A stretch of DNA of 64,000 bases from contig BFEA01000039.1 in the NCBI GenBank assembly GCA_003427395.1, positions 2,988,602-3,052,601 on the forward strand. Direction: 5' to 3'. Source of the stretch: Chara braunii (lineage: Eukaryota > Plantae > Charophyceae). Every line of letters begins with the position of its first letter. Position 1 is the stretch's first letter. The notes beneath the pieces are model-generated. The model saw only the letters and a list, made by a program, of their open reading frames with translations. It ran no database searches and had not been told where the DNA came from. Of the stretch, positions 1 to 64,000 are shown in pieces. The position numbers and the translations under genes are program-made.

Positions 1-2900
1 GGGGATGTCGGCACGGTGCTGTGTATGAGCAATAACGTTCAACTGGTGTTCATCATCTGCCATCTTTCAACGATTGGTAGATGGGAGGAAACAGCATTTG
101 GTAGAAGTTTGTGGCATTTGACAGGAGGGCAGGGGAAGATGTAGTCACTTGTCTGCCGTGGTCAAGACACATGTGTGAAAAAATCCTGACGAATCTTCTT
201 GCGGATGTGACTCCACCGAGGGCTGAAAGGGAGCTTCTGCCATAACTACTGCAGAAAGAGGAACAACTGAGCAAGATGCGATAGATTGCATCATCCCTTC
301 CTCTTGAGAGAGGTGACCATGTGTGCGTGGATTTGAACAGATCCCCGCTAGAAGCAAACGTATATTTGTGTCCCTTGTGAAATAACAACCTTTGGTAAGT
401 TGAGAGAAAGAAGAGTTTTGGGCAGTTTCAGCCAAATGCTGCCATCACCTGAGGCTGGTGCTAATGCGGATGGCAATTCTTGCTGTCTAGGTTTGGCGGG
501 GGCGGGGCTGATGAGTGGAATTGTCGTGGATAGGGAGGTACATTGTGCCTTGGGGCATCACTGATGCTGATGTTATGCAGTGGGCGCGTACACAAGGATG
601 GATCGCGGGCCATTCTGGCCAGTAGGTTGACTGAGGTTCAGCTGGGTGCACAAGGGGATGTGTTGAGTTTTCTGTCTGAAACCTTGTGCTGTCATGTACA
701 GGCCTGCTGATGGTGTGGACGCTGTACTTCTGTTGCCACGTCGAGAGTGAAACCTTTTGCTCCTGTGACAACTAGAAGTGACGAGTGGTTAGTCCCGTGG
801 ATGAGGGTTGTGCATGGGATGAGGAGTACGCAGGAGAATGCATCCGCTAATGTTTGAGCTATGTTGTGTGTGACGACTTCATGGTTGGTGACTCCGAAAC
901 TCTCTGACACATGGAAGGCATACGGAGTGTTGAATCTAGAGATGGGATGGGGTGCAAAAACCATGTGGAAGTCGTGACAAGAATGTTGACTTCTCATGGG
1001 ATGCAGGGAGGATAGGGCAGCAGAGACTCGACTTCAGGTGTTGTATGGCCTGTGTGTGAATGAATATGAAGGAAACGGTGCCCTCTGTGTGTGGGATGTG
1101 GACACAGCTGAGGTGTAATGATTGTCTATGTCACTAGTGGCTGAAGCAGGGTGCACCTCGTACTGTATGGTGTTGTGGTGCCCACTGAAAAACTGTACTG
1201 ACCATTGGAGGTGTATCACTTGCAATCCCAGACTGCAGAGGGGCTCTGCTGTCTTGGGAACATTGTTGTTTACACAGGGGACTTGTTGAGCAAGTGCTAT
1301 ATTCGTTCTGGTGGATTCGTTTGCATTGTCGCTGTGTAATGGACACACCGTTGACTGCTCCGACAGTGCTTTTGTAAAGAAGGATGGATGCACCAACGAC
1401 GGCTCCAACGGTGCTTTTATACACAAGTGTATGTTAGTTTGGTTTGTGAGACTGAAATTGTTTTACGTCTCCCGTAAATGAATGTTTTTTTTTTTGTTCC
1501 CAGTGAATTTTGTATGTTGAGTTTTTTCAGAAATCGCTGGCTGCCACAATTTTGTCCTCTTATTAATTAAAACAGGTAGGCCAGTAGGTCTTGATGTGAC
1601 TCGTTGTTATTGGTCTTTCTATCATGTGCTATTCTCTGGTAGTTGTGTTTTTCTTTTGTCTCTCATTTGTAACTGTTGGGCCCTGGTGGATGTTGTACCA
1701 TGCTCTGCTGTGGCTTGTCTGTGATGTGGTTTTGGCGGGCTGGTATTCTTTGTGCTTCTCGTTAAAAATGTCTGCCCTCCTTGGAGTGAAAGATGTCCGC
1801 AAAAAATAGCCGACCAATGGTCAGTATAAGCCCCACATGAGCACTGGGAGGGGTGTGCTTGAAGGTTATAAAGTACCTGATCACTGGTCAGCGTACGACC
1901 CGCTTAGAGAGGTGCGCTTGAAGAAGGTGACAAAATATGTGGTCTGTGGTTAAAGCAAGACCCACGAGAGGACTTCGGAGGGGTGAGCTTGAGGATGACA
2001 ATATACCTGATCAGTGGTCAATGTAAGATCCACACTATAAGACTTCGGGTGTGCTTGAAGGAGGCGACGAGGACTTCGGAGGGGTGAGCTTGAGGATGAC
2101 AATATACCTGATCAGTGGTCAAAGTTAGATCCACACTATAAGACTTCGGGTGTGCTTGAAGGAGGCGACAAAATGCTGAGGCGGGAAAGATGCTCTTTGG
2201 GAAAACAAGTGTGTGTGGATACCGGGAACTCCTCTTTGACTGTGTTGACGTCTATGCCTGATTCCTGGTGAGGGGTCGAGGCGACGATTCACATTTGATT
2301 ATTGCCAGTGACCACACTAAGACTTCGGGTGTGCTTGAAGGAGGCGACAAATGCTGAGGTGGGAAAGATGCTCTTTGGGAAAACAAGTGTGTGTGGATAC
2401 CGGGAACTCCTCTTTGACTATGTTGACATCTATGCCTGATTCTTGGTGAGGCGATGATTCACATTTAGATGATTGGCAGTGACGATCGATGGTCAATCCT
2501 GCAAGGCTGTACTAGCCCCGAGCCCCAGCGTTGCAAGATGTCTTCATGGCACATTCCTAATGTATCAGTGGCCCCAGCCAAAAAAGAAACAAGTGAGCCA
2601 CTGGTGGTTCAGCAAAGCTTGGCGTGCAGCATCACCGGTGTGCTGCTGGTTTAAAACACACCAATACAGGGAGCCCTTCTGCGGGCCTGTGGCAGGCTTT
2701 CTGTTGCGACGCGTGAGTAATAAGTGAATCCATTAGACTTCCCCGGTAGGGCAGTATGCCAAAGCGCCGCCCACTTGTATACTTCTCCACTTGTTTTGGT
2801 GGGCTTGAGATTTCTCACCATGGTTGAGCAGCTGCTGCTGCTTTTTTTCTTTAAAAAAAAAGTGTTGTATTACAAAGGTTTAACCTTCGTTGCTGGAAAC
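1..2900 (-). mobile_element. Highly decayed L1-type LINE fragment (ORF1 remnant about 2.5-2.8 kb, endonuclease/linker remnants 1-1.4 kb); runs off the window start
   Basis: Minus-strand fragments: 'TLADAF' (APE endonuclease region), 'ALLSNATNFYQMLF' (post-endonuclease FY..LF linker), 'DAARQALLNHQWL..F' (resembles the L1 ORF1 RRM/DUF4283 region). Many stops and frameshifts; right boundary approximate. Confidence 0.5.
1815..2470. repeat. Complex tandem repeats (about 60-bp units and a ~180-bp duplication)
   Basis: Recurring 'ctgatcagtggtca...ccac...gacttcggg...gtgcttgaagga' units; about 2130-2300 is repeated at about 2311-2470. Confidence 0.85.
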
Positions 2901-3082
2901 GTCACAATACAACCCTGACATAGTGGGGCCACTATCTACCTTGAAGTTTGGCTTGGGCAGGAAACTGGGTCCAGCATTCACCCTTTCTCGCAATTACTTG
3001 TTAGAAAAGCAAAACAAAGTTTAACAAACAATACAACTGGATCAGGAAATTCAAAGGTGAAAACCCCACATCTTGAAAACTA

Positions 3083-3187
3083 CCTTCTTCCCCCAAATAC
3101 AACGTACGGTCATTATAGCTGTATTTGATGCATGTTTCAGTCTAGATACAGCTATCATGACCGTATGTTGTATTCGGGGGAAGAAGG
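3083..3187. mobile_element. 105-bp hairpin MITE, Tc1/mariner-type (copy 1)
   Basis: TA|CCTTCTTCCCCC...GGGGGAAGAAGG|TA: long terminal inverted repeats with TA on both sides. Confidence 0.8.
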
Positions 3188-3400
3188 TAGTTCTTGAAGG
3201 GGAGTAGGGGAATTGGACAGTGCTCCGGCGGCAGTGCTCAGTTATGGTGGTGCTAACTTTCAGACTAGCGATAGCAAGAACGACCGGTGCGTTTTGTACA
3301 ATGAGACAACTTTCGTCAAAGTTACTGATGTGATTGATTCCTCTCGCAATAGTCAATCTAGGGTGGTTTGTGGTGAAAGATTAGTGGGTAGAGAATGCAC

Positions 3401-3527
3401 CTCTTATCCAGGTTGATAGTACGGTCCCCTTGTCTATCACAATCTCCTTGCTCCACCATTTTCTCTTATCCAGGTTGATAGTACGGTCGCCTTGTCTATC
3501 ACAATCTCCTTGCTCCACCATTTTCTC
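3401..3527. repeat. 62-bp tandem duplication
   Basis: 'ctcttatccaggttgatagtacggtc' starts at 3401 and again at 3463. Confidence 0.85.
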
Positions 3528-3554
3528 TTTTACCAACTGCCTAGGAGTAGCCTA

Positions 3555-3659
3555 CCATCTTCACTCGAATAGAACGCCCGGTCATTATCACTGTATCTAG
3601 ACTGAAAGTTGCACCGAATACGGCTATAATGACCGGGCGTTCTATTCAGGTGAAGATGG
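3555..3659. mobile_element. 105-bp hairpin MITE (copy 2, opposite orientation)
   Basis: TA|CCATCTTCAC...GTGAAGATGG|TA; internal tctagactgaaa is the reverse complement of copy 1's tttcagtctaga; same length. Confidence 0.8.
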
Positions 3660-3914
3660 TAGGTTGCACCTCTTATCTCTCCCGCAGTTCTTCTGCTGGT
3701 TGATGAAGAGTTTAACTTTTTTCAGTGAAGGAATTATGCAACTAAGTTGCGTCTGTGCAAGGTTATATCACATAGCGAGATCTTAGTTTTGGAAATGTTT
3801 ATGCAAGAATGACAATGAAAGGAGGTAGCTCCTTGAGATGTCAAACAACGAGCGCTGCATCTCTCGTAGTGTGGAGGATAAAGTTCGAATGAAATGAATG
3901 TTAAATGCTTGCTA

Positions 3915-3915
<1 letters not shown>

Positions 3916-3959
<44 letters not shown>
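3916..3959 (+). repeat. Poly(A) tract
   Basis: About 44 consecutive A. Confidence 0.9.
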
Positions 3960-6900
3960 NCTACAACAACAGAATTATACTGTGTCGCATGTAACAAGTA
4001 GGCGCAAGCAGGAATTGCAAACTGGAGTGTATCATGTAAAGTTTATGATTACCAATGTTATAGTTCAATTGAGTAAGACTGTGTTGGAAAGTCTTAGAAG
4101 GGCTTGTTAGGGATCGTGAGGGTTGTGAGCACTGTGGCAGCCTACTGCATGAGTAGTTCCCTAATAGGTCATTAGATATTTACAGACTGATCTCAGCCGA
4201 AGCCGGGTAATGGCCCCGGTATCTCAAATGATCTCACATTTTCTCAATGATCTGTACAATTCGATATGGGACGCTGGGCCCGGTTCCCAGCACGTGCTGC
4301 TCCCCACGAATAAACTGGAGCATTTGTAAGTTCAATTGCATGCGGATTGGTTGAAGGAGAATGTGGTTACCATCCCATTTGCGGATGATTTTTTTTTCGC
4401 TACCCTACCAGCTAATATTCAACATTTACAGAGGTGTTAAAATTTTGAACAGCCCCCGTGTTAAACAAAACAAAACAGAGGGGAGGGGGAAGGGGGGTGA
4501 GGTTTTGACTCTTTAGTATCTTCACCGCTTCGGAGTTCTTATAATCTTCACCATGAATATACATCTAGACGGTGAACATTTTGAAGCACTGAAGGTGTTG
4601 CAAATTGTGAACACCCCCCTTCAAAAAAAACAAATGAGGAGGAGGAAGGATGAGGGTTCGGAGTTTTTTGCATTTTCAATTTTCAAAATCTTCATTGTTA
4701 ATATGCACCAGGACATTCGGGGCGGGGAAATTTTCAGCATCTTCACCACTTCAAAGTTCAATTTCAACATATGTACGGACACATGGGGACATTTAAAATA
4801 TTTGACATTTTCACCACTTGAAAAATTTCAGAATATTCAACATCTGTCCAAATAGGGGCATTCAACATTTTCAACACCTTAAGAGTTTGTTGAAACTCGG
4901 TTCCAGAAACACCTGAAATCGCTGATTTTTTCCCATTTCAGAATAACTTTCAATGAAGATTCAGCAAGTCGTTGATCCCTTACGCTGGCCACAATTGGGG
5001 AACTAATTGACAAGTTGATAACACAACAACATATGACTCACACCTTGAGGCTGTCACGGGAACTGGTAGAGTCGAGCACATTGAGTAGCAACGTGACAAG
5101 TCAGGCCAGGCGACACACTGTGGAGTTCACCCCCTTGGGAATATGGAAAAAAAATACAATTCATGAACAGCGGAGCGCACACGGTACGCACAATTTGCAG
5201 TCAGATACTGCTCAACAATGGATTCATTTATGCTAGCCAAGAAGACTCCTTTCCATGGCAGGGGAGGGGTGCATTTGGAAGACAATGTGCCGAACACAGT
5301 ACTTACGGGATCGACCACGAATGGGACGAAAGGACTAAGGATTGACGAAATGATAAGGACATGGCAAGTACCTTGTCGCACAAAACATAAAAGGAATCGA
5401 AGGTTGCGGGGAATTCGGCATGCTATCCTCACGCAATGGGTGAAAATGTTGAAACAAGACATACTTAGAAAGGGGGAGCGGGTGAGGATTAGGGGTGACA
5501 CTCACCCCAGGGTGATATGTAGGGTGGTGGAGGATACTCATGGGTACCAAGTACTCGCCACAAAATTGAAGGTGTGAACGGGGATGAAAGGATTAGGGGA
5601 GCCATTGCTAGGACATCAGGAGGATGGTGACCCCCCTCAAAGGAGAATGGCTAAAGCAGCAGTGAAAAGTGTGTTGGTCTGTCGGGGAGTCAGGTTGGAG
5701 AAATAATAGTGTTTTCTCTTTCCGGATATCGGTCAGGAAGAGCAAAATAATATGCGACCCGCAGGAATGGACATGGTAAATACAGAATCACCACAAGAAG
5801 AAATTCTACTTGCAGCAACGGACATGGTCAAAACAGATGCACCACAAGAAGAAGTTCTACCTGCAGTCACTAAGCATACAACAAATCTACGGGTTCATCC
5901 TTCCAAAGGAGGAAACATGGGAAGAATTGAGAACAGAGATTGGCTCCCGATGGCACACGTGGAGATGGATTGGGCAAAGGTGGAGGGAACAATGTGCCTT
6001 GATGGTGACCCTCGTGCACCAGAAACATGTGGATGTGTTAAGCCACCAGTACATCCAACTATCGGTCGCGGACCCTTTTCGGAGGCCTCCCACCACCGAT
6101 TCAATTTATCTACGACGCTGGGCCTTCAAAATTTTTGTAGGCGACGAGTTTTCTATTCAGCAAGGCTGGGCTGTGTACTGGTGGCTTAAGGCAAATAGCC
6201 CACCAGGCGGTTCTTAGAGAAGAATGGCAGGCGTCCAAGAGTCCATACAAGAATACTATATGCACGGCAACATAGGCCCAAACGGAGACAATCCCTCACT
6301 TCCTTGTGCACTGCTCAGTGGTGCAGACCTTCATGGAATGGTGGCCCAAGGACCTTATAGACAAGTTAGCATCGTAGGTGACAAAAAAAACTACGATGCA
6401 ATGATCCTACTTGGGATGATAATGAAGGCACTCAGACTGAAACAGGACTGACTGGTGGCAGGGAAAATTCTACGTGTAGAGGCTCTATTTGTCATTATAG
6501 TGTCAAGTTACACTAGCATTAGGAGGTAATTAAATGAGGATGATGAGTTTTGCTTAGCTCAAGTTGTCGATGTGCCAGTAGTCTGGGCAAGAGGGTTATT
6601 GATGAGCCTGAATTTAAGGGCATGATATTAAGTTTGTTTTTAGCCGAATTAGGTTGTTCGATCATGAATATATTGAAACCTGCACCACTTGGGAGTTGGT
6701 GTGACTAATGGTGAGCGTGTGATATGACAGGTATCGTGACAAATGTTGAGCCCAGTCCTTTCAGCGGAACCGCTGGTGGTGGCAATCGATAATGAGTTTG
6801 AATCATTTGTGGGTTACTAAGTTGTATTTAGTAGAGCAATGGAGATTATTTTGTTGAAGGTTTGGCTAGTTTAAAGAGAGATCTATGTTTAAAATTTAAA

Positions 6901-8269
6901 TACGTGCGGCATATGTTTTATCTTTTTATGCGAATAGATTTGTCTGTTTCTATGGTTATGTATTTACAATGGTTTGTTTGATGCCTGATTGATAGCACAT
7001 GTATGGATTGCCTTCCATTCAAAAGGAGCATGGACCCTACGTGAAATTTATGTCCGACATGGGACAAGTGGTGAATGGAGTAACTCGCCGTTGCGGGAAG
7101 ATGATTTTTCCTGAAGGGAGTCAAAATGCATAGTCTAATTCCGATGGAAGTGCAACCTTGAGGTGTTACTCCCTCGTTGAAGCTTAAGAAAACAGCAGTC
7201 GGTCCAGGAAATGGTACTGAGACCCACGCCAAAACTATGTTATTGGTCCTTAGTGGGGTGTTGTTACCTTTCCTCCAGATAGGAAAGAAACTACATTATC
7301 ATATAAGAAAAGAAAATGACACTTACAACCTTACTTGAACATTCACGGTGAAGTGGGGTAGTTACTGCTTACCAAGGGCGGTTTTGGAGTAACGCCATTG
7401 AGTCATTTATGTTAAGTAGGGTAACTATATTTGTAAAAGCGCGGGTTCGTTGTTCGTTATTTGGATAGGTATGAATGAAGTTGTTCAACTGAACCTTATA
7501 AATTTAGTAAGGTGCACACACTAAAATCAGAGGGGATTGCGGTGAGGCTTGATCCTTAGAGTGGGGCTCGGGTGTCAAAATGTTATCCCAAAAGGATTAC
7601 ACTGCTCCTTGGTGTTTATGCTTCACTCAAAAACTAAGGAGTAACAACAATATCATTATTATTATTCACCGATAGTCTAAGACCCATTTTCCCATTCCAG
7701 AGTTAACAATATAGTCTTGAAAGTTATTATGTTGCATGATTGGTGGTTAAGTTTGTATTATGTTGAATGTTTATAAGGCATCTTGTGCATGACTGTTATA
7801 TTGCTATCAAATACTTGTGACTATCATAATGCAGAACAGTGTCGTAAGTTCATGTTGTTTACTTGAGATTGTATTATACATTAGGCTTATAATTGAAGTC
7901 TCTGTTTACGTGGTATTTACGTGTTGTATTATTCTTTGACGGTGAAAGTGGTAGTTTGTATGATGCTTGAGTCATGTTTTGAGAGTCTTTTGTGCTTATC
8001 AGTATGTATTTCGGACATTGACTAGTGCAGGCATGAATGAGTATTTTATCGTAGACTCTTTTCGATACCTTTGTCGTTCTGAATATGTTTTCGTGTGCAC
8101 TCGTATGATGAGTATTGCGATAGTATTAGTGAAGTGGATTTTTGGTATAATTATTTGTTTAAATTACGTAATTTATGTAAAGTTTTAGCCATGAGACCGC
8201 TCATTGTTTGTTCAACAAAAGAAGAGTCAGAGAATGCTCAAGGGACAATTGAGGTCGAAAAAATCGTTG

Positions 8270-8716
8270 ATTTGCTGGACTAGTGGGAATGGAAACATAG
8301 CAATCTGCCAAAGATTGAGATCAGGTTTTTCAAAGACGATCATGTTTTGATTCCATCTTCCATGATAAGTTTGTGTAGTTCGTGTCCGACTATAAGTGAA
8401 AAGAGGAACAAATGTTGAATAAGGTATAGAAACAAGTTTCATTATGATTGAAAAAGCAAAGTCGTTTTGGAGCAAGTTTTATTATGAAATGTGGAAGACA
8501 TACCGACTGGGTGAGGATAGACTGACTAAAGAGGACCTCGAGAAAGTAAATCGATATCACTACGTGTCAGTAAGGCAGTTTCTGGCACAGTTGGAACAGG
8601 CTTACCACAAAATCTGGGTGCTATTAAAATATGAGAAGTGTATCGACTTCCTTATGATTTTTTTTTATTCGGAGCAGCGTGATCTAATTTATGGAACAGA
8701 AGGGAGGCTTATATGA
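8270..8716 (+). pseudogene. Probable degenerate Ty3/Gypsy gag remnant
   Basis: 'FWSKFYYEMWKTYRLGE..LT.EDL.....Y.SVRQFLAQLE...EKCIDFL' matches the W..F...M / SV..F...E pattern of retrotransposon gag domains. Recognised by eye only. Confidence 0.4.
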
Positions 8717-9743
8717 GACAAGATTAAAAAACATTATATAGAAGGGGACTTTGATCAATACCTATGTCATACACTACAGGAAGCAAGGAGGAGAAAAAAG
8801 ATGCAAGATCATGGCCATAACAAGTTTGACCAGAGGACGTCGGACGTTGCAACAGGTGCTCCTGAGGGTACACAGGGCGTGCCCGAGAGGGGTTGTAAGG
8901 GGATCGAACAAAATCACAAGATGGGTAAAAAGAAAATAAACGAGTCCAGTATTGAGGGGAAAGAAGAGAAGACTGAAGTCAAGGACGTTGTAACACAGAC
9001 TTGTGTGAGGACAATTTACCTTCCAAACGGAAAGGAAAAATAAAAGAAAGGAGATCAAACAAAAGGTAGTATAACCCTGACTCTCATTGCGTCTAATCCC
9101 CAAGAAGGTTGTGGTGATAAGGATGCATCGTTATTTGAAAGTTGGAAAGGTTGGTTGTAAGGTAAAATGAGGGCGAAAGCGATGAGAGAAGATAGTGTGT
9201 GGTTGTTGTGGGAAGCTAATTTATGGAACAGAAGGGAGGCTTATATGAGACAAGATTAAAAAACATTATATAGAAGGGGACTTTGATCAACACCTATGTC
9301 ATACACTACAGGAAGCAAGGAGGAGAAAGAAGATGCAAGATCATGGCCATAACAAGTTTGACCAGAGGACGTCGGACGTTGCAACAGGTGCTCCTGAGGG
9401 TATAAAGGGCGTGCCCGAGAGGGGTTGTAAGGGGATCGAACAAAATCACAAGATGGGTAAAAAGAAAATAAACGAGTCCAGTATTAAGGGGAAAGAAGAG
9501 AAGATTGAAGTCAAGGACGTTGTAACACAGACTTGTGTGAGGACAATTTACCTTCCAAACGGAAAGGAAAAATAAAAGCAAGGAAATCAAACAAAATGTA
9601 GTATAACCCTGACGCTCATTGCGTCTAATCCCCAAAAAGGTTGTGGTGATAAGGATGCATCGTTATTTGGAAGTTGGAAAGGTTGTATGGTAAAATGAGG
9701 GCGAGAGCGATGAGAGAAGATAGTGTGTGGTTGTTGTGGGAAG
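8684..9743. repeat. Near-identical 532-bp tandem duplication
   Basis: 'ctaatttatggaacagaagggagg' at 8684 and 9216; the duplicated ORFs 8801/9333 and 8774/9306 are offset by 532. Confidence 0.95.
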
Positions 9744-10022
9744 GTTTGCCATACACCTCACGAGTGCAATGTGGCGAAAAACACATTGAAGGGTGAAACC
9801 GTTGACTCTATATAAAAAGAAAGTGCTCCCGATAGCTATTACCATCTCATTTAGACCGTCTATAGCGGGAAAGAGGATGAAATTATGCCGATTGGTTTTT
9901 AGCAGCTTATGAATGAGTGATTGATATATTTGGACATAGCACAATACCTACTCGTTAAGGTGGATAACATTGTTTGTTTGGAGTAGAACTAGTGAGATCG
10001 TTTTAATATAAAGGACCTAGCT

Positions 10023-10024
<2 letters not shown>

Positions 10025-10055
<31 letters not shown>

Positions 10056-10081
10056 CCGATATATATATATATATATATATA
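10025..10081. repeat. (TA)n microsatellite, interrupted
   Basis: Direct reading. Confidence 0.9.
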
Positions 10082-13000
10082 GTTTCGATTTTGAGTGAAG
10101 GTTATTACCTCTTTGTAATTAGATTGTACGTACATTCTGGACCTGATTGTGCATAATTATTAAGTGGTTTGGATACAAATGGACGTTCTCTATGGTTAGG
10201 TTGTACATACACTTAACGTTTGGTTATCTCCACAAAAGTATTTGAAACTACGTTACGTATATAAGTCCATCACGACCCGTGAGGTAGGTCATACGAGGTC
10301 ATTAGTGTTCTGTTGAAACTTGATTCGTGATTCGTGGAGATTGAGGATAATTTGAGTTTCGTTGGGAACCACCATGATACGGGTTCTTAATATCCTTCAA
10401 TTTGCAGATTTGTGCGCATTGTGGTTGTCGTCATTGTTCATATCATTAAGGGTTTGTTCTTGTGATAACGTTTGAGTTGAGTATATGTGTGTTGTGTTAA
10501 AGTTTAAATGGTTTGAAAGAGGGTTAAGAGTATGAGAGAAATGAGGTTTATTTCATTAAATTTTAAATGTGGTGTGCTCAGACAATTCAGAACCCAAAAA
10601 AGTTGAATAAATGGTAATATTGTGGTTATGAGTGAGACATATTCGGGATCTGAGAGATACGGAGGTGATTTTAACTATTAGATTGAAAGAGCCTTTGCCT
10701 AAAGTGGAAAATGAGTTCGCTTAAAAGGTTTAACCTCCACCTTCGTTTGATACGTTCACTTTGCCTAGTCATACAAAAAACAGTAGGAGAGTTGTCTGCG
10801 ACAGGGAAACCCGCCATTGGGTTGCGAGTGGTTTTGTCTGTGACAAAGGGTAAGAAAAACACCGTCATGAATCAACATTCCCGCTTAGCCTAGTCACATA
10901 ACAGTCGGTGGAGGAGTTGTCTGGGGCAGGGAAGCCCACCATGTTCAGGGACCCTTCACTTGTACTTGTTGTAGGCTGCAAGTGGTCTCGTTTGTGACTG
11001 TGAATTCCTATACTTATGAAAATATAAGTGGGTTTTGTGAAATAAAAATTATAAAATTACTTATAACAGCCAGTGAAGTAGTCGTTTGCGGTAGAGAAAC
11101 CCGCCATGTTTTGGGACCCTACACCAAACCTTGTTGTGGACTGGAAGAGACATTACATTTTTATATTTGTATATTAAAAAAAAGTACACTTACTAAAGAA
11201 TTTTTTTAAATAAAATTGATGAATTTGTTTATGATTAGGATCTGTTAAAAAAAAATGATGAAGTTATTTTGAAAAATTAGAAAAGATATCTGCCAAGCAG
11301 GTTTTGTGGTTGAAATGGATAATTCTGTTTGAAATGACAACTTGTGAGATTGGTTTTGGCGGGGCTCGATGCATATTACACATCGATGGTTTGCATGGCA
11401 ATGTCATTCATGTTATTTTAAATACTATTGTGCCCGGTGTCGAGCGCATCGGCTCCAACTTTTTTTCGCAAAAGGCGAGAGCCCTCCCGACCATGTCACG
11501 CAAGAGTAAAAAAAACAAAACTTAGACAACTTAGAGACGACGAGTAAGTAATCCCACAAACCGCCGCGACGGACGTGGTTGCATCGTCTTTTCGTCGCTT
11601 GAGCCAGGTGCGTCAGTCGTACCGCTTGTGCTCCCCCACGACAGGATAGGTTTCCATGAGGCATAACCTACCTTCCCTAAGGGGTTATCACCACCCTTAA
11701 GGGCATATCCCTACCGAGATATTAACCCACGTTAGAAAGTTTTTATATGCAATCGCAGTGATAGGTCAGCTGAGTGTGTTTGCTCGTTCAGTGCAGTATA
11801 AGAACGCTTGGTAAAACGTGATCTAAACCCAGACGTCATCTGTTCTTCAGGACGCTGATTTCCTAGGTAGGAAACGAACGTCGGTCGACTAGGACGGTCT
11901 CAACCAAGTGCGAAACCCACAACTCAATCCTGGTTCCTTAAACACTAACAAAAAACAAATGATAATGCCCGCACTCAATTACATCGAAACAAATTGGTCG
12001 TAGTCGATAAGCAGGTATATACGACTCAACATAAGTTGAAACGATAACTGAAAGAACCTAAGCATCGCATGGTAGAACTAATAACGCAAAATCGCAATAA
12101 AAACCCAACCACCTTAAGTCGAACTTGATTAAAAAAAAAAATATTAAGAAGGTATGCATCACAAGAATACTAAGATTCTCGATAATAAAAAAATAGCAAA
12201 ACAATAATGGGAGTTACAAAAAACATGATTTAACGGATCCTATTCTGCATGCTAAGTTAGCTAAAGGCATGGACCAAAATTTTTATGGTGAGGCTGCTTG
12301 GCCTAGTGACTTACTTAGGGTAGCCAGACTACCCTTCTTCTAACTTGATGAGACGCGTTGCCAAAGTCATCCATCCCCCCTACGACCGACCTAATATTAA
12401 GTGCGCACACACCCGTGTATATACGTTTTAGTCTTCTTTTGATGATAGACTGCTTTGCAGATGATTCTTAATCAAGTGCATAACTCAAAGTGTTGCATGT
12501 CCCACCCTCTAGGAAGTGGTCTGGGGTACTTCTCCTCCTTGCCCGAGCACAAAGCTCGAATCTCAGAAGTCGGGTCGTCTTGACGAGATATTCATTATCA
12601 TCCTGCACATTTGATGACTCGTAGGGCGGTAAGCGTGAATGCGGTTGATCTCACTACCCTCTCGCTTGTAGTTAGTCCGTGGCCAAAAACAAGTTCTCTT
12701 TGTGTTGTTACTAAAGTGTTTCGTATCAACTACGACTCTGCGGTAACCCGACCAGAATGTCGACCAGGTTCACTGAAGTTTGCAACGAAGGTGATCAAAG
12801 GTGTGTGGCAGGTGAGAGTACATGAGAAAGGAGGTAAGGACGAGTGAGAGTATATAAGAAAGGAGACAAGGACAAATAGAGGAACAAGAAGCAGTAATGG
12901 TACCTACCTAAGTGGGAAAAAAAGACCAGGTCGTCCCCTTTCATGTCTGTGATCCTGAGCACGACCACAACTAGAGATGTTCGCAGTGGAGAGTTGTGTT

Positions 13001-14124
13001 AGAGCGAATTGAGGAGGATTGTTGCTGGGGGACGGTGTCTTTCATTTTTTGGCTTGCGCTGCAATACTTCTGGGTCCTACTTAACCCCGGGTCGTGACTA
13101 TGTCGTTCACCTCAATGGGTTCGTTGGTTCTGAGGAGATTGGCGCACACTATTCTAGATTTCGCGTATATCTCGCTGAGGTGTCGGCCAAATCTCGTGGG
13201 TACATCATACCGACGAAGAGGAGAGCAATCACGTGGAGATTAAGTAGGGAAAACGAGATTAACCCGAGTAGAGGCTCTGGATTTGGGAGAGAGGTTGACT
13301 CAGTCGAGTGAGGCATGGTGAGGTCAACAGATTGAGAGTTTTTTCAAGGTATTATGGGAGCGGTGGTGAAAAGACGACAACGAGTGAAAGGAGGAAGAAC
13401 ACATACTTGATCAACGGTCTGCATGATCGACATCTGCATGTACTTCGATCGTTGCTGCTAACACCAACAAACCGCTTCGTTGGTCATAACTTATGAGATA
13501 GTAATAATGTGGTCATAGTTTGGACGTTAGGAGTCGTTAAAGAGAAAGAGTTTCGTTCACATTTGTGGTTGTGACAAGCGTATGCTTGCATTGACATTTG
13601 AGTTCATCGTTTTCAAATTGGTTTTCCGCCAATAATATAGTTGTGCATATCAGTTTCCCAGACACCTATTTGACTATCTAGTTTTCTATATGATATTGCA
13701 ATTTGAAAGTCTTCCATTCTGATATTGCTCATTAATTTCCCCTACACGTGAACCCAGGGAGGATCCTGCTCTGATTCACTGAGCAGGAAGATGTGAGGTG
13801 CAGATCGGAAATAGCAAGGTTGAACTAAAGATGGTAAGAGGGAGAAATATACTCACTAGTGGGTTGTGACTTACGATCGAGTTGTTGCAGTTCGTTGTTC
13901 AAAGTTGCAGTTAATGCTAGAACTAAGAGAAGTTGATGATGAGACTATGAACTGTTGTTGAGGCTGCGCTTTTGCTGATCATTTTACTATTGTTGCCACT
14001 ACTGTACTCCAAACTGCTGTTGCACTGCAGTTTATTATTGTTGATTAGTATACAATTGGCTACTGCTATTGCTAAATTTCCTCGCCACCCTTTACTCATA
14101 AGCGGTTAACGGGTAGCTGAAAAT

Positions 14125-14455
14125 TCATGAATGAAAATTCTGAAGTGAGCGTTTTGGGGAGTCTGAAAATCCTGAATGGTCCTGAAGTGGTGAAAGGTCC
14201 GAAGACCCTGAAAACCACCTGCTTAGGCAAGTTGCATCCTTAAGTGGTGAAGTGAGAGTTTTCGCCAGTCTAAAAAGCCAGAATGGTTCTGAAATGATAA
14301 AAGGCCCGAAGACCCTGAAAACCACATGTTTAGGCAGGTAGCATCCTAAAGTGGTGAAGGGTGTCCTGAAGTGGTGAAAGCTCCGAAAACCCTAAAAACC
14401 AGCTGTTTAGGGAGGCTGCATCCTGAAGTGGTGAAGGGTGTCATGAAGTGGTAAT
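14125..14455. repeat. Short array related to the 81-bp satellite at 21.1-22.6 kb
   Basis: Repeated 'catcctgaagtggtgaa...gaagaccctgaaaacca' shares its core with the 81-bp unit. Confidence 0.65.
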
Positions 14456-15302
14456 GAAAAATACGAATGTTGCTAATCTTTTCTCCCTTTATTAGTTGTG
14501 CCTTCGTTCTGTCGATTGGTAGTTTCTATATCTTGAAAATCGGTTGCGGCGAGCTACCTTTATCGTGTTGCCTTGCTCTATCTCCCGGTACGTTGCTGTA
14601 ACGTTATTCCATCGCATTGTTGTCATTTGCTTACTCGATTGGGTTGTTGTAACCCTGATTCAAGTTGAGCACAAGGGTGTGCTTTATTCGACCGCAGATG
14701 TTCTGAGCTTCGCAACAGTGTTTTGGTCAACGGTTACGACAGTGTGGCTTGAAGGAGTGATCAAGCTGCAAAGGGGATTACTATAGGGACTTAGAGGTTA
14801 ATCGGAGTGCAGTTGTTATGTGTTTTTGGGTCGCGGTTCGACGATCGTATTGCGCTTTTGACCACCATTGTGGGCCCCTCAGACGACGACTTAATTGTTC
14901 TCCTTCTTTTTTTCTCATTCCCAGTCTAGTTTATTGGTTCAGAGAGGAACGCATCAGGTGAGATTGAAAACCCGTAAATCTATACGAAAACCTTGAGTGG
15001 TTGTCCCACCGATTGCCGGAGTTCCTGCTAGAACCTAAGCAACTTGAAGATTCTAAAGGCAGGGGATATTTGTGTATCTTACTTTCCTGTGTATGCCTAT
15101 TGAAGACCATATCTTCACATCTCTCTAGTGTGAGTGATGTAAATGCATGCCCCCTACAAATTTATTTCATTTCATAATCCAATCAGACTAAGTAAAGAGA
15201 ATGTCTCCATAAATATCGAATCTTGTTTTGTGTTTGAAATCAGACTAAGGGAGAAAATGGAGAAAGGAAGTATTGCATGTGTTGAACCGGGTCGATCAAA
15301 GG

Positions 15303-16050
15303 TTAAACATTTTATCTAAGCAGAATGACATAGTGCTATGTTTTTTTGTTTGTTTTCTGAAGGGTTGAATATTGTTTCTAAACAAAATGGTGTGGTTGTT
15401 GTGTTTATTTTTTAGGTTTTGCCTATATGATTTTTATGCAAAGCATTGTTTCCAAGCAGAATGGTTTGGTCTACTTTTTTCTTTTGGGTTTCTGCTTGAA
15501 GTTGAATATTGTTTCTAAGCAGAATGTTCCAAATTCATGCTTTTGTGTGACTTTGAGATAGATTGAACATAGTGTCTAAGTAGAATGGTTCAACCTTTTG
15601 TTTTGTTTTGAGTGAGAATTTTGTTAGAAGGTTAAGCATTGTTTATAAGCAAAATAGTTTAGCCTGAAGGTAAATACTAAGTGCAAAGCGAGTATACATT
15701 GAAACTATTTATTTATATTTGCATGCGAACAGAAAGTTCGACATTCTTTCTAATCAGAATGATATAGCTTAAGCCATATTACTAAGAGGAGAAGTAAAGT
15801 CAAAAGTATAATTTGAAATAAATTGGGCAAGCTAAACATTGTTTCTAAGAAAAATGGCTTAGTCCCCTGCCCATATCAGAACTCAAGTTATAAAATTATC
15901 TATTTTTTTTATATTTAAACAGTTCATGGCAATTAGGCATTGTTTCTAAGCAAAATTATCTAGTCACATAGTTGAAAAAGAGAGAAGTAGTTGTGCAACA
16001 TGTTCGTGTATAACCTAAGGCATGATGGACATCATTTCTAAGCAGAATGA
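15303..16050. repeat. Ten copies of a conserved ~20-bp motif (CATTGTTTCTAAGCAGAATG) separated by variable spacers
   Basis: Motif starts at 15308, 15370, 15444, 15507, 15568, 15637, 15742, 15837, 15938, 16030. Confidence 0.85.
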
Positions 16051-16259
16051 TCTAGCGTTATACCTTATGTACGACGAGTAAAGAGTTGATCATCTAAAGG
16101 ATCAACGAACTATCTTATCTGAAAACAGGTAGGGACTTTGATGAGAAACTTACATTGGTTGCATGTGTCTGCTTGATTGTGAATCTAGCCTAAGTAAATA
16201 GCTTGAGTTGTTTTTTAATAGGTAGTAGCCTTAGATGCTCGCCATATGTAATGGCCGTA

Positions 16260-18400
16260 AGAGTTAGTTAAATTTTTGTCTTTTCAAAAGTTCATTTGTT
16301 CTAACTCCATATCTCACTTTGTATAACTTTTGGAAAAACATTTTCACTGAGGGAGTGTTGTCGAAATTTCTACAAATCCAAAGAGGTAGCCAAATCTTTT
16401 CTTCACAAAAATTAACTTTGTTCTAACTATATATCTGATTTAGTAAATATCTTGGAAGCCTACTTTCGTATGGGAAGTGTTGTCCATTTTTTTTATAAAT
16501 CAGGGAGTTAGACAAAATTGAACTAGTTAAGAGTCATAATTAGTTTTGAGATTTATATTTAGTTTCGCATATATTTTAGAAAGACATTTTCGCTAAGGGA
16601 AGTGTTGCCAATTTTTTTACAAATCTAAAGAGTTAGTTATAATTAGTTTTTGCAAAACTCAAATTTTTTTCTTCATATTATATCTAACTTAGTATAAATT
16701 TGAGAAGCGTGCTTCTTTTGGGAAAGCGTTGCCCAAATTTTTACTAATTAAGGGAATTAAACAAAATTTTGACTCAATAAATTTAAGATCTTATTCGATA
16801 TTCACATCAGGGTTGCTAACCCGTACGTACGGAGATCCCTGAGCCGACCTCCCTACGTACGAGCGTTTGGGGTCTCATTCAGGGTCCCAACCTGAAGGTG
16901 TTTGACCCCCGTCAAAAATTGTTTCGGAACCTAAAAATAAGTTTTTTTTCTTGGATTTATGTTTGTGAGTTCTCTATGATGCGGGGTACATGCTCATAAA
17001 TTTTGAAGTCATTTCGCTAAGCCAACAAAAAAATACAAATCGCCAAAGATGGTGGTGTCAAAACGTGCTCGCGCACTCACTGTTTTTCTTTTTCTTTTTC
17101 TTCACTTTTTACTTTTTTCTTTACTTTATTGCGGGGCCTTAACAATTATAGTATTTTTTTAAGCTTTTTTAAACCACTAGTATCTCCTCCAGTGTTGGAA
17201 AATTATGAGTTTTTGCCAATTCCCGAAGAAATCGGAGGTAAGACACAAAAATCGATAATAGACCATAAATGATAAATCTGAATTTTATAGTGTCGTGAGT
17301 GAAAGGAAAAAACAAAAAAAAATAAATGCTTCCTCTATTGCAATGATGTCGGGCAGGGTAGTCCAGGAGGCCGTGCTTACAATCTTCCTCCACAGAATGC
17401 ACGTTACAGGTAAGGCGGTCACATTCTCAATGTTACTGTTTTTTTTTTCTTTATTGGTCGTGTGTTTCTTATGAGTCCCCTGTCCATGAATTGCTCAAGT
17501 TGTCTGTGATTTGCTCAAGATGTATTTTGTTAGAGGATTGTAAGGCTCATCACACTAGTACTTAGGGGAATGTATCTAACGCTTTTCACGGTCGGATCCA
17601 TGTGCTTGCTTTTTTCCCCTTCTATTCTCTTTTTGGAATCTGACAATCTGGCCACGATGATGAGATGTCCTTATTGAGGGCACACTCATACTACGACTTC
17701 GAAGAACGTATACAACTGCAATCACGGTCAAAACTTTGTTTGTTAGTTTTTTTTATTTTTATTTTCTAAGGTTCATGGCCTCAACTTTTTTTTTTTTTTT
17801 TTTCCCGTGAGAGTACCAGAAAGAAAACGGAGTGGTACCCAAAGTTGGCAAACTCGGAGCGCATTGAAATTAAGGATCGACAAAAACAGGCTCGGAGGTA
17901 CTAGTGGTTTAATGTGTTTTGTATTATGTGAAGTACACATTTATAAATTTTCAGAGCATTTGGCTGTGCCAAAAAAACATGAAAAATCGTTAAAGATGGC
18001 GGAGTCGAAAACGTGCTAGCTCAATCACTTATTTAATTCGCTTTTAATTTTTTTTTATTTTTATCATTACTTTTATTTTTTTATTTTATTTTTATTTTGA
18101 AATTGGTAAGGAATTTGAATGTAATCTTCAGACAAATATTGTTTATTTTATTTTTTCGTCATAACATTTTTTGTTTCAGATTCTTTTTTATTTATTTTTG
18201 TTATTTTTTGTTTTTGTCCACGTTCGGCTCGAACTTTCGAACGCATCCCCCCAAGGGGTTCCGTACGTTCGGGCGTTCGGGTTTGGACGTTCAACCCGTC
18301 TCGAACGCCTGTTACCCTGTTTCACATAAATTCTGAAAATACACTTTCTGTAGAGAGAGTGCTGTCGAAAAGTTTCTAGTTTTGAGGAGTTATAGTATAT
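16260..18400. repeat. Degenerate ~122-bp AT-rich tandem array, interrupted by the hAT element
   Basis: 'gaa..acattttc...ggga.agtgttg.c.a.ttt' recurs near 16330, 16455, 16580 and 16700, and resumes near 18335 after the insertion. Confidence 0.6.
16808..18319. mobile_element. Non-autonomous hAT-type DNA transposon (1.5 kb)
   Basis: Termini CAGGGT...ACCCTG; 8-bp TSD attcacat (16800-16807) / tttcacat (18320-18327); subterminal CGTAC/CGTTCG repeats; no transposase ORF. Confidence 0.8.
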
Positions 18401-19908
18401 TTGGTAAAGAAGATTTTGACAATCTGCCCTGTCTGTACAAGAGAGATGCTGCCAAAATTTTTCTTAATCTGATACCATGTATAGATAAGTTAGACTCAGT
18501 CCTATGAGTAGTTGGATGTGATGCGAAATAGGTTTTATTCTCCATTCACTTAAGCATAACTTTGGATACTAACATGTGTTGTGTAACAAGTCATCTTCGC
18601 TCAATTTGATTCAAGGCTTAAATAAGGTTTTGCATGATCTGACAAGGATCATCTTCTATGATTTTTTTATAATATGTAGGTTTTCGACTCAACTCTAACT
18701 CATTCTTGTTATTCAACCTAAGGTCTTTGTCCTTGTGGGTTGAACTGTTTTTTTTTTTTTTTTTACCCATACTTTTATTAAATGTCCATTTAAAAAAGGC
18801 TTAGTGTTTTCTTTTGAAAAGTTTGACAAAGGTTGGGGCTTGTGCGAATAAAGCAAGGAGTATGAGTGCAGAGAGTGGTTGAAGTTAACCCTGTGTTATG
18901 TGGTCTGTGGATGTTAAATTTGCGTATGTGATTGCAAATATGTCTTGTGAGTTGAAGTCCGAAATTGACTTTGTCCACGTCCATTTTTATATTTGGAAGG
19001 AAGTCACACTGTGATTGTGAAAGTAATCGCCTCGAGTTCAATAAAGCTATATTGTTTATATTTTGTGCGTCCGCGCGGTCTATCTCGACTTTGCGTAAGG
19101 ATTGAGCGAATTTGTATTGATAGAAAAAAAAATCCCTTCTATTTTTGCTTCTTAAATATTTTTGATTGGACGTTGAGGTCTGTAGCGCTTGTTAAAGTCA
19201 ACCCCCTTCACCTTGTCCGAGGCCTTTGAAGATGGAGCCCCATTCCATCGATTAACGGTGTTTGCTCGTCACAGAGAGCCAATATCCGTTTATCACTCAT
19301 CTGCGAAATGTGCAGAACAGGTAAGGTATCGCAATTGCACATGAGATTATTTAGTGTCAAAAGATTAACCTCTTAAGACGCGTATAAGTCGATACTTGAG
19401 TGTCGAAAGTGAGCCTCAAAACTATTGAGGACCTCGTGATTATGAGTACCGCATAATACGCCATCATTGAGACCACTTAAGTGTTTATGTATAGCTAGTC
19501 GATGTGTCACCGTGATATTTATTCACAGTCTCCCGCACAACACTCCCTTATTTATGTCGTCATAAGGTTATATGTCGGATGTGAAAAATAAACTATGCGT
19601 GATTTATGATGAAGCATGATTTTATTTTGTGAAGTATATCGCGTGGTTAGACTAACCATCCTGGTCGACCTGCATAAAGCCGCGCTTGGGACATCAGCCC
19701 TAGGAATGTCGGTTCCCGAGGGTTCGATTAAGGCGTTCGACCGCTCGTACCCCCTATGCTACAGCGAACGAGAAACGCCCTTGGTTGGGTCACCTTTGCG
19801 ATTGCACTCGAGCAATTTTTGTATGTGGTTCCATAGCTCCACGGGGATACGCATGTCCAAGGGTGGTGACAACCCCCTAGGCAGAGGTAATTTGTTCCTC
19901 GTGCGACC

Positions 19909-20167
19909 TTTATCCTGTCGTAGGGGTTCAAAAGAGGTAGTTTGGCGTACTCAGCCAGAGCGACAAAAACTCCCTTGCGAAATACGTCTTGCAAAATCAT
20001 GCATGATGTGGCCTGGAAGGTCCTCATGCGGGGCTGATTTATCCTGTCGTAGGGGTTCAGAAGAGGTAGTTTGGTGTACTAAGCCAGAGCCACAAAAACT
20101 CCATTGCGAAAAACGTCTTGCAAAATCATGCATGATGTGGCTGGGAGGGTCCTCATGCGGGGCTGAT
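19909..20167. repeat. 129-bp tandem duplication inside a ~650-bp insertion in the Gypsy RNase H region
   Basis: 'tttatcctgtcgtaggggttca' at 19909 and 20038. Confidence 0.85.
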
Positions 20168-21129
20168 GCGCTGGACAACGCACAAAAAACTCTATTGTTA
20201 TGACTTTCCTCGCAAAAGTCTGATTTTTTCCTCGACGAGTACAATGGTGGCGAGACTTATCTGATCTAAGTTTCGCTATTGAGCCTATCAAAGGTGAAAC
20301 GAACCGAGTTGCAGACGCCTTGTCCTACTGTCCTTACCATAATCAGGCCCCTATGAAGCTCGCTGGTATCTCGATCACCACCATTGATGATTCGGTGACG
20401 GTTGCGTTTCGTACTTAGTACCGCCACTACCCAGATTATCACGACATCTACACGACATTGCAACGAGATAAAACCGTTCCTTCATACTTTATCGGTACGA
20501 ACCGTCTTCGGTACTGATATGACAACGGTGGTCGTTGAGAATCACGTGTATGTGTACTTGCACTAAACAACACCGTGTTCAGACTACAACATAGTTTTAT
20601 AACTAGACAATCATCAGTCAGATGGGCTTCCGAAGGACCGTAGAACTCGTTTGTCGTCTATACGTTTAACGACAACGCAATGAATTCGTCCAAAGCTACA
20701 TTTTGAGTGTCCTATTTGTCAGGAGGTGAATATTGCAAACCGCTTTCCGTATGGATTACCCCAGCCTTTACCTATACCTGAGAATCAATCACATTGACAT
20801 TCCATCTCTATCGACTTTGTTGGTCCTCTCGACCTTCCACTGAGCGAGATCATGATATTATCTTCGTCGTTGTTGATCACTTCACTAAGCACACACACTT
20901 CATCCCGTGGCGTTATCGCATCAGCGCTAATGAGGTAGCCGAGATTGTTTCGAGTGAGTCGTGAGAGATCGCGGCCAATCCCAAAACATCACCTTTTACA
21001 TTGATTCGTGCTTTACCAACACTTTTTCACAACGAGAGAATGTTAACAACATATATAGTTTTCATCATACATATATTATATATGCAACTTACTCCCACTT
21101 TTTTTTTATTGTTCATGTTCTTCACACTC

Positions 21130-22565
21130 TTATCTTGAATTGTCATCACTCATTTGAAACGTTGAGTTTTTTTCATCATCCATGTTGTTCTCATCATAAA
21201 TGTTGTTCGACTTCTCCAAACAGGTGGTAACAGGGGTTGCTTTCAAGACCTTCAGGATGTTCATCACTTGAGGATGTTTCATCGTTTTTATGTAACTTGA
21301 ATAAATGACTATAAGAACTTGAAACGTTGAGTTTTTTTCATCATCCATGTTGTTCTCATCATAAATGTTGTTCGACTTGTCCAAACAGATAGTCATAGGG
21401 GTTGCTTTCAGGACCTTGAGGACGTTCATCACTTCAGGATGTTTCATCGTTTTCACGTTTGAATAGTTGACAATAAGAGTTGTTTTCATGGTCTTGAGGA
21501 TGTTCATCACTTCATGATGTTTCATGATTTTCAAGCAATTTGAACAGATGGTCATAAGGATTGTTTTCATGGTCTTCATGACGTTCATCACTTCAGTTTT
21601 TTTTAAATTTCTTTAAAGGTAGCTTGAACAAATGACCATAAGGGTTGTTTTCATGGTCTTCAGGATGTTCACCACTTCATGATATTTCATAATTTTTATG
21701 TAGCTTGAACAAATGACCATAAGGGTTGCTTTCATAATCGTCAGAACCTTCATCACTTAAGGATGATTCATGATGTTTACGTAGCTTATCAGGTAGTTCT
21801 ACGGGGTGTTTTTTCGGTCTTCACGATGTTCATCATTTCGGGATGATTCATAATTTTCAAGTGGCATAACAAGTGGTCATAGGGGTTGCTTTCGTTGTCT
21901 TCGGAACGTTCACCACTTCGGGATATTTCATGATTTTCAGGTAGCTTGCGTAAGTGAGCATAAGGGTTGCTTTCATGGTCTTGAAGGTGTTCATCACTTC
22001 GGGGTGTTTCATGATTTTCAGGTAGCTTGAACAAAATATCCCTAATCATCCTTAAGTGATGAACGTCCTTAAGACTATTGAAACAACCTTTATGACCATT
22101 AATTAAAGCTATCTGAAAAATGAAATATCCCGAAGTGATGAACGTCCTTAAGACAATGAAAACAACATTTATGATCATCTGTTCAAACTACCTGAAAATC
22201 ATTAAACAGCCTGAAGTGATGAACATCATGAAGAACATGAAAACAACCCTTATTGCGATCTGTTCAAGCTATTCGAAAATGATGAAACATCCTGAAGTGA
22301 TGAACGCGATAAATACCATGAATCAACTTTTATGACCATTTGTTCAAACTACCTGAAAAACATGAAACATCCTGAAGTGATGAATGTCTTGAAGACCCTG
22401 AAAGCAACCTTTATGACTACATGTTTGGGCAAACCATAAGGGTTGCTTTCATTGTCTTTATGATGTTCATCACTTCAGGATGTTTCATGATTTTTAAATA
22501 GCTTGAGCAGATGACCATAAAACTTTCTTTCATAATCTTCAGCACATTCATCACAAAGATCTTCC
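21130..22565. repeat. 81-bp satellite with an internal inversion (about 22045-22420), between integrase core and chromodomain
   Basis: The unit translates as a 27-aa repeat (MKHPEVMNILKTMKTTLM.ICS.YLKI) on the minus strand and switches to the plus strand at about 22045-22420. Confidence 0.9.
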
Positions 22566-23944
22566 AGACCTCCTTAGCGCTTTGTAAACTTATCATGGTG
22601 GACAATCCCAAGGAGTTTGTTATTTCCGACGTCGTATCTCGTCGAGTTACCAACAATAACCCTCCACGTATCGAGTACCTTGTGCGTTGAAATACTATCC
22701 TGATGAGGAGGTTGCTCGGGAGTCCCTTGAGTATTGCAGCACATCAGGATTTAGTGCGCGCATATGATCTTGCTCGTCGTGATGATATTTTTGCTCATGC
22801 TCAATCAATTGACCCTCTTCCTCCTCCACCGACTGACATTATCACTGAGGACGAACCCGCTCCCTCTAAGGCTGTTTTTCAGCAGCAAAAGGACGTCTCT
22901 GCGTGTCCATAATGCATTCATCATCATCGTCTGTGTTATGACGACTGACATTCTCACCACCTATCTATCTTCCATCTGACTCACACCTTCGTGTACTCTA
23001 ACACCAACTCTACTCTAGGATGTCAGCGTTTTGCGGCTTTGCTTTGACATCGACTTCGCTCCTACGTCATGGACTACTTCGACGATTTCAACTACTTCAT
23101 TAGCTTGAACTTCTTTTAACGTGATTACTTCACACCACCATCCTACCCTCTACATCCCGTTTTGTGTGTCACACAAGAGAAACAATGAAAATCAAAATGA
23201 AGAAGATGACATGAGTTTTACTATCATGGCGAAATCAACTTCTCCACGACAACACCCTGATTTTACACCTCCAGGGTTCTCAACCCTTCTACTCATCCAC
23301 CACTCAGATTGAGGTAAAAAACTTACTACGTCAACCACTACCTATACCTATTATCCTAACCCCATACGAGTCTCAAGTGAATTCTGAAACTCAACCAACA
23401 ATAATAATAATAATAATAATCATAATGTTTACTGCTCTTAGCAGCCTAGAGAACAGGATTCCGATTCGATACATAACTTCGTCACGCTATAGCGTAGCAA
23501 ATCACTGGTCCATTCACCAGGTTCCAAATACGCGGTCCTGGTTATAGGATGCTTCTCAGATGCAAGTCATCAAATCCCCATTCAAAATCTCAAAATTTCT
23601 TACTGCTTATGTCTGACAGACCAACTCTGTTCAGATGAAAGCCACGCCTTTGTGATTACGTCAATTTTTGTGTATTTCTAGAAGGCCTGACGAACTTGTT
23701 TTCCCGTATATTGTCTGTACTTAGTCTTGAAAGGGCACCTAGTGCAGTGCCTCCGAAAATCGTCAAATCGTGCCAGGCATATCACCAACACATGATCAAA
23801 ATCTCTCACTACTTTACCCGATATGACTCGACGCCGGATTCCGACAAATTTGAGCATGCCCCCTCTCCCAGCGCCGTTATTTTCGGCGTGAGGACTCGTT
23901 TCCCATTTCCGACTGTACCGGGGCGTGAATGGGCCCCAAGTCCA

Positions 23945-26900
23945 TTAACATATAAAATGCCCAAAGCGTGCTGCGTCCAACATACCTAGCCAGAAGCTTG
24001 AGTTGGTCCTGCGCTGCATCCACTGCAGCCCAGCAATTACCGCCTTCCTTGGGTAGTTGTTTTTCCTGAGTTCTTCTCTTAGTGTGAGGACGTTACAGCA
24101 TGCAAGCCCATCTGTATTCGAGTTCATCGAGATGCGCAAAATCGTATTGGCAATAATGACGAATTTATCTGTTCGAGGCTCGTATGAAGAAAAATCTTTG
24201 TACGTCCGTAATTGAAGTGGGGTACTGCCCCAGATTGTCCGCGTATTCTTAAACTTATGGGACATCAGCAGTGCCTTATCCCCGCACACCAACAGTCTAG
24301 TTTCAAGGAAGTCCAAAACGCCGGTCCCAGGGTTCGTACGTTCAAGTATCAGTCCTTCGGGATAGCAGTGCGTAACCTTATCAAGCAGCTTCTCGATTCT
24401 AGGTCGCTCGTCCTTTCGAAATAATGCGATGATTAACAGATCGTCAATGTATCGTTTTCCTATAACTTTTTTCTGATCCGCCCCCAGAGACTTCAAGAAC
24501 TGGTTCTCGACAAACATGTACATCACACATGCTAAGGGTGGGCTAGCTCTGCCACCCATAGGAATTCCCTTCTTCTGTCAAAGCACTACATCGGATACAC
24601 TGAAGTAGGTGTTGTCCAATTGGAATTCGGTTAGCGATACTAAAGTCTTTAAACGGATCGATTTCCAACCCGTTTCCCCGTGTGATTTAACAAAACGTGC
24701 CTTTTTTTTTCGAGGGTTCACCCTGATCCATTTGATTGATTTAGCAGAACACCAGTTAACAATCCAGGCTACCGCTTTAAGAATCTCACCATGTGGAAGT
24801 TGCGTGAACATTTCCTTGATATCGTACGTGCGGGCGATAATACCATGTTTTTCATTCACGACTTCGGGTCTTTTGTTAATGATCTCAATTTCCTTTTTCA
24901 GCAACACCATGGAACTCAGGTTGAAATGTGGTTCCTTTATTCTTCGTATCAGTTCATTAAGAGCAGTCGACAGGCAACCTGACGTGACCCTGGATGGAAT
25001 GAGATAGGATGGAACAATAGGCCACTTTTTGCCTTTACCTTTCTCTATGGAAAGGATATATGCATGTTGCACGTCACCGTTGTCATCCCACCTCCCAATT
25101 TGGTGAAGCCTTGTACTCTTATATTCTTTCTCCATTGCGAGTAAAACTTCTTGTTTTGGAGTTGACAGGGTTTCGTAATACTCATTCTCAAGGAACATCT
25201 TCTTTAGGCCTGCCTCGTACGATGTGGGGCATTCCAGCCAGATCTCACTTGTGTTCCGATCCAATGGAGATCTAACCAGGCCATCAAGTGCTTGTTGCAC
25301 CCCTTTTACGTACTCGCTCAGTACACATCCTTCCTGCATTTTTTCTCCCGGTCGCGACATCCGCTGGTAATCAATACGTATCTGCGAGCTAAACAGACCC
25401 ATTGCTCGCAGTCCCTCAAGGGCATCATTGCATGCGACATCGATCGTGTTTCGATTAGCCAGCGACCCAGAAAAGGGGACATTCTTAGTATTAAACAAGA
25501 ACGGATGTACACCAACCACCTCACTGAGTCTTACCACAACATGCCCGTTAATTTTGGGCAGGTCAAAGTCAACACAGACACAACCGAAGTTGGATTGTCG
25601 TGCGTACGACTTGTGGTTATGCAACAAATCCCCGACTGATTTGGCTTTGAGCCAGACTGTCTTGGTTCTTTTTGCATACAATGTACCCAATGCTTGTGGT
25701 CGGATGTTATCTGAGATCCAAACTTTAACTTCGTTTTCAACCTTCCTTTTGTCGATCGTGGTACAAAATGGTAATTTAACAATCACCTTCGCCCGAGGAT
25801 TAACGACATTAGTGAAAACACCGTGAATAATCTGCCTGCCATGATGCTGATTAACGGTTTTTACTGCGTTGTTTAATTCAATCAAATTCGTTTAAATCCC
25901 GCTTATACAAATCCCGACGTTTCCAAGGCGCTCTAAGGAGTGCAATGAGTTTATGCTTCAATAAGTCGGTTTTCGTCTTTGTTCGAATTATATCAATGAT
26001 TCTCATCTCACCGTTTTGCTCAATGGTTTTCTTGGCATCTTTCAACAGCATTCGCACACCACCAATCTCAACTTTGGAAAATCCAAAGAGTATTACAACC
26101 AATCGTCATGCCTTAAGCCATCTCTCCCCTGTGTTATTTGTGATTACTATTCTTTGTTTGATTCTTCGTTTTGCAATTAGTTTTAAAATTTTGAGCAGGT
26201 CCGGTTCGTGATTAATATCAAGCGCAGGACAATCAAAGAAGAGGGGTTAAGTAACAGAAGGCATAAGGCATCGGTCTGGTGGCTTCTTCTGACCACGGGC
26301 TCTTCGTGCATTCTTCCCATGTTTAGTACCACGCGCATTTAAACCAGGATTACAATCGCTAATCACCGTTTGTTCAACAGAATCAATTGTCATCCCGCTT
26401 CCGAACTAGATCGGTATCGGTACGTAGTGCTCAATACCGGCCTTTCACAACCACGCATTAACTTTCTGCTTACTAGTGCCCTTCGTAGCTCTATAGTGTT
26501 CAAGCCATCGTTCCCGTAGTGACCTGGTAGTTTTTCCTAAGTACACGGTCGTATGCAGTAGTGACATGAGCAAATATACACACTCCCGTCCATTGACAAA
26601 CTTCTCCCATTCGCTACTAGGTAGTCTGAGCCAAAATCGAAGATAAGTCCTACCCCACGCAATCTCGTTGCGGAGGCAGGCTAGTAGGATAGTCAAGACA
26701 TGAATTCGATCCAGGAGTATACGCAACGCTCCATCAACCTCGAGCTTCAATCTTGTGATTCTGTTCGCAGCCCGGCGCAATGCCCGAAGTGAACCCCACT
26801 TCAGTTTTCCTTCACCGAGTTATCCAGGCCGGGGTCCTTGTCATCTGTTCCATTGGAGCGGGACGTGGTTGATCGAGATGATTCGGCTCCGCGCGCTGTC

Positions 26901-26948
26901 GCACTTTTTCCAGTCGGGCCGCTTCGGGCGACCGGAATACCAACAGGC
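23945..26948 (-). pseudogene. PLE ORF2 (main part): GIY-YIG endonuclease followed by reverse transcriptase
   Basis: GIY-YIG 'CVYLL...VYLGKTTRSLRERWLEH' (about 26585-26495) and 'EQTVISDCNPGLN'. RT motifs 'YDIKEMFTQLPH', 'Q..GIPMGGRASPPLA', 'RYIDDLL', 'LDFLET'. In-frame TGA at 24578 and frameshifts near 25880 and 26.1-26.8 kb. Confidence 0.92.
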
Positions 26949-27380
26949 TGTCACGCAGGATTTTGTATGTGATTGCAATAAATAAAATAAATTAATTAAT
27001 GCAAATCCCTTCCTGTTGTGTTCGTCTGGCTTCGAGCGAGACCCTTCAATTATGGTCTTCGCCGGTCCTCAGTCTTAGGAATCTTTTATTTTGATTCAGA
27101 ACAACTGAGAATCATGCAAATAATAATCATAAAATTATGGAGTGCTCAACATGCATCAATTATGTCAATCTGATTTTGAGAACTGTGACAGAGTCATCCT
27201 AGAAATCGATCATCAAGCAAGAACAATGTAAGAAGCAAGACCGACTGACTGACTTGGACAATGACCAGGTCAAATGAATGAGGGAAGAATCAAAATTCAT
27301 AACAATCTTAGAAAGTAAATATATGCAAACATGGCCAACACCTCTCAAGAGTCCTCACTCATCCCTCTGGTCAGTCTCTC

Positions 27381-28064
27381 TCAATCTCTCATTTCGCTGT
27401 TCACCTCTGGTGCTGTGACCCACGCCCACGTACAATCTGAGATTGAGGCCTCGTGACAAAGAGCCACCTGAAGCCAACAAGTTCTAAGCAATGACCATCC
27501 GAGGTACATGACACGAAAGTTAACCATAGAGCAAAACTCCTTCCACAATGTAGGCAGTCCGTCCACTGAAAAGACCCCTCGTCTGAGGTAGGGATACTCA
27601 GTAGGCTCAGTCAGTGCCTCAATGCCGATTACTGCTGGAGAGATATACCTTTTTGCCAAGCCGATCATATCAAGCCAACTCGTGCCATCTGTGAGGAGGG
27701 AAGGAACAAGAGGCCTGGGATAGTCGGTATAAAGCCTTGGCCCAAAGCTGCGGATCAGCGTCGTGCCACCCTCATCGAGCTCCCTCTCTCTCTGCTCGAG
27801 ATATTTGGTGTCTGAGATCCAGACCGGATCGAAATGCTTATAAGCCTCCTTGCCCTTCTTCAGATAGGGCCTCAGATCATGGACGGCGCCATCAGCAAAA
27901 ATGGTCTGGACAACGAAGATTGACAGATCTCCTTGTCGGAAACCAATGGCACTAGCATACTGATAGCGGAATGCCTCCTTGCATGAAATCTGATTGAGAT
28001 TGACCAGCACTGACTCACTGACCCGAAAAGATTCGACTGTACTCATGGGTGGATTAGCAAGCAC
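27381..28064 (-). CDS. Unknown 227-aa ORF within the 7.3-kb insertion
   Basis: Open frame with protein-like composition; no recognisable motif. Confidence 0.4.
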   Translation of the reverse strand: MLANPPMSTVESFRVSESVLVNLNQISCKEAFRYQYASAIGFRQGDLSIFVVQTIFADGAVHDLRPYLKKGKEAYKHFDPVWISDTKYLEQRERELDEGGTTLIRSFGPRLYTDYPRPLVPSLLTDGTSWLDMIGLAKRYISPAVIGIEALTEPTEYPYLRRGVFSVDGLPTLWKEFCSMVNFRVMYLGWSLLRTCWLQVALCHEASISDCTWAWVTAPEVNSEMRD

Positions 28065-28069
28065 GGATC

Positions 28070-29030
28070 TGACTAGATGATCGCTGAAAACTGATCAATG
28101 AGAACTGATGACTGATAGTTGATTGCTGATTAAGTGATTGTTGATAACTGATTGTTGATGACTGATTGCTAATGACTGATTGGTAATAACTGATGGCTGG
28201 TTGCTGTTTCTTAATGCAGATTAGGAGACTGAGTGATTGCTGATCAGAAAGTTTAGTAGCGGCTGGTCAGGAAACTTAGGCTGTTGTCCTGAAAATTGAT
28301 TGCTTGTTGCTCCGGAGACTGGCTGCTTACTGTTCCGGAAACTGATTACTTGCTAATGAAAGCCTGTTGCCATTTGAGTTGGCTGTTTGCTGATTAAACG
28401 CAGACTGAGTAGTGACTGATTCCACAATTAAATGTCATTCTGAGCACCATTCTAAGTACTGTCCTGAATGCAGTCCCAAATACCACCCTGAGAACCGCTC
28501 TGAATATAGTTCCGAGTGCAATCCGGAGTACAGTCTTGGGTACTGTTCCGAGTATCATCTGAACATTAGAAACTGTTCTGAGCACGGGCCTGAGTAGTGA
28601 GTCTGAGTACTGATCTGAATACCTTTTCTTGATCGTTGGTCTGAATGCTTAATTGTTTACTGATTTGAATGCAGATCATTTGCTGGCTGACTGCTGATTG
28701 ACTGCGAGTTAATTGCTGATTGATTGCTGATTTAATTGCTACTCGTCTGCTGTTTGGTTACCGATTGACTGCTGCTGCTGGGATTGCCTTCTCTGATGTG
28801 CTGTTTCTAACTGCTGGCTGGTTGCTAAATGCCAACTAGATTGATGGCTGAATAGTGATTAATATAATAATTAAGTAATGACTGAGTGGCTAGATGCTGT
28901 TCTGAACACTGTCCTGAGCCCTGCCCTGAATACTGCTTTGAGCACTGAATGTTGCTCTGAGTACTTGCCCGAGTATTGTCTGAATACTTACATAGGTGTT
29001 GTCTGAATTTCACTGATATTCTAAACCACC
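28070..29030. repeat. Degenerate ~12-bp minisatellites (ctgattg / ctgagtactg types)
   Basis: Repeated 'actgattgttgat' and 'ctgagtactgtt' words. Confidence 0.7.
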
Positions 29031-32000
29031 AAATAGCCGATTCACGAGTACTGGGAGAATGAACAGCAAAAAGGCACTGAAGGGAGCTTGCTGCTCAGAT
29101 GCTGGCAGAGCTTTTGGAAGGGTGATTTATACACTACTGGGTTCGTGCGAGCTCTGCTCTGGCTTGTTCCACTGTCTCCAATGAGGACTTGATACTGTGC
29201 AACTTGTTGTCATGCCCGTGAAAATAAATCACGTACTCAATGTACACCCCGCCTGTCACCATTTGGACTGCGTGCTCACGTTGAACCACTCTGTGTAATT
29301 CCATGTCTCGGCATGCTTCGTCATGCCATCCTTCTCTTTTATCCTTATTTAATTTACTTTCTATCACTAGGACCTTCCCTTTTTTCATGGCTTCCCCGCA
29401 CTTCAGAGATTTAACCAAAGACCGTTCAATATACAGATAACCCAATGATTATCACGCCCAGAGCGAGGAACTACCTTTAGTTAGTTTCGTTCAATTTAGT
29501 ACAGTTTTCTCAACGACTGCAGAGGTACTCCTCATGTTCTTCCCCTTGGCCTGGATCCCAGGGGTCAGTGAATTCTGATTGTGCTTAGCCCTGATGAGTT
29601 CTTGTGTTGCAGAAGAATAGTAACTCCCTGGCTCATGCCACTTTAACCGTCATGGACCCTGGGCTGACCTTCTAGCTTCAACCTCAAACAACAATTTACA
29701 AATGACTGCTACAGAGGGCTCATAGCAATTAACCCATGATCAGAGTCCGTGACGATGACCTGCTGCTAATTCATGGCATCTCTGGCCAAAGGGAAAAGGG
29801 TTCTCACACAGCAACACACAACATTCCCATAATATGAGATTTCGTCTAAGAGAGGTATGGTGCTGTTAGTAGCAATAAACGTCACCCGATTGCGAGCCGC
29901 GGCACATGGTGCTCTTTTCACCAGTGCGCAGAGAATATTATCTGTTTGCCACCTTTTGAAGTCCCTTCTACCTAGGCACTGAGTTTTAACGCTACCTATA
30001 AGTGGCCCAGAGTTTAAGTGATCTGCCGGCCTTTACCCACGCACTGGGAGCTTCTGGCTTACCAAACTTCCCAATATGACCGCTTGCAGAACTGGAAATG
30101 GTTCAAGCGGATAGTGCACAAAATACAGGTTGATGGCCACGGTGCAGTGGTGGGTAACCGCACGTGAGTCTCATCAATCCCCCGATTTGGACAACACACT
30201 AGTTCAGAACTTCCCAAGGCTAGCCAGAAATATATTCTTCGAAAAAGAGGCAGCAAGGATTGTTGAGCGATCATTATCAGACTGAGTTTGGAGGTGACTT
30301 ATGACAGCTTGTCAACTTCATTATTACCTTTCACGTACCAGCATACACAACACTAACTTAACCCATAACTCTGAGCCTTGACTTCGATCAGTCCCCATTA
30401 ACGAGGTATTTGACCAAGAGATAAGCAACTGTTCTCATTAATTTTCGTTTGCCCATCAAGGTAAGAAATCAAAAGAGAAATTTATGGAGTACAATTGGAT
30501 CATTCATTCACACAATCCACGGTTCTCACTCGCGTTTAATTTCCACCACACATTCCACACCACCAGCCTTTACATCACCATGTGTTTACCCGAGAATCAA
30601 TAAACGTGCGCTTTAGTTGGCACTCCATAGCTGGGGGTTAGCTCAACAGCACTCGATAAGTACACCAGCAGTACTCCATTCATATGAGAGAACAACAATT
30701 AAAAAGCCGAAAGATTGAGCCCGCTGACCCGCTGCTTCGACCAAACACGCTAACCAAACGCTGAATCAGCCTACCTTCAAAAGGAGTTATACCTTGCCCT
30801 TCATACTAATTCAATGCGTTCGAGTATAGGTCAGACAGTATGGACTCACCTCACCCATGTCGATGCACCAGAACAGTCCCGCTGACAAACACTACTAGGT
30901 TCAGTCTCAATACTTCGTTTCAAGATAGCAAGGTTACTCGCTCATAGTCCTCCGTCAATAGGCTTGAGCCATAGTTAGCATCAACACTTACGTCAATTCT
31001 GACGGCACGGTTAAACAGATGTGTCATCAAAAAAGACAGACTTAAAATGTTTTTGTCAGAGCTCAACGCTTGACTTGACTTTAACTGATTCCACATGGTG
31101 AGGATGAGACGGAAGAGAATCGCTCCATGATTCGATAGAAGCCAGGAGCTTAGTGCGGCAGACACCACTCTAGCCCACGTGAAGCACCCTGGAGATGGAA
31201 ATCTGACCTTCTTCCCCAAAGTGCGTACTAGTGATGACTAGTTAGCTCGTCCTCCCCCCCCTTCTTATCAAGAGCGAGACAAATAAGCACGCGCAAGCCT
31301 AGCCGATTGAGTCTGGATCAGACAACGTCATCACACGCGAAAACTCACTCAGCCACACGTCACGAAAAGCAGTTCTCCTGCCAGAAGTACCAAGGCCCCC
31401 GGTAGGAGAGATGTGAATCACTTGGCGAATTCACAAGATCCCATAAACCTCGCTCACTCAACAGTCAGTGCTCGTAACTGGACAAGTTATTTGGAACAGC
31501 GGAGTCACTGCAGACATGCCAGTGGAAAACTCTCGACGGAGAAGACGTCAACAAAAAAAGTGTTGAACCTCTCCGCGACATCAACAAGAAGCCACCAATT
31601 GCCTTTTCCTCACCAGCGTGCTGTGCACGAGCTCCCACCTTTCTTGGAGTGCCCGTTGGAAGCTTGCGTTGACAATAATTGTCGGCTCTCTTGTTATCCC
31701 CTGTAACAATGGCTATCTGATCACACTTCCTCCCACACGCGAGCTTGGTACTCTGCTAGTTCAGGATGACCACACGTAGATCTGACCTCACCTCTAGCAA
31801 GCTCGCTTTGCAGCGCCCATCACAACTAATCCATTCTTGGATATCACCATCTGACCCAGCCACTGCAACGGAGTTAACTCTCGCAAGGACGAGGCTTGGC
31901 AACGTGTTCTCTCCTCTTCCCCTTGATCGTGACCACTTAGCATCTCTAAGTCACATTATTGAGAACATCCCCGACTGCGCTGGAAACTGACCCGCACAAG

Positions 32001-32446
32001 AATGACGTTTCTCAGAAAAAAAAAGAAAGAAAGAAAGAAAAATGGGCATGCGGTAATGACGTGTCATCGCATGTCCAGACAAACAGGCCCTTGTACCCAG
32101 AGTAATGGGGAAACAGGTATCCCTCTCTGGACGACAAACTAAAACGCGCGAGGTGGAAGCGAGGGCAACATCAATCAACACCATGCGCGCGAAAACCTCC
32201 CTCAAATCTCCTCTCTTTTCTCACCCTTTCCTCTTTCTTGCCAACTGTAGTCAGCTCGTGCATCACACGAACGCGTAGGTGGTGGTTGTCGTCAAACACA
32301 TTGCGCGTGTGTCTCTCTCTCTCCTCCCGTTCTTTGACCTTCTCTTATTGCCTCAGCCTTGCCACGTGCAGCCTGCACACATGCTTAACTGCCCTCGCTC
32401 CTCTCTCTCTCACTGCTGTTGACCTCTCTTCTCTTTGCATGCTCCC

Positions 32447-32974
32447 TCAGACATGTATTTTCCCCCTCTTCTTCTTTTCACCCGTCGCGTGGCCTCTGGG
32501 CGTCAGTTGCCTCGAGCTAGCCTCGGGTCCCTCTTCCACCGGCTTCGCGGCCCGGTGATGCCTCTGGATCTCGCCTGGTCTATTCCAGGACCTGAGATCT
32601 GTCTCCCGATCTGCGTCACTCATCTCACTTTCCCCTCCCGAGTCTCTGTCCTGGTGGACCTGTTCCAGGTCCGCTGTGTCCATCGAGGTCTCAGTCTCGT
32701 GGTAAGCCACCGTTATCCGTAGCCTTGCCGTCACTCCGTCCCGTCTACAACGTCTCTCCGCTCGGTCTCTCGCCTCCGAAATCACGTCTTGCAGCTTCGG
32801 GTTGGTCCGCATCTCCCCCTCTCTTGCTCCCTCCACGCTGATCTTCAGTAGCAGTTCATCTCCACCGTCGTAATTGAGTATGACGGTAATCCAGGGCCCT
32901 TCCCCGGACACGGGCTTCCAACGGGCCTGGTGGTACCAGTACCCGGGCCTGTACCCATGCAATGCCATAGTCAC
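32447..32974 (-). CDS. Unknown 175-aa ORF within the 7.3-kb insertion
   Basis: GC-rich open frame with a charged C-terminus; no recognised domain. Confidence 0.35.
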   Translation of the reverse strand: MTMALHGYRPGYWYHQARWKPVSGEGPWITVILNYDGGDELLLKISVEGAREGEMRTNPKLQDVISEARDRAERRCRRDGVTARLRITVAYHETETSMDTADLEQVHQDRDSGGESEMSDADRETDLRSWNRPGEIQRHHRAAKPVEEGPEASSRQLTPRGHATGEKKKRGKIHV

Positions 32975-34290
32975 TCGAAATAGCCAAGAACTTAGTCTTT
33001 AGGCACTCGCACAGAGACAACCCCTTACAGGCCCCGGCGCTCCGCTCTTTCCCTTGTCTCAGGCCCGCAGTGCTAGTACAGTGGAAATACTCTGCGACTA
33101 GCGTGCGTACAACTAAACTCTTTTCTCTTTTATAGGTCGTCACCCTGTGTTCTGAACGACAGCCCCGAACACTTTTCAAACTTCAGCACTCTAGTTTCTA
33201 TAACTCCTAAAACAACTCCGCAGAAAAAAGAAATACGAGACACCAACGGTCAAACTCATCTCTGTAGGCTAGACACAGTGGTCTCATAATGGGTTACTAG
33301 TGGGCACTCGCCCTCCTTTAAAACCCACAGTCTGGCTTACTACCATCGGGTACCCGTGTCCGATGGTAAGGAGGGGGTTCATAACCTCCTATAGGGGGTG
33401 ACGAACCTCCTACCAATGCGGCCGCGGGTCGCCCCTCTTTTGGGGCCTAACCGCGCGGCACTCAATCGACGCTCACTTTCAGACTAAATAAGTGTCGCCG
33501 GCCAACTAGGACCGCAGCTCAAAATCCGAACCGTTGGCCTCCCCATGATATGATAGAAACTGAGAAAAAGAAGGCCGCGCTTGAAAACTAGTGAAGTAAT
33601 AATAACAATAATAATAATAATAATAATATTAATCGCCGAAAAGGAAAGGGTGGAGTCCCAGAATTTCTCCGCGCAGCACCCTTGCCTGAACAGCTACCCG
33701 CATTCACGCACAAGCCTAGCACCCGACTTTCAACCTTCTCCGTTCCTTTTCTTTCTTTTACTATTTTTCCTCCTTTTAGCCCTCACTGTATCTGCCTCTT
33801 ATCCTGGCTATCGGGGTCCCATTGCGAGGTTCGGACGAACAGTTTTGGTACAAGCGACATAAAAAGGGGTAGGTAAAGCCCCAGACCATAAGACCGCAGT
33901 TGCAGTCCGAAAATCCAAATCAGCGGCTTTCCCTGCGAAATGACAGATCGACAGACAGTAAACTGAAAATAGAAAAATTAAGTAATAACAATAATAATAT
34001 TAATAATAAGAATAATAATAATAATGATGATGGTGGCTATTCAAAATTGGAAAGGTGACCATAGCATCACAGTGACCTGAGGTCACCGGATTTCCCCATA
34101 CAGAGACAAGTTTAAATTTGACGTTTTATTTTTCCTTTTCTCTTTTTTTTCTCCCCCGACAGCGACTTTTATCCCTTGTACCTAACCCATATCTGGGCAA
34201 CAGGGCACTCGGCGCGCTGTAGAAAGGACTGTGCCAGTCCCTTCACCTTCGCGTCCCAGGGCGAGCCCGGCGGCTACCACGGCCACAGGC

Positions 34291-34423
34291 CGGTACTACT
34301 CTGCTGTACAGCAGGGCGCCGAGTCTGCGTGGACCAATGGAAGCCCTGTGGCACACCCCTTTTGCTGAGGGCTATGCCACTGGGACAGGTCCGCCCTGAG
34401 AACAGTCCTAGTATCAAATCCAT
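34291..34423 (-). pseudogene. N-terminal piece of PLE ORF2 (MDLILGLFSGRTCPSGIALSKRGVPQGFHWSTQTRRPAVQ...)
   Basis: ATG at 34423; in frame with the sequence below 26948 once the insertion and one TSD copy are removed. Confidence 0.6.
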
Positions 34424-34469
34424 CTATAGCACGAACCGCGCCTGGAGAACAACAAGTCGAGACGTGGAA

Positions 34470-35952
34470 CTAGTACTGAGCAGGGATCCGGTACACAGAG
34501 GAGGGCCAGGACACCGCGCCCTCCGACAGCGCCGGCTTTTCCTCCTTCAGCAAGTTGGCATATTCCTGCAGGTCCAACCTTGCAAGCTCCCAAGCGCCTG
34601 CGTCCTTCCGGAAGTACTGTATATTCTTCTGCTTGCAAAGCTCTTGCACGCGAGTGTATTGCAAGGAGTAGTAGAACTCTTGACGCTGCTTCATGTAAGC
34701 GGCCAACCCTCCTTCATCATCTTCTTCTTCCTCGTCATTGGGTTCATTCTGAACCACATCCACATCTTCGCACCCCTCAGATTCCACACTCGCTTCTCCT
34801 TTGACCGACTTCAGCAGTATGACCGGTGCCTTCCCTTTGGTATTGCCGATTCCTTGTAAGAGTGCCACTAACATTGACTTGATATCCGCCAGTTCGCTGC
34901 TCGTGTCCATCTTTGGCTGAAGATTCTGCTTCACCGTACCACCCTCTTCTTCATCGGACGATACCACGATCCTCTTAGAGCGCGACTTGGTCTTGCTGCT
35001 TGCACTTGTGCGAGACTTCACGTGGTTCAAGCGAGGTGAGTTGGCTACTGGGGTACATTTCCCTCTTCTCTTCCTCTTCTCGTTACTTGTCGGGTCCTTG
35101 CATTCTTTCTCTTGCCGAGCTTTCGCCCCACGCAGGTTGTTGAGTTCTTCCTTCTCAGCTAGCGTCAACTTGGCTTTTTGATCCACCTCCTGGAGCTTCT
35201 CAGTGATTAGTTTCAACGAATCGCCCAGTGTTGCCGTCACCCAAGCTTTCATTTCCTCACTCTTATTAGCGGAACGCACCTTGTTGGTCGAGCGCACTTC
35301 CGATCTGCTACCTTCATCAGGCAGATCCTGATTTCGCAAGCCGCCACGTCGTCCACTAGCGATCTTCTTGCGTGCTTCTTCCACCGCTTTACTCATCTTG
35401 ATATCTTCCAGGATATCCATGTATTCCTTCGTAAAATATGCCCGATTTCCAGGCCCAGGGAAAGCATTCGCAGTCGGGCCCTTTCCGATGCTGCTGCCAT
35501 TCCCAGAGTTGTGTGGAACAACAACTGCTTGCTGATTCGACGATGTTTGATGCACTTGATTGCTCTGCTGCTGATTGCTTGCGGGTTGCGGATTAGGAGG
35601 CTGTCCCCACCACTGCTCGTTCACCGGCCACTGACCCGCATTCTGCCAAGGTGGCATACTCCAGGGGTTCCCAGCCGGGGCAACCGCCTGGTACTGCACT
35701 GGCGCAGGAGGCGCCATGTTCGGGACCGTAGTCTGCCCCATAACGGGCATTCAAGTTGCAGGAGGCGCTTGGAATGTCGAGGTGAACTGAGCCCGGTTCA
35801 TCCCCGGCGGGTATACATCAGTCGCGAGGTTGCTGCTGCTGTACTCGACTGGATTCGCCGCTGGATTCGCGCCATTATTCTCCATCCAATAGCGTCCGCA
35901 GTTAGACTAGCGGCCCCGTCGCCCGCTTGCTTTTCCTCTTCCGCGTCCAGAC
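34470..35952 (-). pseudogene. PLE ORF1-like protein (about 490 aa): RG-rich start, P/Q/N-rich region, coiled coil, basic patch, C-terminal SAP-like helix pair
   Basis: The 426-aa ORF extends upstream through two in-frame stops to ATG 35952 (MSGRGRGK). 'LQYTRVQELCKQKNIQY..K' resembles the SAP/HeH spacing. Confidence 0.65.
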
Positions 35953-36741
35953 ATACAATAGAGTGCTATTCCGATAGCAACGCCGCACCCGAGGCTACAA
36001 CCGAAAACCCAGCTCCCTTCAACTTTGCCAATAAGTCGGAATTCACTCCACCTTCCCCAGAACAACATACCCTGCCGGTTAATAATCTCCTCTTGACGAC
36101 TGCCCACGTCGCCTCGCAGTGTGCTGGAGTGGTATTTTCGAACGACGTCCGGCAGCATCCCTTCAGGCAGTCCCGTGCGGGTTCGCCATACTCGACCCTG
36201 CCGCTGCGCCACGTGCTTCGTCGGTGATTAGCACCGACGCCCACTAATGAGCGATAATTAGTGGTGCAACAACGCCCGCTTGACCCAATCAACGATCCAA
36301 GCGAGGCTCGTGACAACAGTCCGTCCCTCTCAAACAGATAGGAGAGGCGAATAATCGAGAACTCGAAGAGTCTCGCTATTGAAGAGTAGAGAATATCATC
36401 AACAGGTCGACAAGTTCGTAAAATTCCTAGGAAATCAATGGCGAAAGTCGCAAGAATCAAGCACTTGCAAATCAAAGTATCGAAATTTTGAACAATAATA
36501 AGCACGGCTTCCAAACCCGTGCTTCTTCACAGAATAATATATTGAAATGTTGTCATATTAAAATATTAAATTATATTGGAATATCAAAGAACATCAAAGA
36601 ACACAGGAACGAACGAAATGATAAGCACAACTTCCACCTCGCGACTTCTCCACCAAGTGAAAGACAGCCAACGAAGAGAAGTCGGCGCCCTAGGCTCATT
36701 CCCAAGCCACGACAAGGTCGAATCTAGGGTTCTAGATCATC

Positions 36742-37884
36742 AGAGAAACAATGGAACTCAAAATGAAGAAGATGACATGAGTTTTACTATCATGGCGAAA
36801 TCAACTTTTCCACGACAACACCCTGATCTTACACGGCCAGGGTTCTCAACCCTTCTACTCATCCGCCACTCAGATTGAGGTAAGAAACTTACTGCGCCTA
36901 CTATCCTAACCCCATACGAGTCTCAAGTGAATTCTGAAACTCAACCAATAATAATAATAATAATGTTTACTGCTCTTAGCAGCCTAGAGAACAGGATTCC
37001 GACTCGATTCATAACTTCGTCAAGCTATAGCGTAACAAATCACTGGTCCATTCGCCAGGTTCCAAATACGCGGTCCTCATTGTAGGATGCTTCCCAGATG
37101 CAAGTCAGTAAATCCCGCTCGGGATCTCAAAATTTTTTACTTCTTTTGTCCGACAGACCAACTCTGTTCATATGAAAGTCACGCCTTTGTGATTACGTCA
37201 ATTTTTGCGTATTTATAGAAGGTCTGACGAACTTGTTTTCCCGTATATTGTCTGTACTTAGTCTTGAAAGGGCACCAAGTGCAGTGCCTCCGAAAATCGC
37301 CAAATCGTGCTTGGTATATCACCATCACAGGATCAAAATCTCTCACTGCTTTACCCGATATGACTCGGCGCCAGACTCCGACAAATTTGAGCATGCCCCC
37401 TCTCCCCGCGCCGTTACTTTCGGCGTGAGGACTCGTTTCCCATTTCCGACTATACTGGGGCGCAAATGGCCCCCAAGTCCATTAACGTATAAAATGCCCA
37501 AAGCGTGCTATGTCCAACATACCTTGCCAAAAGCTTGAGTTGGTCCTGCGCTGCATCCACTTCAGCGCAGCAATTACCGATTTCTCTAGGTAGTTGTTTT
37601 TCTTGAGTTCTTTGCTCAGTGTGAGGACGTTACAACATGCAAGCCCGTTTGTATTCGAGTTCTGCGAGATGCGCAGAATCGTATTGGCAATAATGACGAA
37701 TTTACCTGTTCGAGGCCCGTATGAAGAAAAGTCTTTGTACGTCCGGAATTGAAGTGGGGTACTGCCCCCAATTGTCCTCACATTCTTACACTTATGGGAC
37801 ATCAGCAGTGCCTTATCTTCGCACACCAACAGTCTAGTTTCAAGGAAGTCCAAAACGCCGGTCCAAGGGTCCGTACGTTGAAGT
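36742..37884 (-). repeat. 5'-truncated tandem PLE copy forming the pseudo-LTR
   Basis: Closely matches 23176-24347; encodes the same RT C-terminus (DFLETRLLVC...ARFGHFI). Confidence 0.92.
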
Positions 37885-38486
37885 TTCCCTTCAGTGCCTT
37901 GTGTGTCGCATAATGGTTCTCCCCTAGCTAGTTTCCTCTGGGTTGCGCTCTCCCTTAGTAGCGAGTAGGCATTGGGACCATAGCGTTATCCTAGTTTCCC
38001 TTCTTCGACTTTGATGAGTTGTGTGCATATTTCCCTTACCCATTGCATTTATCACATAGTTTCGGCCACTTCGTGCGTTTAGTTAGACATATCATCCTAT
38101 TCCTGGTTCCCTCTTCATGGTAGACTATATATAATGTCACCATTGGTTTTGTTTTGTTACCTTCCTCCCACTAGCACCGCGAGCCTGACGACCTATTCAC
38201 TTGTTTGTGGTGACTACCCCTAGCAGTTTTTTATTCTTAGACTGCATTTACCCCTTTTGACACCATCCCAGTCTCAGTTGTTTAACGACACGACATTATG
38301 TTTTGACACATTGCTATCTTTTATTTTCAGCACTGAGATAGTTGCCTTCAACACCTAAGGATTATATTATGGCACATTTGTTTTCAACACTTAGGCAGTT
38401 GGTATCTCTTATTTTCAACACTGAGGCAGTTACCTTTAACACTTTAGGCTGCATCGCATGGACCCCCCATGGAGCTTGCTCCGTAT

Positions 38487-38605
<119 letters not shown>

Positions 38606-39109
38606 CGCGCGCGCGTATATCTGGATATCTGACCAACAAAACGTAGAATCTTAAGTTGTCATTTGCTGTAGGTGATCGCCCACTATGGCCTGACGATGGA
38701 GCTCCGACAATGACATCCTTTAGGTGAGTTCTCCAGCTATGACACTTCTAGGTACCGGGTCCTCTTGAATTGCTCTATTGTTTTTGTTGGTTGCTATCAT
38801 CCATTGGTGAGCGTCTTATTGCTCTCGCTTTAGTAATAAGGACGCTCAACTAATGAGAGTGTGTTTCAACAGCCGCCAATACCTTTCCCATCATTTTGTT
38901 CCAACGCAGTCAACTAATGTGTGGTCGCCCTCAAGACGAGGCCGAGTATAATGGAATGGTTAGTGGCGACAAGCAAGACAAAAAAACACACTGCCTTGTC
39001 GGCTCCGTTTTTGTGGGTGCACAACTGAAATCTGCTTCGGCTGAAGTGGCTTGATGGTACAGGTGGCATGTAAGAGGGAGCTACCCCTTGCAAGGGGGAA
39101 TGGTGAGTT

Positions 39110-52088: not shown

Positions 52089-53625
52089 AGCCGTGTGTGT
52101 GTGTCTCACACAAACACAGACACGCAATCCCTGCAATTTTTTTTTTTTTTTTGTTCTTAACTCAAATCATTCATATCGTTCCCAACATGGGATCGAGGGC
52201 GGGGACCTCACAAATATGACCTGGGGTATCTGACCGTAACAGTTAGCTTAGCTTACAGGAACATGCATGCGGAGAGGAACTATTATCCTCTTTCCAAATT
52301 CCAATAGCTTACCTGAGCAGCTTCTGTCCGAGTGTGTGCTTGGTTGATTGATTGATTGCAGAAATGCAAACAACCAACCAATCAATCAACCAATCAAGTG
52401 TGTGCGTGTGTGCATATGCGTGTGTGTGCGTGTGTGCATATGCGTGGATCAATCAATCAATCAACCAACCAACCAATCAACCAATCATGTGTGTGCATGT
52501 ACATGGATTGAATGCATGCGCACACAATGAACGTGGGCAACCTCGGGCAAAGGTGCTTCTTGACCCTTGACAGTTTTGGGAACACTTTTCGATGTGTGGC
52601 TGTGTGTGTCTGTGACTTTGTCTGTGTGTGCTTGCGTGTGTCTATGCCAATGTACGCGTGTGTCTGTGTGTGTGTTTGTGTATGTGTGTCTGTGTGTGTC
52701 TAACTGCATGCGTCTGTCTGTGTGCAAACACGACTGGCACAGGCGATAGTGATTAAATTTGAATGTCTGTGTGTGTGCGTCCGTGTCTGTGTGCGCGTGG
52801 TTGTTTGTGTCTGTGTGTGTGCCTGTGTGTGTGTGTGGCAGGCATGTGGAGAAAGAGAGAGAGAAAGTGTGTGTGTATGTGTCCGTGTGTGTGACATGTG
52901 GATTATGTTTTTGTGTGTGTGCGACAAGTGGATTGTGTGTGTGTGCGGTTAAAGAGTTTAGAGGGAGAAGGGATGGCGTGCACCCATCCACCAACCAATC
53001 AATGTATTGGTTGATTGACATCTAACCAATCAATCAATCAATCAGTCACACATGTATGTTGTCGATGTGCGTGGACAACAAACATTTCGAATGTATGGGG
53101 GTCACAACACTCCACATAGATCTTTACTCTCTCTTTCCCCCGCTCTCATTCTTTCTCTCTCTCTTTCAGTTTAATTATGAACTTGCGTTCTGACTAAGAA
53201 TTCAAGATGTCCGTGAGATAAAAGTTGTTTGTGCAAAGATTATTTACAAGGATTCAACTATTTCCAAGATTTAAGAGACTCTCCAAACCAATTTTGACGT
53301 TATAGTCCTATATGTCAGAATTCACTAGGACCGTTTGNTGGANTGATTGGTTGAAAGAATGATTGATTGATTGGCATGCAATCAATCAATCAATCAACCA
53401 ATCAACCAATCATGTGCGTCCGTATGTCCATTAGCAACCAATTTTGAAGTTCTAGGCCTTTATGCCAGAATTCACTAGGACCGTTTGATGGACTGTTTGG
53501 TTAATCTCTTAATTGATTGATTGACAATCAATCAATCAATCAATCAACCAATGATGTGTATTCGTATGTGCATTAGCGTGTCTATGCGTGTGTGCATGTG
53601 CGTGGATTGAATGCATGTGAGTCAA

Positions 53626-53680
<55 letters not shown>

Positions 53681-56600
53681 GCTGTGTGTGTGTGTCTTAC
53701 ACAAACACAGACACGCACTTTTTGTTGTTTTTTTGAAACTCAAAGCATTCAAATCGTTCCCAACAGAAGATCGAGGGCGGGGACCTCGCAATTCAACCCG
53801 GGTTATCTGACAGTATCAACCAGCTTAGCTTACAGCCACAGGCCTGCGGAGAAGAACTCTTATCCTCTTTCTAAATTTCAATAGCTTACCTGAGCAGCTT
53901 ATGTCCAAGTGTGTGCTTGGTTGGTTGATTGATTGCAGGCATGCAACCGACCAACCAATCAATCAACCAATCAAGTGTGTGCGTGTGGGTATATGAGTGT
54001 GTGTACGTGTGTGCAAATGCGTGGATCAATCAATCAATCAACCAACCAACCAATCAACCAATCATGTGTGTGCATGTGCATGGATTGAATGCATGCGCAC
54101 ACAATGAACGTAGGCAACCTCGGACAAAGGTGCTTCTTGGCCCTTAACAGTTTTGGGAACACTTTTCGATGTGTGGTTGTGTGTGTCTGTGACTTTGTTT
54201 GTATGTGCTTGCGTGTGTCTATGCCAATGTACGTGAGTGTCTGTGTGTGTGTCTAACTGCATATGTTTGTCTGTGTGTAAACACGACTGGCGCAGGCGAA
54301 AGTGATTAAATTCGTTTGTCTGTGTGTGCGTCTGTGTCTGTTTGTGTGTGGGTGTTTGTGTCTGTGTGTGTGTCTGTGTGTGTGTGTGGCAGGCAAGGCA
54401 AAGGTGCATGCAGGCCTTAAACACTTTTGGGACCACTTTCAGGCCTCTGTCTTTATGTGTTTGTCTGTTTGTCTGTGTGTCTGTGTTTGTGTGTGTGGCT
54501 GTCTGTGTGTGCGCGGTTGTGTGTGTCTGTCTGTGTGTATGTGTACCTGTGTGTGTGTGTGTGTGTGTGTGTCTGTGTCTGTGTGTATCTGTGTGTGTGT
54601 GTGTGTGTGTGTGTTTCTGTGTGCGTGTGTGTGTGTATGTGTGTGTGTGTGTATCTGTGTATGTGTGTGCATCTGTGTGCGTGTGTGTGTATACCTGTGT
54701 GTGGTTGTGTGCGTCTGTGCCTGTGTGTTTGGTTGTGTGTGTGTGGTTGTGTCTGTCTGTGTGTGTTTAACTGTATCCTTCTGTGCGTGTGTCTGTGTGT
54801 AAACTCGACTGGCACAGACGAAAGTGATTATAGGCCTATAACAGTTATGGGGAATGTTTGTGTGTGTGTGCTTGTGTTAGTCTGTGCCAATGTACACACT
54901 CAAAGACACACACACGGAAATAGACACAAACACACAAAAATACATGCTCATGAAAACACGGGCACGGGCTGAGTCTGTGTTCGTGTGTGGTACACAAAAA
55001 ACATACAAACACGGACACAGACTGTGTCAGTGTGTCCGTATGTGTCTGTGTGCGTGTGGCAGGCAAGGCAAAGGTGCATGCAGGCCTTAAACACTTTTGG
55101 GACCACTTTCAGACCTCTGTCTTTATGTGTTTGTCTCTGTGTCTGTGTTTGTGTGTGTGGCTGTCTGTGTGTGCGCGGTTGTGTGTGTTTGTCTGTGTGT
55201 ATGTGTACTTGTGTGTGCTTGTGTGTGTGTGTGTGTGTGTGTCTGTGTCTGTGTGTATCTGTGTGTGTGTGTGTGTGTGTGTGTTTCTGTGTTCGTGTGT
55301 GTGTGTGTGTATCTATGTGTGTGTGTATCTGTGTGCGTGCGTGTGTGTGTGTGTATCTGTGTGTGGTTGTGTGCATCTGTGCCTGTGTGTTTGGTTGTGT
55401 GTGTGTGGTTGTGTCTGTCTGTGTGTGTCTAACTGTGTCCTTCTGTGCGTGTGTCTGTGTGTAAACTTGACTGGCACAGACGAAAGTGATTATAGGCCTA
55501 TAACAGTTATGGGGAATGTTACTTTGTGTGTGTGTGCTTGTGTTGTTAGTCTGTGCCAGTGTACACACTCAAAGACACACACACGGAAATAGACGCAAAC
55601 ACACAGAAACACATGCTCATGAAAACACGGGCACGGGTTGAGTCTGTGTTCGTGTGTGGTACACAAAAAACATACAAACACGGACACGGACTGTGTCAGT
55701 GTGACCGTATGTGTCTGTGTGCGTGTGTCGTTGAATGCGTCTGTGTGTGTATGTGTCTGTGTTCGTGTCCGTGTGCGTGTCTGTGTGCGTGTGTCGTTGT
55801 GTGTGTTTGTATCCGTGTGTCTGTGTGTGTCTAACTGTGTCCTTGTGTGCGTGTGTCTGTGTACGAACACGACTGGCGCAGGCGGAAGTGATCAAAGGCC
55901 TCTAATAGTTCTGGGGAAATTTTTTGACACTTGAAGCCAGTGTCTTTATGTCTGTGTGTTTGTGTGTGTCTGTGTGTGTCTGTGTGCCTGCGTTCTTGTG
56001 TGTGTGTCTCTCTGTTTGTGTGTGTGTCTGTGTCTGCGTGTCTGTGTTTGCGTACTTGAGGCTGGTGGATCTAACCAATCAATCAATCAACCAATCAACC
56101 AATCATGTGTGTGTTTCTGCACATCCGTGTGCGTGCGTGTGTGCATGTGGTGAGTTTTTTTTTTCCTTCTTTTTTCCCTTTCTTTCTAAGGGCGAAGACC
56201 TCAAACACAGACCACAAACACTTGTCGTTAGCTCATCGTCCGTAACACAAAGACCCTAACACAAAGACCGAGACATGCCAGTAGTTGTGCCGCCCTTTCT
56301 CATCGTCCCCCACCCTTCACCGAGAAGCAGCAGAGGCTTTGGCCAAGACTCTCCCACACACCATACATAACCCACTCCCGCTCACACTCACACCCGTGTT
56401 GGTCATAGACCCCGCTAATCACAATCCGTTGGCCATGTTCAGCAACTAGGTTAAAACCAAGATCTTCGGAAACTAATTTTCAGGACTGAACATCAATTTT
56501 GAGTTCACAAAAATACCCTTAGCAAAAAGAATATGTTATTTTAAGTAAGAATACAATCAACTTGTGACAGGGAGGTACGCCGGTTCAGTAGAAAACAATA

Positions 56601-57060
56601 TGTTCGCTCAGGTTTGAGAGAATATGTCCTGGAACATGTTTGAGCGTTCGGAAAACCCCCGAATACGTTTATCTGTGTCTATGTGCGCGTGGTTGTTCGT
56701 GTCTATGTGTGTGCCTGTGTGTGAGTGTGGCAGGCAAGGCAAACGTGTTTTGGGACCACTTTCAGGTCTCTGTCTGTATATGTTTTTGTGTGACTGTGTT
56801 TGTGTGTGTGGCTGTCTGTGTGTGCGCAGTTGTGTGTGTGTATCTGTGTGTATGTATACCTGTGTGTGCGTGTGTCTGTCTGTTCTTGTGTGTGTGGTTT
56901 TGTGCGTCTGTGCCTGTGTGTGTGTGGTTGTGTGTATTTGGTTGTGTGTATGTGGTTGTGTCTGTCTGTGTGTGTCTCACTTTGTCCTTGTGTGTGTGTG
57001 TTTGTCTGTTAACTCGACTGACACAGACGGAAGTGATTAAAGACCTTTAGTGATTATAGG
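49727..57060. repeat. Compound (TCAA)n/(TG)n/(CT)n satellite with higher-order ~1.6-kb and ~670-bp duplications
   Basis: 'aagaattcaagatg' near 51585 and 53196; 'ggcaggcaaggcaaaggtgcatgcagg' near 54388 and 55058. Contains gap 50996-51075. Confidence 0.9.
49938..49975. other. Nextera mate-pair junction adapter (library artefact)
   Basis: Exact CTGTCTCTTATACACATCT + AGATGTGTATAAGAGACAG (inverted Tn5 mosaic ends). Confidence 0.98.
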
Positions 57061-57095
57061 CCTATAACACTGTTTTGTTAGCCCGAGACACCTTT

Positions 57096-57097
<2 letters not shown>

Positions 57098-57160
<63 letters not shown>
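57098..57160. repeat. (GA)n microsatellite
   Basis: Direct reading. Confidence 0.95.
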
Positions 57161-57164
<4 letters not shown>

Positions 57165-57934
57165 TCGCCCACCCAAAGGTAAGTGAACAAGAACTCACGA
57201 ACGAAAATGAGAGGGTTATGAGAAACAACCTTTAGAATAAAAAATAGAGGGTTATCAAAATTAACCTTTAGAAAAAGAGAAAAGTCTGACAGAAGAACTA
57301 AACCAAATCCGACAAAAGAAGTAAACCAGAGATGGTCCACTAAGTCACTCCACGTGTAAACTAAAGTACCACAATGCACCGAAAACTACCACACCTATGG
57401 CGAGTGCCCCTGGGTGGACCTCCCCAGGCCTCGTTCACAGTAATGATGACACTCTCAAAATTGTCAACGAAACGCATGGTTCCCAGTACAACGGAACACA
57501 TGGTTCCCAGTAATGATGACACTCTCAAAATTGTCGACCTATTGCGGTCTGATCCACGAACCGAGTGCGCCTGGTTCCCACTTCCACGACCTAAAAGGGA
57601 AAGAGCTAGCCCAGTCTACGCAATGACAATTCTGCAAAAAAATGAAGCCATGTGCCCTCGTTCCTCTAAATGGCTACAATACACAACGGAACACATGGTT
57701 CCCACTTCCACCACCTAAAAAACAGAAAGCTAGCCTACTCTACACAATAACAATTCTGCGGAAAACGACCATGTGCCAAACCACATAGCTCCAACCACGA
57801 AGGGACAACGATCAATCTTGGGAGAGGCATCCAGGCAAAGCAACACACATTCCGACAACGCAGGGGCGACGATCAATCCCAGGAGGGATGCGGACAAAGC
57901 AGCACACACCAGGGGAGTCTCGTATACGAATACG

Positions 57935-58228
57935 GCTTGGTTTCTCTTCTCGCACCAATTGCGAGAGGCGCAATCCTTGCTACATGGACCATTGTCGATC
58001 CTGCTTCGGCTCTTTGACCGGAACGCACCAAGCAAATCATTATTCGACATCAACGAATGGCAACTCCAAGACCACAAACCACAGGAATCCACACAGGAGA
58101 CTCGTGAACGAATAAAGCTTGGTTTCTCCTCTCGCACCAATTGCGAGAGGCGCAATCCTTGCTACATGGATCGTTGTCGATCCTGCTTCGGCTCTTTGAC
58201 CGGAATGTACCAAGCAAATCATTATTCG
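57935..58228. repeat. Direct duplication (about 110 bp, offset about 182)
   Basis: 'gcttggtttctc.tctcgcaccaattgcgagaggcgcaatcc' near 57935 and 58117. Confidence 0.85.
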
Positions 58229-58369
58229 TCGCAAAAAAAGGGCAGTTTCTGGACCTTTTGTCATTGTCTCGGGCGATCCGTGGTTTGAGGTTACTCATGG
58301 TGAAAAGAACAAGCGGAAGGAGAAGAAGCGACCGAGACGGGATAGTCGGCAGAACACCAACGCGACTTG

Positions 58370-58540
58370 AGGCCACACATGCAATATAGGCCTATATGTA
58401 AAGCGCGTATCCACACATGCAATGTAGGCCTAAATTGCATGTGTGGTTTGAGGCCACACATGCAATATAGGCCTATATTGAAAGTGCGTGTCCCCACATG
58501 ACATATAGGCCTATATCCAAAGGATACAGTGTGGCCTAAG
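58370..58540. repeat. Cluster of TATAGGCCTATA palindromes downstream of the ParB-MTase gene
   Basis: ATATAGGCCTATAT near 58384, 58465 and 58503, plus variants, at roughly 39-40-bp spacing. Confidence 0.85.
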
Positions 58541-61500
58541 TCACTTCGCAGTCCGTGAGCGAGTATTGGCCTTGAGGCCAATCGCTACCCCACCATGTGG
58601 ACTCGACACCTCTTCACCGCCTGCCTTTCGTTTGCGCCCCTTCCTGCCGCCAGCCGTGGTCCTGCTCGATTCCTGGCTCATGGCGAGGCTCAAGACACTC
58701 TGCTGAGCATTTGCAGCAGCGGGAACAGGCCCGGATGCAGGTTGCGGCTCAGCCTCTGGTCTAGCTTCAGGAATAACGCTGGGCTCAGGCATGGAAGCAG
58801 GCACGGGTCTACCCTCACCGGGAAGAGAATGAAACCGGGCTCAACACCGGTAACAGTTTGCTCCACACCGGACGGGCCGGCAGCAGCCTCGGCAGCGGGC
58901 AAACTCGCACCTGACGGCCCGACAATGACAGCCTCAGCGTTGTCCGCCACTCCAGCAGCAGTGCCTGTGTTTTCATCGGGCACGAGTTCATTTCCGGCAG
59001 ACTTCGTATCCCCAGACAACTTAGAGGTTGGGCTGCCTTGTGCGACCTTTTTTTTCCGCTTAGGCGTTTCGCGCGCAAGTGTGTCGTCGATGTCTATCAG
59101 AAGCCTCGTGGCGATGCCCTTAGCGCATTTGGTGTTTATCTCCACCACAAGGCAATTCCGATTTGCCTTGACGCACGCTATGGCGCCTGTGTTGGAACCG
59201 GAGAAACCATCCAGAACGCAGGCCCCTGCGGGAGAGAATTTGTTCACAAGCCAGGAGTACAAAGTATACGGCTTCTGGTACGGGCAGAGAACACCGCCAC
59301 CAGGGTGCTGGCACTTCTGCGTCACAGCATTGAAGAGCTGGAAATTGTGATGCATATCAAAATTGTAATGCGCCATCTGGCGCTGCCCACTTTCACTGTA
59401 GTAGCCGAGCACGCAGAATTTGGTCGCACTCACAAACTGCGGCCCACCCGGATTCGTCATATTAGGCTTGCACCACGTCAAAAGCTCCTGCCCTGCATTG
59501 CAAACCTCCCGGAACGCGGAACGGATGAAAGGAAGCATGCCCACGGAACAGAATCCCGCAACTGTCCATAACGGGACACTGGAAACGTCCTTCAGATTGT
59601 GAAGAACCTCCACAACGTCCGACTTCAGAAACGACTCATTATCAGATGCGTGGCCCTCGTGCGCGTAAGGGAAGTTGAAAATAGCCAGAGATATCGGCAA
59701 CTTTTCTGTTTGCAGCTTCGACAACAAGCGCATGTCGCCATTGATAATTTTCATTTCCGCCGAGTCGTTGTCGTGTGCCACCTCCGTCCACTCGACGAAC
59801 GGTTCCACGAGAGGTTTCGTACGGAACGCGTGAATAGTGTTCTTCGCTTGCAGTCTCCTCTCTTTGTTCTTCCATTCAATGGCCCGTTTAATATGGCCAT
59901 CCAGTGCGGGGATACTCGTCTGACCCCTTCTGATGCCACCAACAAACTTTTCCAAAATCTCTTTCTTTGTGTGGAGAGGATACTCCTTTTCGGCGTCCTT
60001 GAAGTCAGCAGCGCCCACCCCCACTGCGAATGCCTTGCAGACGTAGGTGATTTGCTTGACAAGTTGGAACTTCTTCTCCATCTCCTTGAGCGAGATCCGC
60101 TTCGCAATGACCTCAAGGAGGATAGGGACGGCGTTCTCTGGAGCCATACTACCCATGGCTATCCAGTGTTGCGCTGGCATGTCCTCGGCGACCATGGGGA
60201 CCTTGTTACCCTGCAGTTGCACCCGTGGATAAAGAAGCGCCATGTCTTGTTCCTTCGCAGCCGCCCTATCAAGCCTCTTCCCACGCTGGCTTTTCTTCGC
60301 GCCCTTGGACTCGCTCGTTTCCAGATCCTAGTCCGCTTTCAAGAAACTCCTCGCAGCCGGCTTCAGTTTTTGGCCTTTGACCTCGCCCTTCTGCCACATG
60401 CTCATGATCTTACACATGAGCTCCCAAATCTCTGGGGGTTTGAAAGCACACTGCAGCAACGGGTCTTGGGCGTTCAATTTCTTCGCCGCGTTCGGAATCC
60501 TTGCTTCTTTCAGGCAAGCGAGCTTCACTTCTTGCGACTTGACGCACCCCCTGCTCTCAAAGACTTGGTGCCAGCACCTGAGCTTCTCGATGAAGCTCAA
60601 GTCCCTGTGGTAACCCGCCGCAAGGTTATGCCTGTGGGCAACCTGCCTCGCCTCATCGATTGTGAGGCCAACGTAAACAGAGCACACATTGTACTGGTAC
60701 TCCTCGTTGTCGGGGTTCATGCGTGCTAACCGCTCCCTCGCTTCCTGACTGTGGCGACCACTAAGCACAAAAATGCCGTAGTCGACGGCTCTCAGTTTCG
60801 TCAAGCTCACGTCTTCTTTGTGCCCGGCCTGGGCAGGGTCGACGAGGCCAACGAAGGGAAGATGATCTCCAGTTGGCTGCTTCAACATGGAGTCCATGAT
60901 GGACTTCACATGGTCCTCGTCCGACTCTCTCACCTCCATTGGTCTTTTCCCATTCACCAGGGGTGGCATCTTCAAACATCTCATCGGCTAGTAAAAGGAC
61001 TCGTGTGAAAGTTTCTTCTCCTTCAAACTCTTCAACTCCTCCCAAGTTTTTGTCAAATCTTCTGTGCGCTCGTTCGACACGAAACCTTGGGGTACTTGGA
61101 GTTCCTCTTCCCTTCCCTTCCCTTCCCCTCCCCTTGCCCTTCCGGACGAGGCGGACCCGGTGTGACTGTTTTCTTCTCGCGAATCTTCCCGGGAATCGTC
61201 TTTGTGCCCGATCCCCTTTCCAGACTATCGGAAGACCCGACAATGGTTTGAGGAGAAATCACTCCTTTGGGGCGCTGCGACCTCGCTTTCGAGCCACCCT
61301 TCGTGGCCGTCGTCGTCGTCATCGTCGGAGTTTGTGATTTTTCTGCTTCCTCTGCATACTTTAAAGGAATAAGTTTCTCGTCCAAATTTGCCCGTAAGAA
61401 CTCAGAAAGTCCTTCCACGAATGGCTGCGCAACACATTGGAAGCAGAAGAAAAAACAATGGTCGACCAAGTGTGTAAGAGAAACTTATAGGCCTATAGCA

Positions 61501-62707
61501 CATACTTAGAGCAACACTGCGTACGACAAGTGCAATAGAACAACGCAAATGTGAAAAAACATTACAGGCCTGCAACCTCAAAGAGTCGAACTTCTGGAAA
61601 CGAGGAGGACGCAATCAATGTTATAGGCCTATAACTTCCCAGAAACAAGGAAGANGTAGTGGAAGTTACAGGCCTACAACTGTCGGAAACAACATGGAGG
61701 TTATAGGCCTATAACTTTCGGAAAGGCCATGGAGGTTCAGGCTTGTAACTTCCGCGACGTATCCGGTAGTTATAGGCCTATAACTTCCACGGCGTTACCG
61801 GTAGTTATAGGCCTATAACTTCCACGGCGTATCCGGTAGTTGTATGCCTACAACTCTCGGATACGCCGTGAAAGTTTTAGGCCTATTCCTTCCGGTTACG
61901 CCTTCAAAGAAGCGAAATGAAACTTCCAGCTCTGCAACTTCCTGCGAAGAGAGACATGCAGTGGGAATTAGGGGAGATGAGAACATTTACCATGCAATCA
62001 GTCTTGTTTAATGCCAACAATTTCTTGTTTTGGATGGGCATCTTCATGGGCATTAATTTATCCCCCTTCAACAGACATTTAGTGAGCTTGCCCTTGATAA
62101 CGACCCACAACTCCGCGATGAGATATTTTTCCGTCACGTGCGCTGCAAATAAAATTTCGCCGATCCGTGCATAGACACCGTTGCCGCTGGTCTTGACGTG
62201 AAGATAAGCTAATCCAGCTGTGACGTACACGGCCCAAAAGAAGTACTTGAAGTCGCTGCGAACGGGCCTCGACTCGAGGAACTCTCTCTGCCAGCTGCTG
62301 TCCTCCTCCATTGGATCTTCTTCCTCGTCCTCTTCCTCTTCTTCTTCTTCTTCTTCTTCTTATTCTTCNTCTTCNTCTTCTTCTTCTTCTTCTTCTTCTC
62401 CTTCTTCTTCTTCTTCTTCTTCTTCTTCTTCTTCTACTCCTTCCTCTTCCTCTTCCTCTCCCTCTCCTTCCTCTCCCTCTCCTTCCTCTTCCTCTCCTAC
62501 GCCTTCTCCTGCCACAAACTCTCCTTCTTCTAAAACATATTCATCCTCATCTCCTTCTCCCATTTGGGGAAAATTATTCTGCTCCGATGGCCGCCTTTGC
62601 TGCACAACCCCTTCAGAGCACGCCGGCTGCCCCCGAGAAGATACTGTGCCGGTTCTTCTTGCACTCCTCCCCTTGCTCGCACCCCTCCCGCCTCGGGATG
62701 TCTTCAT
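58541..62707 (-). pseudogene. Spliced gene: acidic N-terminus + ParB/Srx-like domain + beta-class N4C/N6A DNA methyltransferase (about 1200 aa reconstructed; three stops, two frameshifts)
   Basis: Exon 62707-61991; phase-0 intron 61990-61425 (ATG|GTAAAT...GCGCAG|CCA); exon 61424 to about 58541. ParB-like 'RESDEDHVKSIMDSM...PFVGLV...IFVLSGRHSQEA'. MTase 'IINGDM...LAIFNFPY...PYQKP..L..WLV..FS..G..VLDGFSGSNTGAIAC...R..LVVEI'. Stops at 62360, 60988 and 60328; ORFs 60328-60984 and 58690-60243 share a frame. Confidence 0.85.
61480..61890. repeat. Intronic array of the 16-bp palindrome GTTATAGGCCTATAAC
   Basis: Perfect copies at 61620, 61700, 61769 and 61804; variants near 61485, 61562, 61665, 61840 and 61875; about 35-bp period in the last part. 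Confidence 0.9.
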
Positions 62708-62789
62708 CGTCACGAATGGACTGCACGCAAAGAGCCATCCAAAACAAATGTCAACCATGGTAAGACTGGTTACAGGGCCCTAGCACCCC

Positions 62790-63126
62790 TGCTTGTTTTG
62801 CCCGTGTGTCTCCGTGCCCGTGTGTGTCTGTGTGTGTCTGTGTGTGTCTCCCTGTGCCCGTGTGTGTCTGTGTGTGTTGCTCTTCGTGTGTGTGTGTGTC
62901 TGTGTGTGCGTCTGTGCCTGTGTGTGCGTCGTTGTTTGTGTCTGTGTGTGTGCCTCTGTGTGTGTGGCAGGCAAGTCAAAGGTGTTTGTCGGCCATAAGC
63001 ACTTTTGGGACCACTTTCAGGCCTTTGTTTTCATGTGTGTCTGTGAGTCTCTGTTTGTGTGTATGGTTGTCTTTGCGTGTGTGTATGTGTGTCTGTGTGC
63101 CTCTGTGTGTGTGGCAGGCGTGTGTT

Positions 63127-63157
<31 letters not shown>

Positions 63158-63755
63158 CTGTGTGTTCTTGTGTGTCTGGTTGTGTGCGTCTGGGGAAACT
63201 GATTGACAATACAAGCCTGTGTCTTTATGTCTGTGTGTGTCTATGTGCGTCTGGGGTAACTGGTTGACAATACAAGCCTGTGTCTTTAGGCGAGAGCGAT
63301 TTAATGCCTGTGTTGGTTCCGGGGAAACTTTTTGACAATACAAGCCTGTTCTTGTGTTCGTGTGTGTGTCTCTGTGCCTGTGTTCTTGTGTGTGTGTCTA
63401 ACAGTGATTTTAGGCCTTTGATTTTCTTGGGGAAACTTTTCAGCACTTCAAGCCTGTGTTTTTGTGTGTGTGTCTGTGTGTGTCTCTGTTTCTGTGTGTG
63501 TGTGTCTATGTTTGAATGTCTGTGTGCCTGTGTTCTTGTGGGTGTGCCTGTGAGTGTATGTTTGTGCATTTGTATGTGTGTGTGCGTGTGTGTCTGTGTG
63601 TGCATGTACTTGTGTTTGAGTGTGTGTGTGCGTGTGTGTGTGTGCGTGTGTATCTGTGTGTGCGTGTACCTGTGTTTGCGTGTGTGTGTGTGCGTGTCTG
63701 TCTGTGTGTGTCTAACTCTGTCCTTGTGTGCGTGTGTCTGTGTGTGAACTCGACT
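62790..63755. repeat. (TG)n-rich satellite of the same family as 54-57 kb
   Basis: Shares 'ggcaggcaag...cacttttgggaccactttcagg' and 'tctaact.tgtccttgtgtgcgtgtgtctg'. Confidence 0.85.
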
Positions 63756-64000
63756 GTGCCGGACCCGCCGGGATGGCGGTCCGTTAGGATGGAGACGAAG
63801 AAGGAGGTAGAGATGGAGCTGGAGGGGACAGCGCAGCTCCGACGCAGACTCCACACGCAAGTACTCCAAGATCTGCGAAAGTGAAGAAAATGACGAAAAA
63901 ACAGACTGCAGCTGGGGTATACCCCCAGCGGACTGACTGGACTGGACTGGACTGGCCTGGTACCGACCGTGGTACCGGGCGGAACTGGACTGGACTGAAA

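Follow-up and report, generated by a model that had tools for sequence, protein, structure and literature searches.

Structure of the gene and lesions of the window copy

The window, a 64,000-nt stretch of the Chara braunii genome, carries on its minus strand a two-exon gene encoding an acidic tract, a ParB/Srx-fold region, a helical linker and a beta-class amino-methyltransferase (MTase). Each piece that an initial annotation had placed here, including the PKRKKK and RKGRKRK patches, was recovered at its position, as follows.

61991..62707, minus: exon 1, with ATG at 62707, a poly-Glu tract and a domain of ~110 aa
62316-62495, minus: acidic (poly-Glu) tract within exon 1
61425..61990, minus: predicted intron, GT-AG, 566 bp, phase 0, stops in all three frames
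61424 to TGA 58543-58541, minus: exon 2
60991..61424, minus: first part of exon 2, low complexity, frameshifted by a 5-bp insertion near 61120
60331..60987, minus: ParB/Srx-fold plus HTH-like region, directly preceded by stop 60990-60988
~60987-60601, minus: ParB/Srx-fold part, box SGRHS at 60762-60748 (family box GGGHS)
~60600-60352, minus: helical HTH-like region, C-terminal to the ParB/Srx fold
59788..60327, minus: conserved helical linker, in-frame stop 60330-60328 directly ahead
59089..59787, minus: beta-class amino-methyltransferase domain
59676-59665, minus: motif IV, NFPY (family version DFPY)
59280-59269, minus: YQKP, within the MTase domain
59211-59185, minus: motif I, DGFSGSNTG (family version DGFSGSGTG)
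58541..59082, minus: C-terminal tail, low complexity, basic patches, 4-bp deletion near 58827
59064-59047 and 58645-58625, minus: basic patches PKRKKK and RKGRKRK, in the C-terminal tail

The stops and frameshifts first suspected in this copy proved to be three stops (62362-62360, 60990-60988 and 60330-60328), the first of which adjoins N bases and may be an assembly error, and two frameshifts (+5 near 61120 and -4 near 58827); its MTase also has deletions of 2 and 3 residues. Given these stops and frameshifts, a dN/dS of 0.9, and the finding that 0 of 18 RNA reads (~4.2 Gb searched) were at least 99% identical to it, the window copy is a pseudogene, unable to make protein. The same 18 reads (query 58300-62360) included no spliced read at the proposed junction 61991/61424. 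We therefore infer the intron, despite a donor and acceptor that are kept in close paralogues and a donor that is also kept in the 78% subfamily; its support is good at the level of sequence and absent at the level of reads. The spliced model was searched and folded piece by piece, and matches to the ~110-aa domain of exon 1 were found among Chara copies alone.

The methyltransferase domain

The proposal of a prokaryote-type amino-MTase was borne out by a Pfam match to PF01555 (E 1.3e-8; 35.5 bits versus a curated cut-off of 26.7) and by an AlphaFold model of linker plus MTase (pLDDT 88), which in Foldseek resembles CcrM (E 1.8e-12), M1.HpyAVI, M.PvuII and bdelloid N4CMT (E 1e-9). Motif IV (59676) lies ahead of motif I (59211) on the minus strand, which is the beta-class order originally read from the sequence. 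The suggestion that NFPY derives from DFPY by a CpG transition also held, as paralogues read TTCGAC.

Throughout the Chara family motif IV is DFPY, with F rather than P as second residue, a point against the reading that we favor below; in homologues this position varies (DPPY, DLPY, DIPY and DAPY). Across 54 homologues the D and P of motif IV, a W, a K and QKP are near-invariant, and D-x-P-(Y/H/F/W) together with the motif I glycines is retained in very distant homologues, several of them with canonical DPPY. Motif IV has been lost in animal homologues and Chara sister families, which likewise weighs against our favored reading, and because of this loss binding alone may be what matters most.

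The ParB-like domain

The ParB-like domain of the initial annotation stands as a fold but not as a Pfam profile: Pfam detected no ParB here (nor any match on the other large ORFs of the window), whereas the top 22 Foldseek matches of the model of 60331-60987 (pLDDT 88) were Noc, ParB, Spo0J, PadC or KorB in 22 of 22 cases (best E 0.014). VIA gave the ParB-part model Z scores of 8.7 for PadC, 8.3 for KorB and 6.8 for sulfiredoxin, with an rmsd of 2.5-2.7 across ~90 residues for PadC and KorB and with ParB/Srx-fold proteins in all of the top 8 rows. Compared with ParB_N+HTH clusters, the 60331-60987 model reached a TM of 0.5, its helical region lying C-terminal to ParB-N; compared in hhalign with one phage-type ParB-MTase fusion, the ParB alignment gave no significant match. 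Loss of the GxxR box had been read as a lesion of the window copy, which was mistaken, since the box reads G-G-x-H-(S/T) throughout the family, where G, H and an N downstream of it hardly vary, and the change specific to this copy is GGGH to SGRH. The GxxR arginine of the canonical ParB CTPase clamp is missing family-wide, and this too counts against our favored reading.

The gene is cargo of a Sola1-type transposon

Comparison of flanks and copies confirmed the suspected large mobile element, yielding a terminal inverted repeat (TIR), a DUF7869 transposase and the Sola1 type. The gene is cargo of this Sola1-type DNA transposon, for which we infer a length of ~33 kb.

45121..64000: Sola1-type giant DNA transposon, part, from left end to window end, extending past 64000
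45121..45148, plus: terminal inverted repeat, 5'-AACAAAGGATTCG..., first base placed to within 1-2 nt
45599..45914: three variant palindromes, TATA-(A/G)-CC-CTATA, subterminal
51690..57066: six dispersed palindromes in 1.6-kb and TG-rich internal repeats
58385..58515: three palindromes directly 3' of the stop codon
61486-61817: five palindromes, 35-bp array, inside the intron

Paralogous loci are colinear with window positions 50311-63757 at 86-94%; across 46100-50300 continuity is putative, with N gaps, an adapter junction and probable nested repeats intervening. The TIR is the inverse of the end of sister copy L012 beyond its transposase (26/28 identical, the two ends being from two different copies), and L012 20480-20529 holds an uninterrupted version of the flanking repeat, which the window matches up to 45119. 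The terminal core AACA-NN-G-R-W-TTCG also terminates L008 and L010; L008 has TIRs of ~350 bp, and a candidate 4-bp target-site duplication, CCCT, fits there only with the terminal base mismatched.

Ten DUF7869 matches were found in Chara, two of which adjoin family members by gene number (CBR_g2668/g2669 and g36567/g36566). In the sister copy L011/L012, 10.3 kb separate the family ATG from the upstream start of CBR_g36567, which is encoded on the opposite strand. The intron and 3' region of CBR_g36567 contain the same palindrome, and the element end on its side shows the terminal motif of window 45121 in inverted form; the transposase of the window copy would lie beyond 64000. A DUF7869 transposase is adjacent at 8 further loci, divergently at L008, L009 (Riccia), L010, L036 and L037 and in other layouts at L015, L030 and L065. 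By eye, the transposase motifs DGMDQ, LDN..ENKN and GHTH..IDQ.FSCF match the Ectocarpus Sola1-1 transposase, and the pairing of cargo and transposase recurs in Riccia and metagenomic eukaryotes, often with another palindrome.

A hAT carrier (a DUF659 gene lies 6 kb downstream in L003) was rejected, as the DUF659 gene has no counterpart in the window and an N gap intervenes in L003. The DUF7869 gene of L007 (3753-5395) was assigned to another element rather than taken as the cognate transposase because it is only ~27% like the cognate, is not part of the shared region and points toward a ParB-like gene other than this one. Rfam returned no match, including for a putative hammerhead at 47291-47372.

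Palindromes are confined to the element

The palindrome GTTATAG-NN-CTATAAC, 16 bp long with fixed A/T arms and most variation in its central two bases, was counted 17 times within the element and 0 times outside it (chance expectation 0-1). The sites are concentrated within and beside the cargo gene, at 12-17 kb from the element ends, and also occur near both element ends and in introns of the cargo and transposase genes. An enriched palindrome of their own was present at 12 of 26 ParB-MTase loci versus at most 1, marginal, of 14 controls, and the diverged Chara subfamily L005 has a shifted motif. The remaining 14 of the 26 loci, many of them short, had no enriched palindrome, which is evidence against the self-targeting reading set out below.

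Family, selection and origin

Close matches were from Chara braunii in 23 of 23 cases, in agreement with the earlier view of a eukaryotic gene rather than a contaminant, and more than 30 Chara paralogues reside on megabase scaffolds. The dN/dS between subfamilies is 0.06-0.22, and values of 0.06-0.09 for the MTase part versus L006 point to strong purifying selection on that part. The recommended check of paralogues thus returned a motif IV consensus (DFPY) and evidence of constraint, but not an intact full-length copy: all 8 Chara copies compared were interrupted by a stop, a frameshift or a gap. This combination, neutral decay once a copy has inserted and constraint along the lineage, is the one typical of transposon genes.

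Relatives occur in Riccia, Ginkgo, Adiantum and other eukaryotes; in many the palindrome differs, and in some motif IV is the canonical DPPY. Naturally intact members include P0026, an uninterrupted 789-aa protein with DFPY, and P0174, a 981-aa protein with DPPY. In an unrooted tree, HPxQKP-type proteins branch separately. Phage ParB+MTase fusions make up the nearest named Atlas clusters (0.87-0.88, leads only), and PHROG matches were obtained too; a viral scan gave weak C-terminal MTase matches in which the ParB part was absent.

Proposed function and alternatives

In our best reading, to which we assign a probability of roughly 0.6, this is an accessory gene of a Sola1-type cut-and-paste transposon, encoding a predicted self-targeting ParB-MTase that would mark the palindromes of its own element. 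Self-targeting is suggested by the palindrome count (17 versus 0), by the 12 of 26 loci with their own palindrome and by the shifted motif in L005, and a function under selection by the dN/dS of 0.06-0.22 and the near-invariant motif IV residues in 54 homologues. In an intact element, with the layout of the sister copy, the DDD transposase and the cargo gene would be divergently transcribed, and the spliced protein, judging from its basic patches, would enter the nucleus. There the ParB-fold plus HTH-like part would bind its own parS-like GTTATAG-NN-CTATAAC, probably as a dimer, and the beta-class MTase would then methylate at or near the palindromes. Of the 4mC/6mA system put forward by the initial annotation, the motif IV Asp makes 6mA the more likely predicted product. 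The mark, the bound protein or both might hold promoters and ends in an open state or label them for the transposase, and the element could thereby escape host 5mC silencing, which is the least secure step. More tentatively, and at somewhat less than even odds, Sola1 elements in streptophytes and other eukaryotes may carry an active adenine MTase, with a ParB-HTH part that co-evolves with the family palindrome and 6mA as a licence against silencing.

The strongest competitor, though an unlikely one, retains the element and its cargo and makes the protein a DNA-binding or scaffolding factor, in which the MTase fold would bind DNA or SAM but transfer no methyl group, and the clamp would organize or bridge palindromes, the purpose being synapsis of the 33-kb element or a heterochromatin block. 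The non-canonical DFPY, the loss of motif IV in animal homologues and Chara sister families, and the palindromes near both ends and in introns of both genes would suit such a factor, whereas the D-x-P-(Y/H/F/W) and motif I glycines kept in very distant homologues, several with DPPY, and the strong constraint on the MTase part (dN/dS 0.06-0.09 versus L006) speak against it.

Less probable again is an active self-targeting MTase whose product is 4mC, for example within a central GGCC, and which blocks host 5mC or acts as a mark, as 4mC does in bdelloids and Marchantia. PF01555 enzymes have repeatedly switched between 6mA and 4mC (PMC8885841), M.PvuII and N4CMT are among the structural matches, and the palindrome has conserved C residues. 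In typical 4mC enzymes, however, the first residue of motif IV is Ser (PMC4738411; Marchantia TSPPY), and in the homologue alignment Ser was absent from this position, nearly all sequences having D. Variation in the palindrome is also greatest at its central two bases, whereas the A/T arms are fixed.

We consider it very improbable that the family is host-domesticated or passively captured (Pack-type cargo) and has no role in the element, the palindromes being transposase binding sites only. Subterminal repeats are commonly bound by transposases, and palindromes do lie near both ends; against this, the cargo/transposase pair recurs in distant eukaryotes, copies decay neutrally while the lineage is constrained, and the palindromes concentrate at the cargo gene, at a distance of 12-17 kb from the element ends. 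Contamination by bacteria or phage, or an endogenous virus, which the phage Atlas clusters and PHROG matches might suggest, is already refuted by the Chara-only close matches, the transposase link and the TIR, and runs counter to the paralogues on megabase scaffolds, the intron, the CpG decay, the eukaryotic DDD transposase and the weak viral matches.

If the broader, Sola1-wide adenine MTase reading is true, a transposon-borne, bacterial-style epigenetic system would operate in plant-lineage nuclei, with GTTATAG-NN-CTATAAC as its predicted target in Chara. If active, it would give the plant lineage a localized source of 6mA (or 4mC) that does not depend on host enzymes, and the family would be a natural collection of DNA methyltransferases directed to specific sequences. 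The copy in the window is a fossil; the Chara family supplies test material, with its conserved catalytic residues, purifying selection and element-confined candidate site.

Comparison with known systems

Bdelloid N4CMT and Marchantia MpDN4MT1 are, like the predicted Chara protein, beta-class amino-MTases of eukaryotic nuclei, but they are host genes with proven 4mC activity, have no ParB part and are not transposon cargo. The TSPPY motif of MpDN4MT1 and the chromodomain of N4CMT set them apart from the Chara family, which is unrelated in context to these SPPY-type 4mC writers.

The VANDAL elements of Arabidopsis are Mutator-like, and their VANC protein is not known to be a methyltransferase or to have a ParB fold. 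As cited in a preprint on red algae (bioRxiv 2025.02.11.637652), VANC resembles the Chara cargo as a transposon-encoded accessory protein acting on the sequence of its own element, but its anti-silencing proceeds through induced hypomethylation.

Phage ParB-N6_N4_Mtase fusions of ParB-terminase loci (PMC4738411) share the order of ParB followed by beta-class MTase, the PHROG 67/498 matches and the position of nearest named Atlas clusters; the Chara proteins differ in their long helical linker, a GGxH(S/T) box without Arg, and xxYQKP rather than HPTQKP.

Self-binding or self-marking by giant transposons has already been proposed, as a hypothesis, for brown and red algae. In red-algal Plavaka elements, for which a proposal of the self-modification type was made, giant-transposon cargo includes PAG2, an MTase of PF01555, and PAG3, which is ParB-like and has arrays of inverted repeats next to its gene; there, the transposase is of EnSpm type, and ParB and MTase are on separate proteins, fused to 2OG-oxygenase and SET domains (bioRxiv 2025.02.11.637652).

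The family is less new than the initial annotation implied, because the available passages of PMC12477816 describe a divergent ParB plus N4C/N6A methyltransferase gene on Ectocarpus Sola1-1. They call this cargo Ectocarpus-specific and report neither palindromes nor a catalytic motif, and our likening of the Chara cargo to the 1104-aa Ectocarpus cargo is by description. As described there, Sola1-1_Ec32 is likewise a giant Sola1 element (21.5 kb) whose ParB-like and N4C/N6A MTase gene lies on the strand opposite the transposase, with termini that begin AAC, the same transposase motifs and the same self-modification hypothesis; set against that account, the Chara element is larger (~33 kb), multi-copy and divided into several subfamilies, and its cargo has an acidic exon 1.

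A beta-class methyltransferase joined to a ParB-like fold

Six-frame translation of the cargo gene recovered every piece that the initial annotation had listed.

Features of the cargo gene (window positions; six-frame translation except where stated)
62707, minus: start ATG
Exon 1, minus: poly-Glu tract
61991, minus: end of exon 1
Between 61991 and 61424, minus: GT-AG intron of 566 bp, predicted from sequence
61424 to 58541, minus: exon 2, ending in TGA

The two main pieces were modelled confidently (AlphaFold pLDDT 88). A 545-codon piece (58693-60327) matched PF01555 above the curated Pfam cut-off, its motif IV precedes motif I, and its model resembled beta-class enzymes in a structural search (CcrM top, E 1.8e-12), in agreement with the proposed methyltransferase (MTase) of beta-class order. 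The ParB-like domain upstream was supported by fold and not by profile: Pfam gave no match to this piece, and every one of its best structural matches had the ParB/Srx fold (Foldseek E 0.014 at best; VIA Z 8.7 for PadC and 8.3 for KorB; TM ~0.5 over ~195 residues against ParB_N+HTH clusters). Similarly, the intron held up in its sequence, with stops in all frames and splice sites kept in paralogues, and not in RNA, as none of the 18 reads found in three poly(A) RNA runs (~4.2 Gb in total) was spliced across it.

The family is under selection and the window copy has decayed

All 23 close homologues (44-91% identity) were Chara braunii proteins, indicating a eukaryotic gene rather than a contaminant. 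Their consensus has DFPYGF as motif IV, DGFSGSGTG as motif I and VLGGGHS as the ParB box; a SUMO protease was not seen among the family's proteins. NFPY in the window arose from DFPY by a CpG transition, as had been supposed; the GxxR arginine is indeed missing, but throughout the family, and so is not a lesion peculiar to this copy. The window copy carries the expected stops (three) and frameshifts (two), together with two small deletions, and CpG transitions account for 14 of its 48 substitutions. Its dN/dS against the subfamily majority was 0.9 (i.e., neutral evolution), relative to 0.06-0.22 between subfamilies. These values together form a transposon-gene signature, with constraint in active lineages and decay after insertion, and, judged by its lesions, the window copy is dead. 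No read was at least 99% identical to it among the same 18; hence, in the three sampled runs, it was not seen expressed and its paralogues gave trace reads only. One gene model (CBR_g41648, P0024; 1825 aa) unites two divergent ParB-MTase copies in tandem, which suggests that elements of two subfamilies are nested there or lie side by side.

The cargo gene is linked to a Sola1-type transposase

Aligning the flanks of the copies bore out the proposal that the gene is cargo of a large mobile element. Window 50311-63757 is colinear with paralogous loci at 86-94%, and several further kilobases are common to these loci beyond the window end. Using the DUF7869 protein (Sola1-type DDD transposase) of L010, the closest non-assembly relative, as query, ten Chara DUF7869 proteins were returned, and two of them adjoin cargo family members by gene number. 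One of the two, the transposase CBR_g36567 of a Chara sister copy (L011/L012), is encoded on the strand opposite to the cargo gene, 10.3 kb upstream of its ATG (record coordinates). A 28-bp motif ~1.7 kb beyond its stop recurs inverted at window 45121-45148 (26/28 identical), where a flanking unrelated repeat ceases to match its uninterrupted copy. The inferred length of the element is ~33 kb (15.5 kb from ATG to the transposase-side end plus 17.6 kb from ATG to 45121); this estimate is a composite of two copies, and window 47380-51075 contains N gaps as well as a mate-pair adapter built into the assembly. On comparison by eye, motifs of the Chara transposase match those given for Ectocarpus Sola1-1 in the supplement of PMC12477816, and both elements have termini beginning AAC.

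The adapter (window 49938-49975; Nextera/Tn5 junction, mosaic end plus reverse complement), also present twice in the Chara locus L003 and once in L005, is an artefact of assembly and makes continuity in this part less certain. Tandem units of 154 bp and 37 bp with GGCCTTTCGGGCC hairpin-like cores (46150-46400, 48016-48959) are probably a nested repeat within the left arm. A short motif beginning GGGGACCTCACAATTC, often following poly-A/T, is repeated within the element and close to it, in either orientation (window 46848 and 53804; L001 2100 and 5587; L011 near 2730 and 3478), and may mark the terminus of a small nested retroelement. Rfam gave no match at the gathering threshold to a type III hammerhead candidate at 47291-47372.

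Elsewhere in the window, broken reverse-transcriptase-like ORFs (KRYIDD; 23948-25891 and 37485-37985, minus) are by appearance probably Penelope-like, with no Pfam or PDB match at 23948-25885; a 426-aa ORF (34470-35750) may be their partner. Two 81-bp tandem arrays in opposite orientations occupy 21393-22417 (junction ~22040).

A palindrome is confined to the element

TATAG-NN-CTATA (consensus GTTATAGGCCTATAAC) occurs 17 times in window 45121-64000 and is absent from the other 45 kb (chance expectation 0-1). It clusters in the cargo intron, directly after the cargo stop and close to the element's left end; the sister copy has further clusters in the intron of the transposase gene and 3' of it. 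Its arms are nearly fixed and its two central bases variable, as expected for a candidate dimer-binding site. A Chara subfamily at 65% identity has a shifted version. Enriched gapped palindromes, differing in sequence between lineages, were found at 12 of 26 ParB-MTase loci versus 1 of 14 controls (marginal), counts that are non-independent because several loci are related.

Distribution of the architecture and proposed function

The ParB-linker-MTase architecture was also detected, by profile search, in Riccia, Ginkgo and Adiantum, in the amoeba Clastostelium, in several marine animals and in metagenomic eukaryotes. A DUF7869 gene is divergent from the cargo homologue in L008 (an ENA contig; terminal inverted repeats ~350 bp), L009 (Riccia) and L010, and adjacent in five more metagenomic loci. 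L009 (Riccia sorocarpa, 3800-22300) has two such transposases 14 kb apart, and the palindrome differs between their regions (TGTATGCGCGCATACA in one, TCCATGA-N-TCATGGA type in the other). Many AT-rich metagenomic contigs (L016-L050, L051, L056, L071, L078) carry ParB-MTase genes with DIPY or DIPH motifs, split by short probable introns. In Chara, L007 holds a different element (869-5395), in which a ParB-like gene of another family is divergent from its own DUF7869 transposase; it abuts a truncated copy of the window cargo family, and the locus has a 2.2-kb insertion (11963-14173). In L003, a divergent family member is followed 6 kb downstream, beyond an N gap, by a DUF659 (hAT-type) gene (17977-21770), which is probably an unrelated neighbour.

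We infer that the cargo transcript would be spliced and its protein imported into the nucleus, where the ParB-HTH part would bind the palindrome and the MTase part transfer a methyl group to a predicted target base. Among products, 6mA is favoured over 4mC, given the motif IV Asp, the occurrence of Ser there in no aligned homologue, and the fixed A/T palindrome arms; specificity has changed repeatedly in the PF01555 family (PMC8885841). The benefit to the element, the least secure step, might be anti-silencing or end-tagging. The main rival is that the protein is a non-catalytic scaffold. Motif IV was sought and not found in the marine animal homologues checked (P0046, P0051, P0071 and P0108, from sea cucumber and hemichordates), which retain the ParB box, as well as QKP and motif I where these are covered, and are probable pseudo-enzymes; the Chara consensus retains a plausible catalytic motif, DFPYGF. 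For the Chara family, we prefer the DNA-modifying reading.

Comparison with known systems

The feature is real and was correctly read in the initial annotation. Our literature search found no account of the family, either for Chara or for land plants. The kind of cargo has already been described, given precedents in Ectocarpus and red algae. In red-algal Plavaka elements, ParB and MTase domains are on separate genes, adjoining inverted-repeat arrays (bioRxiv 2025.02.11.637652), whereas the 21.5-kb Ectocarpus Sola1 element, as described in PMC12477816, encodes ParB-like and N4C/N6A MTase domains in one gene opposite to the transposase, as in Chara. The same source puts forward the idea that proteins of this type bind the element encoding them and modify it, and the Chara family offers a good, concrete test case for this proposal.
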